Source of the DNA: an uncultured Erysipelotrichaceae bacterium
Lineage (GTDB): Bacteria; Bacillota_I; Bacilli_A; RF39; UBA660
Direction: 5' to 3'
DNA: 62,753 nt
NCBI GenBank assembly: GCA_948442015.1
Contig: CAOJRP010000006.1
Coordinates: 1 to 62,753, forward strand
Shown piece after piece: positions 1 through 62,753 of this stretch. Each line of letters starts with the position of its first letter. The first letter of the stretch is position 1. The position numbers and the translations under genes were made by a program. The notes beneath the pieces are model-generated. The model worked only from the letters and a program-made list of their open reading frames with translations. It searched no databases and was not told where the DNA came from.

Positions 1-206
1 TGTGATTTCTGTATTTGTTTTTGTTGTATAACTTATTTCATTTGCTTTGGACCATCTTACTTTAGCGTTTATAAATGTAACTTCTATATTTCTTTAATAT
101 AATACATAACTATTTCCATTAACAAACTTAACATTATTCCAAATACTTCATTATAAATATAATTATTTTTTTTCTTAATTTTTGCATATTTACTACCCTT
201 TACTAA

Positions 207-370
207 ATCTTAATATATTACGATATAATTATAATCTTAATATTTTACGATGTCAAGAGCAGTATAAATTTTTTATTATTAAAAATACTAAAAATAAATA
301 TATTTTTTTAATATAATCTATCGTAACTTATTATGATTTAGATAGCTTTTAAGTCGTATAATGATACGAT
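207..370. promoter_or_regulatory. Divergent promoter region with four palindromic operators, consensus ATCGTA-N6-TACGAT
   Basis: atcttaatatattacgat (207-224), atcttaatattttacgat (234-251), atcgtaacttattatgat (320-337) and gtcgtataatgatacgat (353-370). They abut a minus-strand TTGACA (251-256) and overlap a plus-strand TATAAT (357-362) upstream of an XRE gene. Confidence 0.65.
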
Positions 371-374
371 ATCA

Positions 375-617
375 TTGGTGATGCGTATGAAAATAAATGC
401 TAAAGATTATAAACCTAATGAAATAATAAAATTTTTAAGGCAATATACTAATTTAACCCAAAAAGAATTTGCAAAGAAAGCTAAATTAAGTAAAAGCTCA
501 ATTGAAAAATACGAATACGGGATGGTTAATTATACTTTTGAAACTTTAATGCAAATAGCTGAACTTAATGACTTAGAAATAATTATCCAATCAAAAAAGA
601 AGAATAAGCATGATTAG
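375..617 (+). CDS. XRE-family helix-turn-helix transcriptional regulator (likely start ATG 387)
   Basis: LRQYTNLTQKEFAKKAKLSKSSIEKYEYG is an HTH_3 pattern. Confidence 0.85.
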   Translation: MVMRMKINAKDYKPNEIIKFLRQYTNLTQKEFAKKAKLSKSSIEKYEYGMVNYTFETLMQIAELNDLEIIIQSKKKNKHD

Positions 618-670
618 AATAACTTATTCTTTTTATATAATATAGCAAAATCATTTAACAAAAAAAGAAC

Positions 671-1012
671 TTATACAAGTTCCAATTTTACAGTTAGAGC
701 ATCGTCTCCAACTCTTTCTTTTAATTTAATAATTCTAGTATATCCACCATTTCTTGTTTCATACTTTTTAGCTAATTCATTAAACACTTTGCTAACTACT
801 TCTTTATCATTATGTAAGAAAGCTAGTGCTTTTCTTCTTGAAACTAGTGAACCATCTTTACCATAAGTAATCATTTTATCAACGAATTTACGTACTTCTT
901 TAGCTCTTGCTTCAGTAGTTACAACATATTCATTCATAATTACAGTTTTAGTTAAAGAAGCTAGAATACTTCTTCTTTGACGAGACTCTCTGTTTAATTT
1001 TCTATATGCCAT
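671..1012 (-). CDS. rplQ: 50S ribosomal protein L17
   Basis: MAYRKLNR...RNGGYTRIIK; last gene of the alpha operon. Confidence 0.98.
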   Translation of the reverse strand: MAYRKLNRESRQRRSILASLTKTVIMNEYVVTTEARAKEVRKFVDKMITYGKDGSLVSRRKALAFLHNDKEVVSKVFNELAKKYETRNGGYTRIIKLKERVGDDALTVKLELV

Positions 1013-1029
1013 AAAATATTTCCTCCTAC

Positions 1030-1977
1030 TTAACTACGGAACTCTAGTCCCATTTCTGATACTTTGTCTAAAACTTCTTTTAATGACTTCTTACCTAAGT
1101 TACGAATTTTCGTAACTTCCACTTCTCTTTTATTAATTAAATCTTGTACTGTATGAATTCCAGCTCTCTTCAAACAGTTATAAGCTCTAACTGAGAACTC
1201 AATTTCTTCAATTGGAGTTTCAAGAGTTTTAGTTATAGTATCTACTTTCTTTTCAGCCATTAATCCTGTTACATCACTAATAGAATTTAAATCAGTAATA
1301 ATTTCAAAATGTTCTATTAAGATTCTACCTGATAAAGCCATAGCTTCTTCAGGAGTAATTGAACCATTTGTATAAACATTCATAATTAATCTATCAAAAT
1401 TCTCATTTTGACCAACACGAGCATTTTCTACTTCGAAACCTACTCTTTCAATAGGTGAATATAATGAATCAATAGCGATAGTTCCAATTACATTGTCTCC
1501 AAGTAATTTTTGATTAGCTTTGGCATCAACATAGCCACGACCATTGGAAACAGTCATTTCCATATCAATTTTTCCGCCCTTAACTAAGTTACAAATAACT
1601 AAGTCTTTATTGATAATTTCAATATCAGCAGGTGCATCAATCATTCCAGCAGTAACTGGGCCTTCTTCTTTAGCACTAAGTCTAATAACTGCTGTTTCAT
1701 CACTACCATGATTTCTTAAAACAACACTCTTAAGGTTTAAGACAATAGTTGTAACATCTTCTCTTATGTTATCAATCTTTTGGAATTCATGGTCAACACC
1801 TTCAATTTTTACAGATGTAATAGCCGTACCTGGCATATTTTGTAACATTACTCTTCTTAAAGCATTACCAATTGTCGTACCAAAACCTCTTTCAAGTGGT
1901 TCTAAAACAAATTTTCCGTAATGATTATTTTCACTACTTTCTACAATTTTAAAATCTGGTTTTTCAAATCTTAACAT
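1030..1977 (-). CDS. rpoA: RNA polymerase alpha subunit
   Basis: EPLERGFGTTIGNALRR; alpha-CTD SVRAYNCLKRAGI. Confidence 0.99.
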   Translation of the reverse strand: MLRFEKPDFKIVESSENNHYGKFVLEPLERGFGTTIGNALRRVMLQNMPGTAITSVKIEGVDHEFQKIDNIREDVTTIVLNLKSVVLRNHGSDETAVIRLSAKEEGPVTAGMIDAPADIEIINKDLVICNLVKGGKIDMEMTVSNGRGYVDAKANQKLLGDNVIGTIAIDSLYSPIERVGFEVENARVGQNENFDRLIMNVYTNGSITPEEAMALSGRILIEHFEIITDLNSISDVTGLMAEKKVDTITKTLETPIEEIEFSVRAYNCLKRAGIHTVQDLINKREVEVTKIRNLGKKSLKEVLDKVSEMGLEFRS

Positions 1978-1995
1978 ATTCTAATCCCTCTTCCA

Positions 1996-2379
1996 TTAAT
2001 TTCTTGGTCGTTTTGGTGGACGACATCCGTTATGTGGAACTGGTGTTACATCATTAATAGCTGTTATCTCAAGTCCTGCTGTTTGTAATGAACGAATTGC
2101 ATTTTCTCGTCCAGACCCTAAACCTTTTACAAATACTTCTACTTTTTTTACTCCACAGTCAGCGGCAGCCTTGGCAGCAGCTTCAGCACTCATTCCAGCA
2201 GCATATGGAGTTTTCTTTTTACTTCCCTTGTAGCCGATTGTACCAGCTGATGCCCAACTAATTACATTACCATCTTTATCAGTTATCGATACAACAGTGT
2301 TATTATAAGTAGAATGTATATGTGCTTGTGCTTCAGGGATATTTTTCTTAACTTTTCTTTTTCTTCTATTATAAGCCAT
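1996..2379 (-). CDS. rpsK: 30S ribosomal protein S11
   Basis: [14 protein letters not shown]. Confidence 0.99.
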
Positions 2380-2397
2380 AATCTAACCTCCTATTTA

Positions 2398-2772
2398 TTA
2401 TTTACCGACTTTTTTCTTATTAGCAACTACTTTACCCTTACCTTTTCTAGTACGAGCATTTCTTGAAGTTCTTTGTCCATGAACTGGAAGACCTTTTTTA
2501 TGTCTAGTTCCTTGATAAGAATTTATTTCCATCTTACCTTTAATGTTCATTTGAACTTCTCTACGTAAGTCACCTTCAACTAAGCATTTATCTACTTCAG
2601 TTCTTAAAGCTGTAACTTCATCGTTAGTTAAGTCTTTTACTTTCTTACTTTTTTCTACCCCAGCAGACTCACATATCGTAGCAGCTAGACTTCTACCTAT
2701 ACCATAAATAGCAGTTAATCCAATTACAATATGTTTTTCATTTGGTAATTCAATATTCTTAATACGTGCCAT
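2398..2772 (-). CDS. rpsM: 30S ribosomal protein S13
   Basis: MARI...[18 protein letters not shown]. Confidence 0.99.
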
Positions 2773-2784
2773 AATTTCCTCCTA

Positions 2785-2898
2785 TTAACCTTGAGTTTGT
2801 TTGTGTTTTGGGTTTTCACAAATAACCATTACTTTACCTTTTCTTTTAATTATTTTGCATTTCGCACAGATTTTTTTCACTGATGGTCTTACTTTCAT
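2785..2898 (-). CDS. rpmJ: 50S ribosomal protein L36 (not in the ORF track)
   Basis: Manual translation [37 protein letters not shown], with GGAGG RBS, between infA and rpsM. Confidence 0.98.
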
Positions 2899-2911
2899 AA
2901 TTTACCTCCAT

Positions 2912-3130
2912 TTATCTATTATTCCATATAATACGCCCACGTTTTAAATCGTAAGGTGACAACTCTATTGTTACTTTGTCGCCTGGTAAGATACGAATTG
3001 TATTTACTCGCATTTTACCAGAAACGTAGGCTTCAACAATATGTCCATTGGGTAATTCCGCAATGAATTTGTAACCTTTTAATACTTCAATTATTTTTGC
3101 TTCAACTTCAATTTTTTGTTCTTTAGCCAT
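2912..3130 (-). CDS. infA: Translation initiation factor IF-1
   Basis: [26 protein letters not shown]. Confidence 0.98.
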
Positions 3131-3791
3131 TTAATCTATCTCCTGTTAAAATTTGTTCTATAGTCTCAAATACTTCTTTAGTACTTTTATTTGAATCGAC
3201 AATTTTTAGGATTCCCTTTTCTTTATAATACTCTAATAAAGGAGAAGTTTCCTTTAAATAAGTATTAAATCTTATCTTAAACGTTTCTTCATTATCATCT
3301 TGTCTTTTTGTTAATTCTATATTACAGTCATCACAAGTAAACTCATTTTTTGGCATTAGTTCTTCGATACTACTATGATAACCTCTGCCACACTTACTAC
3401 ATGTTAGTCTGCCTAGTGCTCTTTTAGTTGCTGTCGTCTCATCTAAATCTAGATATATCGCCACAACTTCATCTTTACTAATATTTAACTCTTCAAAAAT
3501 AGTATTTAAGATTTCTGCTTGGCTATAAACTCTAGGATACCCATCTAAGATAAAATTACCTTTAATAGTAGCAAGTTTATTTTTAAGCATCTTTGTAACT
3601 ATCTCATCAGGAACTAAATTGCCTTTATCTATTAAAGCTTTAATCTCTTTACCTAAATCAGTACCTTTTTTGATTTCTTCTCTTAAAAGGTCCCCTGTTG
3701 AGATATGAGTATAGTTATATTTAGATACAAGTCGCTCACTTTGAGTTCCCTTGCCAGCAGCAGGGGGAGCAATAAAGATAATATTTTGCAT
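3123..3791 (-). CDS. adk: Adenylate kinase with zinc-lid cysteines
   Basis: [11 protein letters not shown]-loop, STGDLLR, LDGYPR, CxxC...CxxC lid. Confidence 0.98.
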
Positions 3792-5053
3792 TATTTCTTA
3801 ATTCCCCTTCTGTGACTACGGCTTACTAAACTACTTTCAATTTGTTTGTATGTTTCAATAGCAACACCAACAACGATTAATAGTCCAGTTCCTCCTAATG
3901 ATACAGAGTTAGGTAATCCAGAAATTCTTGAGAATACTATTGGAAGTCCGGCAATTATCATTAAGAAGATTGTTCCTACAATTGTTAATTTTCCTAAAGT
4001 ATTACTTATATATTTGTTGGTAGCTTCCCCCGGCCTTACACCTGGGATATAAGCTCCACTTTTATTTAAATTCTTACTCATTTCTTCAGGATTCATTTGT
4101 AAATATGTATAGAAATATCCAAAGAAGAATATTAAAGCCATATAAAGGATTAATCCTGTATTGGTAGTATTAAATGATAAGTACTTTTCTGCAAAAGCCA
4201 TTGCTTTTTCATTCCCAATAAAATTAATTATTGTTGTTGGGATTGTTAAAATAGATGATGCAAATATTACAGGTATAACCCCAGCAGAGTTTAATTTAAT
4301 TGGCAAGAAGTTTTGATTTGTACTACTTGCAGAATGAGTACGATTAGCATACTGAATAGGAATTCTTCGCTCAGCTAGTTGTACCCATATAATTCCTATA
4401 ATAACAGCTAAGTAAACAATAACGAAACCACCAAACATAACACTTCCTACTACTTTTGTAAAAGTTTCACCTAAAACTAAGTCATTGAAAGCTGTTATAA
4501 ATGTTGTTGGCATTGATTGTAATATACCAGCCATTATTATTAGGGATAATCCATTACCAATACCATATTTAGTAATTTGGTCCCCAATCCATAGTAAGAA
4601 TGCAGTTCCAGCAGTTATTACTAAAGATGTTTTTAAAAGGGTCATTGCATCATGACTTCCCATATAAGCATACGAGAAGACATAAGCTTGAATAAAAGCA
4701 AAAATGATTCCTAAATATCTAGTTATTTTATTAATTTTTTGTCTACCTGTATATCCTTGTTCTTTTAACTCTTTAAAATATGGAATGATATCCATTTGTA
4801 ATAATTGAGTTATGATTTGAGCTGTGATATAAGGTGTTACACCTAAGGCAAAAATTGAGAAATATTTTAGTCCTCCACCACTCATTAAGTTGTAGATTTC
4901 TAAAAATCCTAATTCTTCATAAACAATAGAAGCCCAAGGAACAGTTATATTCGTTCCAAAGCTAAATATTGCTAAGCAGAATAGTGTAAAATAAATTCTT
5001 TTCCTTAAGTCTTTATTAGTCGGAGACATTAGTTGTTTTATTTTAGAAAACAT
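3791..5053 (-). CDS. secY: Preprotein translocase SecY
   Basis: SIFALGVTPYITA, IPGVRPG, GGTGLLIVVGV. Confidence 0.99.
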   Translation of the reverse strand: MFSKIKQLMSPTNKDLRKRIYFTLFCLAIFSFGTNITVPWASIVYEELGFLEIYNLMSGGGLKYFSIFALGVTPYITAQIITQLLQMDIIPYFKELKEQGYTGRQKINKITRYLGIIFAFIQAYVFSYAYMGSHDAMTLLKTSLVITAGTAFLLWIGDQITKYGIGNGLSLIIMAGILQSMPTTFITAFNDLVLGETFTKVVGSVMFGGFVIVYLAVIIGIIWVQLAERRIPIQYANRTHSASSTNQNFLPIKLNSAGVIPVIFASSILTIPTTIINFIGNEKAMAFAEKYLSFNTTNTGLILYMALIFFFGYFYTYLQMNPEEMSKNLNKSGAYIPGVRPGEATNKYISNTLGKLTIVGTIFLMIIAGLPIVFSRISGLPNSVSLGGTGLLIVVGVAIETYKQIESSLVSRSHRRGIKK

Positions 5054-5497
5054 CTAAATCACCTCTGTCTTGCCGCCAGCTCTTTCAATTTTTGTTACAG
5101 CGGTACTTGAGAAACGAGTTGCTTTTACAGTTAGCTTTCTTTCAAGTTCACCATTACCTAGGACTTTGATACCATTAAGTTGCTTTTTAACAATTCCTCT
5201 TTCTTTCAATACTTCTGGAGTAACTACATCTCCATCTTGAAAGTATTTATTCAAATCACTTAAATTAATAGTTGCATATTTTGTTTCAAAACGAGCATTG
5301 TTAAATCCTCTTTTAGGGATTCTTCTATATAATGGTGATTGTCCACCTTGGAACCAAGGTTTGATACTAACACCACTACGAGATTTTTGTCCGTTTTCAC
5401 CACGAGTAGATGTTTTACCCATGCCTGAACCTGGGCCACGTCCTACTCTTTTTCTTACTTTCGCTTCGGGTGAACGTGCTAATTCGTTTAATTTCAT
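5054..5497 (-). CDS. rplO: 50S ribosomal protein L15 (start MKLNEL)
   Basis: RVGRGPGSGMGKTSTRG, FQGGQSPLYRRIPKRGF. Confidence 0.98.
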   Translation of the reverse strand: MKLNELARSPEAKVRKRVGRGPGSGMGKTSTRGENGQKSRSGVSIKPWFQGGQSPLYRRIPKRGFNNARFETKYATINLSDLNKYFQDGDVVTPEVLKERGIVKKQLNGIKVLGNGELERKLTVKATRFSSTAVTKIERAGGKTEVI

Positions 5498-5498
5498 C

Positions 5499-6002
5499 TT
5501 ATAACTCCTCAACTTTCTTACCACGAAGTGCAGCAACTTTCGCTGGTGTTTTTTGCATTTTTAAAGCTTCTAAAGTAGCTTTTGCAACATTGATTTTTGT
5601 ATTTGCTCCAAGTGATTTGGAAACGATATCTTTAACTCCGGCAAGTTCTAGAACAGCTCTTGCTGCACCTCCAGCAATAATTCCTGTACCTTCTTTAGCA
5701 GGTTTTATTAAAACTGAAGCACGACCAACTTTACCAGTAGCTTCATGCGGAATTGTTCTTCCATCGATTAAGGCAACTTTTGTTACATTTTTATTAGCTG
5801 CTTGAATAGCTTTTTTAATAGCTTCTGGTACTTCATTTGATTTACCAGTACCAATACCAACTAATCCTTTTCTATTTCCAACGACAACAGTAGCCGAAAA
5901 TCTAAAGTGACGACCACCTTTTGTTACTTTTGTAACACGACCAATTGATACAACTGTTTCTTCAAGCAGATTCTTTTTAGAGTCCATATCTTGTTTTGGC
6001 AT
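5499..6002 (-). CDS. rpsE: 30S ribosomal protein S5
   Basis: [22 protein letters not shown]. Confidence 0.99.
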
Positions 6003-6016
6003 ATTTTTACCTCCTT

Positions 6017-6373
6017 TTAGAATTCTAGTCCATTTTCGCGTGCAGCTTCAGCTAAAGCTTTAACACGACCATGGTAAAGGTATCCACCTCTATCAAAAAC
6101 GACAGTTTTTATTTTTTTATTTTTAGCTTTCTCAGCAATATCTTTTCCTACAAGGCTTGCACCTTCGATATTACTTCCATTTTTTATTTTTAGTTCTACT
6201 GATGAAGAGCTTACTAAGGTAGTACCATTAGTATCATCAATGATTTGAGCAAAAATTTCATTATTAGACCTAAAAACATTTAATCTTGGACATTCTTTTG
6301 TTCCGCTTATTTTAGCACGAACTCTGTCATGTCTTCTTTTACGTACAACATTTCTTGATTCTTTTTTTATCAT
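6017..6373 (-). CDS. rplR: 50S ribosomal protein L18
   Basis: [27 protein letters not shown]. Confidence 0.99.
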
Positions 6374-6393
6374 AATTTCGACTCCTTACCTTA

Positions 6394-6930
6394 TTAAGCT
6401 GCTTTCTTACCTTCTTTACGACGTACATATTCATCTTTATAACGAATACCTTTACCTTTATATGGTTCTGGTTCTCTTATTTTACGAATATTCGCCGCAA
6501 GTTCAGATACTCTTTGCTTACTACTTCCTGAAATAGTAATCTCCGTATTACTTACTTGTTCTACCTTCATGTCAGATGGAACAACTACTTCAATTGGGTG
6601 AGAATAACCCGCATTAACAGAAATTTTATTTCCTGCAACGTTGAAACGATATCCTACACCAACTGCTTCTAAGCTTTTACTATACCCTTCCGTTACACCA
6701 ATCAACATATTGTTAATTAAAGCATTAGTAGTTCCATGTAATTGTTTAGCTTGTTTTGTTTCATTTTTTCTGTTAGTAATTATTTTTCCTTCAACTTCTT
6801 TAACTTCGATTAATGAATTATAACTTTCTTGTAATTCCGCTTTAGGTCCTTTTACTTTAACTAAGTTATCAGTTATTTCAACAGTAACTCCACTAGGTAT
6901 TACAAGCTCTCTTTTTCCTATTCTACTCAT
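6394..6930 (-). CDS. rplF: 50S ribosomal protein L6
   Basis: MSRIGK...PEPYKGKGIRY. Confidence 0.99.
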   Translation of the reverse strand: MSRIGKRELVIPSGVTVEITDNLVKVKGPKAELQESYNSLIEVKEVEGKIITNRKNETKQAKQLHGTTNALINNMLIGVTEGYSKSLEAVGVGYRFNVAGNKISVNAGYSHPIEVVVPSDMKVEQVSNTEITISGSSKQRVSELAANIRKIREPEPYKGKGIRYKDEYVRRKEGKKAA

Positions 6931-6942
6931 AGTTAATTTTCC

Positions 6943-7338
6943 TTACCAAATATAGGCAAGTACTTCTCCTCCTAGACTAGCCTCACGGGCTTCTTTGTCA
7001 GTCATTAATCCTTTTGAAGTTGAAATAATTGCAATTCCTAGTCCATTTAGAACACGAGGAATTTCATTACTTTTAGCATAAACACGTAATCCTGATTTAC
7101 TAATTCTTTTAAGTCCAGTGATTACTCTTTCTTTCTTCTCGCCATATTTTAGAGTTATAGTTAATTTATCTCCTTTAATATCTTTATCGTACTGAAAGTC
7201 AGTGATAAATCCTTCTCTTTTAAGAATTTCAGCAATTCCTAAAGTCATTTTTGACCCTAAAACAACAACTGTTTCATATTTCATTTGATTTGCATTACGA
7301 ATTCTTGTAAGCATATCAGCAATTCTATCATTTACCAT
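6943..7338 (-). CDS. rpsH: 30S ribosomal protein S8
   Basis: [20 protein letters not shown]. Confidence 0.99.
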
Positions 7339-7356
7339 AATTAAATTCCTCCTTTC

Positions 7357-7542
7357 CTACCAACTAGATTTCTTTACGCCAGGTATTTTACCTTCATTTG
7401 CTAATTCTCTAAAGCAAATACGGCATAGTTTATATTTGCGAAGTACGCCATGAGGACGTCCACATCTTTCGCAACGAGTATAAGCTCTAGATTTGAATTT
7501 TGGAGCTCTTTTTGATTTTACAATCATACTTGTTTTTGCCAT
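7357..7542 (-). CDS. rpsZ: 30S ribosomal protein S14, zinc-binding type Z (start MAKTS)
   Basis: [10 protein letters not shown]...LCRICFRE; 61 aa. Confidence 0.97.
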
Positions 7543-7561
7543 AAATATTTTCCTCCTCTTT

Positions 7562-8101
7562 CTACTTTCTAAAAGGCATACCAAATGCACTTAATAGTTT
7601 TAATGCTTCTTCGTTAGTTTTAGCAGTTGTAACAAATATGATATCCATACCTCTTACTTTTGCTACATCATCATAGTTAATTTCTGAGAAAATTAGTTGT
7701 TCTTTAATTCCTAAAGTATAATTTCCTTTACCATCAAATGCTGTTTTAGATATTCCTCTAAAATCTCTTACACGAGGTAGGGCAATTTTAACTAATTTTT
7801 CCATGAAGTTATACATATTTTCACCACGAAGTGTTACTTTAACACCAATTGGTTGTCCTTCTCTTATTTTGAAACCAGCTATAGATTTACGAGCTTTTGT
7901 TACAACTGGTTTTTGCATTGCGATTAACTCAAGATCATGAGCTGCTGCTTCAATCCACTTTGAATCTTGTGAACCTTCTCCTACACCCATGTTAATAACT
8001 ATTTTTTCTAATTTTGGCACTTGCATTCTTGATGTATAGTTAAATTCTTTTGTTAACTCAGCAACTATTTTGTCATTATATAATTCTTTAAAATTACTCA
8101 T
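7562..8101 (-). CDS. rplE: 50S ribosomal protein L5
   Basis: [19 protein letters not shown]. Confidence 0.99.
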
Positions 8102-8109
8102 ATCATCAC

Positions 8110-8427
8110 CTATTTGCTAGCTTTCTTTTTAGTTTCTTTTTTAGCAGTAGTTTTCTTTTCAGTTTTTACAACTTTTTCTTCTTTTACTTCTTTTTTAGGT
8201 TTTGTAGTTTTTTCTATTTTTTTAACATTTGAAACATGGATAGGAGCTTCCATATCTAGAATTCCACCTGTTTCAGTAGTTCTTCCGGGTTTAATGTGCT
8301 TTTTAACAATGTTAATGCCTTCGACAATAACTTTGTCTTTTGTTTTAAGAGTTTTGATTACTTTTCCCTCTTTGCCCTTATCTTTACCAGCAATTATTTT
8401 AACATTATCTCCAACTTTAATTTTCAT
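8110..8427 (-). CDS. rplX: 50S ribosomal protein L24 with Lys/Glu/Thr-rich tail (start MKIKV)
   Basis: KOW motif [26 protein letters not shown]. Confidence 0.97.
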
Positions 8428-8440
8428 ATAATTGGCCTCC

Positions 8441-8809
8441 TTATAATACTTCTGGTGCAAGAGATACAATCTTCATGAAGTCTTTATCTCTTAACTCACG
8501 AGCAACTGGTCCTAAAACTCTTGTTCCTACTGGACTCTTATCATCTTTGATTAAGACACAAGCATTGTCATCAAATTTGATATATGAGCCATCTGCACGT
8601 CGTACACCTTGAACTGTTCTTACTATAACAGCTTTAACTACTTTACCTTTTTTAATATTACTATTTGGAATAGCTTTTTTTACTGTTCCTACTACTATAT
8701 CTCCGATATTTCCATATCTTACTTTAGAGCCACCCATTACCCTAATTACAAGGATTTCTCTAGCTCCAGAGTTGTCAGCAACTTTAAGTCTTGATTCTTG
8801 CATTAACAT
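8441..8809 (-). CDS. rplN: 50S ribosomal protein L14
   Basis: [17 protein letters not shown]. Confidence 0.99.
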
Positions 8810-8821
8810 AATAAGTACCTC

Positions 8822-9082
8822 CTATAGGATAACAGCTTCAATAAGTACTTCAACTAGTTCATATCTTTTAGTTTTAGATAATGGTCTAGTTGCTACTATT
8901 TTAACTGTATCTCCTTCTTTAGCTTTGTTTTGTTCATCATGAGCTACATATTTCTTTGAGTATTTAACTCTTTTTCCATATAGTGGATGCTTTTTATAAG
9001 TTTCAACTAAAACAGTAATAGTTTTATCGCATTTAGCACTAACAACTTTACCAATTAATTCTTGTCTTTTAGTTTCTGCCAT
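8822..9082 (-). CDS. rpsQ: 30S ribosomal protein S17
   Basis: KHPLYGK...TRPLSKTKR. Confidence 0.98.
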
Positions 9083-9294
9083 TATTTTTCGCCTCCAATT
9101 TTTCTTTCACTTAGAATAGTTTTCATTCTAGCGATATCTTTCTTAAGCTCGTGAATCCTGTTAGGTTTTTCTAAAGTTCCTGTTGATTGTTTTAATCTTA
9201 GACTAAACAATTCTTCTTTAGATTCTTTGATTTTTGTTTCTAATTCTTCATCTGTAAGTTTTCTTAAATCAGCCAACTTTTCATTAACCTTCAT
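9082..9294 (-). CDS. rpmC: 50S ribosomal protein L29
   Basis: [17 protein letters not shown]...IARMKTIL; position in the operon. Confidence 0.96.
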
Positions 9295-9718
9295 TTGATT
9301 CACCACCCTTTACTTCTCTTTTAACAAATTTTGTTTTAATAGGTAGTTTATGACTAGCAAGTCTTAGGGCTTCTCTTGCAATTTCTTCAGAAACGCCCCC
9401 AACTTCAAACATGATTTTACCAGTTTTTACTACTGCTACCCATTCTTCTACGTTACCTTTTCCTGTACCTTGTCTTTGTTCTAAAGGTTTTTTAGTACGA
9501 GCCATGTGTGGGAAAATATTTATCCATACTTTTCCACCACGTTTCATATAACGAGTCATTGCTATACGAGCAGCTTCTATTTGACGAGCACTTATCCATG
9601 CTCCTTCTTTAGCTTGTAAACCATATTCACCAAATTGTAATTCTAGATTACCTCTTGCGTGTCCGTCATATGAGATACGATGTGGTTTACGATATTTAGT
9701 TCTCTTTGGAATTAACAT
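9284..9718 (-). CDS. rplP: 50S ribosomal protein L16 (start MLIPK)
   Basis: [27 protein letters not shown]. Confidence 0.98.
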
Positions 9719-10373
9719 CTTTTGTAACTCCTTTCCTTGCCTTAGTAGGAAGGATTTCTCCTTTGTAAATCCATACTTTGACACCAATCTTACCATAAGT
9801 TGTATTAGCTTCACTTATAGCATAATCGATATTAGCTCTTAAAGTATGTAGAGGAACTGTACCTTCAGTATAACCTTCAGTTCTTGCCATTTCAGCTCCA
9901 GCTAAACGACCTGAAACTGAAGTTTTAATTCCTTTAGCTCCTGCTTTCATTGTATTTCTAATTGCACGTTTTTGAGCACTTCTAAATGGAGCTCTGGCTT
10001 CGATTTGTGAAGCTATTTGGTCAGCAACTAGTTGGGCATTTAAATCAGGATTTTTAACTTCAACTATTGATACATAGATATCTTCGTCTACTAACTTTTT
10101 TAAGGCTTTCTTTAATTTTTCAATATCTTCTCCACCTTTACCGATGATAATACCTGGTTTAGCAGAGTTGATTTTAACTTCTGTTCTTTTTGGGTTTCTT
10201 TCAATAATAACTGATGCAACAGCAGCATCTTTTAATTCACGAGCGATATATTCACGGATTTTAACATCTTTGTTTAATAAATCACCGAAATCTTTTTTAG
10301 ATGCAAACCATTTAGAATCCCAGTCTTTATTTACTCCGATTCTTAGGCCGATTGGATTAACTTTTTGTCCCAT
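9696..10373 (-). CDS. rpsC: 30S ribosomal protein S3 (start MGQKV)
   Basis: [31 protein letters not shown]. Confidence 0.99.
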
Positions 10374-10374
10374 A

Positions 10375-10719
10375 TTATTTAGCCTCCTTATCATCACTTA
10401 CTTTAATAGTAATATGACTTGTTCTTTTATCTCTTCTATCAACTTTTGTTCTACTTCCAAATTTGATTCTCTTTAGAACTTGTCCTGGATTAATATAGCA
10501 AGAAGAGATAAATAGTTCAGATTCATTAGCACCATTATTATTAACAGCATTAGCGATAGCAGATTTTAATACTTTTTCGATTAATCTACTTGCTTTAGTA
10601 TTTGTGTTTTTTAAGATAGCTTCGGCAGTAGCTACATCTTTTCCTCTTATAAGGTCAAGTGTCATTCTTGCTTTTCTTGGAGCTATCATTGCACCTTTAT
10701 GTATTGCATATGCTTCCAT
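10375..10719 (-). CDS. rplV: 50S ribosomal protein L22
   Basis: [15 protein letters not shown]. Confidence 0.97.
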
Positions 10720-10733
10720 TACTTATTTCCCTC

Positions 10734-10997
10734 CTACTTTTGTCCAGCATGTCCGCCGAATTTACGAGTCATCGCAAATTCTCCAAGCTTATGTCCAACC
10801 ATATCTTCAGTAACATAAACAGGAATAAATTCTTTACCATTATGTACTGCAAATGTATGTCCGATGAAATCAGGATAGATAGTTGAACGACGAGACCAAG
10901 TCTTGATAACTTCTTTTTTATTGTTTTTATTTAATTCTTGAACCTTACTAAGTAATCTATCGAATACATAAGGTCCTTTTTTCAAACTTCTTGCCAT
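10734..10997 (-). CDS. rpsS: 30S ribosomal protein S19
   Basis: [18 protein letters not shown]. Confidence 0.99.
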
Positions 10998-11009
10998 CTT
11001 TCTTTCCTC

Positions 11010-11843
11010 CTATTTCTTTTTCTTACGGCTAACAATTAGCTTACTAGACGCTTTCTTATTATTACGAGTTTTATATCCAAGTGCTGGTTTACCCCAAGGA
11101 GTAACTGGCCCTTTACGTCCGATAGGTGCACGACCTTCACCACCACCATGTGGATGGTCATTAGGGTTCATAACAGAACCACGATTTGTAGGACGAATTC
11201 CCATATGTCTTTTTCTTCCAGCTTTTCCTAAGTTTACTAGTTCATAGTCTTCATTTCCAACTACTCCGATAGTTGCCATACATGTTCCTAAAACTTTTCT
11301 TGTTTCACCAGATTGAAGTCTTAGCATAACATATTTGCCTTCTCTTCCTAGTATTTGAGCACTAGTTCCTGCACTACGACAAATTTCTGCTCCTTTACCA
11401 GGTTTTAGTTCGATACAATGAACTACTGTACCAACAGGAATATTTTCTAAAGGTAGGGCATTACCTACTTTGATATCGGCATTAACACCATTTTCAATAA
11501 TACTTCCTACTTCAATATCTTTTGGAGCAATAATATATCTTTTTTCTCCATCTTTATAAACTATTAAACAAATATTAGCATTTCTATTTGGGTCATATTC
11601 AACTGATGCAACACGACCAGGAACACCAATTTTGTTTCTTTTAAAATCAATCATTCTGTATTTTTGTTTAGCTCCACCACCAATGTGTTGAACCGTCATT
11701 CTACCTTGATTGTTTCTTCCACCTGTTTTGTTTTTTGAAACAAGTAGAGATTTTTCTGGAGTAGAAGTTGTAAGTTCTGTGTTAGCTAAAGTACTCATAC
11801 CACGACGACCATTAGTCGTTGGTTTATATTTCTTTATTGGCAT
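11010..11843 (-). CDS. rplB: 50S ribosomal protein L2
   Basis: [19 protein letters not shown]. Confidence 0.99.
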
Positions 11844-11857
11844 TTTTTCCACTCCTT

Positions 11858-12133
11858 CTAAAATTCGATTTTGTCACCGTCTTTAACAGTAACAATTGCT
11901 TTCTTATAAGTTTTTGTCATTCCAGTATATCTTCCAACTCTTTTTTTCTTTGCTTTAGTATTTAATGTATTTACTTTCGTAACAGTTACTTTAAATGCTG
12001 CTTCAATAGCTTTTTTGATTTGAATTTTATTAGCACTTTTTGCTACTTTGAATGTATATACATTATTTTCAGAAACAGTTGCTGATTTTTCAGTAATTAC
12101 TGGAGCGATAATAATATCAGTATAATCTTTCAT
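11858..12133 (-). CDS. rplW: 50S ribosomal protein L23
   Basis: PVITEKS, YKKAIVT. Confidence 0.98.
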
Positions 12134-12756
12134 TATTTAAGTGCCTCCTCAATCACAGATAGAGCAGCTTCTTCTACTACTAGAATATCGCTATTTACTA
12201 TATCTAAGCAGTTGATTTCATCTGCCATGATAGAATATGCATATCCTAAGTTTCTAGTAGCCATATATAAGTTTTCATTATCATCTTTGGTAACAAATAA
12301 TACTTTGCCATCAAGATTTAATGTCTTTAATATTTCTTTAACTTCTTTTGTTTTTAAAGTCTTTAGTGTAACATTATCAATTACAACTAATTCTTTATCA
12401 GTATATTTATGAGTTAAAGCTGATTTTAAAGCTAGTACTCTTTCTTTTTTATTCATTTTGAATGTGTAGTCTCTTGGAGTTACACCACCTGAGATTCCAC
12501 CACCACGCCATTGTGTAGCTCTTGTTGAACCTTGACGTGCACGACCTGTTCCTTTTTGCTTCCAAGGTTTTCTGCCACCACCAGATACTTCAGAACGAGT
12601 CTTTGTTTTAGCAGTTCCTTGTCTTAAAGCAGCAAGTTGTAAGTCGATTGCTTTTTTTAGAACAATATCGTTTACTTCGATTTTCCAAACACTATCAGCA
12701 AGTGTTATGTCTTTTAATTGTTCACCTTTAGTATTTATTAATTTAATCTTTGCCAT
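12133..12756 (-). CDS. rplD: 50S ribosomal protein L4
   Basis: [20 protein letters not shown]. Confidence 0.99.
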
Positions 12757-12780
12757 CTTTGATTCACCTTCCTAGCGTCT

Positions 12781-13611
12781 TTAAGCGCTTTCTCCTTGGT
12801 TATCATTTTCTGTAGTTTCTTCTTTAGCTTCTTCTGTTTCAGTAGTTTCAACGACTTCTTCTTTTGTTTCTTCAACTACTTCTTCAGTAACTTCTTCAGT
12901 ATTTTCAGTTTCAGTAGCAACTTCTTCTACTACTTCATCAACTACAGTTTCAGAAGCATAAGACATTAATTCTTTTGGAGTATTAGCTTTATCTTTTTTA
13001 ACAGCTGATTTGATTAAAACTAAAGCTCCTTTTGCTCCTGGAATATTTCCACTTACTAAAATATAATTTTCAGTAGTGTTTACTTCGATAATTTCAAGAT
13101 TTTGAATAGTTGTTGTGACATTACCCATATGTCCAGGTAATTTCTTACCAGGCATAACACGCATTGGTCGCATTGTTCCCATTGAACCTGGTCTTCTATG
13201 ATATCTTGAGCCATGTCCTGATGGTCCGCTTTTTTGACCATGTCTTTTGATAACACCTTGAAATCCTTTTCCTTTATTTGTTCCAGTGACATCAACATAT
13301 TCACCTGCTGTAAATATATCAACACCCACAGTATCTCCTAAATTATAAGTTCCTTCAAAGTTTCTAATTTCTTTTAAGAAGCGCTTAGGAGTTGTACCAG
13401 CTTTTTTAGCATGACCGATACTAGCTTTACTAGCATTTTTTTCTTTTTTGTCAACAGTCGCTAGTTGGATAGCACTATAGCCATCTGTTTCTTCTGTTCT
13501 TATTTGTGTAACAATGTTGGGACTTACAGATACTACTGTAACTGGAATTAATTTTCCATCTTTTGTAAACACCTGAGTCATTCCAACTTTGCGTCCTAAG
13601 ATTCCTTTCAT
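12781..13611 (-). CDS. rplC: 50S ribosomal protein L3 with acidic C-terminal extension
   Basis: [25 protein letters not shown]. Confidence 0.99.
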
Positions 13612-13632
13612 TTTCTTACCTCCAATTATTTA

Positions 13633-13938
13633 TTATTTAATTTTGATATCAACACCACTTGGTAAATCCAAACGAGTTAATGCATCAACAGTTTCTTTAC
13701 TAGGATTTGTAATAACAATTAGTCTTTTATGAGTTCTCATTTCAAATTGTTCTCTTGAATCCTTGTATTTGTGAACAGCTCTTAGTACTGTAACTTTCTC
13801 AACTTCTGTTGGAAGTGGTACTGGTCCAGAAACTTCGCCACCTGTTCTTTTGATAGTTTCGACAATCTTAGCACATGCTTGGTCTAAAACACGATGGTCA
13901 TATGCTTTAAGATTGATACGAACTTTGTTACTTGACAT
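13633..13938 (-). CDS. rpsJ: 30S ribosomal protein S10 (start MSSNK)
   Basis: [26 protein letters not shown]; AAGGAGG RBS upstream of 13938. Confidence 0.99.
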
Positions 13939-14065
13939 TAACAATGTCCTCCTTTCGCCTATATCTAGTATAGACTCGCTCCGTAATGAATTACCTGATT
14001 TAGGAAAAGTATTTAACAACATCTCCTAGTGTATCAGCAACCTCACACATCTATGCAGTCATACA
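13939..14065 (-). promoter_or_regulatory. Bacilli-type rpsJ (S10 operon) 5' leader RNA
   Basis: Minus strand reads GAGGTTGCTGATACAC...TCAGG...ACGGAGC..GTCTA...TAGGCGAAAGGAGG, matching blocks I recall from the Bacillus rpsJ leader. Confidence 0.75.
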
Positions 14066-14071
14066 AGATTA

Positions 14072-14100
14072 ATGTTACCATTAAATTATATGAAATGCAA
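14072..14100 (-). promoter_or_regulatory. Sigma-A promoter of the S10 operon
   Basis: TTGCAT-17 bp-TAACAT with extended -10 TG. Confidence 0.75.
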
Positions 14101-14169
14101 GCATTTTTTTGCAGTTTTTGACAATTTTTTTGAGAATGAAAAAAGTACTCAAATTTAAGTACTTAATCC

Positions 14170-14811
14170 TTATTTTTTATTTATACTTATAGTTAAACTT
14201 TGATTGTTGTCATATTCATTAATTATCTCTTCAAAAGTACTATCCCAAATTTCTTTTTGAATTTGTTCTAAAGTTTTATCGTAATTATTATCTTCACTTA
14301 CAACAATTTCTTTCAGTAAAGTTTCTTTATTATGTTTATTATTTTCTATTTTTTGTAATTTTTCGTTTTCTATTGCAATAACTTGGGTTAATTTCGCAAC
14401 CATTTTTTCAATATATTGCAATGCTAAATCTGTATTTTTTAAATCTTCATCTAAATTATCAGGAAAACTTATTTTATCACCTTTATTAAAAATCTTAGCC
14501 TTTATTGCAAAAGCAATTAACAAATTAGCAATAAATGTAAAAACTGTAAGATTTCCCATAATCAATAAAGTAATTACACTTGTAGCCATCATAATTAACA
14601 TTGTTATTATTTTTTCTTTTTTCATTTCTTTTAGTTGTTCTTTTTGACTTTCTAATGCTTGAATTTGAGTTGTTAATTCTCTTTCTGCTATTTGAAAATT
14701 ATTTAAATCTTTAGAAAGTTTCGAAATAATAAACTTTTGGAGTTTTAATTGGTTCTTTATTATAAAATACTTAGAAATTAAATTATTATTAGAAGAATTG
14801 TTATTTTTCAT
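14170..14811 (-). CDS. Hypothetical coiled-coil protein with central hydrophobic hairpin
   Basis: Long ORF; hydrophobic segment IITMLIMMATSVITLLIMG...LLIAFAI. Confidence 0.75.
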   Translation of the reverse strand: MKNNNSSNNNLISKYFIIKNQLKLQKFIISKLSKDLNNFQIAERELTTQIQALESQKEQLKEMKKEKIITMLIMMATSVITLLIMGNLTVFTFIANLLIAFAIKAKIFNKGDKISFPDNLDEDLKNTDLALQYIEKMVAKLTQVIAIENEKLQKIENNKHNKETLLKEIVVSEDNNYDKTLEQIQKEIWDSTFEEIINEYDNNQSLTISINKK

Positions 14812-14937
14812 AATATCACCACTCAATTGCTTTTACATCCTACAATCTTTTCTATCACTTGTCAATGAATTTCAAATGTAACAAAGCGTATACTAAATAT
14901 ATTATATGTGTTAAAATATTTGAAACGAGAAAGAAAT

Positions 14938-15748
14938 ATGAGTTTTTATATAGGAAATAATAGAGCTATGATTTCATTAGGGCCACTTAATAAATTACAA
15001 TATTGTCCTTTTAAATGTAAATTTTGTTATGTTAATAATGGTTTTAATAGTTATAATGCTCTAACTGATGAAGAAATACTAGACTTTTTAATGAAAAGTA
15101 GGCAATATTATGAAATTGTATATATAAGTGGTGATACAGATAGTTTTGCTCCTCCTAGAACACAAAGAGCAATTAAACTTTTAGAAAAAATATTAATTAA
15201 TATAGATGTTGATGTTTTATTTACTACTAGAACAATTTTTAATAACAAAGATTTGACGAAACTAAAAGAAATTAATGAAAAATTTAAACAAAAAAATAGA
15301 AATTTATATGCCTGTATTTCTATTTCTCGATTAATACTTACTCCCAAATTGAATCAAAAAACACGCCTTCCCCATTAGAAAGAATTGTGTGTATTAAAAA
15401 TCTATATGAAAATGGAATTGAAACGATTTTAGCTATGCGACCTTTTCTTCCAATTATAGAACTTAAAGAATATAAAGAACTTATCGATTGTTGTAAAGAT
15501 TATATAAAAGTAGTTCTAGGAGAAGGTTGATATACTACCAAAGAAATGCTTAAAAATATATGTAAAGATAAATAATTAACAAAAATGATTTTAAAAGTCA
15601 TAAAATGGATTTTGATAACAACGATATAAAATGGTTGTATTATGAACCTAAAAGTACTATTAAAGAAATAGATGAATATTGTCAAAAATTAAGTATTGCT
15701 TTCTTTATGAGAAGTAAACCTGCAATAGATTACTTGAATAATAAATAA
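14938..15748 (+). pseudogene. Radical SAM protein pseudogene (SPL-like), two frameshifts and a nonsense codon
   Basis: CPFKCKFC motif. After ~15333 the reading continues in another frame (..PSPLERIVCIKNLYENGIETILAMRPFLP..VLGEG), hits TGA at 15528-15530, then shifts again to ..FFMRSKPAIDYLNNK* ending 15748. Confidence 0.8.
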
Positions 15749-15771
15749 CTTTAGCAAACAAAAAAGTGATT

Positions 15772-16674
15772 TTACTCACCTTCAATATATTTACTAGCAT
15801 TTATAGCAGCAATAGCGCCTTCTCCACAAGATGTAATAATTTGATAAATATCTTTTTTAACAATATCTCCTACTGCAAAAATACCTTTAATATTGGTTTC
15901 ATTATTACAATCTACTAAAATATAGCCATTTTCATCTAAAATATTTAAAGTATTAACAAATGAAGTCATTGGAACAAATCCAATATAAGTAAATAAACAA
16001 GCTATATCTATTTTATTTTTATCATTGATAGTTATACTTTTTATTCTGTCATTTTCTTTATCTATTGCCGTTATATTACTATTATAAATAATTTCAATGT
16101 TATTCTTTTTATCTAAACACTTAACAAGTTTATCATCTGCTCTTAAGGCATCTCTTCGATGAATAATATATACTTTTTCACAAATATTACTTAAATAAAT
16201 TGCTTCACTTATAGCACTATTGCCGCCTCCTACAACAGCCACAACTTTATCTTTATACAAAGCACCATCACAAATAGCACAAGTACTTATACCTTTACCA
16301 TACAACTCTTTTTCATTTTCAAGCCCTAGTTTTTTAGGACTTCTTCCAGTTGCAATAATCACTGTTTTTGTATAGTAATATTCATCATCCGAAATTATAA
16401 CTTTTTTTAAATCATTTTCGATAATTATTCTTTCAACAGTTTTTGTTTTATAGTCAACTTCTAAACTCTTTAATTGCTCAAACATTTTGAAAGCTAAATC
16501 AGAGCCACTAATATTTGTTTCTCCAGGAAAGTTATCCACATTATCAATATAGTTTAAAAGACCCCCTGGCATACTTTTTTCAAGACATAAAACGTTTAAA
16601 CCACTTCTTTTTGCATAAATTGCCGCTGTTATTCCAGCAGGTCCCATACCAACAATTATCAAATCGTATTTCAT
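15772..16674 (-). CDS. trxB: Thioredoxin reductase
   Basis: GMGPAG, CAICDG, VGGGNSA, GIFAVGD. Confidence 0.93.
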   Translation of the reverse strand: MKYDLIIVGMGPAGITAAIYAKRSGLNVLCLEKSMPGGLLNYIDNVDNFPGETNISGSDLAFKMFEQLKSLEVDYKTKTVERIIIENDLKKVIISDDEYYYTKTVIIATGRSPKKLGLENEKELYGKGISTCAICDGALYKDKVVAVVGGGNSAISEAIYLSNICEKVYIIHRRDALRADDKLVKCLDKKNNIEIIYNSNITAIDKENDRIKSITINDKNKIDIACLFTYIGFVPMTSFVNTLNILDENGYILVDCNNETNIKGIFAVGDIVKKDIYQIITSCGEGAIAAINASKYIEGE

Positions 16675-16676
16675 GA

Positions 16677-17492
16677 TTACCACCTTATCCCTTTATCATC
16701 TACTTCATTATATAAATCCTCAAAATGTCCTTTTCTCGTTTGACTTAATATCAAAGCAAGACCAATAAAAATTAAAATAACAGAAATAACTTGAGCCACT
16801 TTAAAACCACCAAACATTAAAGAATCTGTTCTACTAATTTCTATGAAAAATCTTCCGACACTATACCATATTAAATAAACACCTGTTATTTGTCCCGTTT
16901 TAATATATTTGAATTTTCTAATAATTATAAGAACTATAAAGCCGAGTAAACACCATAATGATTCATAAAAAAATGTTGGTTGATAATAAATACCATCTAT
17001 TTGCATTCCATTTATAACAAAATTAGGTAAAATCCATATTTCTTTTAAGGAAGCTAAGTTAGTTGCAACACCATGAGCTTCCCCATTAAAGAAGTTACCC
17101 CATCTTCCAATAGCTTGCCCAAGAATTAAAGAGACAACAATAATATCTGTCATTTTAAGTATACGTACTCCGTATCTTTTACAATAAATATATACAGTAA
17201 TAAAACCTGCAATTATTCCACCATGTATTGCAAGTCCACCTTCCCAAACTTTAAAAATCGATAATATATCATTTTGATAACTAGAAAAATTAAATATAAC
17301 ATAATAAGCCCGAGCTCCAATAAGGGAAAATATTATTGTCCAAAAAGCTAAATTGAAAACAAAATCATTAGGAAGGCTAAATTTTAGTGCTTCTCTTTGG
17401 GCTAGTTTAATACCAATTATAATGGCTAATAATATTAAAACAGAATACCATCTTATCTCAAAATTTCCTATATTAAATAAAACTGGGTTCAT
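16677..17492 (-). CDS. lgt: Prolipoprotein diacylglyceryl transferase
   Basis: IRWY, GGLAIHGG, GQAIGRWGNFFN, PTFFYES. Confidence 0.97.
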   Translation of the reverse strand: MNPVLFNIGNFEIRWYSVLILLAIIIGIKLAQREALKFSLPNDFVFNLAFWTIIFSLIGARAYYVIFNFSSYQNDILSIFKVWEGGLAIHGGIIAGFITVYIYCKRYGVRILKMTDIIVVSLILGQAIGRWGNFFNGEAHGVATNLASLKEIWILPNFVINGMQIDGIYYQPTFFYESLWCLLGFIVLIIIRKFKYIKTGQITGVYLIWYSVGRFFIEISRTDSLMFGGFKVAQVISVILIFIGLALILSQTRKGHFEDLYNEVDDKGIRW

Positions 17493-17761
17493 AATATCTC
17501 CTCATATTTCTATGTTTTAAGTTTATCATTTTTCAAGTTAATTGGAAAGAAATTCTTTTAAAAATCTTTATATTACAATTTTTTTTATAAATATTATAAG
17601 GCACAATGTTTTAAAAAATAGCAAATTTTTAATCATGAATTTATGACAATTTATTTTCAAAACTCATAAAAATAACATTTGATACACAATTTGCTTAATT
17701 AAATATTAGATTCCAAGAAAAATTTATAGTTGTACTAAGATACACGTCATATTCACTTAAC

Positions 17762-17795
17762 AAAAAAGTTTGCATTTTTCCTCGCAAACTTTTTT
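17762..17795 (-). terminator. Rho-independent terminator after uvrA
   Basis: aaaaaagtttgc-loop-gcaaactttttt inverted repeat. Confidence 0.8.
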
Positions 17796-17796
17796 A

Positions 17797-20604
17797 TTAT
17801 TTCAATATCTTTTTTAAAAATTGCCCTGTATATGACTCTTTTACTTTACAAATTTCTTCTGGAGTGCCTTTTGCTATAATAGTACCGCCATCATTTCCGC
17901 CTTCAGGTCCCAAATCAATGATATAATCCGCAACTTTGATAACATCTAGATTATGTTCTATAACAATTACGGTATCACCATTATCAACAATTCTTTGTAA
18001 AATTATTAACAATTTTTTTATATCATCAGAGTGTAATCCAGTTGTAGGTTCATCTAAGATAAAAACACTTTTCCCTGTAGCTTTCTTTTGTAATTCTTTT
18101 GCGAGTTTTACTCGTCCTGCCTCTCCACCTGAAAGTGTTGGGGCACTCTGTCCAAGTTCAATATAAGAAAGTCCTACATCTTGCATAACTTGTAATTTAT
18201 TTCTTACTTTTGGAATGCTATCAAAAAATTCTAAAGCTTCTTGTACTCGCATTTTTAAAACGTCATAAATGCTTTTATCTTTAAATTTAACATCTAAAGT
18301 CTCTTTATTATATCTTGTTCCATGACATACTTCACAAGGAACATAAACGTCAGGTAAGAAATTCATTTCAATTTTCTTAACTCCATCCCCAAAACAAGCT
18401 TCACATCTACCACCTTTTACGTTAAAAGAAAATCTATTTTTACCATAACCGCGCATTTTGGATTCTTTCATATTAGCAAAAACATCACGAATATCATCAA
18501 ACACTCCAACATAAGTAGCAGGATTACTTCTTGGAGTTCGACCTATTGGGTCTTGAGTAATATGAACTATTTTATCAATATTATCCATTCCTTTAATTTC
18601 TTTACAATCTCCCACAATAGTTTTTGATTTATAAACTTTTTTAGTTAAAGCATTATATAAAATATCATTGACTAAAGTCGATTTACCACTTCCTGATACT
18701 CCTGTGACACAAGTAAAAACTCCTAATGGAAATTTTACAGAAATATTTTTTAAATTATGTTCTTTAGCTCCTTTAATTTCTAAAAATTTACCATTCCCTT
18801 TTCTTCTTTTCTTAGGAACATCAATTTTTTCAACTCCAGTTAAATATCTTCCTGTTAAAGAATTTTTATTTGCCATAACTTCTTTTGGTGTTCCACAAGC
18901 TATTAGTCTTCCGCCTTCTGTTCCAGCACCTGGTCCAATATCGACTAAGAAATCGGCCGCTAGCATCGTATCAGTATCATGTTCAACAACAATTAAAGTA
19001 TTACCTAAATCACGCATTTCTTTCATTGAAGTAATTAACTTTTCATTATCTCTTTGATGTAGTCCAATACTTGGTTCATCTAAAACATATAAAACACCAC
19101 TTAATTTACTTCCTATTTGCGTAGCAAGTCTTATTCTTTGAGCTTCGCCACCAGATAAAGTTCCTGCACTACGTTCTAATGTAATGTACCCAAGACCAAC
19201 ATTATTCAAAAACTCTAATCGATTACATATTTCTTTAACTAAAAGTTCACTAATTTGTTTATGTTCTTCACTTAATTTTAAATTTTTCATAAACTTATAT
19301 AATTCAGCAATACTTAAAGATGTCATATCATAAATATTTTTCTTATTAATATAAACATTTAAAACATCTTTTTTAAGTCTTGTTCCATGACATAAAGGAC
19401 ACTCAGTCTCAACCATAAAAGTTTCTATCCATTCTCTAATCCATCCCGAATTAGTTTCTAATTGTCTTCTTTCTAAGTTGTTTATAACACCTTCATAATA
19501 ATCTTTCTTTGTTCTAAAATTACCATTTTTAGAGTAATATTTAAATTCCATAATATCGGGAGAACCATAAAGAATAATATCCATTTTTTCTTTAGAAATA
19601 TTCTTTATTGGTGTATCTAAATCAATATCATAATAACTAGCCACAGTTTCAACTTCGGTAAAAGTCGTATTTTGGTCTTCTTTTAAAACAACAATTCCTC
19701 CATCTCGAATACTTTTATTTTTGTCAGGAATTAATAATTCCTCATTAATTTTCATTTTCATTCCTAACCCATTACATTCAGGACATGCCCCAAATGGGGA
19801 GTTAAAAGAAAACATTCTTGTTTCAAGTTTTGGAATCGAATAATTACAATGGACACAAGCATAGTTTTCACTCATTAAAAGTTCTTCGCCACCAATTATG
19901 TTAAATAAAACCATACCATCAGCTAACTTTGTACTAGTTTCAATAGCTTCAAATATTCTAGTTCTTGCTTCACTTTTAACAACTATTCTATCAACTATTA
20001 CTTCTATTGTATCTTTTTTATTTTTTTCTAATTTTATATCATCTGATAAATCATAGACTTTGCCATTCACTCTTACTCTTGCATAACCTTTAACTCTTAA
20101 ATCATCTAGAATAGCTACATGACTACCTTTTTCCGAACGAACTACTGGAGCCATGATTTCTATTTTTGTACCACTTTCAAAGTCTAATATTTTATTAGTC
20201 ATTTCTTCAATACTTTGACTTTTAATTGGTTCGTGATGATTAGGACAATAAGGAACACCAATTCTCGCATACAAAAGTCTTAAATAATCATAAATTTCGG
20301 TAATTGTACCAACTGTACTTCGAGGATTATTATTAGTACTTTTTTGGTCAATACTAATACTTGGACTCAAACCTTCTATTGAATCCACATCTGGTTTACT
20401 AGTCCCTCCTAGAAATTGTCTTGCATAAGCCGATAAACTCTCAACATATCTTCGTTGTCCTTCGGCATAAATCGTATCAAAAGCTAAACTACTTTTTCCA
20501 CTTCCTGATACTCCTGTCATAACAACTAAAGAATTTTTAGGTATTTCAATATCAATATTCTTTAAATTATTTTCTCTTGCCCCTTTAATAATTATTTTAT
20601 CCAT
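17797..20604 (-). CDS. uvrA: Excinuclease ABC subunit A
   Basis: Two ABC ATPase modules (GVSGSGKS twice, LSGGEAQRIRLA) and zinc fingers. Confidence 0.99.
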   Translation of the reverse strand: MDKIIIKGARENNLKNIDIEIPKNSLVVMTGVSGSGKSSLAFDTIYAEGQRRYVESLSAYARQFLGGTSKPDVDSIEGLSPSISIDQKSTNNNPRSTVGTITEIYDYLRLLYARIGVPYCPNHHEPIKSQSIEEMTNKILDFESGTKIEIMAPVVRSEKGSHVAILDDLRVKGYARVRVNGKVYDLSDDIKLEKNKKDTIEVIVDRIVVKSEARTRIFEAIETSTKLADGMVLFNIIGGEELLMSENYACVHCNYSIPKLETRMFSFNSPFGACPECNGLGMKMKINEELLIPDKNKSIRDGGIVVLKEDQNTTFTEVETVASYYDIDLDTPIKNISKEKMDIILYGSPDIMEFKYYSKNGNFRTKKDYYEGVINNLERRQLETNSGWIREWIETFMVETECPLCHGTRLKKDVLNVYINKKNIYDMTSLSIAELYKFMKNLKLSEEHKQISELLVKEICNRLEFLNNVGLGYITLERSAGTLSGGEAQRIRLATQIGSKLSGVLYVLDEPSIGLHQRDNEKLITSMKEMRDLGNTLIVVEHDTDTMLAADFLVDIGPGAGTEGGRLIACGTPKEVMANKNSLTGRYLTGVEKIDVPKKRRKGNGKFLEIKGAKEHNLKNISVKFPLGVFTCVTGVSGSGKSTLVNDILYNALTKKVYKSKTIVGDCKEIKGMDNIDKIVHITQDPIGRTPRSNPATYVGVFDDIRDVFANMKESKMRGYGKNRFSFNVKGGRCEACFGDGVKKIEMNFLPDVYVPCEVCHGTRYNKETLDVKFKDKSIYDVLKMRVQEALEFFDSIPKVRNKLQVMQDVGLSYIELGQSAPTLSGGEAGRVKLAKELQKKATGKSVFILDEPTTGLHSDDIKKLLIILQRIVDNGDTVIVIEHNLDVIKVADYIIDLGPEGGNDGGTIIAKGTPEEICKVKESYTGQFLKKILK

Positions 20605-21401
20605 TACCTCTCACCTCGATAGAATGTACATTTTTTACATAATTCATGTACTTTTTTATTTTTTAAGAAACCTTCATTTATAGTTTTAAATAAATTGCTA
20701 TTTATTATATCATTTAATTCATTTTTGTAAATATTTCCTAAGTTAATTTGCCCATTATTATCTAGACAACAAGGAACTACGGTCCCATCAACTAAGATTC
20801 CAATATGACTTCTAGTTCCCATACAAGTTCCTATTTCATTATTTTCTTTACTAATACTAGGCCAAGTGAATGTTTCATCAAAATCTAAATAAGTATTAGT
20901 TTTAAGTTTAATATGTTCATTTTTAATACTTACTTTATAATAACTCTCTAACTTGTTAATAACTTCTTCTTTATCCCCAAAGTTTATCCATAAACGATAA
21001 TTAATGTAAGAACCTTTTATAACTAATTTATCACAAACACAAAATATATCATCTAAATAGTCATCTAAACTTTTTCCGTATTTTTGATTAAAGCTATGTA
21101 ATGATATATTAACCTGCCTTATATTAGTATTATTCGCAATATTTTTAATTAAATAACCATTAGTTGTAATATTTATATAAAAATCACAACTAGCAATATC
21201 AATTAGTTCATTTATATCTTTATGTAATAATGGTTCTCCCATAATATGAAAATATAAATAATTAGTATAACCTTTTAATTTCTTTAGTAATTTCTTAAAT
21301 CTGGGAATAGTTATATATTCTTTTTTCCGATTATTTCTTGGGCAAAAAGAACAAGTCAAATTACAATCATTAGTTATTTCCACATAAATTTTTTTAAACA
21401 T
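20604..21401 (-). CDS. Radical SAM/SPASM (twitch) domain protein
   Basis: CNLTCSFC; DGTVVPCCLD...LGNI...CKKC. Confidence 0.92.
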   Translation of the reverse strand: MFKKIYVEITNDCNLTCSFCPRNNRKKEYITIPRFKKLLKKLKGYTNYLYFHIMGEPLLHKDINELIDIASCDFYINITTNGYLIKNIANNTNIRQVNISLHSFNQKYGKSLDDYLDDIFCVCDKLVIKGSYINYRLWINFGDKEEVINKLESYYKVSIKNEHIKLKTNTYLDFDETFTWPSISKENNEIGTCMGTRSHIGILVDGTVVPCCLDNNGQINLGNIYKNELNDIINSNLFKTINEGFLKNKKVHELCKKCTFYRGER

Positions 21402-21467
21402 AACTTCCACCTGTTTAATTATAATATAAAATATTTGTTCGTGTCAATTGCTTTTAAAAAAAGATAT

Positions 21468-22451
21468 TTAGTCATTTTTAAATATCAATTTTATTGTATC
21501 TTTGACATATTCTTCAACTAATTTACTCTTTTCAATTATTAAAAGCAAATTTATTATAAGAGAACGATATTCCTCGTAAATATTTTTAGGGTATTCCATT
21601 ATAGTTTTATAAGTATTCTTATAATCATCACTATCAGCCATACCAGAATTTAAATACTTAATAACTTCTTCGAATTGATAATTTATAAGTAATTGATATA
21701 ATTCCCAACTTGATAAATGTCTAGGCATTTTTCTTTGTTCTTCAGCTATATCATCTAGTGTCATACCTTTAATATCTTTGATATATTTATCCATTAATTC
21801 AATAACACCACTAAAATTATCTGTATCAGTTGTTCGATACATAAAATTATTATAAATATCTTCTTTTCTACCACTAGGTTTTAAACCAACCATAGGTATA
21901 CTATCTTGAAAAGATTTATAAGCACTCTCATTTAAAGAGTCATCAATGATAGCACACCAACCTACATTTAACGGAGACGCTAAATAATGGTCAGTAAAAG
22001 TTTTTATTTTATCAGAATTATAAAAAAATCCCATAGGAGTAACTTTATCAAAATTATAACTATACTCACCACCACGAATAAATGAAGGTCCAAAACCAAT
22101 ATTATCATTGAAATATTTATTTAAAATATCAAAAACCATTTTAATATGAGTAGAGGTATTACTATGGGTAGAAATACATATATAAGCAGATTCATTTTCA
22201 TTACCAAACTGCTTTCTTAGTAAATCAACTTGCTTCATAAATATTTCTGCTTCTTTATCTGTTATTTTATCACATGTTCCATCTAAATCTAACATTATGG
22301 CAATGGAACGAGGAATACTAGTTTTTTTCCTACTTTTTAAAATACTATTAATTGGAGAAATATCTTCTTCCTTATTTTCTAAATATTTACGCTTTTGATT
22401 TTCATAAAATCTTTTCTTTCGAAATTCAGAATCCCAACTATCTTTTTTCAT
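21468..22451 (-). CDS. Hypothetical protein with possible HAD-like domain
   Basis: IMLDLDGT (HAD motif I-like) and IIDDS (motif IV-like). Confidence 0.65.
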   Translation of the reverse strand: MKKDSWDSEFRKKRFYENQKRKYLENKEEDISPINSILKSRKKTSIPRSIAIMLDLDGTCDKITDKEAEIFMKQVDLLRKQFGNENESAYICISTHSNTSTHIKMVFDILNKYFNDNIGFGPSFIRGGEYSYNFDKVTPMGFFYNSDKIKTFTDHYLASPLNVGWCAIIDDSLNESAYKSFQDSIPMVGLKPSGRKEDIYNNFMYRTTDTDNFSGVIELMDKYIKDIKGMTLDDIAEEQRKMPRHLSSWELYQLLINYQFEEVIKYLNSGMADSDDYKNTYKTIMEYPKNIYEEYRSLIINLLLIIEKSKLVEEYVKDTIKLIFKND

Positions 22452-22494
22452 TTCAAAACCTCCATAAAAATTATATAATATGTAATATATTTGT

Positions 22495-23016
22495 TCAATA
22501 ATTTTTAGTATCTTTATTTATAAGGCTTAAAATAAACTGTCTTGTTTCTTTTTCGGCATTTTGACGAATAAGTTCTCTACTATCTTCAACAAAACTATTC
22601 GGTACCTTTTCAGTAAGCTCTTCAAAATTCTCATTAATTCCTTGCTCAATTTTTTTATATGCTGCAATACAATCATTTTCATCTTCAAATAATTGAATGA
22701 GTTCTTCTTTATTTAAACCTTTTTTAAATCTAATTCCATAATATTTTTTTACTTCCAATATTAAACCACTATTACCTAAATCAAAGAAAAATTTATCTTT
22801 AATAAATCTATCATCTAAATCTAAAATTTCTTTTAATGAATGAGTAGATTCAGAAAAATAACTTTTCTCTATTATTTCATAATATCCCTTTTTTTCACTA
22901 TCTAGATTAAAATAATCTTCTCTACTTTCCATATAAATAAATCCAAGTTCTTCTAATTCTTCCTTTGTATAAAAAACATTTTTAAATTTATATATTTCAA
23001 ACTTTTCTATTAACAC
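22495..23016 (-). CDS. Hypothetical protein
   Basis: 173-aa ORF with GGAGG RBS and GTG start. Confidence 0.7.
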   Translation of the reverse strand: MLIEKFEIYKFKNVFYTKEELEELGFIYMESREDYFNLDSEKKGYYEIIEKSYFSESTHSLKEILDLDDRFIKDKFFFDLGNSGLILEVKKYYGIRFKKGLNKEELIQLFEDENDCIAAYKKIEQGINENFEELTEKVPNSFVEDSRELIRQNAEKETRQFILSLINKDTKNY

Positions 23017-23153
23017 TTTATTCCTCCAATCAAATATTTGTTAATTATTATATAATGATAACATTTATCTTTTCAAGGAAAATAAAAAACCAATACAATT
23101 TAGTATCGGCCTTTGTAAAGTTTGTTTTTACATTTCAAAAATATATATCTTCA

Positions 23154-24353
23154 TTAATATCTAGACGACCAAGAAAATCCTTTTGTATTTTTAATGCCTG
23201 TTACTTTTTGGTCCCCAGTAGGAGTTGATTTACTTTGGAAAGTACTATACCCATTATAGCCATTAGTTCCTGACCCTAAATAAAGTCCAAAAGCTATTGT
23301 ATAATGTAGGTGAGTTCCTGTTGTACATTTATCATAATACCAAGTCGATGAATCTCCTCCAACGGTACCAATTTGCGTTGCTGCTGTTACTGTTTGTCCA
23401 ACTTTAACATAAATATCGTGCATATGCGCATATTCAGAAGTATATGCAACTCCATTTACATAATGATGGATATGAACTATATTACCACCACAACGATTAT
23501 GAGTACTAACACTTGCAACAATACCAGGAGCAGCAGCAAACATAGCTGTTCCAGGTGTATTTCCACCTATATCCATACCATAATGACCATTATGTCCATA
23601 AGCTTGTGTTATTCTTCCTTTAGCTAAGGGTTTTACAAATTTAGAAGCATTTACAATCTTACTATAATAACAATAATCGATTGAATCATCATCACGACAT
23701 CCAGCATCTTCATAAGTTTTAATAAGCTCTTTTTGAGCTTTAATTTGTTCATCATAATCTAATCCCACGCTTGCTAATGAATTTATATAAGCCTGTAATT
23801 CTTCAATTTTCTTTTCATATTGTGTAATAGAATTTTCTAACTGAATATTTTGATTATTTAAGTCAATTTGAAGTTGCTTATTATCGGCAATTAGTTGCTC
23901 TAAGCGATGAATCTCACTATCTTGATAGCTAGAAAGTTGCTCAATAATTGCTGCTCTTTCTAGAAAATCAGACATCGTTGTAGATTGAACAATAAACTCT
24001 AAATAAACTTTATCTTCATCAATACTTTGCATATAACTAAAAACATCATGTAATTCTTCTGTTGTCTTAACAATTAATGCTTCACTTTCAACAATCTTTT
24101 GCTTTGATTCTTCAACACTTTTCTCATTAGCATCAATTGTATTATTAGCTTCATTAATAGCATTTCTTTTATAATCTATCTCATTTGCAGCTTGGTTAGA
24201 AAGCCTTTTATTCTCTCTTTGTTGACTTTGTAAAGCATTCAACTCATTTTTATAATCTCGTAAAGTCTTACTATCAGCTTTAACATAAAGAGGTGCAACA
24301 AGATTAAATAATAAACAAAAACATAAAGTATATCTTCCTAATCTTTTCATCAT
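23154..24353 (-). CDS. Secreted coiled-coil + M23 peptidase (FtsEX-associated murein hydrolase/activator)
   Basis: Signal peptide, long coiled coil, HYGMD, YAHM and HLH motifs; directly after ftsX. Confidence 0.9.
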   Translation of the reverse strand: MMKRLGRYTLCFCLLFNLVAPLYVKADSKTLRDYKNELNALQSQQRENKRLSNQAANEIDYKRNAINEANNTIDANEKSVEESKQKIVESEALIVKTTEELHDVFSYMQSIDEDKVYLEFIVQSTTMSDFLERAAIIEQLSSYQDSEIHRLEQLIADNKQLQIDLNNQNIQLENSITQYEKKIEELQAYINSLASVGLDYDEQIKAQKELIKTYEDAGCRDDDSIDYCYYSKIVNASKFVKPLAKGRITQAYGHNGHYGMDIGGNTPGTAMFAAAPGIVASVSTHNRCGGNIVHIHHYVNGVAYTSEYAHMHDIYVKVGQTVTAATQIGTVGGDSSTWYYDKCTTGTHLHYTIAFGLYLGSGTNGYNGYSTFQSKSTPTGDQKVTGIKNTKGFSWSSRY

Positions 24354-25255
24354 ATTTTCAAATACCTCCTTACAGAGCGATAACTACCTAACATACCAAC
24401 TGTAACACCTATAGCTAATAATAATAGTGAACCATATAAAACAAAAGGTAAAGGAGAAACTAATTTTATTATATTAGAAACAAAGAAACCATTTAAATTG
24501 TCATAGGCTAAAATATAACCATATATAGTAGCGGCTATTGGAATAATTGAACCAGCTATTCCTAAAAATAAACCTTCAAAGACAAATGGTAATCTAATAA
24601 CTGTATTACTTACTCCAACAAGTCGCATTATGTCTATTTCATTCTTACGAGCAAAAATTGTTAACTTAATTGTGTTACAAATTAAGAATACTGTTACAAT
24701 AATTAAAGCGCCGATAATAACAATAGAAGCTTTTTTAATAACATCAAATATAGGTACTAATTTTGTTACTGTATCTTCTCCATAATTAACAAGTTCAATA
24801 TTTTCAATCCCTCTAATTTGCTCTGCAGTATCTTTCATATCTCTTATATCTTTAACGGGAACAATAAATTCTGATTTCAAGGGATTTGTTTCAGAAGTCC
24901 ATGTCTCCATAATACTTTTTAAATCACTACTCTTTTGCATTGTTTCTATTCTAACTTGTTCCTTACTTTTATAGACAATATTTTCTCCTACAACATTTCC
25001 AATCTTGCTAATCTCATCTTTCGCAATCTTATCTTGTTCCTCTGTCGTTCCTTTTTGCATTAAAACTAATATTGTCAATTCTTCTTCTAACCCTTTAGTA
25101 AAATTATTGACATTAACTGTTAATATTACCGCAATTGATACTAAAATCAAAGTAATTGTTGTACATACAATAGATGCTAAACTTAAACTTAAATTTCGAA
25201 AAACACTTTTAAAGGCATGATTTATATTTCTACTTAGAATCCTGAACAACTTCAT
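24350..25255 (-). CDS. ftsX: Cell division permease FtsX
   Basis: NTIKLTIFARKNEIDIMRLVG...PFVFEG. Confidence 0.96.
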   Translation of the reverse strand: MKLFRILSRNINHAFKSVFRNLSLSLASIVCTTITLILVSIAVILTVNVNNFTKGLEEELTILVLMQKGTTEEQDKIAKDEISKIGNVVGENIVYKSKEQVRIETMQKSSDLKSIMETWTSETNPLKSEFIVPVKDIRDMKDTAEQIRGIENIELVNYGEDTVTKLVPIFDVIKKASIVIIGALIIVTVFLICNTIKLTIFARKNEIDIMRLVGVSNTVIRLPFVFEGLFLGIAGSIIPIAATIYGYILAYDNLNGFFVSNIIKLVSPLPFVLYGSLLLLAIGVTVGMLGSYRSVRRYLKI

Positions 25256-25943
25256 CTACAACATACTTTCCTTTCTTTTCATCATGAGTTAAAACTCCAT
25301 TTTCGATTGTTATAACTCTTTTCTTCATTGTATTAACAATTTCTCTATCATGAGTAGCCATTATTATTGTAGCTCCCATATTTTTATTTATTGAATCAAT
25401 TACTTTCATTACTTCTTTACTTGTCGCTGGGTCTAAATTTCCAGTTGGTTCATCGCAAATAAGTAATTTAGGTTCATCAACTATAGCTCTTGCAATACAT
25501 ACTCTTTGTTGTTCCCCTCCTGATAATTGATTAGGAAAACTTCTTATTTTTTCTTTTAATCCAACTCGTTCTAAAGCAAGAAGTACTTTTGGTTTAATAT
25601 CTTTCGATTTAATTCCTTGATTCTCTAAGCCAAAAGCAACATTTTCATAGACTGTTAATTTAGGAAGTAATTTAAAATCCTGAAAAACAATCCCTAACTT
25701 TTTTCGTAGTTTATAAACATTTCCATTTCTTAATTTAGAAACATTTATTCCACCAACAAAAACTTGTCCCTTTGTTGGTTTTTCCTCACGATATAGTAAC
25801 TTAATTAAAGTTGATTTCCCACTACCTGTTGTACCAATTACAAAGACAAATTCCCCTTTATCTATTTTTAAAGTCAAATCTGCTAAAGCTGTTACTCCAT
25901 TTTTATATATTTTATAGCAATGTTCAATATCAATGAACTTCAT
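25230..25943 (-). CDS. ftsE: Cell division ATP-binding protein FtsE
   Basis: GTTGSGKS, VFQDFKLLP, LSGGEQQR, DEPTGNLDP. Confidence 0.96.
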   Translation of the reverse strand: MKFIDIEHCYKIYKNGVTALADLTLKIDKGEFVFVIGTTGSGKSTLIKLLYREEKPTKGQVFVGGINVSKLRNGNVYKLRKKLGIVFQDFKLLPKLTVYENVAFGLENQGIKSKDIKPKVLLALERVGLKEKIRSFPNQLSGGEQQRVCIARAIVDEPKLLICDEPTGNLDPATSKEVMKVIDSINKNMGATIIMATHDREIVNTMKKRVITIENGVLTHDEKKGKYVVDEVVQDSK

Positions 25944-26032
25944 TTTACCACCTACTATAAAGTAATTATACCAAAAAAAAGAGGCTAAATAAATGGTAAA
26001 TTTGACCTCTTAACATAACATTTATATTTATT

Positions 26033-27421
26033 TTACCCTGCTTTTCTCACCACAAGTTTTGTTGATTGACTTTCTATCTTAGGACAAGTAACATTGCAAG
26101 CATATTTTCTTTGAATCATTTCCACAAATTCTTTAGAGTTCATTCCAAAATTAGAATAATATTCATTTAATAATGTTTCATAATCTAAATTGCTATTAGA
26201 TTCAATTATATATTTTTCTTGAGTTAATACTTCTATTTCCTCTATACTTGAATTCTTTATACTGTCCAATTCTTCTTCTAATTTTTTATTACCTTTTTCA
26301 ATATCTTCATAAGTTGTCCAACTAAAATATCTACAATAAACACAGTTTTTATAATCCCTATCATAAGAGTGTTTTATTCCTTCAGTTGTTTTCCAGGTTC
26401 CTAAAGAATTATCATTTAAGGATTTTCTTAAAGAATCCATATCTAATGCTTTATAATAATCAAAATGAAGATAATTTCCATAACCAAATCTCGGTTCAGT
26501 AGCAGCATAACACTTATCTAGAAATAAAATCTCATTGCTAAAATTATTACTATAATTATTTTTTAGTTTATTTAAAACACTAGTATATCTTTTCCCTAAA
26601 TAAGAAAGTTCATCAATATTTAATTGAATTTCTTTCTTTAATGCTTGCATTTCTCTATAATCTTTTACAAATTTTTTATTTTTATTTAAAGCTAAAAATT
26701 CTTTGAACTTTTCTAAGTATTCTGCATTATTAAAATCTTTTGGATATTTAAAATTCTTTGAATAAAACATAAATCCTTCAGTAAGAACTTGTCCTTCAAA
26801 TACCGAAACTAATTCCGAAGCGATAGTAAAAGGGTCACATTCATCATTTATAGAATAGTTATATCCATGTTTAAGCAGATAATTATAATAATTTTTATAT
26901 TCTTCTTCAAAATTATCAGTTTTTGTTTTTATTATAACTTCAAGTCCTAATTCTTTATTTTCTTCTATGTATTCATCTAATTTATCTTTTGTAGCAAAAG
27001 AAATTATCTTTTCTCTATGAAATAAATTCACAAGATTTAACCCATTAATTAAATAAATATCATAATCATTATGTTTTAATTGCTCTCTAAAAGCTTTATC
27101 TCTATCATCTTTAGAATAGTACTCACGATTTACCAAATATTGTTTTAATTTAGGATAATTTTGATAATCTGGATAATGTTCAAATAAAATGTCTTTTAAT
27201 TTCTTTAATATTTTATTTAAAACATTAGTAACTTCATTTAGTTTTATCGCAACATTGTTTGCACTATTAGCATCAATTATATTCTGGAAATCAAGCGATT
27301 GCAATTCTTCAATTATGTATTTTAGACTATCAATTTCAATCGTACTTTTGTTATATTTTACATAAAAATTTTCTAATAACTCTCTCAAACTATTTAAATT
27401 ATCTATTACTTTTTCTTGCAT
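26033..27421 (-). CDS. Hypothetical protein
   Basis: 462-aa ORF, no motif recognised. Confidence 0.75.
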   Translation of the reverse strand: MQEKVIDNLNSLRELLENFYVKYNKSTIEIDSLKYIIEELQSLDFQNIIDANSANNVAIKLNEVTNVLNKILKKLKDILFEHYPDYQNYPKLKQYLVNREYYSKDDRDKAFREQLKHNDYDIYLINGLNLVNLFHREKIISFATKDKLDEYIEENKELGLEVIIKTKTDNFEEEYKNYYNYLLKHGYNYSINDECDPFTIASELVSVFEGQVLTEGFMFYSKNFKYPKDFNNAEYLEKFKEFLALNKNKKFVKDYREMQALKKEIQLNIDELSYLGKRYTSVLNKLKNNYSNNFSNEILFLDKCYAATEPRFGYGNYLHFDYYKALDMDSLRKSLNDNSLGTWKTTEGIKHSYDRDYKNCVYCRYFSWTTYEDIEKGNKKLEEELDSIKNSSIEEIEVLTQEKYIIESNSNLDYETLLNEYYSNFGMNSKEFVEMIQRKYACNVTCPKIESQSTKLVVRKAG

Positions 27422-27467
27422 ATAAAATCCCCCATAAATAAAATTAAAAATATTATACTACATAAAT

Positions 27468-28385
27468 TTATTTTTCAAGAGTATTAAATTCTAATAAGTT
27501 ATCTCTTTTAACACCGCCTTTTACTTCGTAACAATCACTTATAACAAAGAAAGCATCCTTATCAATTTCTAAAACAGATTCTTTAAATAGAAAATAATCT
27601 CTTGTTGGAACAACACACATTAACATTTTTCTCTTTGTTTTAGAATATCCTCCCTCTGTTGTTAAAATTGTATATCCAGCATTTATTTCATTAATTATAA
27701 AATCAGCTACTTCTTTCTCTTTTTTTGTATAAATAAAAAACATTTTACTATCTGATATGCCAATTAAAATTTTATCCACTAAGATGGTATTTATAACAAT
27801 AATAATTATAGCATAAAGCATTTTTGGAATACCAAATATTATTCCAGCTATTCCTACAATAATACCATTGACAAATAATGAAGCTTTACCTGTTGGAATA
27901 TGAAAGTATTTATTAACTATTTGCATAATAATATCTGCTCCACCTGTCGTATATCCCATTTTATAAATAATCCCTGTCGTGAAGCCATATATTAAACCAC
28001 TTACTAGGATAGTTAATAAAAAATTTTCAAAATTAGTATGAGGGATTAAATAGGTTGCTAAAGGTAGTGTAAGCTCAACAAACAAGGGATATAACAAAGA
28101 TCCAATAATAGTTCTTCTTGTCTGAACACGCCCTAAAGTTATATAACTAATAATTATTAAAGCTATATTAAAAACTAAAATTATCAAAGAAATAGAAACA
28201 TTAAATAAATGGTTAAGAATAATAGCAAGTCCACTAGTACCTCCAATAACTAAATTATTATGCACTAAAAAAACATTATAATTTAGAGCAAGTAAAAAGA
28301 TAGCTAAAGATGAAATTAAAAGTCTTAACCAAAAATTCTTTTTTGTTACTATTTTAATAATATCTTTATAATCCATGTTATTCAC
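27468..28385 (-). CDS. YitT family membrane protein (DUF161/DUF2179)
   Basis: GGTSGLA, TTGGADI, IDKDAFFVISDCYEVKG. Confidence 0.92.
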   Translation of the reverse strand: MNNMDYKDIIKIVTKKNFWLRLLISSLAIFLLALNYNVFLVHNNLVIGGTSGLAIILNHLFNVSISLIILVFNIALIIISYITLGRVQTRRTIIGSLLYPLFVELTLPLATYLIPHTNFENFLLTILVSGLIYGFTTGIIYKMGYTTGGADIIMQIVNKYFHIPTGKASLFVNGIIVGIAGIIFGIPKMLYAIIIIVINTILVDKILIGISDSKMFFIYTKKEKEVADFIINEINAGYTILTTEGGYSKTKRKMLMCVVPTRDYFLFKESVLEIDKDAFFVISDCYEVKGGVKRDNLLEFNTLEK

Positions 28386-28399
28386 CTATTATTAGTATA

Positions 28400-28426
28400 C
28401 TATATTTTTTAAAACTCGCATATAGT
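28400..28426 (+). promoter_or_regulatory. Putative sigma-E-type sporulation promoter
   Basis: ctatatt...CATATAGT (28419-28426) just upstream of the gerQ RBS resembles the mother-cell sigma-E/K -10 CATAnnnT. Confidence 0.45.
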
Positions 28427-28444
28427 TAATTGAGGTGAAAATTA

Positions 28445-28801
28445 ATGAACGGAAGTTATTATCCTAATCCAACTTTTCCTAATGCAACAAATGATACTAG
28501 TTTTGAAGATAACTATTATCAAAATAAAGCCGAAAGCATGCCAATGGAACAAAGTTATATCGAAAATATCTTAAGACTTAATAAAGGAAAAAAAGTTACT
28601 GCATATGTAAGTTTTCCTGACTCAAATGACTGGCGAGATAGTAGATTTACAGGGATTATCGAGGAAGCAGGAAGAGACCATTTAATTATTAGTGACCCAA
28701 CTACAGGACACTGGAACTTAATTCTAATGATTTATCTAAACTTTATTGACTTTGATGAAAAAATCAATTACAGTCATGCTTATTCTGAAAAAACGTTTTA
28801 G
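28445..28801 (+). CDS. gerQ: Spore coat protein GerQ
   Basis: EQSYIENILRLNKGK, FTGIIEEAGRDHLIISDP.TG, LMIYL. Confidence 0.93.
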   Translation: MNGSYYPNPTFPNATNDTSFEDNYYQNKAESMPMEQSYIENILRLNKGKKVTAYVSFPDSNDWRDSRFTGIIEEAGRDHLIISDPTTGHWNLILMIYLNFIDFDEKINYSHAYSEKTF

Positions 28802-29295
28802 TAATAGAGACTAAAACGCTTTTTTTCTTCTTCTAATGTAGTTTTTGGACCATGTCCAGGATATAAGACTATGTCATCATCATACAAAGATATTTTTTTA
28901 AGACTTTCTAACATATCACTATCACTTCCACCTAAATCAGTTCTACCAATACTATGATAGAAAATAAAATCGCCACAAAACATTATCTTTTCCTTTTTAA
29001 AATAGTAAGTTACGGAGTCAGCAGTATGACCTTTAGTTTCTATTACTTCATAAGAGAAATTACTACCTTTATATTCATTTTCTTTAACATTGTAATATGT
29101 ACATATTTCTTCTAATGCTCCAATGTGGTCAAAATGGGAATGCGTGAGTAAACACCCTACTACTTTTTTAGCTCCAACTTCTTTAATTATTTTTTTAGCT
29201 TCAGCTCCAGGGTCAATAATTAATACTTCGTTATTTTTTTCAAGTATGTAACAATTAGTCTGTAAATCTCCTACAACAATAGTTTTAATTTCCAT
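28798..29295 (-). CDS. MBL-fold metallo-hydrolase (glyoxalase II-like)
   Basis: THSHFDHIGA, GHT, GRTDL, YPGHGP. Confidence 0.93.
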   Translation of the reverse strand: MEIKTIVVGDLQTNCYILEKNNEVLIIDPGAEAKKIIKEVGAKKVVGCLLTHSHFDHIGALEEICTYYNVKENEYKGSNFSYEVIETKGHTADSVTYYFKKEKIMFCGDFIFYHSIGRTDLGGSDSDMLESLKKISLYDDDIVLYPGHGPKTTLEEEKKRFSLYY

Positions 29296-29466
29296 AATAA
29301 TCACCTTTTTTACATTGTATTATAATAAACTTTAAAAGTAAACTAATTATGCTATTTGCACAATGAAAATCGAAATTCATCTAAAGTATGCTATTATTCT
29401 AAATTTAAATTATTACATTTAAAACCGTAAAATAAATTCTAGTTAATTTACTAATTAACTAGTTAC

Positions 29467-30086
29467 GTGCTATAATAATTTTAGAATTGAGGTTTTAATT
29501 ATGATAATAATCTATACTCTTTTAATTTTAATAATATTTATTTGTGGCTTAGCAATTGGATATGTACTTTTATACAATCAACTACAACACTATACTACTA
29601 AGGTCGATCAAGCTGAATCTATTATTGATGATACATTAAGAAAACGTTATGACTTAGCAATAAATGCAGCTAATATTATTGAAAAAAGTATTAAAGATAA
29701 AAAGAAGATCTTCAAAGATTTAAGAAGTTTTAAAGATGTAGCTATTACTAATTTTGATTTTGATAGAAAATTAAATGAAAATGTTGAATTAATTAAACAA
29801 GTACGCTTTGATTATGATGAACTTAAAGATATTAAAGAACTTAAAACTATTATTAATGATTTAAAAAGTACTTCCGAAAAATTAGAAGCTGCTAAATCTT
29901 TTTATAATAAATATACTAATAAATTAAATGACTTAATAAGGAAATTTCCGATTAATATTATTGCTAAAATGCATAACATCGAAATTCGTCTTTTCTTTGA
30001 TGGTAAAGATATGCATGATGATATATTAGATGACTTTAAATTATAGTCTTAATTAACTATTTTTTTGTGCTATAATAATTTTAGAA
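29467..30086 (+). repeat. 20-bp direct repeat GTGCTATAATAATTTTAGAA containing extended -10 promoters
   Basis: Identical copies at 29467-29486 and 30067-30086, each preceded by TAATTAACTA. Confidence 0.8.
29501..30046 (+). CDS. LemA family protein
   Basis: N-terminal TM, LRKRYDL, FYN...LN..IRKFPINIIA. Confidence 0.85.
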   Translation: MIIIYTLLILIIFICGLAIGYVLLYNQLQHYTTKVDQAESIIDDTLRKRYDLAINAANIIEKSIKDKKKIFKDLRSFKDVAITNFDFDRKLNENVELIKQVRFDYDELKDIKELKTIINDLKSTSEKLEAAKSFYNKYTNKLNDLIRKFPINIIAKMHNIEIRLFFDGKDMHDDILDDFKL

Positions 30087-30099
30087 AGGATGAGTTTTT

Positions 30100-30627
30100 A
30101 TGAGAAAAAGAGTTTTAGGTTTATTATTAGTAAGTTGTCTTTTGTTAACAACTGGTTGTGGCGATAAGGAAAATAAAGAAACTAAAAAAGATGAAAAACA
30201 AGAAAATACAATCAAAACAATAAGTTGTGTAAATGAACTTGAAAAATCAGAGATTGAAAAAGATGAAAATGGAAACTCAATTATGGGAATTCAAGGGCAA
30301 AAAACAGAATACAAATATGATACTAAGAAAAATGAACTAACTGAAGTAACTGCTTCCATATATGTTAAATTTGAAAATGCTTCGGAAGACTATATTTCAA
30401 AACAAGCAGAAGAATCTAAAGTTGCTTGTGACGCTTTTAAAGATGATGATACAGTAAAAAACTGTGAAATCAAAAAAGATGGCGATAAAGTAGAAGTTTA
30501 TATGGTAGCTGATATTGATAATATTTTAGATGGTGAAGACATTTCTAAAACAGCAACATTTGAAGATATTGAAAAATATGTCAAAGAAGAATCTAAAGAA
30601 GATGGCTTGACTTGTACAGTAAATTAA
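30100..30627 (+). CDS. Hypothetical lipoprotein
   Basis: Lipobox LLTTGC after a basic/hydrophobic signal peptide. Confidence 0.85.
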   Translation: MRKRVLGLLLVSCLLLTTGCGDKENKETKKDEKQENTIKTISCVNELEKSEIEKDENGNSIMGIQGQKTEYKYDTKKNELTEVTASIYVKFENASEDYISKQAEESKVACDAFKDDDTVKNCEIKKDGDKVEVYMVADIDNILDGEDISKTATFEDIEKYVKEESKEDGLTCTVN

Positions 30628-30632
30628 TTAAA

Positions 30633-30657
30633 TCCTACAGCAATGTAGGACTTTTTA
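30633..30657 (+). terminator. Terminator after the lipoprotein gene
   Basis: tcctaca-gcaa-tgtagga followed by a T-run. Confidence 0.75.
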
Positions 30658-30759
30658 ATAAAATAAAAATCTTTGTTTTGTTCACTTAACTATTATTATT
30701 TTTTCTCAAAAATCAAATACTAAAATAAAAATATTCTCCAATATGAGAATTAAATTGTG

Positions 30760-31425
30760 TTATTTAGTTAAATTCCAATCAATTGGTTCTATATCTCTAC
30801 TTTCTAGAAAAGCATTTGTTTTAGAAAAAGGTCTACTTCCAAAGAAACCATAACTTGCTGAAAATGGAGAAGGGTGTGCTGATTCTATCACATAGTGAAT
30901 AGGGTTAGTTATATACTTCTTTTTTTCTTTAGCAAATTTACCCCATAGTATGAAGACTACAGGTTCCTCTTTTAAGTTAATTTCTTTAATAATATAGTCA
31001 GTAAGACGCTCCCAGCCTAAATCTTTATGGGAAGCTGGTTTATCTTTTTCGACGGTTAATACAGCATTTAAAAGAAGTACTCCTTGTTCTGCCCATTTAG
31101 TCAAATTACCACTATTTGGTGCTTGTATTCCTAAATCATCATTTAATTCTTTATATATGTTTTTTAAAGATGGTGGTATTTTAATTCCATCTTGTACAGA
31201 AAAAGAAAGTCCATGGGCTTCCCCCACTCCATGATATGGATCTTGACCTACAATAACCACTTTTACTTTACTATAAGGAGTTAGTTTTAAAGCATTAAAA
31301 ACATAATTTTTAGGAGGAAATATAGTTTTAATCTTATATTCATTATTAACAATATTCAAAAACTTTTTAAATCCTTCACTTTCCCAAATAAGTTTTAATA
31401 TGTTATCCCAATCATTACCTATCAT
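30760..31425 (-). CDS. ung: Uracil-DNA glycosylase
   Basis: GQDPYH, PPSLKNI, HPSPFS. Confidence 0.98.
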   Translation of the reverse strand: MIGNDWDNILKLIWESEGFKKFLNIVNNEYKIKTIFPPKNYVFNALKLTPYSKVKVVIVGQDPYHGVGEAHGLSFSVQDGIKIPPSLKNIYKELNDDLGIQAPNSGNLTKWAEQGVLLLNAVLTVEKDKPASHKDLGWERLTDYIIKEINLKEEPVVFILWGKFAKEKKKYITNPIHYVIESAHPSPFSASYGFFGSRPFSKTNAFLESRDIEPIDWNLTK

Positions 31426-31438
31426 AATACCACTACCT

Positions 31439-32320
31439 CTATACATATTTTCCATCAATAATTTTATTTTTTAACATTTGTTTATTATAAATGTCTATTC
31501 CTTCAAGACACTCTTCAATATTTATTATATCTTCTTCAGATAATTCTATATTTAAAGCATTAATTAATTCATCTAAATGAGTTTCTTTAGTGCAACCAGT
31601 TAAACAAATAATATCTTTATTCTTATTTAAAGCCCATGCATAACACAAAACTGGCAGAGTTATATTTCTACTTTTAGCAAATTCTTTTAATTTATCTAAA
31701 ATATTTTTAGGGACTAACTCTTCTAACTTACCACTAGCATTTAAACCATAGACAATGACTTGGATTCCTAATTCCTTAGCTACTTTTAACATCTCATCTT
31801 CAATACCTCTATTAATTAAAGAATATCGCATTTCAATATAATCAATATGGTGAATATTGTTAGCAATCTTTAATACTTCAGGACTTATTTCAGATAAAGA
31901 AATATATTTTATATAACCTTCTTCTTTTAACTTAACTAACTCATTCATTAAATCCTCAATATTTGCATTCTCATCAATTCTAGCTGGTTCAAAGATATCA
32001 ACATAATCTAAGCCTAGTCTTGTTAAAGAATATTTTAAATGAGCTCTAATATTTCTTATATCCGAATCTACTCCATAATATTTTCCATTTAAATCAGGTA
32101 ATGCTCCATATTTTAAAGAAATAACATATTCATCTCTTGGAATATCTTTTAAAGCTTCTCTAAGAACTAATTCTGTAGCTCCAGCATTATAGAATTCACC
32201 TGTATTAATCATTTTTATTCCACTTTTTAATGCCTTATGAATTGTTTTAATCGACTCTTCTTGATTATCAAAATTCATTCGCATTGTTCCTAGACCAAGT
32301 CTTTCAATACTTTTACTCAT
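31439..32320 (-). CDS. Aldo/keto reductase
   Basis: LGLGTM, SLTRLGLDYVDI, ISLSE. Confidence 0.9.
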   Translation of the reverse strand: MSKSIERLGLGTMRMNFDNQEESIKTIHKALKSGIKMINTGEFYNAGATELVLREALKDIPRDEYVISLKYGALPDLNGKYYGVDSDIRNIRAHLKYSLTRLGLDYVDIFEPARIDENANIEDLMNELVKLKEEGYIKYISLSEISPEVLKIANNIHHIDYIEMRYSLINRGIEDEMLKVAKELGIQVIVYGLNASGKLEELVPKNILDKLKEFAKSRNITLPVLCYAWALNKNKDIICLTGCTKETHLDELINALNIELSEEDIINIEECLEGIDIYNKQMLKNKIIDGKYV

Positions 32321-32477
32321 TTTTAATACCTCTTACTATAAATTATAAACTATAGTTAAGTTTTAAACAAGAAAAGAATAAATAGCATCATAGAAGTTTT
32401 TTAAATTATATTTAATAAAATTGAATCACACTTTTGCAAACGTTTTAAATATATTTATCACACTTTTGTAAAAATAA

Positions 32478-32915
32478 TCATTTATGATATGTTTCATTAT
32501 TAATAATTTTAAAAGAACGATATATTTGTTCTAGCAATATTCCTCGAAATAGACCATGAGGAAAAGTTAGGTTAGAAAAAGATAAACGATAATTAGCTAA
32601 TGCTTTAATATCATCATGTAATCCTAAAGAACTACCTATAATAAAAGTAATCGTTCCATAAGAATTAAAAGTAGTATCTTGCTTTTTAGCAAGTTCTATA
32701 CTAGACAGACTTACTCCCTCAATTTCTAAAGTAATAACATAATCATTACTTCCAATATGTTTTTTTATACTATCTCTTTCTTTATCTAAAGTACTTTCAT
32801 CTTTTACTTCTATTATTTCTAATTTATGATATTTACTTATTCTTTTACTATAGTCATCAATTAAATCATTTAAATATTTTTCTTTTATTTTCCCAACACA
32901 AATAATCTTAATCAT
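32478..32915 (-). CDS. rlmH: 23S rRNA pseudouridine-1915 methyltransferase
   Basis: VGKIKEKY, LTFPH, EQIYRSFKI..NETYHK. Confidence 0.97.
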   Translation of the reverse strand: MIKIICVGKIKEKYLNDLIDDYSKRISKYHKLEIIEVKDESTLDKERDSIKKHIGSNDYVITLEIEGVSLSSIELAKKQDTTFNSYGTITFIIGSSLGLHDDIKALANYRLSFSNLTFPHGLFRGILLEQIYRSFKIINNETYHK

Positions 32916-33679
32916 AACACAATAATCTCACTTTTCTCATCTTGTCTAGCACAAGTAATATTCTTAAACTTAACTCCGTATTCTAAAAAGACACTATTAA
33001 TTGTTTCCAAAGCTAATTCTTCCCTATTATTCTTTTTGCTTAAATGCGTTAAGATAATTTTCTTAGTATTGCCTCCAACTAACTTAGCCAAGTAAATAGA
33101 AGCATCTTTATTCGATAAATGCCCACTAGCCCCAACTATTCGTTTCTTTAGCCATTCGGGATAAGCTCCATTCATAAGTAGTTCAACATCGTGATTGCTT
33201 TCAAATAAGTAAACATCTAAATTACTAAGAATACGAAAATATCTTTGATTCAAATATCCTGTATCCGTAATATATGCCACACTTTTACCACCACTAGTAA
33301 AGACAAAACTTCTAGAGTCACTGGCATCATGACTAGTTTTGATTACATTAATTTTTAATCCATCTAAATAAATATCATCATCATAAACTATTATATTTCC
33401 ATAATCTCTTAAAACAGGCAATTCATCTAACATCTTTTTAGTTACTAAAATAGTAGCATCATATTTATGAGTAAAGGTCTTTAAAGCTTTAACGTGGTCA
33501 TCATGAACATGGCTAATAAGGACATAATCAATCTCCATTATATTAACATCTATTTCTTCTAATTTATTTTTAATATATTTAACAGTTGTTCCTAAATCAA
33601 CTAATATTTTATGCCTATCTGTTTCAATATAAGTACAATTTCCTTCTGATCCACTAGCTAAAACACAAACTTTCATCAT
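32912..33679 (-). CDS. YycJ/WalJ-like MBL-fold hydrolase
   Basis: LASGSEGN, HxHxDH, ESNHD, GHLSN, HLS. Confidence 0.92.
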   Translation of the reverse strand: MMKVCVLASGSEGNCTYIETDRHKILVDLGTTVKYIKNKLEEIDVNIMEIDYVLISHVHDDHVKALKTFTHKYDATILVTKKMLDELPVLRDYGNIIVYDDDIYLDGLKINVIKTSHDASDSRSFVFTSGGKSVAYITDTGYLNQRYFRILSNLDVYLFESNHDVELLMNGAYPEWLKKRIVGASGHLSNKDASIYLAKLVGGNTKKIILTHLSKKNNREELALETINSVFLEYGVKFKNITCARQDEKSEIIVL

Positions 33680-35178
33680 TTTAAATTCCATAACCTTTTT
33701 GGGTCGATTGGACGTCCACCATTATAAGGAACACCAACATAAACTGCTAAATGAAGATGAACTCCTGTAGCATAGCCAGAATCTCCCATTGTGCCTATTC
33801 TTTGTCTTGACGTTACAATATCGCCAACTTTAACCTCAATAGAATTTAAATGGGCATAGGCAGAATAATAACCATTAGAATGCTTTATAACAATGCAATT
33901 TCCAGAGTTTCTACCCATCATTCCACCACGACCTGCATCGATTACTTCTCCGTCACCTATAGCATAAATAGGAGACCCTCTTCCTGTTCCTGAAATATCT
34001 AAACCTTCATGTAAAGTTCCCCAACGATATCCAAATGGACTAGTTAAAACATAAGGCGAATTTGTTGGCCATGCCCATGAACCAGTTACAGGGATATAAG
34101 TACCCCAATTTGAATTAACTTTTCTACCTATAGTTACAATTTCTTTTTGCATAGGTCTTATTTCAATACTCTTAGCTTTATCAATAATAGCTTGAGAATT
34201 TTCTTCACCATTTTTTACTTGAATTTGTTTTGTAATACGAGTTATGCCATTAATACCTTCTTGGTCAACATGGCGATAACCATTACTTTTAGAATAATCA
34301 TATTTTGTTTCTGTTTCATAAGGCATTTCTTGGTCTTCAACTACTTCGGACTCATATATTAATGATACTTCTGGCGAAGGTATTTCAATTGTCACATTTT
34401 GTCCTACTGCTAACATCGCATCAGCACTTTTAATACTAGGATTAGCAATCAAAAATTCTTGTACATTTAACTTGGCATCATAAGCAATACTCTCAATTGT
34501 ATCACCTTTTTTTACTTTATAATCTTTAACTTCTGATTCATTGCCATATAAAAGATAATGAGTTAAATCATCCACATTTGTATAAATTTTCTCTAAAACA
34601 CTAATATAAGATTCTTTAATTGTAATTGTTTCATCAAAATACATATTATTAATAATAGAACCAACATCGACTATTTCTGGTTGAGTTCCATCTAAATAAT
34701 TTTGATATTGAGTTGCATCAACAAATGTTGTAATAAAATTTTTAATAGCACTTTCAAAAATAGTTCTATCTAAAACATAAATATATTTAGGAGCAACATT
34801 TTCTTCTTTACTTTTGATAGTTATTGTATATCCTTTTATCGTAAAGTTCTTTGCTTCTTTGATTTGGTTATAAACATTATCAACCGTTGTTGTAAGAGCA
34901 TTATATGTTGTATATTCCTCAATTTTAAATCCATTAGGGGGATAAACTTGATTAACGTTATAATTATTCTTTATTTCAATTTGTTCTTCGTTTATTAAGT
35001 CATATAGTTCTTCTCTATTGTCAATAAGTCCAACCTTTTCCCCATCAAGATATATTTGATAAACAGTATCAGGTTTTTCGTATTTAAAGTCACCAAAAAA
35101 CATTAATGCTGTTATTATTGAAAGAACTACTGTAATGATAATACTGGTTCTATATACTTTCAAAGTTTCTTTAGTCAT
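33676..35178 (-). CDS. LysM + G5 + M23 peptidase
   Basis: YKVKKGDTIESIA (LysM), QEGING (G5), HEGLD/YAHL/HLH (M23). Confidence 0.92.
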   Translation of the reverse strand: MTKETLKVYRTSIIITVVLSIITALMFFGDFKYEKPDTVYQIYLDGEKVGLIDNREELYDLINEEQIEIKNNYNVNQVYPPNGFKIEEYTTYNALTTTVDNVYNQIKEAKNFTIKGYTITIKSKEENVAPKYIYVLDRTIFESAIKNFITTFVDATQYQNYLDGTQPEIVDVGSIINNMYFDETITIKESYISVLEKIYTNVDDLTHYLLYGNESEVKDYKVKKGDTIESIAYDAKLNVQEFLIANPSIKSADAMLAVGQNVTIEIPSPEVSLIYESEVVEDQEMPYETETKYDYSKSNGYRHVDQEGINGITRITKQIQVKNGEENSQAIIDKAKSIEIRPMQKEIVTIGRKVNSNWGTYIPVTGSWAWPTNSPYVLTSPFGYRWGTLHEGLDISGTGRGSPIYAIGDGEVIDAGRGGMMGRNSGNCIVIKHSNGYYSAYAHLNSIEVKVGDIVTSRQRIGTMGDSGYATGVHLHLAVYVGVPYNGGRPIDPKRLWNLK

Positions 35179-35180
35179 AA

Positions 35181-36539
35181 TTATTCCTCTTCATCCTTGT
35201 CTGCATCTGTTTCTAAGAAATTTCTAAAATTACTCATATTAAGTTCAAATAGTAATTTAAACTTCCCAGTTGAACCTTTACGATGCTTAGCTATAATTAT
35301 ATCACATGGAACATTTTTTTCTTTATTTATTTCTTCTTTTGGTTTCATATAATCTTTTCGATTAATAAATAATACCATATCTGCATCTTGTTCTATTGAG
35401 CCAGATTCTCTTAAGTCAGCAAGCATTGGTTGATTGCTTTCTCTTCTCTCGGCATTTCTTGATAATTGAGCAAGAGCTATAACAGGTACTTTTAATTCCA
35501 TTGCCATTGTTTTTAAAGACCTTGATATTTCGGATACCTCTTGTTGTCTTGATTCTGGTCTTCTGCCACCTGATGTAACAAGCTGTAAGTAGTCGATAAC
35601 AACTAGTCCTAAGCCTTCTTTACTACTAGCAAGACGACGACATTTAGCTCTAATTTCGGATGCTGTAATACTGGCATTGTCTTCAATATAAATATTTGTT
35701 TCAGCTAGTTGGCTAATCGCTTCATTATATCTTTTCCAATCGTTATGTTCTAGCATTCCCGTTTGTAATTTAAAGGAGTCAATTTGACCTACAGCACTAA
35801 TCATTCTATTAGCAAGTTGTTCTGCCGGCATTTCTAAGTTAAATACCGCTACAGCTTTCTTAGTTTTAAAAGCAGCATTAGTAGCAATATTAAGAGCAAA
35901 AGCTGTTTTCCCCATACCAGGTCTTGCAGCAATGATTATTAATTCACCTTCATGCAATCCTGCTGTCACGTTATCTAACTTCGTAAATCCTGTTGTTAAA
36001 CCAGTAACAGCATTTCTATTTTGTGATAAAAACTCTAAATGTTCTTGAGCGTTTTTTAATACTTCTTTAATCGATACAAATTCGCTTGTTTGACGACTTC
36101 TGACAACATTTAAAATATTTTTTTCAGCATTATCCAAAAGAGCTGTCACGTTCTCATCATCTTCATAAGCATCAGTAACAATAGAGGTTGCAGTATCAAT
36201 TAAGTGTCTAACAGTTGCTTTTTCTTTAACTATTTTTATGTAATAATCCAAGTTAGCTGTTGTAGCTACTGAGTCGATTACTTCGGAAATGTATTCTAAT
36301 CCTCCAACCGCACTTAAATTTTTTTTCTTATCTAATTCTTCTTTAACAGTTGTGATATCAATAGGAGTTTTTTCTTCATACATTGTTTTAATTGCACTAA
36401 ATAATTTTTTATTTTGAGGTTCATAAAACATATCCTCAGTTAATTCTTCACATATCTTAGATAAAGCTTCTTGATTTAAAAAACTTACACCTAAAACACT
36501 CATTTCCGCTTCCTTATTTTGAGGCATCTGTCTTGCCAT
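35181..36539 (-). CDS. dnaB: Replicative DNA helicase
   Basis: AARPGMGKT, IDYLQL, LRESGSIEQDAD. Confidence 0.99.
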   Translation of the reverse strand: MARQMPQNKEAEMSVLGVSFLNQEALSKICEELTEDMFYEPQNKKLFSAIKTMYEEKTPIDITTVKEELDKKKNLSAVGGLEYISEVIDSVATTANLDYYIKIVKEKATVRHLIDTATSIVTDAYEDDENVTALLDNAEKNILNVVRSRQTSEFVSIKEVLKNAQEHLEFLSQNRNAVTGLTTGFTKLDNVTAGLHEGELIIIAARPGMGKTAFALNIATNAAFKTKKAVAVFNLEMPAEQLANRMISAVGQIDSFKLQTGMLEHNDWKRYNEAISQLAETNIYIEDNASITASEIRAKCRRLASSKEGLGLVVIDYLQLVTSGGRRPESRQQEVSEISRSLKTMAMELKVPVIALAQLSRNAERRESNQPMLADLRESGSIEQDADMVLFINRKDYMKPKEEINKEKNVPCDIIIAKHRKGSTGKFKLLFELNMSNFRNFLETDADKDEEE

Positions 36540-36543
36540 AATA

Positions 36544-36987
36544 TCACCTCGCTTTAACACTAACTTTTATTTCGGCATTTACTTTTTTATGTAATTCTAT
36601 TTTTACATTATGAACTCCTAAAGAATCAATCGGTATTTCTAACATTATTTTCTTTTTATCAATGTTATATCCTTTATTTTTTAATTCATCACATATTTGT
36701 TTTGAAGAAACATTACCAAAAATTCTGCCATCATTACCTGTTTTAACAAAAAATTCTAAAGTAACTTGTTCCAATTTTTCTTTTAATTCTTCACAAGATT
36801 TAATTAAAGCATCTTCATCTTGTTTTCTTTGTTCTAATTGTTTATTAAGTTGTTTTTTGTTTCCTTCGTTAGCAGGAAGAGCAAGTCCATTTTTTATTAA
36901 AAAATTATTTGCATAACCTTCACTAACTTCTATTATTTCATCTTTTTTACCTTGTTTTTTTACATCTTGTAATAGAATTACTTTCAT
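36544..36987 (-). CDS. rplI: 50S ribosomal protein L9
   Basis: MKVILLQDVKKQGKK, GYANNFL. Confidence 0.98.
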   Translation of the reverse strand: MKVILLQDVKKQGKKDEIIEVSEGYANNFLIKNGLALPANEGNKKQLNKQLEQRKQDEDALIKSCEELKEKLEQVTLEFFVKTGNDGRIFGNVSSKQICDELKNKGYNIDKKKIMLEIPIDSLGVHNVKIELHKKVNAEIKVSVKAR

Positions 36988-37230
36988 CTAATCACTCCTT
37001 AATAAATTGTTCTTGAATATTATATCAAATTATATAGAAAAAGGGAAATAGTTATCATAAAAAATTTCCTTATTTTAAGGAAATTATTGATATATCATAA
37101 TTATCTAAAAATTTTTAAATTTTACTAATTTTTAAATTATTGTCTAAATATTTGAACAATAATTTAATTTTTGCTAAGCAATAACAAGATTATTGCAAGA
37201 ACTTCTTTTCAACAATCTAAAATTAGTGAT

Positions 37231-37259
37231 TTTACAAGTATTTTTATTTGTGCTAAAGT
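37231..37259 (+). promoter_or_regulatory. Sigma-A promoter for the small-peptide mRNA
   Basis: TTTACA-17 bp-TAAAGT with extended -10 TG. Confidence 0.6.
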
Positions 37260-37343
37260 ATGACCTAGACACGAAATATTGTTTAATGCCTTTATTTTTA
37301 GTGACTTCTTTAGGGGGTATTAAAAATTTGGAGGTGGATGCGT

Positions 37344-37424
37344 ATGAAGCGAATAATTGACAAATTATTTAAAATCATATACATAATTCTATTTATACAA
37401 ATTTACTTGCTATTGCATAAATAA
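37344..37424 (+). CDS. 26-aa hydrophobic peptide, candidate type I toxin (not in the ORF track)
   Basis: MKRIIDKLFKIIYIILFIQIYLLLHK*, with GGAGGTG RBS (37330-37336) 7 nt upstream. Confidence 0.7.
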   Translation: MKRIIDKLFKIIYIILFIQIYLLLHK

Positions 37425-37492
37425 AATAAGCTGATACAGCAATGTATCAGCACCAACCTTTTAAAGGCAACGAACATATTTCGTGTCTTTAT
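37420..37492 (-). ncRNA. Candidate antisense antitoxin RNA (~70 nt)
   Basis: Minus-strand promoter TTGAAA-17-TATTAT (37527-37499), ending at hairpin gctgataca-ttgc-tgtatcagc (37451-37430) plus a U-rich tail; convergent on the peptide mRNA. Confidence 0.55.
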
Positions 37493-37533
37493 ATTTAGAT
37501 AATAACATAGTTTTTAATGTATTTCAAATAAAT

Positions 37534-38211
37534 TTAATCTCGGTCATTATTGCCAAATATTAAAACAAGTCTTAATATCTGTAAAGCACTAGCCAAAACA
37601 CCTGCTACGTAAGTCATCGCTGCACTAGTTAATATTTTTTTACAACCAATATGTTCTGATGGAACAACAATATTTTCTTCTTCTAGTATTTTAAGAGCTC
37701 TTTTACTAGCATCAAACTCAACTGGCAAAGTAATAAGTTGAAAAATAAGTCCTAACCCAGTTAAAGCAATACCAACATAAACTAAATCTAATGCTTGCAT
37801 AACAATACCAATTAAGATAATTATATATGATAAACTTGTCCCTAAATTAACTATTGGATAAATAAGGCTTCTTAAACGGAGCATAAAATAATTTTCTTTA
37901 TCTTGAATAGCATGTCCACACTCATGAACTGCAATAGCTGCTGCAGCTATCGTTTCTCCATGAAATACTTCGCTAGATAGTCTAACTACTTTCCTTGATG
38001 GGTCATAGTGGTCCGTTAAGTTTCCTTTTACTTCAACAACATAGATATTTGATAAACCATGCTTATCAAGGATTTCTCTTGCTACTTCTTGCCCACTCAT
38101 TTTCTTTTCTAAAGGTTGTTTTTTATAATTACTATAATTAATACTAATAAAAATTTGGGCAACCCCAGGTATTAAAAGTATTAAAATTATAAGAATCAAA
38201 TCCACTTTCAT
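37534..38211 (-). CDS. YugP-like neutral zinc metallopeptidase (membrane)
   Basis: LTDHYDP, HECGHAIQ, LPVEFDASKRA, AAMTYVA. Confidence 0.93.
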   Translation of the reverse strand: MKVDLILIILILLIPGVAQIFISINYSNYKKQPLEKKMSGQEVAREILDKHGLSNIYVVEVKGNLTDHYDPSRKVVRLSSEVFHGETIAAAAIAVHECGHAIQDKENYFMLRLRSLIYPIVNLGTSLSYIIILIGIVMQALDLVYVGIALTGLGLIFQLITLPVEFDASKRALKILEEENIVVPSEHIGCKKILTSAAMTYVAGVLASALQILRLVLIFGNNDRD

Positions 38212-38259
38212 CACTCCTACTAATAAATATAACACGTTATTGTGAAGATTATGTTAAAT

Positions 38260-39570
38260 TTATAAAATATTTTTTTCTACTAGTTCTTCTCTTATTTTGT
38301 CAGCACTTGCAAAATCTTTAATTTCTTTATAAGACAACCATTTATTATATAATTCTTTATCATCACTCAATAATTCTTTCAAATCATACTTCAATCCTAA
38401 AATAGTATTAATTAGATTAATTTTATCATAGGAAATAGTTATATCTTCCTTATTTCTTAAAGCACTATTTAAATCTTTTACTAATTCCATTAAATAACTA
38501 AGCAAATTTGGAGTATTAAAGTCTTCATCCATTATCTCATTAATTCGTTCATCTATCTTTATTTTACCAACTTCTAAATTTCCTAATTGAATTTGCAAAT
38601 TAGCTTGTTTCAATACATCATTTATTTTTTTATCAACGATATTCGCCTCATTAAATAATTCATCTGTAAAATTAAGCGGTAGGCGATAATGTGTTTTAAA
38701 TAAAGCAATCTTAATTACATTAGCTTTATGAAGTTTAATAAAATCTTTGGCTAAAATAAAATTATTTAAGCTCTTACTCATCTTTTCGCCATCAACATTA
38801 ATATGGCCATTATGCATCCAATAATTAGCTAAAGTGTTATTATTTAAAGCGATACTTTGAGCAATTTCATTTTCATGATGCGGAAACTTTAAATCAACTC
38901 CTCCTCCATGAATATCGATTTTTTCACCAAATAAAGAATTAATCATTACAACACATTCTGTGTGCCAACCAGGTATCCCTAAACCCCAAGGTGATTCAAA
39001 TTGTTCTCCCTCCGTTGTCTTACGCCATAAAGCAAAATCTAAAGGACTTTCTTTTTTCTCATCAACTTCAACTCTAATTCCACTTTTTAGTTCATTAATA
39101 TCTTGATTAGATAAAATACCATAATCTTTTATCTTTTCAACCCTGAAATAAACATCACCATCTTTTTCATATGCCATATCTTTTTCAATTAACTTACTAA
39201 TAAAGATATATATATCTTCCATATGTTCTATTACACGAGGACGGTAATTAATTTTTGAACAATTATAACTTTCTAAATCACTTAAATAAGCTTTAATAAA
39301 TTTATCAGCTACATCACGCTCTGTTATTCCAAGTTCTTTAGCAGCTGCAATAATCTTGGGATTAACATCAGTAAAATTAGAGGCATACAAAACATCATAT
39401 CCTAAATACTTAAAATAATTGTAAACCATATCAAAAGTAATGACAGGACGCATGTTACCAATATGAACATAGTTATAGACTGTTGGTCCACAGACATACA
39501 TTTTGACTTTGCCTTTTTCTATAGGAATAAATTCCTCTAACAATCCCGTCAAAGTATTATATATTTTCAT
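38260..39570 (-). CDS. cysS: Cysteine--tRNA ligase
   Basis: YVCGPTVY, HIGN, PGWHTEC, FPHHENE, KMSKS. Confidence 0.99.
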   Translation of the reverse strand: MKIYNTLTGLLEEFIPIEKGKVKMYVCGPTVYNYVHIGNMRPVITFDMVYNYFKYLGYDVLYASNFTDVNPKIIAAAKELGITERDVADKFIKAYLSDLESYNCSKINYRPRVIEHMEDIYIFISKLIEKDMAYEKDGDVYFRVEKIKDYGILSNQDINELKSGIRVEVDEKKESPLDFALWRKTTEGEQFESPWGLGIPGWHTECVVMINSLFGEKIDIHGGGVDLKFPHHENEIAQSIALNNNTLANYWMHNGHINVDGEKMSKSLNNFILAKDFIKLHKANVIKIALFKTHYRLPLNFTDELFNEANIVDKKINDVLKQANLQIQLGNLEVGKIKIDERINEIMDEDFNTPNLLSYLMELVKDLNSALRNKEDITISYDKINLINTILGLKYDLKELLSDDKELYNKWLSYKEIKDFASADKIREELVEKNIL

Positions 39571-39577
39571 TAAATCA

Positions 39578-41005
39578 CTAACTTTCTAAATATTTAATAA
39601 CTTCCTCTTTACCCATTAAATATACTTCATCAGGTAACTCTGGTCCATGCATTTGACCACTTATCTTTATTCTAATTGGCATATAAAGAAGTTTTCCTTT
39701 CACATTTGCTTTCTCTTTCGTATTTTCAATAGCTAAAGCAATATTCTCTGTATTCCACTTTTCAATACTTTTTAACTCATCGCAGAATACTTTTATCGTA
39801 TTTGGTACAGTTTCTTCATTATCCATAAACTCTTTACATTCACCAGTAATTTCAAAACCATCTTGGAAGAATAAACTAGTAACCTCTCCAATCTCTTTTC
39901 CATAGCTTATATGACTCTTATAAACCCTTAAGAGATGATTAATCCATTCTTCACTTTTACTACTTAAATCATATGCAGAAACAAGGAAAGGTTTAACCCA
40001 TTTTACAAAGTCATCATCAGGCATATTTTTAATATATTGCTGATTAACCCATCTAAGTTTCTTAACATCATATTGACTTGATGATTTACTTAATCTTTTT
40101 TCATCAAAATTACTTATAAGTTCATCCATAGTAAAAATCTCTTGATTAGTTGCTGGACTCCAACCAAGTAAACACAAATAATTAACTATTGCTAGAGGAA
40201 GATACCCTTCATCATATAAATCCATAAATGAAGCATCACCATTTCTTTTAGATAATTTATTACCATCTTCTCCCATTACCATTGCAACATGAATATAAGT
40301 AGGTATTTCCCAACCAAAATCATCATAAACAAGATTGTATTTTGCCGTTTGGTCAAGGTATTCATGCCCTCTAATAACATGAGTAATACCCATTAAATGG
40401 TCATCAACAATATTTGCAAAATTATATGTTGGATATCCATCACTTTTAAGTAATATTTGATCTTCTAAAACACTATTATCTATTTTAATTGTTCCATGAA
40501 TTAAATCATGAACTTCTGTTACTCCCTCTTTAGGCATTTTTTGTCTAATAACATAAGGAATATTTTGAGCCATTTTTTCGGCAACTTCTTCTTTTGTTAA
40601 TCTACTACATCTACCATCATATAAAAATGCAGTCTTTTTTTGTTCCGCAACACTTCTTTGATGATTTAGTTCTTCTTCTGTACAAAAACAATAATATGCT
40701 TTTCCCATTTCTACTAGTTTTTCGGCATATTCCTTATAAATCTCTTTTCGCTCACTTTGAATATAAGGTCCAACTTCCCCAGGATTATTCGGCCCCTCAT
40801 CAATATCAAAATGACATAATTCTAAAGTTTTATAGATAAAATCAATAGCACCTTCTACTTTTCTTTCTTGGTCCGTATCTTCTATTCTTAAAATAAATTC
40901 TCCACCATTTTTCTTAGCAACCAAATATTCAAATATTGCTGTTCTTAAATTTCCTATATGCATAAATCCTGTTGGACTTGGTGCAAATCTTGTTCTTACT
41001 TTCAT
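39578..41005 (-). CDS. gltX: Glutamate--tRNA ligase
   Basis: RFAPSPTGFMHIG, KLSKR. Confidence 0.99.
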   Translation of the reverse strand: MKVRTRFAPSPTGFMHIGNLRTAIFEYLVAKKNGGEFILRIEDTDQERKVEGAIDFIYKTLELCHFDIDEGPNNPGEVGPYIQSERKEIYKEYAEKLVEMGKAYYCFCTEEELNHQRSVAEQKKTAFLYDGRCSRLTKEEVAEKMAQNIPYVIRQKMPKEGVTEVHDLIHGTIKIDNSVLEDQILLKSDGYPTYNFANIVDDHLMGITHVIRGHEYLDQTAKYNLVYDDFGWEIPTYIHVAMVMGEDGNKLSKRNGDASFMDLYDEGYLPLAIVNYLCLLGWSPATNQEIFTMDELISNFDEKRLSKSSSQYDVKKLRWVNQQYIKNMPDDDFVKWVKPFLVSAYDLSSKSEEWINHLLRVYKSHISYGKEIGEVTSLFFQDGFEITGECKEFMDNEETVPNTIKVFCDELKSIEKWNTENIALAIENTKEKANVKGKLLYMPIRIKISGQMHGPELPDEVYLMGKEEVIKYLES

Positions 41006-41109
41006 ATATAACACTCCCTTGTTTTCACTTATTTTACCATATTTTATGGAAAAAAACTTAAGAAATTATACGATAATAAAAAAACGATTCCATTAATTCT
41101 GATTATCGT

Positions 41110-41346
41110 TTATTTTCCCTCATCTTCTTTAATATTTTTATCAAATTCCACAAGTAGTTGTCCCAACAATTCTGTATCATTAACTACTTTAATTTCATCG
41201 TTTACTAATTCTCCAATAACAATATTTTTATAGTCAAGAATATCAGCAAGATATATATAATTTTTTCCATTAAGAGTAGCAGAGCTAACTTTAACATATT
41301 TTTTATTATTATCAAGAGTAATAACTAAATCTTTTTCTTTATTCAT
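41110..41346 (-). CDS. Small hypothetical protein (possibly DUF1292-like)
   Basis: ITLDNNKKY...NGKNYIYL; GGAGG RBS overlapping the upstream gene. Confidence 0.65.
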   Translation of the reverse strand: MNKEKDLVITLDNNKKYVKVSSATLNGKNYIYLADILDYKNIVIGELVNDEIKVVNDTELLGQLLVEFDKNIKEDEGK

Positions 41347-41759
41347 CTTGAAAGTCCTCCTAAATTATTTTCTTTCTCATCTTCTAAATCATCTATTAAA
41401 GTTTCTCTATATGCATCTTGCCCCATTTTCTTCATTCTGTTAACAACTTCATTTACTCCATTCTTTTCTTTTAAATTTTCAATACTTTTGTTATATAAAA
41501 CACGCATTTTATCTATTGAAGTAGCTACACTTGCAAATGTCACTCCAGCTATAACAGCTCCAAATATCAAAAATATATAACTTCTTTCTGCAAATATTTC
41601 TATTCCTGTAGTTGTTACTAAACCTACAGCTGTAGCAATAGCAGCTTTGATTCTTTCTCTATTAAACATGGCAGTATCTTTAACTAGTTGTTGCATTTCA
41701 TCATCTAACTCATATATTTCGCTAATTTTTGTTATCTTATATGTTTCTTCATTATTCAT
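41343..41759 (-). CDS. Hypothetical membrane protein with two hydrophobic segments
   Basis: AAIATAVGLVTTTG and YIFLIFGAVIAGVTFASV. Confidence 0.7.
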   Translation of the reverse strand: MNNEETYKITKISEIYELDDEMQQLVKDTAMFNRERIKAAIATAVGLVTTTGIEIFAERSYIFLIFGAVIAGVTFASVATSIDKMRVLYNKSIENLKEKNGVNEVVNRMKKMGQDAYRETLIDDLEDEKENNLGGLSR

Positions 41760-41860
41760 AACTATCACTCCTCATGCCTATTATTTTACCATATAATAAG
41801 TAAAATGGCTTTAATTTTTCATTTGTTTACTATATAATATTCTTAGATGGAGGTTTTAAA

Positions 41861-42442
41861 ATGGTAAACTTAGAAGAAAAATTTATTTTATTAGAAATTA
41901 GTGGAGAACATGGAGATATTGAAACATATAAAAATATTTTACTTGATGCAAATGCTTTAAATATTAAGAGAATATTATTTGCGTGTATTTGGGATGAACA
42001 AGAAGAAAAAGGAGAAGAACTTTTAAAAAAAGTACAAGAAATGTGTAGAACTCTTTACATAGAGCCTTTCCCATCAATTTTAGGAAGTAAAGAAATGATG
42101 TTTAAAAGTGCAATGGTTGGTACTGCAAGTTTTATAATAGAGGATATAGTTATTCCTAGTTTAAGTAATATGGTTTCCTTAGAAGATTATAAAAACAATA
42201 AAACTTTAGCAAGTCATGCTGAAACATATATGGGTAAATTTATGGAAAAGTTAGAAAATGGAGAATTAACACGAAAAGAAGAACCAACTAACAATCCAGT
42301 TAAACTAGATGAGAGTTTTATTGAAGAAAAAGTAGCAGATTTTAATGAAATGCTAAATTCTCCTTTTGGAGAGCTTATAAAACAAGCTACTAATAATACT
42401 GATAAAAGCTTATCACTTACACCTAAAGATAAAGAAGAATAG
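41861..42442 (+). CDS. Hypothetical protein
   Basis: GGAGG RBS, upstream TATAAT, 193 aa. Confidence 0.75.
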   Translation: MVNLEEKFILLEISGEHGDIETYKNILLDANALNIKRILFACIWDEQEEKGEELLKKVQEMCRTLYIEPFPSILGSKEMMFKSAMVGTASFIIEDIVIPSLSNMVSLEDYKNNKTLASHAETYMGKFMEKLENGELTRKEEPTNNPVKLDESFIEEKVADFNEMLNSPFGELIKQATNNTDKSLSLTPKDKEE

Positions 42443-42449
42443 TATTTAA

Positions 42450-42935
42450 GTGATAACATTGAAAAAAGAAATTTTATATACAGCATTTAAAGGAAAAACT
42501 AATTCTTCAAAAGTATTGTTAGATAATATAAATAGTCAAGACAAACTATATCTAACTAATAGTTTTGTTACGAGTGTTACGGAGTTAGAACAAAAATTAA
42601 AAAAGAAACATTACGATTTAATTATTTCTTTTGAACAAGCATTTTTAGACTTAGATACAATTCAAATAGAAACAATAGCACAAATAGATGATAACGTTCT
42701 TAAAACAAATTATGATTATTTAAAACTAAAAAAAGATTTAGAAAAAGAATACAAAGTTGCCATATCAAAAACAGCAAGCAATTATCTATGCAACAACATT
42801 TATTATCATGGTTTAAGAATAATAAAAGAAAACAATTACAAAACAAATATTATTTTTATTCATATACCTAAACTTGAAAATATAAGCAATATTATATCTT
42901 TAGCAAATATTTTTAATAATCTAAATCTAAAATAA
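42450..42935 (+). CDS. Pyroglutamyl peptidase I-like (peptidase C15) protein
   Basis: LYTAFKGKTNSS, IQIE, YLCNNIYY, FIHIP (E/C/H triad pattern). Confidence 0.8.
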   Translation: MITLKKEILYTAFKGKTNSSKVLLDNINSQDKLYLTNSFVTSVTELEQKLKKKHYDLIISFEQAFLDLDTIQIETIAQIDDNVLKTNYDYLKLKKDLEKEYKVAISKTASNYLCNNIYYHGLRIIKENNYKTNIIFIHIPKLENISNIISLANIFNNLNLK

Positions 42936-42943
42936 AAAGCACA

Positions 42944-44947
42944 TTATTGTGCCAATACAACTAATTCTCTCAATTCTTTATTAATACTTTTGATAACACC
43001 TTTATAACCATTTAATTTATAATTTGAAGAAGCGGCAATACTTTCGTAATTTAAGGAAGTATTGTTTTCTTTATTATATCTATCTATATATGTATTAACA
43101 TCTTCTTTTGTAACAGCATTAAAGTTAATTACTTCATCAACAATTATGTCCTCACTTTCTTTAATATTTTCTGAAAAACCAATAGAGTTTTTCGTTGTTT
43201 CGTTAAAAATAACAATCGTATTATTAAAACATATTTTCTCACTATTATAATCTAGACATTCTCCATCACTAATAATTGTGTTAAATAACTCTTTAACTTT
43301 AGGTGATGCCATATTATAATTATTTATTTCTAAGATACTACAAGGTTCATTTTTTACTTCTTGAAAAACATATTTAGTTCGATAAGTTCCACCAACTAGT
43401 TTTTCAATAGATTCATCGTAACTATAGTCTTCTAAATTAATTACTATTTTATTTCTTTTTAAAGTTTTACTAATTTCTTCAATAATCATCGATTTCCCAA
43501 CACCACTACCACCAACAAATTGTAAACTTAAGACCTCATTATCTTTAAATAATTTATATCTAATATTAGAAATTATTCTACTTATTGCTTCTTTTTGATT
43601 AATTACTTTTTCTTGTAATCTATTATTTAGTTTTGTTACTAATTCTTCTTTTGGCGTTTTAATATCAGCATTAATAATATTAGAAATTACTGCTAAGATA
43701 TCTTCTTTTGTAATAGAGATTTGTCTCTCTTCTTGTCCATTTTCTAGTTCTTTCAAAGCTCCCTCATAGTCATCTTTTAAAATATACTCTTTCTTTTTTT
43801 CATTTCTTTCATTACATTTCTTAATATAATTACAATTACTATTGACTTTAGCACATACTAAATCTAGCACTTCTAAAGACTTATCAGGATTATATCTATT
43901 ATGAATATAACGATTAGAATAGTCCATAATATCTTTAATATTTTCATCTGTTATTACTAAATCATGAAATACTTCATATTTATTCTTTACTTTCTCTAAA
44001 ATATCTTTTGTTGCTTCATAATCTGTTTCCTTAATTGTAATTAAATCAAATCTTCGATTTAATGCTTTATCTTTTAAAATCGTATTATTATACTCAGCTA
44101 TCGTTGTAGCACCAATAATTTTGATATCCCCTCTTGCTAAATATGGCTTTAAGATATCGGCAGCATTTATAGCTCCATCAGCACCTCCTGCATTAACTAA
44201 AGTATGAATTTCATCGATAAAAAGAATTATTTTATTATTTATTAAAGAATCAATCAAATTATGAAGTTTTTCTTCAAATTCTCCACGGTATTTAGTCCCT
44301 GCAACTAGAGAACCCATTTCAATACTAATAATTTTATAACCAATTAGTTTATCTGGAACTTCTTTCTTCTTTAGTCTTCTTGCTAGTTCAGTAACTATTG
44401 CTGTTTTACCTACTCCAGCATTACCTATAAGTAAGGGATTACATTTATCTTTTTTTAGCAGTGAACTTATTATTGATTCTATTTCCTTTTCCCTTCCTAT
44501 TAAAATACTATCGCTATCAAGTTCTTTACCTAAAGAAAGTGACCCAGTAGAGTTCTTAACTAAGTCATTATATAGAGCATCTAAATCGACTCCCATGTTT
44601 AATAAAACTCTAATAGCTATTCCATCACTTTCTTCGATTAAAGCAATTATTAAATGTTTAGAACTCACTTCTTCATTTTTATTACTAGCTACATCGTTTG
44701 CATTTTCAATAATTCTTTTAAAAAGAGGGGTATGTAAAACATAAGGAGTATCCTTCTTACAGTTACCAACTATTTTCACTAAGTTTTTAGAAAAACTATT
44801 ATAAGTAATACTGTATCTATTAAGTGTTGCTACTACTTCATCATCACTTGCTAAAATTGAAAGTAATAAATGCTCACTTCCAACGTAAGGATGTCTTAAT
44901 TTCTTCATTTCATACTCGGCATTTTTTAATATTTCATTATATTCCAT
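42944..44947 (-). CDS. ClpC/ClpA-like AAA+ ATPase, shortened, with degenerate second ATPase domain
   Basis: Clp N-domain (VGSEHLLL), GNAGVGKT, AGTKYRGEFEE, LFIDEIH; second Walker A GGSGVGKS. Confidence 0.88.
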   Translation of the reverse strand: MEYNEILKNAEYEMKKLRHPYVGSEHLLLSILASDDEVVATLNRYSITYNSFSKNLVKIVGNCKKDTPYVLHTPLFKRIIENANDVASNKNEEVSSKHLIIALIEESDGIAIRVLLNMGVDLDALYNDLVKNSTGSLSLGKELDSDSILIGREKEIESIISSLLKKDKCNPLLIGNAGVGKTAIVTELARRLKKKEVPDKLIGYKIISIEMGSLVAGTKYRGEFEEKLHNLIDSLINNKIILFIDEIHTLVNAGGADGAINAADILKPYLARGDIKIIGATTIAEYNNTILKDKALNRRFDLITIKETDYEATKDILEKVKNKYEVFHDLVITDENIKDIMDYSNRYIHNRYNPDKSLEVLDLVCAKVNSNCNYIKKCNERNEKKKEYILKDDYEGALKELENGQEERQISITKEDILAVISNIINADIKTPKEELVTKLNNRLQEKVINQKEAISRIISNIRYKLFKDNEVLSLQFVGGSGVGKSMIIEEISKTLKRNKIVINLEDYSYDESIEKLVGGTYRTKYVFQEVKNEPCSILEINNYNMASPKVKELFNTIISDGECLDYNSEKICFNNTIVIFNETTKNSIGFSENIKESEDIIVDEVINFNAVTKEDVNTYIDRYNKENNTSLNYESIAASSNYKLNGYKGVIKSINKELRELVVLAQ

Positions 44948-45005
44948 AAATAAAATCTCCTCTATTAATATTATGAAGGAGATTTAAAATATTTAATCAA
45001 ACTTA

Positions 45006-46259
45006 TTATAAATTTTTTATAAATGTACTAAGAGATTCCCCTTTAACCACTCTTATTCTTGGTAATAAGTAAGGATCCATGCCTTTTTTGGCTTTTCCAA
45101 ATACTGTTGTAAGTCCCACTTTAAAACCAGCTTCTTTTGTAATTGCTAATACTTGTTCATTAACATGTCCAAAAGGATAAGCTAATACGTCACTATTTCC
45201 AACTATAGATATACTTGTCTGTAAGTCCTTTAAACCATCATTATGATTTATACAAGTGAATTTACCATATCCATCGCAAGTAAGCCAGTGCATATCATGT
45301 GTGTGAGATCCAAAATTAATATAAGGAGAAGAATAGTTCTTAAAATACATTCCTGTCTCCCACCTCGTCATTAAAAAGCAAGTAGCGGGTACACCATATT
45401 TGTTTAAAATAGGTACAGCATATAAAGGAACAGATTTATGCCAATCATCAATTGTTATAACAACACTTTTCTCTGGTAATGTCTTTTTCCCATCAATAAA
45501 AGCTCTAACTTCATCCCATGTAGGAAAATAATAGTTATTATCTTTTAAATATTTAATTTGTTCTTCAAATAATTTGATTTCTAAGTAATTGTTATCTTTG
45601 GCTACTTCGCCATTTTCTTCACTATAGAAAAAATGATACATTAATATTGGAATACCTCTTCCTGTTCCATTAGTTACTGCACTAATAACTTTCTTTTTAA
45701 CATTGATTATTCTTTCAGTATTTACTTCATTTCCAGATGAGTCTTTTACTTTATAAATAATCTTATATTGTCCTTTCGTCTTGTAATCAACTTCATCAAT
45801 CACTTCAACATTATCTGTTATATCCCCATCATAATTATCAATTGCCGTATATCCTTCTTCTTTATAAGCAGCTTTCTTTGTATCAGTAAAGTAAATAGTG
45901 TATTCTTTTTTTCCTTTTAAAGTAATCTCTGGAGAAATATTATCAACTACTTTAACAATTCTTTTTTCTTCATTAGTATGTTTTAAATATTTAGTATTAA
46001 AACTATAATTTATTTCGTAAGTACCAACTTTACTAGAATCTACTTCTCCTCTAATTTTAATATCTTTAGAATAATCTTTATTTAAAATAGTTAGTTTTGC
46101 TCCTTCTTCATTATAGTTTTCATTTAAAGGGATAATTATTTCCTGTTCTCCATTAATAGCTAATACTGGTTTTACACATAAATAAATATATAAACTAGGT
46201 ATTATCAATATTAATAAAAAAGTAATTACTATAATTAAAATAACTTTTCTCTTTCTCAT
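45006..46259 (-). CDS. Membrane-anchored polysaccharide deacetylase with Ig-like (DUF5011-type) repeats
   Basis: N-terminal TM, YTAIDNYDGDIT, PILMYH, ITIDD, SHTHDMH, AYPFG. Confidence 0.92.
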   Translation of the reverse strand: MRKRKVILIIVITFLLILIIPSLYIYLCVKPVLAINGEQEIIIPLNENYNEEGAKLTILNKDYSKDIKIRGEVDSSKVGTYEINYSFNTKYLKHTNEEKRIVKVVDNISPEITLKGKKEYTIYFTDTKKAAYKEEGYTAIDNYDGDITDNVEVIDEVDYKTKGQYKIIYKVKDSSGNEVNTERIINVKKKVISAVTNGTGRGIPILMYHFFYSEENGEVAKDNNYLEIKLFEEQIKYLKDNNYYFPTWDEVRAFIDGKKTLPEKSVVITIDDWHKSVPLYAVPILNKYGVPATCFLMTRWETGMYFKNYSSPYINFGSHTHDMHWLTCDGYGKFTCINHNDGLKDLQTSISIVGNSDVLAYPFGHVNEQVLAITKEAGFKVGLTTVFGKAKKGMDPYLLPRIRVVKGESLSTFIKNL

Positions 46260-46308
46260 ATTTCTCACCATTTATATAGTAACACAAAATAAACCTTTTT
46301 TAATATAG

Positions 46309-46324
46309 TTATGTTATAATATTT
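46309..46324 (+). repeat. att core (integrase-side junction) TTATGTTATAATATTT
   Basis: Identical to 58152-58167; 52 bp from the integrase stop codon. Confidence 0.85.
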
Positions 46325-46370
46325 CAAATTTTGAAGAAAACCTTTATAAACAAAGGGTTTTAAAAACAGT

Positions 46371-46391
46371 TTGTTACTAACTTGTTATTAG
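46371..46391 (+). repeat. Putative integrase arm-type sites (TTGTTACTAAC tandem)
   Basis: ttgttactaac-ttgttattag here; ctgttactatc-ttgttactaac at 58040-58061; inverted pair at 51980-52000. Confidence 0.65.
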
Positions 46392-47393
46392 TTCAATTGC
46401 ATATTTTAGTTCTTCAAGTGTTTTATGTGTATAAACTCTTTCACCAACTTCTTTGGATTTGTGACCCATTAACATATCAATACATTTCTTATTTGCACCT
46501 GCTGAATCCAATCTACTTCTGAATGTATGTCTGCATTCATGTGGTGTATGATCCATTTTAAATTTTTCCATTAAATCATCCCATATTTTATAATATAGAT
46601 AACTTGATAACTTTTTCCCATCTAGTTCAAATAAATAAACTTGTCCAGATTCCACCCTAGATTTGATTATATTGAAGATTTTGGAATGAATAGGTATAAT
46701 CCTATTCTTACCAGCATTTGTCTTTGTACCACCTTGTATTGTGCCTTGTTCAAGGTCTATATCTGTAATTTTAATATTTAAAAGTTCACTAATTCTAAAA
46801 CCCGTGTATATGAATACTAATATTGAATCAACCCATTCTTCTTTTTCATGTTCCCACAATATCTTAATTTCTTCTTCAGTGAATGGGATTTTAGTTGTTT
46901 CAGGAATACTTTCAGCAGTAGTTAATTGTGCATAAGACTTATTTATAACATCTAGTTCTAAAGCAAATTTATCTAAATGACCAAATAAATTTTTAATTGC
47001 CCATTGTGTTGAATAACCACAACCACAATTATCAATACAATCTTGCATGTGAAATGATTTTAAATCCTTATACTTCATATCATGATATTTTTTAGTGTGT
47101 TTAAATGCTGAAGTTAGTGAACCTCTAGTTGATTTATTTAATTTTAATAATTTCTTTTCTTGAAATAATTTCCATAATTCTTTTAATGTAACCTTAACTG
47201 CATCTACATCATAAGGATCATTATTATATAATGCTAACATAATATTTCCTTCTTCTCTTGTAGGTGCATATCCAATTGTTAAATAAATAGGGTGACCTTT
47301 TTCATTCCATCCAGTGGTTTTTCTTACTGCAAATGGATTTCTTCTGTTTCCTGATAATTTAACAACTGATCCATAACCATTTGGATTTTTCAT
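46377..47393 (-). CDS. Tyrosine recombinase / phage integrase (start MKNPNG)
   Basis: YTGFRISEL (R), KT.AG, HECRHTF (HxxR), MGH, VYTH (Y). Confidence 0.97.
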   Translation of the reverse strand: MKNPNGYGSVVKLSGNRRNPFAVRKTTGWNEKGHPIYLTIGYAPTREEGNIMLALYNNDPYDVDAVKVTLKELWKLFQEKKLLKLNKSTRGSLTSAFKHTKKYHDMKYKDLKSFHMQDCIDNCGCGYSTQWAIKNLFGHLDKFALELDVINKSYAQLTTAESIPETTKIPFTEEEIKILWEHEKEEWVDSILVFIYTGFRISELLNIKITDIDLEQGTIQGGTKTNAGKNRIIPIHSKIFNIIKSRVESGQVYLFELDGKKLSSYLYYKIWDDLMEKFKMDHTPHECRHTFRSRLDSAGANKKCIDMLMGHKSKEVGERVYTHKTLEELKYAIELITS

Positions 47394-47523
47394 TTTATCA
47401 AATTCCTTTCTAATTTTTTTTACATATGACATTTGACTAAATCCCAAGAAAATGATAAAATGATATTGTCAAATATGGGAATTAGAATGACTTTCTTTTC
47501 ATTATTTGATTAAATTTAGACTT

Positions 47524-47550
47524 TGTTCCTTGTGCTGTCACACAGGGAAC
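47524..47550. terminator. Hairpin between repressor and integrase
   Basis: gttccttgtg-loop-cacagggaac. Confidence 0.65.
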
Positions 47551-47556
47551 TATTTT

Positions 47557-47994
47557 TTATTTTGTGTTTTGAGAATCATCATTTGGTGATTCTTTTTTGT
47601 ATTTTGGAATTAAAGTAAGATCATCAACAACTTCAATTGCTTTTTGCTTTCCTTTTGAATTTAATTCATCAAAAGATTCAAGTATGTTTACATAATCAGA
47701 ACCAAAAGTATTTTGAATTTGTTCAATAGTGTTTACCTTTTCTTGAAGTTTTTCTTTTATTGAACTTTCTTCCCAACCTTTTAATGTATTGTCATTAACA
47801 CCAGAATTTAACCAAAGTTCAGATACATTGAATGTCTTACTTATAAGTTTAATATTTCTAATAGATAGGTTTCTTGTTCCATTCTCTATATTAGATATTC
47901 CTGATTTTTTTAATCCAATTTTTTCACCAAATTCTTCTTGTGTTAAACCTAATGACAATCTTAATTCTTTAACCCTATTACCAATATCACTCAT
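47557..47994 (-). CDS. XRE-family master repressor (CI/Stl-like)
   Basis: LRLSLGLTQEEFGEKIGLKKSGISNIENG; divergent from a Cro-like gene. Confidence 0.9.
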   Translation of the reverse strand: MSDIGNRVKELRLSLGLTQEEFGEKIGLKKSGISNIENGTRNLSIRNIKLISKTFNVSELWLNSGVNDNTLKGWEESSIKEKLQEKVNTIEQIQNTFGSDYVNILESFDELNSKGKQKAIEVVDDLTLIPKYKKESPNDDSQNTK

Positions 47995-48095
47995 CAAAAT
48001 CCTCCTTCTATAATTGGTACAAGTACATTATATATCAAAAAATTATGTTTGTAAACATTATTTACCCAAAAGTTTTCAAAAGTTCACAAAAGTTA

Positions 48096-48125
48096 TTGAC
48101 AAGTACACAAAAGATATATTATAAT
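48096..48125 (+). promoter_or_regulatory. Rightward (lytic-type) promoter of the element
   Basis: TTGACA-18-TATAAT; overlapped by the repeat aagtWcacaaaag (48080 and 48101), a possible operator. Confidence 0.7.
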
Positions 48126-48159
48126 GTATTCATACAGAACAAGAAAGAAGGTGAAAAAT

Positions 48160-48366
48160 ATGAAAATTGATAAAGAAAAATTACAATTAGCAATAGCAAA
48201 AAAATGTTATACAATTAATGATTTAGCAGAAAAAGCAGAAATTTCAAGAAATAGTATTAATGCTTATATGTCAGGAAGAAAAAATCCTAAACCAATGACA
48301 GTTGGAAAAATAGCAAGGGTTCTTGAAGTAAAAGTGGAAGATATAGTTAAAACGGAAAACAATTAG
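48160..48366 (+). CDS. Cro-like HTH regulator
   Basis: TINDLAEKAEISRNSINAYMSG. Confidence 0.85.
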   Translation: MKIDKEKLQLAIAKKCYTINDLAEKAEISRNSINAYMSGRKNPKPMTVGKIARVLEVKVEDIVKTENN

Positions 48367-48403
48367 TCTAAATTTATTCAAAGTGAAAGGAAATGATAGA
48401 AAA

Positions 48404-48817
48404 ATGAATAAAAAAATTGCAAGTGGAATTTATAAAGTTAATGTTGTAAAAATGGAATTGAAAGGATCTAAAAATGATGATCCAATGGTTTCAATTTGGT
48501 TTAAGGTTGTACCACAAGGTAAATATACCAATAAATTAATATTTATGAACCAGGTGATTACAGAAGGTTATCAGATTCATATTGTAAATGAATTATTAAG
48601 AAGTTTAACTGAAAATTTAACTGATGTAGATATAGAATTTATTAATTATCCCCAATATTCAAAACTATTAGATGATGTTGTTAAAAAGATAAGAAATAAA
48701 TTTATTTACTTACTAGATTATAGGCAAAATACTAAAGGATATAAATTATTTAAAATTGTAAAAACATTTGATGTTAAAGAAAAAGGAAGCAACCTGAATG
48801 TTAAAATTACAAAATAA
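48404..48817 (+). CDS. DUF669-like phage protein (possible ssDNA-binding)
   Basis: GIYKVNVVKMELKGSKNDDPMVSIWFKV..GKY.NKLIF. Confidence 0.7.
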   Translation: MNKKIASGIYKVNVVKMELKGSKNDDPMVSIWFKVVPQGKYTNKLIFMNQVITEGYQIHIVNELLRSLTENLTDVDIEFINYPQYSKLLDDVVKKIRNKFIYLLDYRQNTKGYKLFKIVKTFDVKEKGSNLNVKITK

Positions 48818-48844
48818 AAATATAAAAAGGAAGGTGGTGATATA

Positions 48845-50836
48845 ATGGATGAATTTTTTAAAGGATATGTAAAAACTAAAGATAAAAAGTGCATGGAAAA
48901 GTTCAAAAATAGAAATGATTTTAAATCTTATGAAGAAGTAAAAGACTTACCTGAATTTGCAGGAATTCTTGCAGACAATACTATTTTAGTTGATATTGAT
49001 GATAGTGAACAAGCAGAACTTATGATGAACATTGTTGAAGATTTTCAACTTAATTGTAGAGTTTATCAAACAACTAGAGGGAAACATTTTCTATTCAGAA
49101 ATACAAACATTGAAAAATGTTATACCCATTGCAATTTAGCATGTGGAATAACTGCTGATATTAAAGTTGGATGTAAAAATTCATATGAAATTCTTAAATT
49201 TGATAATAAAGAAAGATTTATTGAATGGGATATTGAAGAAGGCATGGAATATCAATCTATTCCTAAATGGATGACACCAGTAAAAAATAGTACAGATTTT
49301 CAAAATATGGAAAATGGTGATGGAAGAAATCAAGCATTATTTAATTATATCCTAACCTTACAATCAAGTGATTTTTCAATAGAGGAAGCAAGAGAAACTA
49401 TAAAAATCATTAATAATTATGTTTTGAAAGAACCATTATCAGATGATGAATTGGATGTAATATTAAGAGATGATTCATTTAAGAAACCTATTTTTTACAA
49501 GGGAAATTCATTCTTATTTGATAAATTTGCTTTATTTTTAAAGAATAATCATCATATCAAAAGGATTAATAATCAATTACATTTATTTAAAGATGGAATA
49601 TACATTACTGGTCAACAAGAAATTGAATCAGCAATGATCGAGCATATACCACAATTAAATAGAGCAAAAAGAACAGAAGTAATGTCATATTTAGATATTT
49701 TGATTAGAGAAAATACACCAGTTACACCAGCAAAATTTATTGCTTTTAGGAATGGGATTTTAAACATTGATACAAATGAATTATTACCTTATTCACCTGA
49801 TTTTATTATTACTAATAAAATTGAATGGGATTATAACAAAAATGCTTATTCTGAAGAAGTTGATGAAGTATTAAATAATATTTCTTGTAATGATAAAGAA
49901 ATAAGGGAATTACTTGAAGAAATTGTTGGATCTTGCTTTTACAGATCACAAACACTTGCTGGTGGAAAAGCTATTGTTTTAGTCGGAAATGGTGCAAATG
50001 GTAAATCCACATATCTTAAATTGCTAAAAAAAGTTTTAGGTGATGAAAACACTTCAGCACTTGATTTAAGAAAGTTAGATGATAAATTTTCTACTGTTAT
50101 GATGTTTGGAAAATTAGCAAACATTGGGGATGATATAAATGATAAAATTATTTGTGATATGTCCTTTTTTAAAAAGGTTGTAACTGGGGAAACTGTTCCA
50201 GCACAACAGAAAGGTCAACCCCAATTTGATTTTGCCCCATATTGTAAATTAATATTTAGTGCAAATAATATTCCTAGAATGGGTAATGGTATGGATTCAT
50301 TTGCAATTCGTAGAAGATTAGTCATTGTTCCATTTAATGCTAAATTTACAAAAGGCAACGAAAATTATAACTTAAATATTGTTTCTTCATTATCTACACA
50401 ATCAAGTATGGAATATTTAATTAAATTAGGGGTTGAAGGATTAAAGAGGATATTACAAAATAATGATTATACTACTTCAGATAAGGTTCAATCTGAAATG
50501 AAAGATTATCAAATGGCAAATGATCCTATTTTTGCTTTTATAATCGAAGAACAAGAAAAAATAAGTGTTGATGGTGCAAAAGTCTTTGAGAATGAATTTC
50601 AAAAGGATGTAAAAGCAAGATATGAAGTCTTTTGTATAAATAATGGTTTTAATAATGACAAAATTCCAGATAATATGTTTACAAAAAAATTAAAACTATA
50701 TATACCTACTTTAGAAACAACAAGACCTAGGGTAAATATAGAAACTAAAAATGCTGAAGGAAGACTTCAAAATAAAAGTATTAGAAAAACACAATATGTT
50801 TATATGGACACAATAAACAAAAATAGGACAAGTTAG
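48845..50836 (+). CDS. Primase-helicase, phage/plasmid P4 family (D5-like SF3 helicase)
   Basis: VDIDD and TTRGKHF (prim-pol), GDGRNQAL (PriCT), GNGANGKST Walker A, LANIGDDI, IFSANNIP. Confidence 0.93.
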   Translation: MDEFFKGYVKTKDKKCMEKFKNRNDFKSYEEVKDLPEFAGILADNTILVDIDDSEQAELMMNIVEDFQLNCRVYQTTRGKHFLFRNTNIEKCYTHCNLACGITADIKVGCKNSYEILKFDNKERFIEWDIEEGMEYQSIPKWMTPVKNSTDFQNMENGDGRNQALFNYILTLQSSDFSIEEARETIKIINNYVLKEPLSDDELDVILRDDSFKKPIFYKGNSFLFDKFALFLKNNHHIKRINNQLHLFKDGIYITGQQEIESAMIEHIPQLNRAKRTEVMSYLDILIRENTPVTPAKFIAFRNGILNIDTNELLPYSPDFIITNKIEWDYNKNAYSEEVDEVLNNISCNDKEIRELLEEIVGSCFYRSQTLAGGKAIVLVGNGANGKSTYLKLLKKVLGDENTSALDLRKLDDKFSTVMMFGKLANIGDDINDKIICDMSFFKKVVTGETVPAQQKGQPQFDFAPYCKLIFSANNIPRMGNGMDSFAIRRRLVIVPFNAKFTKGNENYNLNIVSSLSTQSSMEYLIKLGVEGLKRILQNNDYTTSDKVQSEMKDYQMANDPIFAFIIEEQEKISVDGAKVFENEFQKDVKARYEVFCINNGFNNDKIPDNMFTKKLKLYIPTLETTRPRVNIETKNAEGRLQNKSIRKTQYVYMDTINKNRTS

Positions 50837-51032
50837 GTACAAGCATAAATTATTAACTTGTCCTTGATTTTTACAAATAAATAAAAGGATTTTTAAGATT
50901 ATGGACAGGTGGACAAGTTAAATTCAATTTATTTATAAAATATAATACACTAAAAAAAAAGTATTAATAAATTTTTTTATATACAGAAAAAAAAGAATAT
51001 AAATTAACTTGTCTTCTTGTCCAACATGTCCA
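50805..51032. other. Putative replication origin of the element
   Basis: GGACA(AGTT) iterons at 50805, 50826, 50903 and 50911, with inverted copies at 50855 and 51006-51031 flanking an AT-rich core directly downstream of the helicase. Confidence 0.75.
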
Positions 51033-51064
51033 TTTATCTTTTATGAAAGGAAGATGAAAATTAT

Positions 51065-51349
51065 ATGAAAACTAGAAATTTTAATGAACTGAAAGATTGT
51101 ATACCTAAAGAAGTATATGATCATATAAAAAATAATTATGCAGGTGATGCTTTTTACATATCTACTAAAGATTATGAATTTTCATCACCTACAGAAAAAA
51201 TAAAATACATTCAAAAATTGTATTTTGGTGGTAAATCGGTGAAATATATAGCAAATGAACTTGGAATGTCTGAAGATCGAGTTAATCATCTTAAAAATGC
51301 TAAATTAAAAAAAGATAATGCTAATAAAGTTGAACCTGAAAAAACCTGA
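51065..51349 (+). CDS. Mor-like transcription activator / HTH protein
   Basis: IKNNYAGDAFYI followed by HTH GKSVKYIANELGMSEDRV. Confidence 0.7.
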   Translation: MKTRNFNELKDCIPKEVYDHIKNNYAGDAFYISTKDYEFSSPTEKIKYIQKLYFGGKSVKYIANELGMSEDRVNHLKNAKLKKDNANKVEPEKT

Positions 51350-51902
51350 AATTATAATCAGAACTTAACAAAACTTAACATTCAAGAAAAAAAAGTATAT
51401 TTGAAAACCTCACAAAACCTCACATTCACCATAAAAATGCTAACAAATGCTAACCTTTAAACATATATTAAGAACCTTACAAAACCTGACATTCTATTTA
51501 AAAATTATTAATAAAACTTGTTATTTGGATTATTCAATTGTTAAGGTTTAAAGATATATAATGTTGTTATACAAGTAGATAGTAAAATGCTAGGAAATGC
51601 TAGGGTTCAAACTATTGATAAGATTCATAGTGACAAAATTGTTAGTATTCAACAGTATTTACGAACTAGAATACTTACAAATGCAAACATAATAAAATAT
51701 AAAGTGGCAGAGAAAAGTAGAGTTTGTGATGCAATTGAAAACACTAACAAATACTAACATTCGAAACTTATTTGAATGGTTGAATTGATAAGGAATGATA
51801 AGGTTAAAACTTATATAGCAAATGTTGACAAATGTTGACCTTTAAATTTATATAAAGGGATTGATTTTATGTTATTTTTATAAGAATAACATAACCTGAA
51901 TT
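51333..51902 (+). repeat. Array of 10 or more distinct 10-bp tandem doublets resembling terS gene fragments (candidate pac-site array)
   Basis: (aaacctgaaa)x2, (aacttaacaa)x2, (aaacctcaca)x2, (aaatgctaac)x2, aaccttacaa/aacctgaca, (aaatgctagg)x2, acactaacaa/atactaaca, (tgataaggaa)x2, (aaatgttgac)x2, some copies imperfect; no long ORF. Confidence 0.85.
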
Positions 51903-52077
51903 ATCGGCTTTAAATATAAGGATTTTATGTTTAATAAATGGTAAAATTATATTGTCAAAATATATTCGAAAGGTAGGTATTAGTAACAGGTTAGTAACAA
52001 AAATACAAATATTGTCTAGTATTCCTACACTTTAGAAATATTAGGCAATATTTTTGTTTGAAAGGATGGTATATATC

Positions 52078-52695
52078 ATGGGTAAGTTGAACAGAGAATT
52101 TTTAAAGGATTTGGGCATAGATGATAAAGATGTTGTTGATGCAATTCTTGATGAACATTCCAAAATAATTGGTGAAGTTAAAAAAGAACTAAATACTGTT
52201 AATGCTAAATTTGAATTTTTGAATCAAAAAAATGATGAATTAACTAGCGAATTAAAAGATAGGGATAATCAACTTAATGATTTAAAAAATTCTACTGAAG
52301 ATGTTGCAGGATTAAAGAAAACTATTGAAGATTTACAAAACACTAATAAGACATGTGATGAAGCACATAAGAATGAAATTAATGATCTTAAAAAATCATT
52401 TGCAATTGAAAATGCTTTAAGAGATGCTAAAGCAAGAAATATTATTTCAGTAAAAGCATTACTTAAATTAGATGAAATTGAATTAAAAGAAGATGGTTCA
52501 TTAAAAGGATTATCTGAACAACTTGAAACTCTTAAAGGTGCTGAAGATAGTAAGTTCTTATTTGATACTGAAACTAGAACCTTAAAAGGGGCAATTCCAG
52601 GGGAAACAGGTATGGATGATCCTAGTACCAAAATTGATTTATCAAAAATGACTTATGATGAAAGAAATGCATATTTTGAAGGTGATTTTGATTGA
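52078..52695 (+). CDS. Phage scaffolding protein (minor structural protein GP20 family)
   Basis: LNREFLKDLGI, coiled coil, AKARNIISVKALL, GLSEQLETLK...FLF, KMTYDE. Confidence 0.88.
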   Translation: MGKLNREFLKDLGIDDKDVVDAILDEHSKIIGEVKKELNTVNAKFEFLNQKNDELTSELKDRDNQLNDLKNSTEDVAGLKKTIEDLQNTNKTCDEAHKNEINDLKKSFAIENALRDAKARNIISVKALLKLDEIELKEDGSLKGLSEQLETLKGAEDSKFLFDTETRTLKGAIPGETGMDDPSTKIDLSKMTYDERNAYFEGDFD

Positions 52696-53153
52696 ACGAG
52701 AAAGAATTACTAAATCAAGTGAAATTAAATAGCAATATAGAGATTATTTATAAAAATTTGTGGGCAGTTAATTTTGATTATTTATCAAATGGTTGGTTAC
52801 AAGGTATTACTATTGATAATTTAGATATTGAAAGTTATTTAACAATAGTTGAATTCGGAATAAATAGTTCTACTACTGTGATCCTAAACAAAGGACATAA
52901 AAATTATGAAAAAATACTATCAGTTTTTAAATTTATTATGAAACTATCTATTAAAGAAATGCAAAACAAAAATACATTTTATAAGTGGTTTAGATGCAAT
53001 TTTAAAAACTATAAAAAATATTCAAATGTTCAAATTGATTCTTTACTAAAAAAGCATGATATATCAAAAGTAAAGGAATTTTATAATCAATCATGTCTTT
53101 TAGAAATTCAAAGAAGAAGGGATGAAAAAATCAGAAAAAAGAAAGGTAGGTGA
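52692..53153 (+). CDS. Hypothetical protein
   Basis: ORF overlapping the scaffold stop and tape-measure start, suggesting translational coupling. Confidence 0.7.
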
Positions 53154-53158
53154 TAGTT

Positions 53159-55141
53159 ATGGCAAGTATTACAACTGCAATACATCTAACTGATAATATG
53201 ACACCAGTATTAAGAAATATAACTGGTGCAATGGATTCAACTCTTGATATTTTTGAAAATATGGACAGTGAAATGAATAAATCATTTGATACTTCCAAAA
53301 TAAATTCTGCAAGAATTGCAATTGATCAAGTAAATGCTTCATTAAATTCAATGGAAGATAATCTTAATAAAAACTATCAACAACAAAATAAATTAAATAA
53401 GGAAATTCAAGATGGTAAAAACAAAGTTGATAATATGATGGGTTCTGTTGTTTCTTTAGTTTCTGCATATGCTGGATTTAAAACAATTGGTAAATTAGTC
53501 AATTTATCAGATGAATATACTCAAACAAGAGCAAGATTAAATTTAATGAATGATGGTTTACAAACTACTGATGAATTGCAGCAAAAAATATTTAATTCTG
53601 CACAAAGAGCAAGATCATCTTACCAAACACAAGCAGATATAGTTGCAAAACTTGGACAAAGAGCAGGTGATGCTTTTAAATCCAATAATGAAACAATTGC
53701 ATTTGCTGAAAATTTAAGTAAGTTATTTGTTATTGCTGGTGCAAGTCAACAAGAAATGGCATCAGCATCATTACAATTAACCCAAGCATTAGGTTCAGGT
53801 GTTCTTCGTGGTGAAGAATTAAATGCAGTATTTGAATCAGCACCAAATGTTATTCAAACAATTGCTGATTATTTAGATGTTCCAATTGGTAAAATTCGTG
53901 AAATGGCAAGTGATGGTAAAATTACTGCTGATATAGTAAAGAATGCTCTACTAGGTGCTACAAATGATATTAATAGTCAATTTGATAGTATTCCTATGAC
54001 TTGGTCACAAGTATGGACTGGTGTTATGAATGAATTATATGTGGCAACACAACCTATATTAGAATTAATTAATTTACTAGCACAAAATTGGTCAATTATA
54101 GAACCAATTGTAATTGCTTTAGCAACTGCAATTGGATTATATACGGCTGCATTATTAACCTACAACACAATTGTTGGTATTTCCAACATGCTTACTGCAA
54201 CTAAGGCTGCAATGGATGCTTTGGCAGCAGGCAAAACTTTTATGTGGACTGCTGCACAATATGGTTTTAATGCTGCTTTGTTAGCATGTCCATTAACATG
54301 GATTTTGTTAATTATTATTGCAGTTATTGCTGCAATTTATGCAGTAGTAGCAGCCATAAATAAAGCAAAGGGTACAACAGTTAGTGCTACTGGTGTAATA
54401 TGTGGAAGCATTAATGTAGTTTTACAATTTTTTAAGAATTTAGGATTATTTATTGCAAATGTTGCTTTGGGTATTTGGAATGCTTTGGGTGCTTGTGCAT
54501 CAAATATTGGTATTGCATTTAATAATGTTATCTGTAATATTAAATCGTGGTTTTATGGTTTATTAGAAACAGTTATGGATGTTATTGCTGGAATAGTAAA
54601 AACATTGAATAAATTACCATTTATTGATATTGATGTATCAGGTATTACAAGTAAAGCAGATGAATATGCTGCAAAGAAAGCAGAAGCAGAAAATAATAAA
54701 AAAGATTATGAATCAGTAAGTGAAGCATTTAATAAAGGAATGAATACTTTTGATGCCTTTGAAACTGGATGGGTTTCAGATGCATATAATGCAGGTTACA
54801 AAGTTGGTGAAAATGTTGATTCTGCAATAGGAAATTTCTTTGGTGGTGGGGATATTCCTGATATGGCTAGTGATTTAGGTGATCTTGGAAATTCAGCATC
54901 AAAAATTGCATCAGATACTGGTTCAATTAAGGATTCATTAGATATAACTTCTGAAGAATTAAAATATTTAAGAGATTTAGCAGAAAGAGATGTTGTTAAT
55001 AGATTTACTACTGCTGAAATTCATGTTGATATGGGCGGTATTACAAACAATGTATCAAATAATAATGATCTTGATGGAATTATTAATTATCTTGTTGAAG
55101 GTGTTGAAGTTGCTATGGAAGAAACTGCTGAAGGGGTATAA
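53159..55141 (+). CDS. Phage tape measure protein (~660 aa)
   Basis: Tape_meas-type domain ([22 protein letters not shown]), Ala-rich hydrophobic central region, C-terminal [18 protein letters not shown]. Confidence 0.92.
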
Positions 55142-55182
55142 ATTTTTACAAAATGATTTGAAATAAGGAAGGATGATGAGAT

Positions 55183-55899
55183 ATGAAAAATAGTTTAGAA
55201 AAAATTTTAAAGGAACATTCAGATTTAACTGATAAAACGAATGAAAAAATTGAAAATGTGATTGAAAGTTATAGAAATAATACTTTTGCACAAAGAATGA
55301 TAAATCATGAATTGGCATCAATGATTAATGAAGAAATTGAAAAAATAGTAGAAGAATATAAGGAAAGTGAACAAAAACTTCAAGTTACCTTTGAAGAAAT
55401 TGTTAATAAGGAAAAAGATAGAATTATCCATATGAATGAAAATACATCTGCAGAATACTCAATTAGAATAAATAATGCATTAAATTTCTTAAAAGCATCA
55501 GATGATACACTTACAGATGATACCGCTCATATAATGTTGGAAGATTTTGAAAAGGATTATAAGACAATGCACCTATTCAAACAAATTATTGAAAATAGTA
55601 ATGGTTTATGCGTTATTAATCCATTAGATCCTACTGATGTTAAATTTCCTAAAACATTTGGAAACTTTAGCAATAAATTAAAGTGTTTCAATATTTTAGA
55701 TGAACTTACTAAAAATTCGAAAGATGCATTAAAATACTTTTTACGAGATAAAAACTTTGTTATAAAAGATGGTGATGCATCAAAAGGAATTGGAAGACTT
55801 ACTTGGGATTTTTCAGTTCCTAGTCCAGGTTATGCTTCAATGACTGGAAATGATGTTATTTTAGAACTTTTACAAAAATATGAAAAAATAGAAATTTAA
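55183..55899 (+). CDS. Hypothetical protein
   Basis: 238-aa ORF with RBS. Confidence 0.75.
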   Translation: MKNSLEKILKEHSDLTDKTNEKIENVIESYRNNTFAQRMINHELASMINEEIEKIVEEYKESEQKLQVTFEEIVNKEKDRIIHMNENTSAEYSIRINNALNFLKASDDTLTDDTAHIMLEDFEKDYKTMHLFKQIIENSNGLCVINPLDPTDVKFPKTFGNFSNKLKCFNILDELTKNSKDALKYFLRDKNFVIKDGDASKGIGRLTWDFSVPSPGYASMTGNDVILELLQKYEKIEI

Positions 55900-55920
55900 A
55901 GAAGGATTGGTGGATTATTT

Positions 55921-56118
55921 ATGAATGAATTTGAATTACAAGATGAAATTCTTGAAAAATTAAATGAAATGAAAAAACTTGCTGAAGAAATATATCCCTT
56001 AACAAGAAAATATTCTCAAATAATGCTTTATGGTGATTCATCTATTTTTGTTTCATTTGCACCTGATAGCCTTGAAAAGAAACTAATTGATGATGGAATT
56101 ATGACATATAAGAGGTAA
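55921..56118 (+). CDS. Small hypothetical protein
   Basis: 65-aa ORF in an operon context. Confidence 0.6.
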   Translation: MNEFELQDEILEKLNEMKKLAEEIYPLTRKYSQIMLYGDSSIFVSFAPDSLEKKLIDDGIMTYKR

Positions 56119-56122
56119 TAAC

Positions 56123-56350
56123 ATGGATGACTTTAATTATGAAATAAAAGAAAAATTTGGAACTTTAAGTGAAAAAAGTGATGGAAAATTTACTTTAGAA
56201 TTAAATTTGATTAGTTATAGAGGAAAAGAAGATAAATTTGATTTGAGAAGATGGGATCGATCATGTGACAAGATGTTAAAAGGTCTTGCACTTGATAAAG
56301 AAGAAATAATTGCTTTAAGGGATATATTAAATAACATAAAATTTGATTAG
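56123..56350 (+). CDS. PC4/YdbC family ssDNA-binding protein
   Basis: FGTLSE...LELNLISY..KFDLRRW...KMLKGLAL. Confidence 0.9.
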   Translation: MDDFNYEIKEKFGTLSEKSDGKFTLELNLISYRGKEDKFDLRRWDRSCDKMLKGLALDKEEIIALRDILNNIKFD

Positions 56351-56370
56351 CAGACTTATTATCTGCTTTT
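56349..56370. terminator. Terminator hairpin between convergent units
   Basis: agcaga-loop-tctgct followed by ttt. Confidence 0.55.
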
Positions 56371-56403
56371 CATTTGCACAAAATTAAAAGACATATTACT
56401 ATG

Positions 56404-56586
56404 TCATTTATCCAAATTTTTAGGTTTATCCTTATTAAACCATTCATCAATTTTATTATTCTTGATAGCATCTCTAAATTCTTTTACTTCTTTTTTCTCT
56501 TTATTGGTCAACTTTCTTTTCTTACCATTATTTTTAATACCTGGTATTTCGTTGATCCATCTAGGTTTTGAATTACTTTGTTCCAT
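56404..56586 (-). CDS. Small basic hypothetical protein downstream of abiEii
   Basis: GAGG RBS within the abiEii end; 60 aa. Confidence 0.5.
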   Translation of the reverse strand: MEQSNSKPRWINEIPGIKNNGKKRKLTNKEKKEVKEFRDAIKNNKIDEWFNKDKPKNLDK

Positions 56587-56589
56587 AAA

Positions 56590-57411
56590 TTATACCTCAA
56601 TAGTTTCAAATGAAGAAAAGTATTCAATTACATTTTTAATAACTTTATTTACAGGTAAATCTAACCAATTTACTTTAGGATCATTAAGCATATTATAATA
56701 TCTTTCTGAATTTAATATTTGCTTCAATCTTATTATAATATCAGTCATATTATTTTCTTTCATAGTAATATCTTTAAAAATTAAAATATCAAAGCAATCT
56801 ACTAATTTTTGTTTATCAATTCCTGCTATATTAATTAAATAGTAAAAATCAAATAAATCTTTGTATCTTGTTGATCTAAAACCTAATTTTAATAAGGATT
56901 TAAGTTTTTCTGTTAGAATCTGTTCTTTTGAATTTATGAGAAGGTTGGCATGTTTGTCAATAATATCAAAACTAAAGCAATATTCATCTTGTTCAATATC
57001 AAATTGTTTGTGGATTCCTATATCAAGTTTAGTATTAATACTATTTCCGTATGTATCTGATAATCTTATATTAACTCTTTTACCATCATAATCTTGATGA
57101 TGTAGTTTCTTGATTGTTCCAATAATAGATATATCAATATTGTCTTTGATATTATTTAATTTATCTATAAAGTTTTTAATTGAATCATCTTCTAAAGAGT
57201 ATTTGATAAAATCCAAATCAAGATCACGAGTTGCTCTACGCTTGTCTTTAGATATATTATGCATAACAACACCACCTTTAATGGTTATATGTTCTCTAAA
57301 ATTACTATTAGATATTTTTAGTAATAAAATGTCCTGACACACTTTGGAACTTGCATCAGCATACTCATATCCTGTTTTGGTGTATTCTTCAATCATACTT
57401 TCAATATTCAT
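56590..57411 (-). CDS. abiEii: AbiEii/AbiGii nucleotidyltransferase toxin (type IV TA)
   Basis: IKGGVVM, RATRDLDL, EKLKS, STRYKDLFDFY. Confidence 0.93.
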   Translation of the reverse strand: MNIESMIEEYTKTGYEYADASSKVCQDILLLKISNSNFREHITIKGGVVMHNISKDKRRATRDLDLDFIKYSLEDDSIKNFIDKLNNIKDNIDISIIGTIKKLHHQDYDGKRVNIRLSDTYGNSINTKLDIGIHKQFDIEQDEYCFSFDIIDKHANLLINSKEQILTEKLKSLLKLGFRSTRYKDLFDFYYLINIAGIDKQKLVDCFDILIFKDITMKENNMTDIIIRLKQILNSERYYNMLNDPKVNWLDLPVNKVIKNVIEYFSSFETIEV

Positions 57412-57953
57412 TAAAACACCTCTCTTTGCAATGCTTCTGATAGTTTTAAATCGTTTTTAAATAATGATAAATAATTTTCTATTTTTTGCATATCTAAATC
57501 ATCAATAATATCTCTATAATTAGCAATTATCTCTTTGTAATAATCGAATGGCATTTGCTTTCTTTTTCTTATAAGTTCAACAAGTAATCTTTCTTTGTCA
57601 TACATATACACATCTTGATTATTAATTTTAACAATAGTTTTCCCAACATCTAAAATATTTTTATTAGTAAATATTTGTACTATCTTATCATTTTTGATAG
57701 TACGGTATTTGCTAGGTGTAGCAAGATAAACTTTATTTGGTATAACATCAGTTAATTCATAATAATAGAATGCTGAATCCATCGTAATAACTGCATAGGG
57801 GTATTTTTTAGAATAGAGTAATAAAGGATCAACAATCTTTTTGTCTGAATAAATACCATGTTCAAGTTTATATAATTCATTTGTTTTTAATGCTTTTTGA
57901 ATATTGTATCTAGTTCCATATTTTTTAATTAATTCATCATATGAATATAACAT
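57411..57953 (-). CDS. abiEi: AbiEi-type antitoxin / transcriptional regulator
   Basis: KLEHGIY, SAFYYYELTDVIP, YDKERLLVELIR; coupled to abiEii. Confidence 0.88.
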   Translation of the reverse strand: MLYSYDELIKKYGTRYNIQKALKTNELYKLEHGIYSDKKIVDPLLLYSKKYPYAVITMDSAFYYYELTDVIPNKVYLATPSKYRTIKNDKIVQIFTNKNILDVGKTIVKINNQDVYMYDKERLLVELIRKRKQMPFDYYKEIIANYRDIIDDLDMQKIENYLSLFKNDLKLSEALQREVF

Positions 57954-57986
57954 AAAACTCACCTCAAAATCATTTTAACATAACGA

Positions 57987-58011
57987 TAGGTAAAAATCAA
58001 TAAGTTACCTA
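57987..58011. promoter_or_regulatory. Inverted repeat upstream of abiEi (possible autoregulatory operator)
   Basis: TAGGTAA-N11-TTACCTA. Confidence 0.5.
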
Positions 58012-58151
58012 ACAAAATGCAAATTAGTAACTAATAAATCTGTTACTATCTTGTTACTAACAAACTCTAATTTAATCTACTGAACTTATCTGAAAAGTTC
58101 AGCAATATCTTATATTTCCTTGATTTATAGTATCTATGAAATTGAACTTTT

Positions 58152-58167
58152 TTATGTTATAATATTT
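58152..58167 (+). repeat. att core (distal junction) TTATGTTATAATATTT
   Basis: Identical to 46309-46324. Confidence 0.85.
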
Positions 58168-58186
58168 TTAGTTGGAGGGTTTGGAA

Positions 58187-58879
58187 ATGAGTGAATGTTA
58201 TTCTAAAGCTAGTGACTGTGAAAAATTAGCTATGTATTTAAAGAATAAAATGGGTAGTAGTATTGAGTTTGTTTACAATGTTCATAATCAAATAGTAGAA
58301 GGGAAATATTTTCATTATCATAGAAAGCCATATAATGAGATTGAACGCTTATTTGAAGATGGAATTTATTTCTTTTGTAAGTATTGTGAAAATGATTTTT
58401 TAAAAATTGGTATAAGTGACTCTAATCATCATAAATGTTCTCTAGGTGAACAACTAGCTGCTTTGAGTGCATTTTATGAGGTATTAAGTGAAAAGTTTGG
58501 AGAGCCTTTAGTTTTTTATATTTTAAAAGATGATAATGAACAAAAGATAAATTTACAATGGTCGTTTGTTAATAAGGAAGAAGATATTAAAAACTTTAAA
58601 AATGGTACTTACTTTGATGATAGGAAAATAGAGAGATTAATTATTTTTGGAGAACAAAAAGTTAATGCTATTGGATATCAAATTGGCGAAATAGCAAGAA
58701 AGAATAATGCAAGAATTATTGGACTTCCTTTTGATTTATTTCCTTTAGTAGAAGAAAATATGGAGGATTATGTTAAATATAAAACAGGCAGCCAAATTGG
58801 GGTGCCTGAAGGTTCAAGATTAGATTGTACTCCTGTAGTTTCATATGATAATGATATGACTTTAGAAAAAAGATTTTAA
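58187..58879 (+). CDS. Hypothetical protein (start MSECY)
   Basis: GGAGG RBS; extended -10 lies in the att core. Confidence 0.75.
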   Translation: MSECYSKASDCEKLAMYLKNKMGSSIEFVYNVHNQIVEGKYFHYHRKPYNEIERLFEDGIYFFCKYCENDFLKIGISDSNHHKCSLGEQLAALSAFYEVLSEKFGEPLVFYILKDDNEQKINLQWSFVNKEEDIKNFKNGTYFDDRKIERLIIFGEQKVNAIGYQIGEIARKNNARIIGLPFDLFPLVEENMEDYVKYKTGSQIGVPEGSRLDCTPVVSYDNDMTLEKRF

Positions 58880-58880
58880 A

Positions 58881-59846
58881 TTACTTTTTAATTATTTCTT
58901 TTATAACTTGTGTTTCGACACAAGTTTTTTCTTCCTGAAGTTCTTCACATTTAAGCTTTAAATTTGTAAGTACTTGTAATACTTCTTTTCTTTTTTTCTG
59001 TACATCTTCTAAATCACTTTGATAAAATTCTATATTTCCTGTTTCTAAATTAACCCATTCTACTCCATTAAAAGAAACATAAGGCGAGTAGATATCACTT
59101 ATACAAATCTCAACATCACAATTTGTATCTTTATTAGAAACTATAAGTTTGCTTGAGCATTTTAATTTACTTTTTCTGTCCATATCTACTAAAGATGCAT
59201 CAAAGAAAACTTCTCTACTTGTAATAATAGATTTTTTAATTTCTATTTTATCCGCTTTGATATTTAATAAACCATTTTTCTCATTTGTTGAAATAGTAGA
59301 ATTAACTATGTTTACTTTGTTAGCATTAATATCTATTTTTGAACAATATTTATTTCCAAAATTTTCATTGATAAAATTTAGTTCTTCTACTTTGCTACAA
59401 GAAACAGTCCTAAAAAATACTCCATTACTAATACTACTAGTCCCATCATAATAAAGATTATTCATCAATGTAAGTTTATCTGCACAATGTATTTGGATAT
59501 AAGAATGAGAAAAAACACAATTTTTAAATGTTACATCACAAAAAGAACAAGACAAAATTATGGGAACATCAAAAGTAATACCATCAAAAATATAATTGAC
59601 TCTTTTATCTAATTTAAAATAATCTATTTTTTCTTGAAATATTTTATTGATTCCGTTTAAATCAAAATGATAAAAAGATGGTTTAACCCTTTTATCGAGT
59701 AATTCTTGTCTTACCATAATAGTTATAGTCTCATCAGTTTCTATTACTTCACCAATATTCGTTACTGAACTATACAGAAAATTTTTTCTTTCAAATTCAT
59801 ATAGTAAATTATTTGCCTTTTCTTCAATAAATTTTAATACTTCCAT
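58881..59846 (-). CDS. Hypothetical protein, possible beta-solenoid
   Basis: Periodic I/V-x-I-x-N-S/C strands (VTFKNCVF, VNIVNSTI, IEIKKSII). Confidence 0.7.
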   Translation of the reverse strand: MEVLKFIEEKANNLLYEFERKNFLYSSVTNIGEVIETDETITIMVRQELLDKRVKPSFYHFDLNGINKIFQEKIDYFKLDKRVNYIFDGITFDVPIILSCSFCDVTFKNCVFSHSYIQIHCADKLTLMNNLYYDGTSSISNGVFFRTVSCSKVEELNFINENFGNKYCSKIDINANKVNIVNSTISTNEKNGLLNIKADKIEIKKSIITSREVFFDASLVDMDRKSKLKCSSKLIVSNKDTNCDVEICISDIYSPYVSFNGVEWVNLETGNIEFYQSDLEDVQKKRKEVLQVLTNLKLKCEELQEEKTCVETQVIKEIIKK

Positions 59847-59966
59847 ATCACAAACTCCTTAAATTATATTAACATATTTTTTTGAAAAATATGTTAATTT
59901 TACTATTTGAGAAAAAATCACTTTAAGGAAATTTTACTTTACAAAAAAAGAAAGCAATAACACTTT

Positions 59967-61364
59967 CTACACATAAGCTGCAATTACTAATAAGATTAAC
60001 ACAATAAATATTAAACCTAATAAAAACTTCCACATATTCTTTAGATAATCTTTATAAGATATATCTAAATAACTTAGGCCAATCATTAAAATAGCACTAG
60101 TTGGTAATAAAAACTGTACAACTCCAAAAATACTATTAATAACTAAAGATATTACGATACCATTTGATGCATATAAAGCAGCAAGGTAATTAGCTATTGT
60201 AAAACTCATAAAGTCTTTATTTGGCATTAACATTGAACCAATAAATATTACTAAAATAATTTTAAATAAGTTAAAGTCAGAACCTACTTCAATTAATTTA
60301 TTTGTAATATATGGTAATATTGGAGACCAATAAGAAATTACAAACAAACAATTAACCATTAAATAGATAAATATTGGCTTAGCCATTTTTTTAGCACCAT
60401 ATACACAAGAGTCTAAAAATTCATCTAATTTTATTCTTTCAATTAAAGAAATTATAAAAGCTCCAAACATTATTATTAAAGAAATTGTATATAAATCCCA
60501 TTCTCCAATGGCTTTTAAACTACCTAATAAATAGCCAAATACAGCATGTTCGCCAATTTTAAATGTTGTAATATTAGTATGTAAATCAGCAAAGAAGTTA
60601 ACATTAAAACTACTTTTCCATGGAATATAGCCTAATATTGCAAAAATTGCTACTATAGAAAGCACTATAATCATTGGCCAAGTACTTTCTTTTTTCTTAA
60701 CTTCTACAAGTTCAAATCTTGGATTAATTACTTCACTTTCCTTTTTAGCTTTTGGTAACATATGAGTAAAGGCCATTAACATTACAAAAGAAATACCTAA
60801 AAATGCAAATTTATAGCCTAATCCATCACTTACTTTTAAACCAAAACTTGACTCTGTATAACCTAAAGCTGAAACTCCATAAGTAATTCCTAAAGTTCCA
60901 ACTAAAATAGCCCCAAACGTAATACATAATCCTTTAATTTTACTAACATTATTTTTAGCTAAAACACTTAATATAAAAGGCACAAATAAAATACATACTA
61001 ATGGTTCAGCTGTAAATGATGCAAGAACTGCTAAAAATAAACCACAACCTACAGAAAATATCGTTTCTTTTCCTTTAATTTTTTTAGCTATTTTATAAAC
61101 TAAGTAGCTATATCTTTTACTTTTTGATAAAACTCCATATAAACAACCTGTTGCTAGTAAAAATGTAACTTGAAGTAACATATAATATGCTGAATAAAAT
61201 AATTCCAAAAAGAAATCAAAAATACTAATACGATATAATCCTACTTCTTGAAATACTGAGCCACTAAAATTACCTGTTGGAATAATCCAAGTTAAAATAG
61301 TTACTACTAGCACAACTAAAAACAAAATCTTAAACAAATCATTCTTCTTAAATAAATTTTTCAT
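59967..61364 (-). CDS. YfcC-like multi-pass membrane transporter
   Basis: ILTWIIPTG, GCLYGVL, LLPTSAILMIGLSYLDISYKDY. Confidence 0.8.
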   Translation of the reverse strand: MKNLFKKNDLFKILFLVVLVVTILTWIIPTGNFSGSVFQEVGLYRISIFDFFLELFYSAYYMLLQVTFLLATGCLYGVLSKSKRYSYLVYKIAKKIKGKETIFSVGCGLFLAVLASFTAEPLVCILFVPFILSVLAKNNVSKIKGLCITFGAILVGTLGITYGVSALGYTESSFGLKVSDGLGYKFAFLGISFVMLMAFTHMLPKAKKESEVINPRFELVEVKKKESTWPMIIVLSIVAIFAILGYIPWKSSFNVNFFADLHTNITTFKIGEHAVFGYLLGSLKAIGEWDLYTISLIIMFGAFIISLIERIKLDEFLDSCVYGAKKMAKPIFIYLMVNCLFVISYWSPILPYITNKLIEVGSDFNLFKIILVIFIGSMLMPNKDFMSFTIANYLAALYASNGIVISLVINSIFGVVQFLLPTSAILMIGLSYLDISYKDYLKNMWKFLLGLIFIVLILLVIAAYV

Positions 61365-61435
61365 TTTCTTCCTCCTATAATTAATTATATCATGCATCTT
61401 GTCTCCATGCATAGAAAAACTGTCTTCAAGACAGC

Positions 61436-62623
61436 TTATTCATCATATATTAATTCATTATTATCATTTATATGAAAACTTTTACCATTAAACGATCCAA
61501 TACTTCCTGAACAATTATAACCTTTAGAATGAAGATAATAAACAAAATCCACTGGTTTACTATTTCTCCAATCAATATTTAATACTTCATTTCCACCACA
61601 AAGATCTGTATTCAAAGTTATTTTAACAGTATACGCTATATCGGATTCACCATAAGAGCTCTCGATGATTTCACCAGCAAATCCTCCAGCAGCTGCCCAT
61701 TTATCTAAAATAGAACAAGCTTCTTTATATGTCTTAGCATCCCATACTAAACCTTTTTCTTTTAATTGTTTTTTCAACGTTTCATTATCTTGTTCTTTTT
61801 GTGACATTGGTTTAGTATTAGTTTCTTTATCACTATTTTCTTTATTAGTATCTTCTTTATCAGTACTTGTACTAACTTTTTTCCATCTAGCTTTTAAAGT
61901 AATATCTTTAGTTACATTATTATTAAAATCATACTTTTTATCATTTAAATACCATCCAGTAAAGCTAAATCCTTCTTTTGTTGGTTCTTTAGGCTCAGTT
62001 ACTTTACCATTTTCTTTAACTTTTTCACTATTTATATTTGTCCCACCATCAGTATTAAAACTTATTGTATAGCTCTTTGTATTTTCATTTTCTAAAATTT
62101 TATCTTCATCAATATTCTTTTCATAATTAAAATTAATTTCGACAGTTACACTAGTTTCTTCTTTTATTTTACCTTTAACATCTTCACTTATATGGTCAAT
62201 ATAATTCCAATTAGTATTAAAATCCATATTAGTTATATCAAAATCTTTTTCTTCTGCTGTTTTAGCAAGAAGTACTATGACATCATTTAAGTCTTTGCCC
62301 TTAAAATCTAAATCTTTATAAATACTTTTAGCATCATCATTTAAAAGTTCTGCATCAACAACTTCATTAGTATACTTTTCACAAAGTTCAACTTTACCAT
62401 CATCGTTTTTACATTCATAATAAGAAGATTTAAAAGTTAGTTTTACTAATGGATTTATTTTGATATATAAAACATATTCTCCTTCTTTAGAAACTTTGTT
62501 ATCACTTGCTTCTTCATCTTTTTTACTAAACAAGAAAAAAGCTCCAACTCCTAAAATTATTACTAATACTATTACAAATATTAATATTACTTTTTTATTC
62601 TCTAACATCTTTTTCATTCTCAC
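61436..62623 (-). CDS. Membrane-anchored protein with RsgI-like domain and InlB B-repeat
   Basis: N-terminal TM, YIKINPLVKL...LNDDAK, FNTDGGT...PTKEGFSFTGWY...YDF...DITLKARW. Confidence 0.82.
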   Translation of the reverse strand: MRMKKMLENKKVILIFVIVLVIILGVGAFFLFSKKDEEASDNKVSKEGEYVLYIKINPLVKLTFKSSYYECKNDDGKVELCEKYTNEVVDAELLNDDAKSIYKDLDFKGKDLNDVIVLLAKTAEEKDFDITNMDFNTNWNYIDHISEDVKGKIKEETSVTVEINFNYEKNIDEDKILENENTKSYTISFNTDGGTNINSEKVKENGKVTEPKEPTKEGFSFTGWYLNDKKYDFNNNVTKDITLKARWKKVSTSTDKEDTNKENSDKETNTKPMSQKEQDNETLKKQLKEKGLVWDAKTYKEACSILDKWAAAGGFAGEIIESSYGESDIAYTVKITLNTDLCGGNEVLNIDWRNSKPVDFVYYLHSKGYNCSGSIGSFNGKSFHINDNNELIYDE

Positions 62624-62753
62624 ACTTTCTTTCTTATAATTATTATATCACTTTTGATAAATTTTTGTTAAAATGATTTTTTTTATTTAAGGCAATCGCC
62701 CTAGTTTGACAGTTGTTAATTAAAAATCATCACTAAGCGTTGAAAAACTTAGT

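Follow-up and report, generated by a model that had tools for sequence, protein, structure and literature searches.

A mouse-gut bacterium's mobile island, apparently parasitic on a tailed phage, with a tail tape-measure gene of its own

What kind of element carries a phage head scaffold and a tail tape measure, when Pfam and PHROGs searches at their reporting threshold assign none of its open reading frames to the lysins or to a terminase, portal, capsid or sheath family? The question is raised by a 62,753-nt stretch of DNA (the window) from an uncultured Erysipelotrichaceae bacterium of the mouse gut, in which positions 46309–58167 (11,859 bp) form an island with an exact 16-nt repeat at both ends. 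Genes were called by Pfam and PHROGs profile searches of the island ORFs, and by PADLOC for defence genes; these and repeat searches confirmed the gene and feature placement of a preliminary description of the same DNA. The PICI-like layout claimed there was borne out by the gene order: integrase and repressor point leftward, and the cro gene, the primase and the origin run rightward. No frame is broken, and the frames are translationally coupled. Overall, the island looks like a mobile parasite of a tailed phage, with its own tape-measure gene aboard.

The repeats, TTATGTTATAATATTT, are the attL (46309–46324) and attR (58152–58167) cores. They are the only two matches in the whole window, where 0.09 would be expected, and none of 100 shuffles reached two. 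Exact copies of an arm-type site, TTGTTACTAAC, lie beside attL (46371–46381, + strand) and attR (58051–58061, +), the only other exact copy being at 51990 on the minus strand. The island was present in 20 of the 24 metagenome runs listed, from nine studies. In runs X5 and X11, island contigs begin at 46310 and depart from the window sequence at 58164 and 58165. The X11 copy, from a different study, is ≈98–99% identical; its match to the window ends at 46310 and 58165, and its contigs continue beyond the att repeats with 208 and 1187 letters of unlike sequence. Because these contigs pass into unlike sequence exactly at the repeats, the island is, on their evidence, mobile with exact ends and found in another flanking context. 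A search for a circular or excised form, which had been proposed as a check, came back empty: among the contigs listed from the runs there was no circular form, attP, empty site or excision joint.

Next to attL is a tyrosine integrase of 356 aa (46377–47447, −; PF00589, E = 9e-21), with amino acid identities of 91% to the integrase of a myophage prophage in a related MAG (G301), 82% to that of an island copy in a rabbit-gut MAG (L035) and 70% to that of L041. It is followed by an HTH_3 repressor of 146 aa (47557–47997, −; PF01381, E = 5e-18) and a cro-like HTH_3 protein of 80 aa (48124–48366, +; PF01381, E = 3e-10). By consensus scoring, the gap between these two genes houses a divergent promoter pair, with 11/12 consensus matches for the predicted repressor promoter (48055–48027, −) and 12/12 for that on the cro side (48096–48125). 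The replication module consists of an SSB-like protein of 144 aa (48383–48817, +; phrog_7778, E = 8e-37, and a weak DUF669 match) and a D5-type primase-helicase of 663 aa (48845–50836, +; D5_N PF08706 and DUF5906 PF19263; phrog_864, E = 3.5e-176), which is 85.5% identical to its L035 counterpart and 73% to that of the G301 phage. In a candidate origin (50826–51031), an AT-rich stretch is surrounded by GGACAAGTT iterons of either orientation, with five matches (at most one mismatch) within 206 nt, and L035 has the same arrangement at 4630–4860.

Downstream of the origin is o94 (51065–51349, +), a small HTH protein distantly related to Mor-type activators. Its relatives found with phmmer, at 4815–5090 in L041 (E = 4e-9) and 2109–2369 in L007 (E = 5e-5), match PF08765 (Mor) with E = 3e-4 and 2e-12, respectively. 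The window's o94 itself gives weak HTH matches only, including sub-threshold, small-terminase-like ones at a laxer limit (PF10668, E = 0.012; PF06056, E = 0.02). No island ORF reaches the cut-off of a TerS family in Pfam or PHROGs, and the L035 TerS used as a query has no match in the MAG G000 at E up to 1. Since the TerS of its closest relative, L035, is missing here, the window copy could be a crippled family member. The pac-like array reported previously is real: eight units occupy 51327–51851 (+) as candidate packaging or regulator sites, and in each of them ATTCAAGA-like bases come after a 10-nt doublet. Seven doublets span 51333–51839, and all five window matches to the doublet pattern fall inside 51360–51839, against 0.26 expected. 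The unit at 51356–51391 resembles a stretch within terS of the G301 phage. An ORF inside the array, o56 (51587–51757, +), has no family match in Pfam or PHROGs.

The three genes that follow are tightly packed. A head scaffolding protein homologue of 213 aa (52054–52695, +; PF06810, E = 6.5e-37; phrog_194, E = 6e-43) is full length with its C-terminus retained and 70% identical in amino acid sequence to the G301 phage scaffold; the L035 scaffold (56% identical to the window's) is without the last ≈30 residues. The accessory gene o153 (52692–53153, +) overlaps each neighbour by 4 nt and precedes the tape measure protein (TMP), which has 663 aa (53150–55141, +; PF20155, E = 4e-50; phrog_1068, E = 1.5e-193). 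The TMP equals that of the G301 myophage in length and is 96% identical to it in amino acid and 95.7% in nucleotide sequence; the homology runs from 40 nt before the start codon to 3 nt past the stop. With the same length and this identity, the sequence gives no sign that the island TMP alters tail length or evades an inhibitor directed at the TMP. The o153 protein has relatives in 32 clusters among 1.84 billion proteins. Its AF2 model is confident (pLDDT 92.1) and matched no known fold by structure comparison; hhalign showed no likeness to the phage TAC family (probability 0.3%). A relative of o153 adjoins a canonical TAC in one full myophage, L068, so the gene is not satellite-specific.

Beyond the TMP lies o238 (55183–55899, +), a helical protein in which an FPKTFG motif occurs; L007 and L041 have homologues, and database searching gave 10 matches. 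Its model (pLDDT 85.7) matched generic helical bundles only, so that the structure comparison suggested for the hypothetical ORFs yielded no specific fold for o238 or o153. Three small genes follow: o65a (55921–56118, +), with no significant family in Pfam or PHROGs; o75 (56123–56350, +), a small DNA-binding, PC4-like protein (phrog_26484, E = 9e-13; PF02229, E = 5e-4, below the cut-off); and o65b (56374–56571, +), shared with the G301 phage, where a sequence match of 94.8% nucleotide identity falls on an antisense ORF between portal and scaffold. The defence cargo is an AbiEii toxin (56590–57411, −; PF08843, E = 4e-20; PDLC02310, E = 3.5e-104) with an AbiEi antitoxin (57411–57962, −; PDLC02238, E = 5.4e-67). 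The two are adjacent, as an AbiE assignment requires, and meet at base 57411 with an apparent 1-nt overlap.

The G301 prophage, ≈43.6 kb long, encodes TerS, TerL, portal, MCP, sheath, tube, TAC, TMP and baseplate, and similar temperate myophage loci are L034 and L063–L065. Nucleotide identity between island and prophage is 92% for the integrase, 82% for the primase, 83% for the scaffold, 95.7% for the TMP, 95% for o65b and 75% for the attR arm (58037–58166, compared with the right end of the prophage). The att core is also common to both, and the TTGTTACTAAC motif flanks the prophage at both ends; o153, o94 and o238 are missing from the phage. Because integrase, primase, scaffold and TMP are shared, we consider the island a reduced relative of the G301 phage lineage that is still exchanging cassettes with it, the uneven identities implying repeated exchange. 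This lineage is likely the helper. Querying the MAG of the window itself (89.5% complete) with TerL and sheath for a helper-like phage gave no match. Island and phage occurred together in none of six MAGs surveyed: o153 was found in G000 and G302 only, and sheath in G301, G304 and G305 only.

Full-prophage homologues had been named in the preliminary description as evidence that would refute a satellite, and this was half realised: the full prophage in G301 has the integrase, primase, scaffold, TMP and attR arm. L035 is collinear with the window from attL to the TMP at ≈80% nucleotide identity, with open frames, and has the same scaffold–o153–TMP order plus a small terminase; its o153 and TMP are 57% and 78% identical to the window's. 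By tblastn, the scaffold lies 5.5–7.3 kb upstream of the TMP in 14 of 15 loci that have both, and only L035 shows the adjacency seen in the window. Relatives of o153 were found in four of 51 other loci fetched with the TMP, each directly upstream of it and with small ORFs only between integrase or primase and TMP. A second scan found them in 30 IMG/VR loci, 13 of them on contigs of 9.7–13.5 kb. The ORFs of 11 of these loci were read, and in 10 an ORF of at least 627 aa starts within ≈450 nt after the o153 match; of nine such ORFs tested, eight are PF20155 members and the other can be aligned along its full length with the window TMP (E = 2e-66). L075, L089, L077 and L070 encode D5 primases, and L075 encodes a sigma-70 factor as well. 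Of the four relatives whose genes were read one by one, three (L035, L007 and L042) have TerS (PF03592).

The o153–TMP pair thus stands at the end of many other islands of 10–13 kb, found in IMG/VR contigs and in isolates of Clostridia, that also encode an integrase and a D5 primase. Because L035 has the same order and the pair recurs in this way, the island is, as far as sequence comparison can tell, a member of a conserved and widespread small-island lineage and not a one-off deletion. The pair together with integrase and D5 primase is the family signature. Further common parts are an HTH switch, an iteron origin and a small Mor-like HTH protein, with the o153-family gene and the TMP at the far end; a small terminase and a sigma-70-like factor are found in most relatives too. 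The proposal of a new satellite family therefore stands in so far as there is a conserved lineage (L035, L007, L041, L042 and IMG/VR loci), but the scaffold is not its signature, being confined to the window and L035. Likewise, the co-occurrence of integrase, D5 primase, scaffold and TMP expected in other MAGs was found in L035, other relatives having no scaffold, and the restriction to gut Bacilli had to be dropped, as hosts include Anaerotignum and Flavonifractor.

We favour, with a probability of roughly 0.6, the reading that the island is an integrated, helper-dependent satellite, descended from and recombining with G301-type temperate myophages of murine gut Bacilli and belonging to a family of 10–13 kb islands in Bacilli and Clostridia. 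When a helper infects or is induced, the switch would flip, the 16-nt core would serve Int as the site of excision, and replication from the iterons would be carried out by the primase with the SSB-like protein. Packaging would be by the helper's terminase, recruited by the island's own TerS in L035, L007 and L042 and, in the TerS-less window copy, perhaps by the doublet-unit array that resembles a stretch inside the helper's terS. The scaffold homologue would take part in building the helper procapsid and may favour small heads, while the island TMP, with o153, would replace the helper TMP in the tail core, giving island-carrying particles chimeric tails of the type that experiments have demonstrated for Vibrio PLEs. 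AbiE would serve as the host's defence cargo.

The shared gene order and the high identity of integrase and TMP would also be expected of a remnant from which a G301-type myophage's packaging, head, tail and lysis genes have been deleted and which is inert apart from integrase-driven movement or vertical inheritance. The missing TerS and the lack of a helper in the MAG fit such a remnant, and L044, where TMP fragments lie beside AbiE, shows that decay of such loci occurs. Against it, L035 has an equally reduced order with open frames at ≈80% identity; the G301 phage has no o153, o94 or o238, yet small islands of other bacterial orders share them; and the intact, coupled frames and the second flanking context with exact ends do not suggest a relic. 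We regard this explanation as quite unlikely.

The same genes might instead defend the host, scaffold, o153 and TMP acting alongside AbiE as decoys or poisons of myophage head and tail assembly, independently of packaging. Papers on Tab and Tai reportedly describe TMP-directed tail-assembly blocks. The AbiE cargo fits a defensive role, as does the shortened L035 scaffold, which a dominant-negative form might resemble, and a block of this type is described for Rta in the available text of PMC12987554. However, the presence of TerS in L035, L007 and L042, together with the replication module and its origin, favours amplification and packaging; and as interference and satellite transfer are usually coupled, defence, unlikely as the whole explanation, looks less like a true rival than like an additional function. 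A non-phage route, by conjugative mobilisation or natural competence with the phage genes as recombination passengers, would agree with the second context and its exact ends, and one study (PMC13376191) is said to have seen satellites moved by competence. It is nevertheless very improbable: Pfam and PHROGs searches found no relaxase, oriT or conjugation gene among the ORFs scanned, and the phage genes are the conserved family core, not variable cargo.

The gene content bears out the claim that the island fits none of SaPIs, cf-PICIs and P4. CpmA/B, Ccm and Rcm are the head genes of PICIs and SaPIs; the island has a true scaffold homologue (PF06810) in their place, with a putative role in size redirection, and differs also in its tail gene and in the lack of TerS in the window copy. 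It resembles PICIs, as defined for SatelliteFinder in the part of PMC10085698 available, in its leftward integrase (PF00589) and repressor, its rightward cro–primase–origin arm, its ≈12 kb size, the TerS of its relatives, its candidate head-assembly gene and its accessory defence cargo. The divergent HTH_3 pair with consensus promoters is a candidate for the regulation module (AlpA, MerR or Stl homologue). According to the same description, the PICI model forbids tail and holin genes, using 80 tail profiles; judged from it, the TMP would count as a tail gene, and standard satellite-finding software would probably reject such islands. The integrase–regulator–primase left arm recalls cf-PICIs, but these encode TerL, portal, capsid and head–tail connectors, none of which was found among island ORFs with Pfam or PHROGs. 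Nor did those searches match Sid, Psu or Delta of P4-like satellites, which share only the D5/alpha-type primase.

G301-type phages share the integrase type, att core, arm motif, primase, scaffold, TMP and o65b, but are 43.6 kb long with full packaging, head, tail and baseplate genes and have no o153, o94 or o238. Tape measures encoded by satellites are already published for PLEs (PMC12987554) and for the EPIPs of Mycolicibacterium (preprint, PMC12822802), and the Extended Data Fig. 10 legend of PMC12987554 notes putative tmp genes in other satellites, including some cf-PICIs. EPIPs, compared here by description, likewise have a scaffold, an HTH regulator and a TMP that is called unusual there, but their host is an actinobacterium, and they combine TerS with a serine integrase, a head-to-tail adaptor, a stopper and a listed major capsid protein. 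The island has a tyrosine recombinase as its integrase, and Pfam and PHROGs searches of its ORFs gave neither TerS nor adaptor nor stopper. The PLEs of Vibrio cholerae build chimeric tails; they encode TMP and TAC, to which one subtype adds a baseplate hub (Mathur, Boyd et al., Nature 2026, PMC12987554). They differ, as far as that text goes, in that the gene partnering their TMP encodes a TAC, whose TAC fold has been solved, whereas o153, in the position before the TMP, showed no TAC likeness by profile or fold comparison, and in that their TMPs are ≈20% identical to the helper's and of other length, against 96% and equal length here. The island also has a Gram-positive host and a presumed temperate helper, and no baseplate hub gene was found. 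The likeness is one of gene content, with no sequence relation seen: from the available account, both are small integrative satellites of contractile-tailed phages that are missing capsid, sheath and tube genes, carry defence functions and encode their own TMP beside a small accessory gene.

The island occupies window 46309-58167 (11,859 bp; G+C 24-33%) and is bounded by an exact, direct 16-nt repeat, TTATGTTATAATATTT, at 46309-46324 and 58152-58167. In the whole window the att core has just these two matches, against 0.09 expected by chance. A tyrosine integrase and an HTH_3 repressor are encoded leftward. Rightward lie, in order, a cro-like HTH gene, an SSB-like gene, a D5_N/DUF5906 primase-helicase (663 aa), the HTH protein o94 (94 aa), a repeat array that includes a 56-aa ORF, a head scaffold homologue (PF06810), o153 (153 aa) and a tape measure protein (TMP) of 663 aa (PF20155, phrog_1068), followed by o238 (238 aa) and three small ORFs. 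An AbiEi/AbiEii pair, encoded leftward, is distal to the rightward genes. The switch region contains back-to-back sigma-70 promoters (12/12 and 11/12), and five iterons, GGACAAGTT, in both orientations flank an AT-rich stretch downstream of the primase. No island ORF matched a family of large terminase, portal, capsid, sheath, tube, baseplate or lysin, and none reached the cut-off for a small terminase (TerS), o94 giving only sub-threshold TerS-like HTH matches. ORF, family and repeat searches thus confirmed the preliminary description of the island.

Exact copies of the arm-type motif TTGTTACTAAC were found only at 46371, 51990(-) and 58051. The copy at 51990-52000(-) lies just upstream of the scaffold operon, distant from both ends, and a similar arm-type pair occupies the equivalent position (about 5403-5425) in L035, the rabbit-gut island that is the closest relative. 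The att cores of the island and of the G301 phage (L063 4243-4262; L065 7800-7818) resemble extended -10 promoters (TGnTATAAT), and after insertion the attR copy lies ≈5 nt upstream of the next host gene (58172). Host genes to the left of the island (42944-46271) encode a 667-aa double AAA ATPase of the Clp type and a 421-aa polysaccharide deacetylase bearing Ig-like surface domains. There was no tRNA and no Rfam family match in the whole window.

Loci with relatives of the TMP were fetched from IMG/VR (27) and from species-representative genomes (20). The scaffold gene lies 5.5-7.3 kb upstream of the TMP gene, in the manner of ordinary myophages, in 14 of the 15 loci that hold both, and the scaffold-o153-TMP adjacency of the window was matched among those 15 only by L035, from a Bacilli MAG. 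L035 stays collinear with the window from attL as far as its contig reaches, to a point within the TMP, at ≈80% nucleotide identity, and its iterons are arranged alike. At the protein level the two are 82% identical in the integrase, 76% in the repressor, 72% in Cro, 85.5% in the primase, 68% in o94, 56% in the scaffold, 57% in o153 and 78% in the TMP. Between o94 and the scaffold, L035 has an extra gene for a 157-aa small terminase (PF03592, E 8e-28) that the window is without. The L035 scaffold (5979-6524) lacks the last ≈30 residues common to the window and phage scaffolds. Within the same bacterial family, the TMP was present in only one of 300 other genomes (E up to 1e-20), so close kin gave no context. 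A rabbit-gut MAG locus (L044, 9976-13071) carries pieces of a TMP, as ORFs of 151 and 200 aa, and directly after them AbiEii and AbiEi at ≈77% amino acid identity, with no int, primase or o153 homologue found in the vicinity, and looks like a decayed or rearranged copy. Two virome contigs, MT836503 and MT835552, were rejected as satellites, being GC-rich phage fragments.

Relatives of o153 were found by phmmer in 4 of 51 other loci (L035, L007, L041 and L042), in each case directly upstream of the TMP. All four are small islands, in which the interval from integrase or primase to TMP has no ORF sized for TerL, portal, capsid or sheath. The island of Anaerotignum neopropionicum DSM 3847 (L041) has an integrase 70% identical to that of the window, together with HTH and SSB-like genes, a Mor protein resembling o94, o238-like, sigma-r4-like and o153-like genes and the TMP. 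That of a Flavonifractor isolate (L042) encodes, besides an integrase and a primase (48% identity to the window primase), TerS, a sigma-70 factor, an o153 relative and the TMP. A second tyrosine integrase (14602-15678) lies ≈3.4 kb past the TMP in L042, which suggests that islands stand in tandem at a single site. On the IMG/VR contig L007 (10.5 kb), the TMP is accompanied by TerS, a Mor-family protein, two sigma-like genes and relatives of o238 and o153.

A scan seeded with the o153 alignment yielded 30 IMG/VR loci, 13 of them on contigs of 9.7-13.5 kb. ORFs of at least 200 aa were listed in 11 of the 30, picked for their flanking DNA. In all of these except L070, an ORF of 627-890 aa begins within ≈450 nt after the o153 match. 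Nine of the ten ORFs were tested against Pfam; eight were TMP_3, and the ninth, from L068, matches the TMP of the window from end to end (29% identity, E 2e-66). Upstream ORFs of ≈630-660 aa in L075, L089 and L077 are D5 primases, as is a 455-aa ORF in L070, and a 267-aa ORF in L075 is a sigma-70 factor. Past the TMP, the genes look host-like (L069 has a permease, L092 and L041 have SLH-domain proteins), indicating that the TMP usually closes the island.

The o153 protein has 32 related clusters among 1.84 billion representatives, and its model (pLDDT 92.1) shows a small β-sheet and a helical bundle. Profile, PDB sequence, Foldseek, VIA-align and Atlas searches gave no fold or family match: nothing fell below E 0.35 among PDB sequences, Foldseek returned no matches in PDB and BFVD (E up to 0.001), the best hit of a wide VIA-align search (Z 5.7) covered the helical half only, and Atlas held no usable match. 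Identification of o153 as a tail assembly chaperone (TAC) was not supported by profile comparison with the phage TAC family (probability 0.3%). A role as a replacement for the TAC was dropped in view of the IMG/VR locus L068. This is a complete myophage, encoding portal, Mu F, capsid E, sheath and Baseplate_J proteins, in which a canonical TAC (hhalign 99.95% to the phage TAC family) coexists with an o153-like gene immediately ahead of the TMP. In that phage (8614-12551) the order is TAC, a lipoprotein-like moron, the o153-like gene and the TMP. Thus, o153 appears to be an accessory that travels with the TMP, neither confined to satellites nor a substitute for the TAC, and the two genes may move between phages and satellites as a cassette. 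A complex prediction for o153 and the TMP scored 0.01, which bears neither way on binding. For o238 (model pLDDT 85.7), Foldseek gave no match and Atlas no usable one, VIA matched only generic and designed helical bundles (best Z 11.3), and PADLOC made a weak match to LeoA (E 5.6e-4). The connection of o94 to Mor-type activators is solely through its relatives.

A full phage was found in G301, a mouse-gut Bacilli MAG, where 52 kb around the locus (L034) was examined. This prophage of ≈43.6 kb has genes for TerS, TerL, portal, scaffold, capsid, sheath, tube, TAC, TMP and baseplate; no o153, o94 or o238 was found in it. It shares with the window the integrase (92% nucleotide, 91% amino acid identity), SSB-like gene (71% nucleotide), primase (82% and 73%), scaffold (83% and 70%) and TMP (95.7% and 96%, 663 aa in each), as well as 130 nt beside attR (75% nucleotide), and its att core (TATGATATAAT...) and arm motifs resemble those of the island. 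The block of high identity around the TMP begins 40 nt ahead of the start codon and ends 3 nt past the stop. The small ORF o65b (65 aa; 95% nucleotide identity) is antisense in the phage, between portal and scaffold (L034 3307-3531(-)), and differs in place and in orientation relative to the scaffold in the island (window 56374-56571). The window integrase, scaffold and TMP are nearer to the G301 phage than to L035, while the window primase is nearer to L035. Such mosaic identities argue that satellites and phages, as two lineages encountering each other in shared hosts, have exchanged genes repeatedly. That a complete myophage carries so nearly identical a TMP cassette provides a concrete candidate helper and an apparent example of ongoing gene flow between satellite and helper, and a phage of the G301 type is the probable helper.

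The array between o94 and the scaffold consists of eight units with the consensus AAAACCTAAC AAAACCTAAC ATTCAAGA, each a 10-nt doublet followed by ATTCAAGA-like bases. In five of the eight, both halves are identical within the unit and different from the halves of other units. Three such units are present in L035, just upstream of terS. In the 40 kb of the G301 phage that was searched, the sole match to the doublet pattern falls within the terS coding sequence and is followed by the same ATTCAAGA motif. In phages that package by a pac mechanism, pac sites are often within or near terS. Considering this together with the position of the phage doublet, we propose that the array is a set of candidate terminase recognition sites; alternatively, the units could be binding sites for o94. 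A variant of the island in run X11 has a 10-nt insertion, TTGTTAAGGT, behind window 51537, whereby a single 10-mer becomes a doublet and the array gains one, indicating that the doublets arise through local 10-nt duplication.

Sequence words of the island were present in 20 of the 24 metagenome runs listed, from nine studies, mostly of mouse gut, and the contigs of four runs were compared over window 44000-60500. In run X1, possibly the sample of origin, a single contig spans the whole compared region. X11, from a different study, contains a copy about 98-99% identical (64 differing letters in 2.9 kb, 24 in 4.5 kb), whose match begins at 46310 and ends at 58165, the contigs continuing for a further 208 and 1187 letters off the window. 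X5 contigs end at 46310 and 58164. In both X5 and X11 the island was covered and the window flanks had little or no cover; low cover was not taken as evidence, and only the X11 contigs that run on were used. Since these pass into unlike sequence at the 16-nt repeat, the island sits in a second context with the same ends. No attP circle or empty-site joint was seen among the joints listed for the contigs of the four runs, and contigs cannot show rare forms. The joints that were listed were read as AT-rich cross-matches and not as evidence of excision, their sides being short (20-33 letters) and their ends scattered.

We consider it somewhat likely (about 0.6) that the island is a functional satellite. 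In such a life cycle, Int would excise the island, the primase and SSB-like protein would replicate it from the iterons, the helper terminase would package it and the scaffold homologue would join procapsid assembly. The island TMP, with o153, would then replace the helper TMP in the tail core, a step modelled on the PLE satellites. Assuming a T = 7 helper head for ≈43.6 kb, a T = 3 head would hold ≈0.28 times as much, or ≈12.2 kb, near one unit of 11.84 kb. Several points count against a satellite: this copy has no TerS, no helper phage was found in the window's own MAG, the contigs examined gave no direct sign of excision, and an island TMP almost identical to that of the phage would bring no obvious gain. 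The preliminary description had named as a counter-case that the island arose by deletion from a full prophage of the kind found at homologous loci; the G301 prophage bears out the common ancestry, and the island does not look like a fresh deletion. A more elaborate version of the satellite reading, which we regard as rather unlikely as a whole, is that a satellite family of Bacilli and Clostridia swaps the tail core of its helper, with the TMP and its new-fold partner o153 as a hallmark mobile cassette moving between satellites and myophages. The TerS-less member in the window would have replaced its small terminase by an array of at least eight variant copies of a sequence internal to the helper terS, acting as decoy packaging sites through which the satellite would be packaged by the terminase of the helper itself.

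Judged by their defining genes, the island is not a cf-PICI, a P4-like element, a PLE or an EPIP. The definition of PICIs set out in PMC10085698 comprises an integrase, a regulator, a primase-replicase, a capsid morphogenesis gene and TerS, and forbids tails and holins. By that definition, the island has three or four of the features, lacks TerS and carries a forbidden tail gene, so the SatelliteFinder model, judged from its published definition, would probably reject both the island and its relatives. Because the standard detection model forbids tail genes, islands with a TMP have probably been discarded as fragments of prophages. In the full texts searched, no account was found of integrase-primase-TerS-TMP islands from Bacilli or Clostridia, and within the same scope the family, the o153 partner, the sigma factors and the candidate pac array were undescribed. 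With relatives in cultured A. neopropionicum DSM 3847 and in the Flavonifractor isolate, the need of the satellite for its own TMP can be tested at the bench. In PLEs, as described in the text of PMC12987554, a satellite TMP and TAC, and in one subtype also a baseplate hub, give chimeric tails, and efficient transduction needs the satellite TMP. Satellite TMPs have thus been published already, for PLEs (PMC12987554) and in the EPIP preprint (PMC12822802), and the principle is known. Tail manipulation by satellites was first shown in 2025-26, in one Vibrio system only; in gut and anaerobic Bacilli and Clostridia, small islands that end in a TMP gene are common, and they bring a conserved partner protein of their own, which matches no known fold, and often a sigma factor and a small terminase as well.

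What the first reader, a model, noticed from the sequence alone, without database searches (positions are those of the whole stretch)
51333..51902. Non-coding array of different terminase-small-subunit gene fragments: candidate multi-helper pac-site library in a phage satellite
Seen: about ten clear units, each a different 10-bp tandem doublet, separated by unrelated AT-rich spacers, in mixed frames with stop codons. Translated individually they read NLKKPEI (51333), QNLTKLNIQE (51359), ENLTKPHI (51403), KMLTNANL*TYI (51434), KNLTKPDI (51470), SKMLGNARVQ (51581), TRILTNANI (51665), KTLTNTNI (51738), ELIRNDKVKTYI (51782) and QMLTNVDL*IYI (51819). Decayed units read VKV*RYI (~51540) and VSIQQYL (~51641). 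Established: this matches the conserved 'ENLxKPxI' / 'RLLxNxxVxxYI' segment of Terminase_2 (PF03592, SPP1 G1P-like) small subunits, and in headful phages such as SPP1, P22 and 80alpha pac lies within the terS gene. Inference: the element has no terminase of its own and has collected pac or TerS-binding sites from many phages. That could let several unrelated helpers package it, or the sites could act as TerS decoys. I know of no description of such an array.
Basis: partly seen in the sequence, partly recalled or inferred. Interest (0 to 1): 0.95.

Follow-up and report, generated by a model that had tools for sequence, protein, structure and literature searches.

The report
Satellite array of phage packaging sites
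A small mobile element in a mouse-gut bacterium has no packaging-recognition gene, but carries a row of about twelve different short DNA signals, each matching the signal inside that gene in a different group of phages, so it may be able to ride in the particles of many phages.

Summary
The window holds 6 exact period-10 doublets and all lie in 51333-51839. The other 1.5 Mb of the genome holds 20.

The link to terS holds at the DNA level. Real Terminase_2 terS genes carry one 10-bp tandem doublet in the DNA encoding the LLxNxxV / NLxKPxI motif. In SPP1 this DNA starts 2 nt after the main pac cut.

I scanned IMG/VR for the exact doublets of five units. They fall in frame in TerS genes in 107/120, 72/122, 50/54, 48/62 and 65/117 matches. 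A hybrid of two half-sites gave 6 matches, none in TerS.

Ordinary terS loci hold a single doublet. Arrays of 4-13 different units recur in other small elements with an integrase and primase but no terminase found. A relative of the window's element has a real terS and only 3 units.

Between strains, both copies of one doublet change together, and units are gained or lost.

Whether the array works as a multi-helper pac library, a TerS decoy or a sensor is inferred, not shown. Seven literature searches found no description of such arrays.

The parts
46377..47447 (-). Tyrosine integrase; left end of the ~10-kb element
   Evidence: PF00589 E 9e-21, phrog_1 E 5e-42
47557..47997 (-). HTH_3 repressor-like protein
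   Evidence: PF01381 E 5e-18; phrog_4 and phrog_8
48124..48366 (+). Cro-like HTH protein, divergent from the repressor
   Evidence: PF01381 E 3e-10
48383..48817 (+). Single-strand DNA-binding-like protein
   Evidence: phrog_7778 E 8e-37; DUF669 weak
48845..50836 (+). Primase/helicase with D5_N and DUF5906 domains
   Evidence: phrog_864 E 4e-176; PF19263 and PF08706; 86% identical to the G161 protein
50837..51064 (.). Intergenic stretch with GGACA(A/G)GT-type direct and inverted repeats. Candidate replication origin. Not part of the array.
   Evidence: Read; collinear with G161 at 76% identity. The function is inferred from its position after the primase gene.
51065..51349 (+). 94-aa HTH protein. 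Its last codons overlap unit U1.
   Evidence: phrog_836 'late transcriptional activator' E 8e-4. Only sub-threshold Pfam HTH hits. No fold match; Mor 1rr7 ranks 25 with E 1.5.
51333..51352 (+). U1, doublet AACCTGAAAA x2 (9/10), reads NLKKPEI. Three copies in run X16.
51362..51381 (+). U2, doublet AACTTAACAA x2 (9/10), reads QNLTKLNIQE. Kept in G161. In X12 and X13 both copies are changed in the same way.
   Evidence: The exact 18-mer falls in frame in TerS genes in 65 of 117 IMG/VR matches.
51405..51424 (+). U3, doublet AAACCTCACA x2 (10/10), reads ENLTKPHI
   Evidence: 48 of 62 IMG/VR matches in TerS frames
51435..51469 (+). U4, doublet AAATGCTAAC x2 (10/10), then 9 nt and TATATT; reads KMLTNANL*TYI
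   Evidence: 107 of 120 IMG/VR matches in TerS frames; 33/45 identical to the terS segment of L033, from the same bacterial family
51473..51492 (+). U5, near-doublet AACCTTACAA / AACCTGACAT (8/10), reads KNLTKPDI
51537..51561 (+). U6, a single TTGTTAAGG copy followed by TATATAAT. It is a full 10-bp doublet in runs X12, X13 and X16.
   Evidence: (D3); its core matches the doublet in the terS of L038
51585..51604 (+). U7, doublet AAATGCTAGG x2 (10/10), reads SKMLGNARVQ
   Evidence: 50 of 54 IMG/VR matches in TerS frames
51639..51663 (+). U8, decayed unit (6/10), reads VSIQQYL
51670..51689 (+). U9, near-doublet (7/10), reads TRILTNANI
   Evidence: 33/45 identical to the L033 terS segment
51740..51759 (+). 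U10, doublet AACACTAACA / AATACTAACA (9/10), reads KTLTNTNI
51785..51804 (+). U11, near-doublet TTGATAAGGA / ATGATAAGGT (8/10), reads ELIRNDKVKTYI
   Evidence: its core is close to the doublet in the terS of L040
51820..51857 (+). U12, doublet AAATGTTGAC x2 (10/10), then 9 nt and TATATA; reads QMLTNVDL*IYI. Counterpart of the first unit in G161.
   Evidence: 72 of 122 IMG/VR matches in TerS frames
51860..51901 (.). Inverted repeat with 21-nt arms directly after the array, kept in G161. Role unknown.
   Evidence: I3
51977..51998 (+). Period-11 doublet (ATTAGTAACAG / GTTAGTAACAA), kept in G161 ahead of the first late gene. Candidate operator or late promoter site.
   Evidence: The function is inferred.
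52054..52695 (+). Head scaffolding protein. In G161 a terS gene stands between the units and this gene.
   Evidence: PF06810 E 7e-37, phrog_194 E 6e-43
52692..53153 (+). 153-aa protein of unknown family, kept in G161
   Evidence: no Pfam or PHROG hit
53150..55141 (+). Tape measure protein
   Evidence: PF20155 E 4e-50, phrog_1068 E 2e-193

Best explanation
The array is a non-coding collection of about twelve different packaging-recognition sites.

Each unit is a 10-bp tandem doublet, mostly followed by xTT, about 6 nt and TATAT. It is the DNA counterpart of the single doublet that many Terminase_2 (SPP1 G1P-like) terS genes carry inside their own coding sequence. In SPP1 that position lies next to the pac cut, in the pacC/pacR part of pac.

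The element is a ~10-kb integrase/repressor/primase satellite. It has scaffold and tape-measure genes but no terminase.

Proposed mechanism (inferred):
1. A headful phage with a matching TerS class infects the cell.
2. Its TerS ring binds the matching doublet on replicated satellite DNA, with two neighbouring HTH domains one helical turn apart.
3. TerS recruits the helper's TerL.
4. Headful packaging starts at the array and runs rightwards through the scaffold and tape-measure genes.

Carrying many specificity classes side by side would let many unrelated helpers package the element.

Shown: the homology of the units to the doublets embedded in terS, selection on those doublets at the DNA level, the lack of a terminase, and the recurrence of such arrays. 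Inferred: TerS binding, cleavage and packaging.
For: 1. Non-random array. All 6 exact period-10 doublets of the window lie in 507 bp, against 20 in the other 1.5 Mb.

2. Real terS genes carry the doublet. The sample was chosen by protein profile only (PF03592; 15 of 401 and 9 of 399 genomes, 23 genes with G161's). In 10 of 23 genes the gene-wide maximum of lag-10 self-match lies exactly at the LLxNxxV / NLxKPxI motif; two of these are tied with another place. The amino acids covary so that the DNA repeat is kept: LLTNAN, LLRNVK, LIGIDR, NLAKPS.

3. The doublets exceed what the protein sequence requires. Synonymous-codon resampling gives P 0.0025-0.05 for five genes, and P 0.004 summed over the 17 genes that the motif pattern caught.

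4. SPP1 anchor. Coordinate 1 of the record lies in terS, 2 nt before GAG AAC ATG CAA AAA CCG CAC GTC (ENMQKPHV). A 7-bp repeat spaced 10 bp apart follows. [quoted passage not shown] The same paper says pac overlaps the DNA encoding the DNA-binding domain of gp1, and that gp1 binds pacL and pacR (passage).

5. Mapping in IMG/VR. Exact doublets of U4, U12, U7, U3 and U2 fall in a stop-free frame that hits a TerS profile in 107/120, 72/122, 50/54, 48/62 and 65/117 matches. A hybrid 17-mer made of half U4 and half U12 gave 6 matches, 0 in TerS.

6. One doublet per terS. Of 260 terS-context matches with enough flank, 243 have no other doublet in the 605 nt upstream, 17 have one and none has two or more.

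7. Arrays recur in other small elements.
- L083, L113, L123, L126 and L132 are contigs of 11.6-14 kb. L132 has an integrase, a repressor, Rha-domain proteins and a primase, and no terminase hit.
- L089 and L103 hold about 8 units just upstream of a DUF4355 scaffold gene.
- L470 holds about 13 units.
- Further arrays are in L441, L450, L471, L412, L367 and L375.
- A TerS profile run over six frames of 17 array-bearing stretches hit only G161's and, weakly, L375.

8. Synteny. G161 has the same flanks, a real PF03592 terS (E 8e-28) between the units and the scaffold gene, and only 3 units. The window lacks that terS and has 12 units.

9. Strain variation in contigs of four runs.
- In X12 and X13, positions 51367-8 and 51377-8 change AA>GT in both copies of U2.
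- A 10-bp insertion restores the U6 doublet in X12, X13 and X16.
- X16 has a third copy of the U1 10-mer.
- X16 contigs skip 51498-51584 and 51612-51861.
The changed U2 doublet is itself found in real TerS genes reading ENLSKLVI (12 of 121 metagenome matches).

10. All units point the same way, the direction of terS transcription. The statement that SPP1 packages in that direction is recalled, not checked.
Against: No binding, cleavage or packaging datum exists for this element.

- All runs that hold it are kept as contigs, so molecule ends could not be seen.
- For SF6 and SPP1, the isolated TerS DNA-binding domain bound pac DNA without sequence preference, and the box repeats 'had little effect' (PMC4737164, passages). 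A reference title in PMC6316719 says the SPP1 cut needs no specific sequence (title only).
- The SPP1 repeat is 7 bp long and starts about 9 nt further downstream than the doublets described here.
- SPP1 pac also includes pacL. A 35-bp unit alone may not be a complete pac site.
- 13 of the 23 profile-selected terS genes show no doublet at the motif, among them G161's own terS.
- For U12 and U2, 50 of 122 and 52 of 117 matches are not in TerS frames. Some of these lie in giant-virus contigs.
- The variant doublet lies in TerS frames in only 12 of 121 metagenome matches.
- blastn against 50,697 named phage records gave little. No terS was among the 20 rows listed for the whole array. For U4, 1 of 40 listed rows was a terS.
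- 10-bp slippage can make the two copies identical without selection, so the concerted change is not proof of selection.
- U6, U8 and U9 are imperfect in this window.
Confidence: 0.6

Rival explanations
1. TerS decoy or sponge. The same sites bind helper TerS but do not start productive packaging. Many sites on a replicating satellite would draw TerS away from the helper's own pac and lower helper yield. This could act together with packaging.
For: It rests on the same homology evidence. Units are trimmed to about 35 bp and lack any counterpart of SPP1 pacL, so they may bind TerS without supporting cleavage. Satellites are known to interfere with helper packaging: SeCISE48 Ppi binds phage TerS (PMC12597102, passage) and PLE Gpi blocks TerL (PMC11417361, abstract).
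Against: An element without a terS still needs some way into capsids, and no other packaging signal was seen. A decoy against one helper would not need twelve classes. Nothing here separates binding from packaging.
Confidence: 0.15
2. Helper sensor. TerS of an infecting phage, bound at a doublet that overlaps the -35 position of a TATAT -10-like element, switches on transcription of the genes downstream. These are scaffold and tape measure here, a Bro-N gene in L470 and a scaffold gene in L089.
For: Most units in the window and in L470 carry TATAT or TATAG 6-10 nt after the doublet. The array lies upstream of an operon and points the same way in the window, L089 and L470. A reference title in PMC6316719 says SPP1 terminase also represses its own synthesis (title only).
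Against: Sigma-70-like sites in 50800-52150 number 12, against 11.0 +/- 3.7 in shuffles. In L132 the array points against both neighbouring genes. The L132-type units end in T runs with no TATA. The TATAT partly mirrors the YI codons of terS.
Confidence: 0.1
3. Recombination patches. Short identities of 17-35 bp with helper terS genes let the satellite recombine into helper concatemers exactly at pac. It would then be packaged as a hybrid molecule.
For: Units share 17 or more exact bases with terS genes. The element encodes an SSB-like protein. Plasmids carrying a phage terS formed plasmid-phage hybrids joined within terS in S. aureus (PMC12323379, passage).
Against: The identity is very short. 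Selection for two identical half-sites, and the 0 of 6 result for the hybrid control, are not expected if only homology length mattered. No recombinase was identified.
Confidence: 0.07
4. Non-functional scars. The units are leftovers of repeated illegitimate recombination with helper DNA ends cut at pac, or of a decayed terS region, and 10-bp slippage keeps them looking tidy.
For: The 10-mer copy number varies from 1 to 3 between strains, and blocks of units are missing in X16. U6, U8 and U9 are imperfect.
Against: Arrays with the same unit build recur in unrelated elements. Units are trimmed to the same ~35-bp core, with no variable terS flanks. Four units are perfect 10/10 in non-coding DNA. 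The same classes (U2, U3, U4) turn up in several unrelated arrays.
Confidence: 0.05
5. Binding sites for the element's own proteins: iterons for the primase, or operators for the 94-aa HTH protein.
For: The array starts at the end of the HTH gene, 500 bp after the primase gene. The HTH protein has weak similarity to late activators.
Against: The units differ from one another, unlike iterons. The same doublets occur inside terS genes and in arrays of elements with unrelated replication and regulatory genes. A separate set of GGACAAGT repeats sits directly after the primase gene.
Confidence: 0.03

Closest known systems
SPP1 / SF6 pac site (pacL-pacC-pacR, with boxA, boxB and boxC direct repeats) inside and upstream of the terS gene
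   Same: The same terS family (PF03592) and the same place in the gene: the DNA encoding the end of the DNA-binding domain, next to the main cut. Short direct repeats are spaced one helical turn apart.
   Different: In SPP1 there is one site, embedded in coding DNA, with pacL about 100 bp upstream. Here there are about 12 different units, non-coding, each about 35 bp, and no terS. The SPP1 repeat is 7 bp long and lies about 9 nt further downstream. Sequence-specific binding to the boxes was not found for the isolated SF6 domain.
Mimicry of the ICP1 pac site by the Vibrio cholerae satellite PLE
   Same: A satellite carries a short copy of its helper's pac site (14 bp) and needs it for transduction (PMC11417361, abstract and section headings).
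   Different: PLE has one site for one helper and also encodes packaging specifiers. Here there are many different sites and no packaging protein was recognised.
SaPIbov5 carrying the cos site of helper phage phi12 (and P4 carrying P2-type cos, recalled)
   Same: A satellite without its own terminase carries the helper's packaging signal (PMC8569155, passage).
   Different: That is a single cos site, not an array of pac-type sites of several specificities.
SaPI/PICI elements with their own TerS and their own pac site (for example SeCISE48)
   Same: Integrase/repressor/primase islands packaged by helper TerL into helper capsids (PMC12597102, passages). The relative G161 has this layout, with its own terS.
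   Different: The window's element has no terS, and the array stands where terS stands in G161.
Pseudo-pac sites on chromosomes and plasmids (generalised transduction)
   Same: Short pac-like sequences outside phage genomes that let TerS start packaging (PMC8494744, passage).
   Different: Those are scattered chance look-alikes used at low frequency. Here the sites are clustered, oriented, exact copies of many classes.
Iteron origins and CRISPR arrays (resemblance in appearance only)
   Same: Short repeats separated by short spacers in non-coding DNA.
   Different: Iterons and CRISPR repeats are alike across the array. Here each doublet is alike only within itself and differs from the others. 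No cas genes were seen in the ORFs annotated.

Membership tests
SPP1-type pac site (Terminase_2 phages) | Lies in or at the 5' part of the phage's own terS gene | tested here: not met
   The units are non-coding, in mixed frames with stops, and the element has no terS. They are copies of the terS-embedded sequence in a new setting.
SPP1-type pac site (Terminase_2 phages) | Short direct repeats about one helical turn apart | tested here: met
   Period 10 in 10 of 12 units. SPP1 has a 7-bp repeat spaced 10 bp apart.
SPP1-type pac site (Terminase_2 phages) | Sequence homology to the pac region of real terS genes | tested here: met
   342 of 475 exact-doublet matches in IMG/VR lie in frame in TerS genes. 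The hybrid control gave 0 of 6.
SPP1-type pac site (Terminase_2 phages) | Bound by TerS and cut nearby by TerL; virion DNA ends map there | not testable with these tools
   Only contigs were available, and no molecule ends were reported (table 6).
Phage satellite of the PICI kind | Integrase, divergent repressor/cro pair and a primase-type replication gene, in about 10-15 kb | tested here: met
   The element runs from about 46.4 to 56.6 kb. Its right end was not defined: the only candidate att repeat was a 16-mer.
Phage satellite of the PICI kind | No terminase, portal or major capsid genes of its own | tested here: met
   No such hit among the 20 ORFs searched. PF03592, PF03237, PF03354 and PF04466 were not found in the 89.5%-complete assembly. 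Two ORFs (153 and 238 aa) have no family.
Phage satellite of the PICI kind | Induced and packaged by a helper phage | not testable with these tools
   No helper was identified. The element occurs in gut metagenome runs of 10 studies.
Iteron-type replication origin | Several near-identical repeats bound by the element's own Rep | tested here: not met
   The units differ from each other and recur in elements with other replication genes.
Array of sigma-70 promoters | More -35/-10 matches than chance | tested here: not met
   12 sites against 11.0 +/- 3.7 in shuffles.
Mor / late activator family (for the 94-aa protein) | Significant match to the family profile or fold | tested here: inconclusive
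   phrog_836 E 8e-4. No Pfam hit above the cut-off. Model pLDDT is 66.6 and Mor 1rr7 ranks 25 with E 1.5.
Known RNA family | Match to an Rfam model | tested here: not met
   0 matches at E <= 1 in 50700-52200.

The most novel reading that the evidence does not exclude
The 10-bp doublet is a general, readable specificity code for packaging by Terminase_2 phages.

- Each TerS class carries its own binding site inside the DNA that encodes the end of its own DNA-binding domain. Site and protein therefore change together.
- Firmicutes satellites without a terS keep an evolvable 'address book' of these codes. They update it by 10-bp slippage and by gain or loss of units, and so can be packaged by whichever phage arrives.
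- If this is true, helper-satellite networks and the reach of transduction in gut communities could be predicted from sequence alone, by matching array units to terS doublets.
Probability: 0.35. Interest if true: 0.95.

Novelty: new variant of a known kind. Interest (0 to 1): 0.88.

Why it matters
How a satellite without a terminase gets into capsids, and what sets its helper range, is known for only a few model systems, each with a single helper signal. This locus and its look-alikes point to a different solution: a modular set of many helper packaging signals.

A second result goes beyond this window. A class-specific 10-bp doublet kept inside terS coding DNA would give a sequence-level handle on pac specificity in a large phage group, where biochemical work on SPP1 and SF6 has not found a sequence-specific contact.

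Both ideas are directly testable by plasmid transduction, virion end mapping and TerS binding assays. If they hold, one could predict which phages move which elements in gut communities.

Tried and rejected
- Close relatives by protein. Scans of IMG/VR with the 94-aa protein and with the scaffold protein found none. A scan of the metagenome collection with the alignment of the two 94-aa proteins found none.
- Search of 401 genomes of the order with the 94-aa protein gave one real relative, G161, and three weak HTH hits that I did not follow.
- The primase alignment against species genomes gave 11 loci. The 73%-identical ones (L023, L024) are full phages with methyltransferase genes and no doublets. 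L031 ends inside the primase gene.
- DNA search of 61 related genomes with the 1.1-kb region gave only short AT-rich matches.
- blastn of the whole array and of U4 against named phages: no terS among the 20 rows listed and 1 terS among the 40 rows listed. The best-ranked Staphylococcus hits lie in a homing-endonuclease gene and lack the doublet. I took them as chance.
- My first pattern for finding the motif in terS loci was too strict and found nothing useful. In the resampling test, the motif pattern missed 6 of 23 genes, among them the NLxKP types.
- The automatic array finder flagged 36 of 512 sources, but these include the window's own copies and plain tandem repeats. I rely only on the loci I read by eye.
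- The search for att repeats gave only an AT-rich 16-mer.
- Fold of the 94-aa protein: low confidence and no match.
- Rfam: nothing. Promoter and terminator scan: not above chance.
- Read laying could not show molecule ends, because only contigs were served. The parts without cover in X19 and X16 prove nothing.
- Complex prediction was not used, because no protein pair is claimed to bind.
- Supplementary files of papers were not requested. Supplementary Figure S2 of PMC4737164, which holds the box sequences, may bear on exactly where boxB and boxC lie relative to the doublets.
Full report
**Observation.** Region 51333-51860 holds a run of units, each made of two adjacent copies of a 10-mer. 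The 10-mer differs from unit to unit.
- Tandem Repeats Finder reports seven two-copy period-10 repeats there. The repeat finder groups nine units into two 38-nt families.
- An exact scan finds 6 period-10 doublets in the 62,753-base window, all in 51333-51839, and 26 in the whole 1,496,975-base assembly. The Poisson chance of 6 in 507 bp is of the order 1e-16 (my arithmetic).
- Lag-10 matches: 10/10 for U3, U4, U7 and U12; 9/10 for U1, U2 and U10; 8/10 for U5 and U11; 7/10 for U9. U6 is a single copy and U8 is decayed. The figure for U11 is my reading of the sequence at start 51785.

**Setting.** The window is contig C6 of a 1.5-Mb assembly with 26% G+C, 89.5% complete. Record titles of relatives read 'uncultured Bacilli'.
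- The array sits in a ~10-kb element: integrase, HTH repressor, cro-like gene, SSB-like gene, D5_N/DUF5906 primase, a repeat-rich intergenic stretch, a 94-aa HTH protein, the array, a head scaffold gene (PF06810), a 153-aa ORF, a tape measure gene and small ORFs.
- No terminase, portal or capsid family was hit.
- PF03592 and three large-terminase families were not found anywhere in the assembly. An incomplete assembly does not prove absence.

**A relative with a terS.** One genome of 401 searched in the order (G161) encodes a 67%-identical 94-aa protein and an 86%-identical primase.
- Its locus is collinear with the window.
- It has only three units. Two of them correspond to U2-U3 and one to U12.
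- A real terS (PF03592, E 8e-28) stands between the units and the scaffold gene.
- In the window that terS is missing between 52001 and 52079, and the array has grown to 12 units.

**Real terS genes carry the doublet.** I collected terS genes by protein profile only: 15 of 401 genomes of the same bacterial family and 9 of 399 of the class. With G161's that makes 23 genes.
- In 10 of 23 the gene-wide maximum of lag-10 self-match lies exactly at the DNA encoding the S(R/K)LLxNxxVxxYI or ENLxKPxI motif. Two of these are tied with another place.
- Examples: TGCTAAC-AAA-TGCTAAC reads LLTNAN (L033, the same doublet as U4). TGTTAAGG twice reads LLRNVK (L038, the core of U6). TTGATAGG twice reads LIGIDR (L040, close to U11). 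AACCTAG twice reads NLAKPS (L034).
- A period of 10 is not a multiple of 3, so the two copies are read in different frames. The amino acids covary so as to keep the DNA repeat.
- Resampling synonymous codons gives P 0.0025-0.05 for five genes, and P 0.004 summed over the 17 genes that the motif pattern caught.
- 13 of 23 genes have no doublet there. These include a distinct subgroup (L042-L047) and G161's own terS.

**Anchor in a studied phage.** In the SPP1 record, terS runs from 43878 to 422 across coordinate 1.
- Coordinate 1 lies 2 nt before GAG AAC ATG CAA AAA CCG CAC GTC, which reads ENMQKPHV. CGCACGT then occurs twice, spaced 10 bp apart.
- pac overlaps the DNA encoding the DNA-binding domain of gp1. 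Gp1 binds pacL and pacR, and gp2 cuts in pacC (same paper, passage).
- The doublets therefore lie at the pacC/pacR position of this terS family.

**Mapping the units to phages.** I scanned IMG/VR for the exact doublets of five units and scored the stop-free frame through each match against a TerS profile built from alignment A3.
- In TerS: U4 107 of 120, U12 72 of 122, U7 50 of 54, U3 48 of 62, U2 65 of 117.
- The flanking proteins are diverse.
- A control 17-mer that joins the first half of U4 to the second half of U12 gave 6 matches, none in TerS. The two halves must therefore be alike.
- In 260 terS-context matches with enough flank, 243 have no other doublet in the 605 nt upstream, 17 have one and none has more.

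**Other arrays.** Many matches outside TerS lie in non-coding runs of different doublets.
- L083, L113, L123, L126 and L132 are contigs of 11.6-14 kb with 5-6 units. L132 encodes an integrase, an HTH repressor, two Rha-domain proteins and a PriCT/D5_N primase, with no terminase hit. Its array lies between the repressor and integrase genes.
- L089 and L103 hold about 8 units just upstream of a DUF4355 scaffold gene.
- L470 holds about 13 units, each a doublet followed by a T-rich stretch and TATA(T/G)AG. They lie upstream of a Bro-N gene in a 12.4-kb contig that also has replication protein O, a DnaB-like helicase and a Rha-domain protein.
- L441, L450, L471, L412, L367 and L375 hold further arrays.
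- The Lactococcus satellite prophage bIL310 holds one to three units in non-coding DNA.
- A six-frame TerS profile search over 17 array-bearing stretches hit only G161's and, weakly, L375. Several of these stretches are partial contigs, and the profile is narrow.

**Variation between strains.** The stretch is held by gut metagenome runs of 10 studies, from mouse and rat by their records. Contigs of four runs were laid on it.
- X12 and X13 span the whole stretch at 95-99% identity. Both copies of U2 change together in them: 51367-8 and 51377-8, AA>GT.
- A 10-bp insertion after 51537 makes U6 a doublet in X12, X13 and X16.
- X16 has a third copy of the U1 10-mer.
- X16 contigs skip 51498-51584 and 51612-51861.
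- The changed U2 doublet exists in real TerS genes reading ENLSKLVI, but in only 12 of 121 matches in the much larger metagenome collection. About 25 matches lie in an unidentified ORF family, and the rest in short frames.

**Alternatives tested.**
- Sigma-70-like sites are not enriched: 12 against 11.0 +/- 3.7.
- There is no Rfam match.
- The 94-aa protein has only eight close homologues and sub-threshold HTH hits. Its model has pLDDT 66.6 and no fold match, and Mor ranks 25 with E 1.5. 'Mor-like' is therefore not confirmed.
- The units are unlike iterons, because they differ from one another and recur in elements with unrelated replication genes.

**Most likely mechanism.**
- Shown: the units are copies of the doublet embedded in terS; that doublet is under constraint at the DNA level; arrays occur in elements lacking a terS; and in the window the array stands where terS stands in G161.
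- Inferred: TerS rings of an infecting headful phage bind the matching doublet, recruit TerL and start headful packaging of the satellite. Many classes give many possible helpers.
- Decoy, sensor and recombination readings remain open.

**Evidence against, stated in full.**
- There are no binding or packaging data, and no read ends.
- The isolated SF6 DNA-binding domain showed no preference for the box repeats.
- The SPP1 repeat is shorter and lies further downstream than the doublets here.
- A 35-bp unit lacks pacL.
- 13 of 23 terS genes lack the doublet.
- For U12 and U2, about two in five matches are outside TerS frames.
- Searches of named phages were nearly empty.
- Slippage alone can make the two copies identical.

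**Comparison with what is known.**
- Single helper signals in satellites are on record: a 14-bp pac mimic in PLE (PMC11417361, abstract and outline) and a phi12 cos site in SaPIbov5 (PMC8569155, passage).
- Some satellites have their own TerS and pac (PMC12597102, passages).
- Seven full-text searches found no array of different pac-type sites. Papers in subscription journals are not covered by the library.

Noticed in passing
window 50837-51064; L021 3540-3290: Directly after the primase gene lies a repeat-rich stretch with GGACA(A/G)GT motifs in direct and inverted order around an AT-rich core. It is kept in G161. It is a candidate replication origin of the element.
   Followed up: partly
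window 51977-51998; L021 2750-2725: A period-11 doublet (TTAGTAACA core) is kept in both elements about 55-110 nt ahead of the first late gene: scaffold in the window, terS in G161. It may be the operator or late promoter site of the 94-aa HTH protein.
   Followed up: no
window 51860-51901: An inverted repeat with 21-nt arms (81% complementary, no loop) stands right after the last unit. It lies in the stretch that aligns with G161 at 72% identity.
   Followed up: no
window 52054-55899: The satellite carries a head scaffold gene, a 153-aa ORF of no known family, a 663-aa tape measure gene and a 238-aa ORF, but no capsid or tail tube genes. This cargo might reshape the helper's head size or tail length.
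   Followed up: no
L568, L569, L574, L576, L608 and about 20 more metagenome loci: An unidentified ORF family reading ...AIADAL...ARENLSKLVNSAVEVSG... carries the same 18-nt doublet as the U2 variant. It often occurs twice per contig, 2.3-3 kb apart. It was not recognised by my TerS profile.
   Followed up: no
L518 601-634 (Staphylococcus phage Remus): A homing-endonuclease gene of Twort-like Staphylococcus phages matches the 3' part of U4 at 32 of 36 bases without having the doublet. I took it as chance.
   Followed up: partly
L519 2940-3050 (Lactococcus satellite prophage bIL310): The non-coding DNA between orf8 and orf7 holds one clear unit (ATGCTAAC AAATGCTAAGG, then TTCAAATCTATAAA) and one or two weaker ones. 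A named, long-known satellite prophage may therefore carry the same kind of site.
   Followed up: partly
L348 3690-3740 and 3900-3950: In one IMG/VR contig the U3 doublet lies in non-coding DNA just upstream of an ORF with an HTH. A four-copy period-11 repeat (CTTTACA core) lies 200 bp before it.
   Followed up: no
window 51281-51332: The last 50 nt of the 94-aa gene already resemble the units (AATGCTAA twice; 29/45 identical to the L033 terS segment). The array may therefore run into the coding end of that gene.
   Followed up: no
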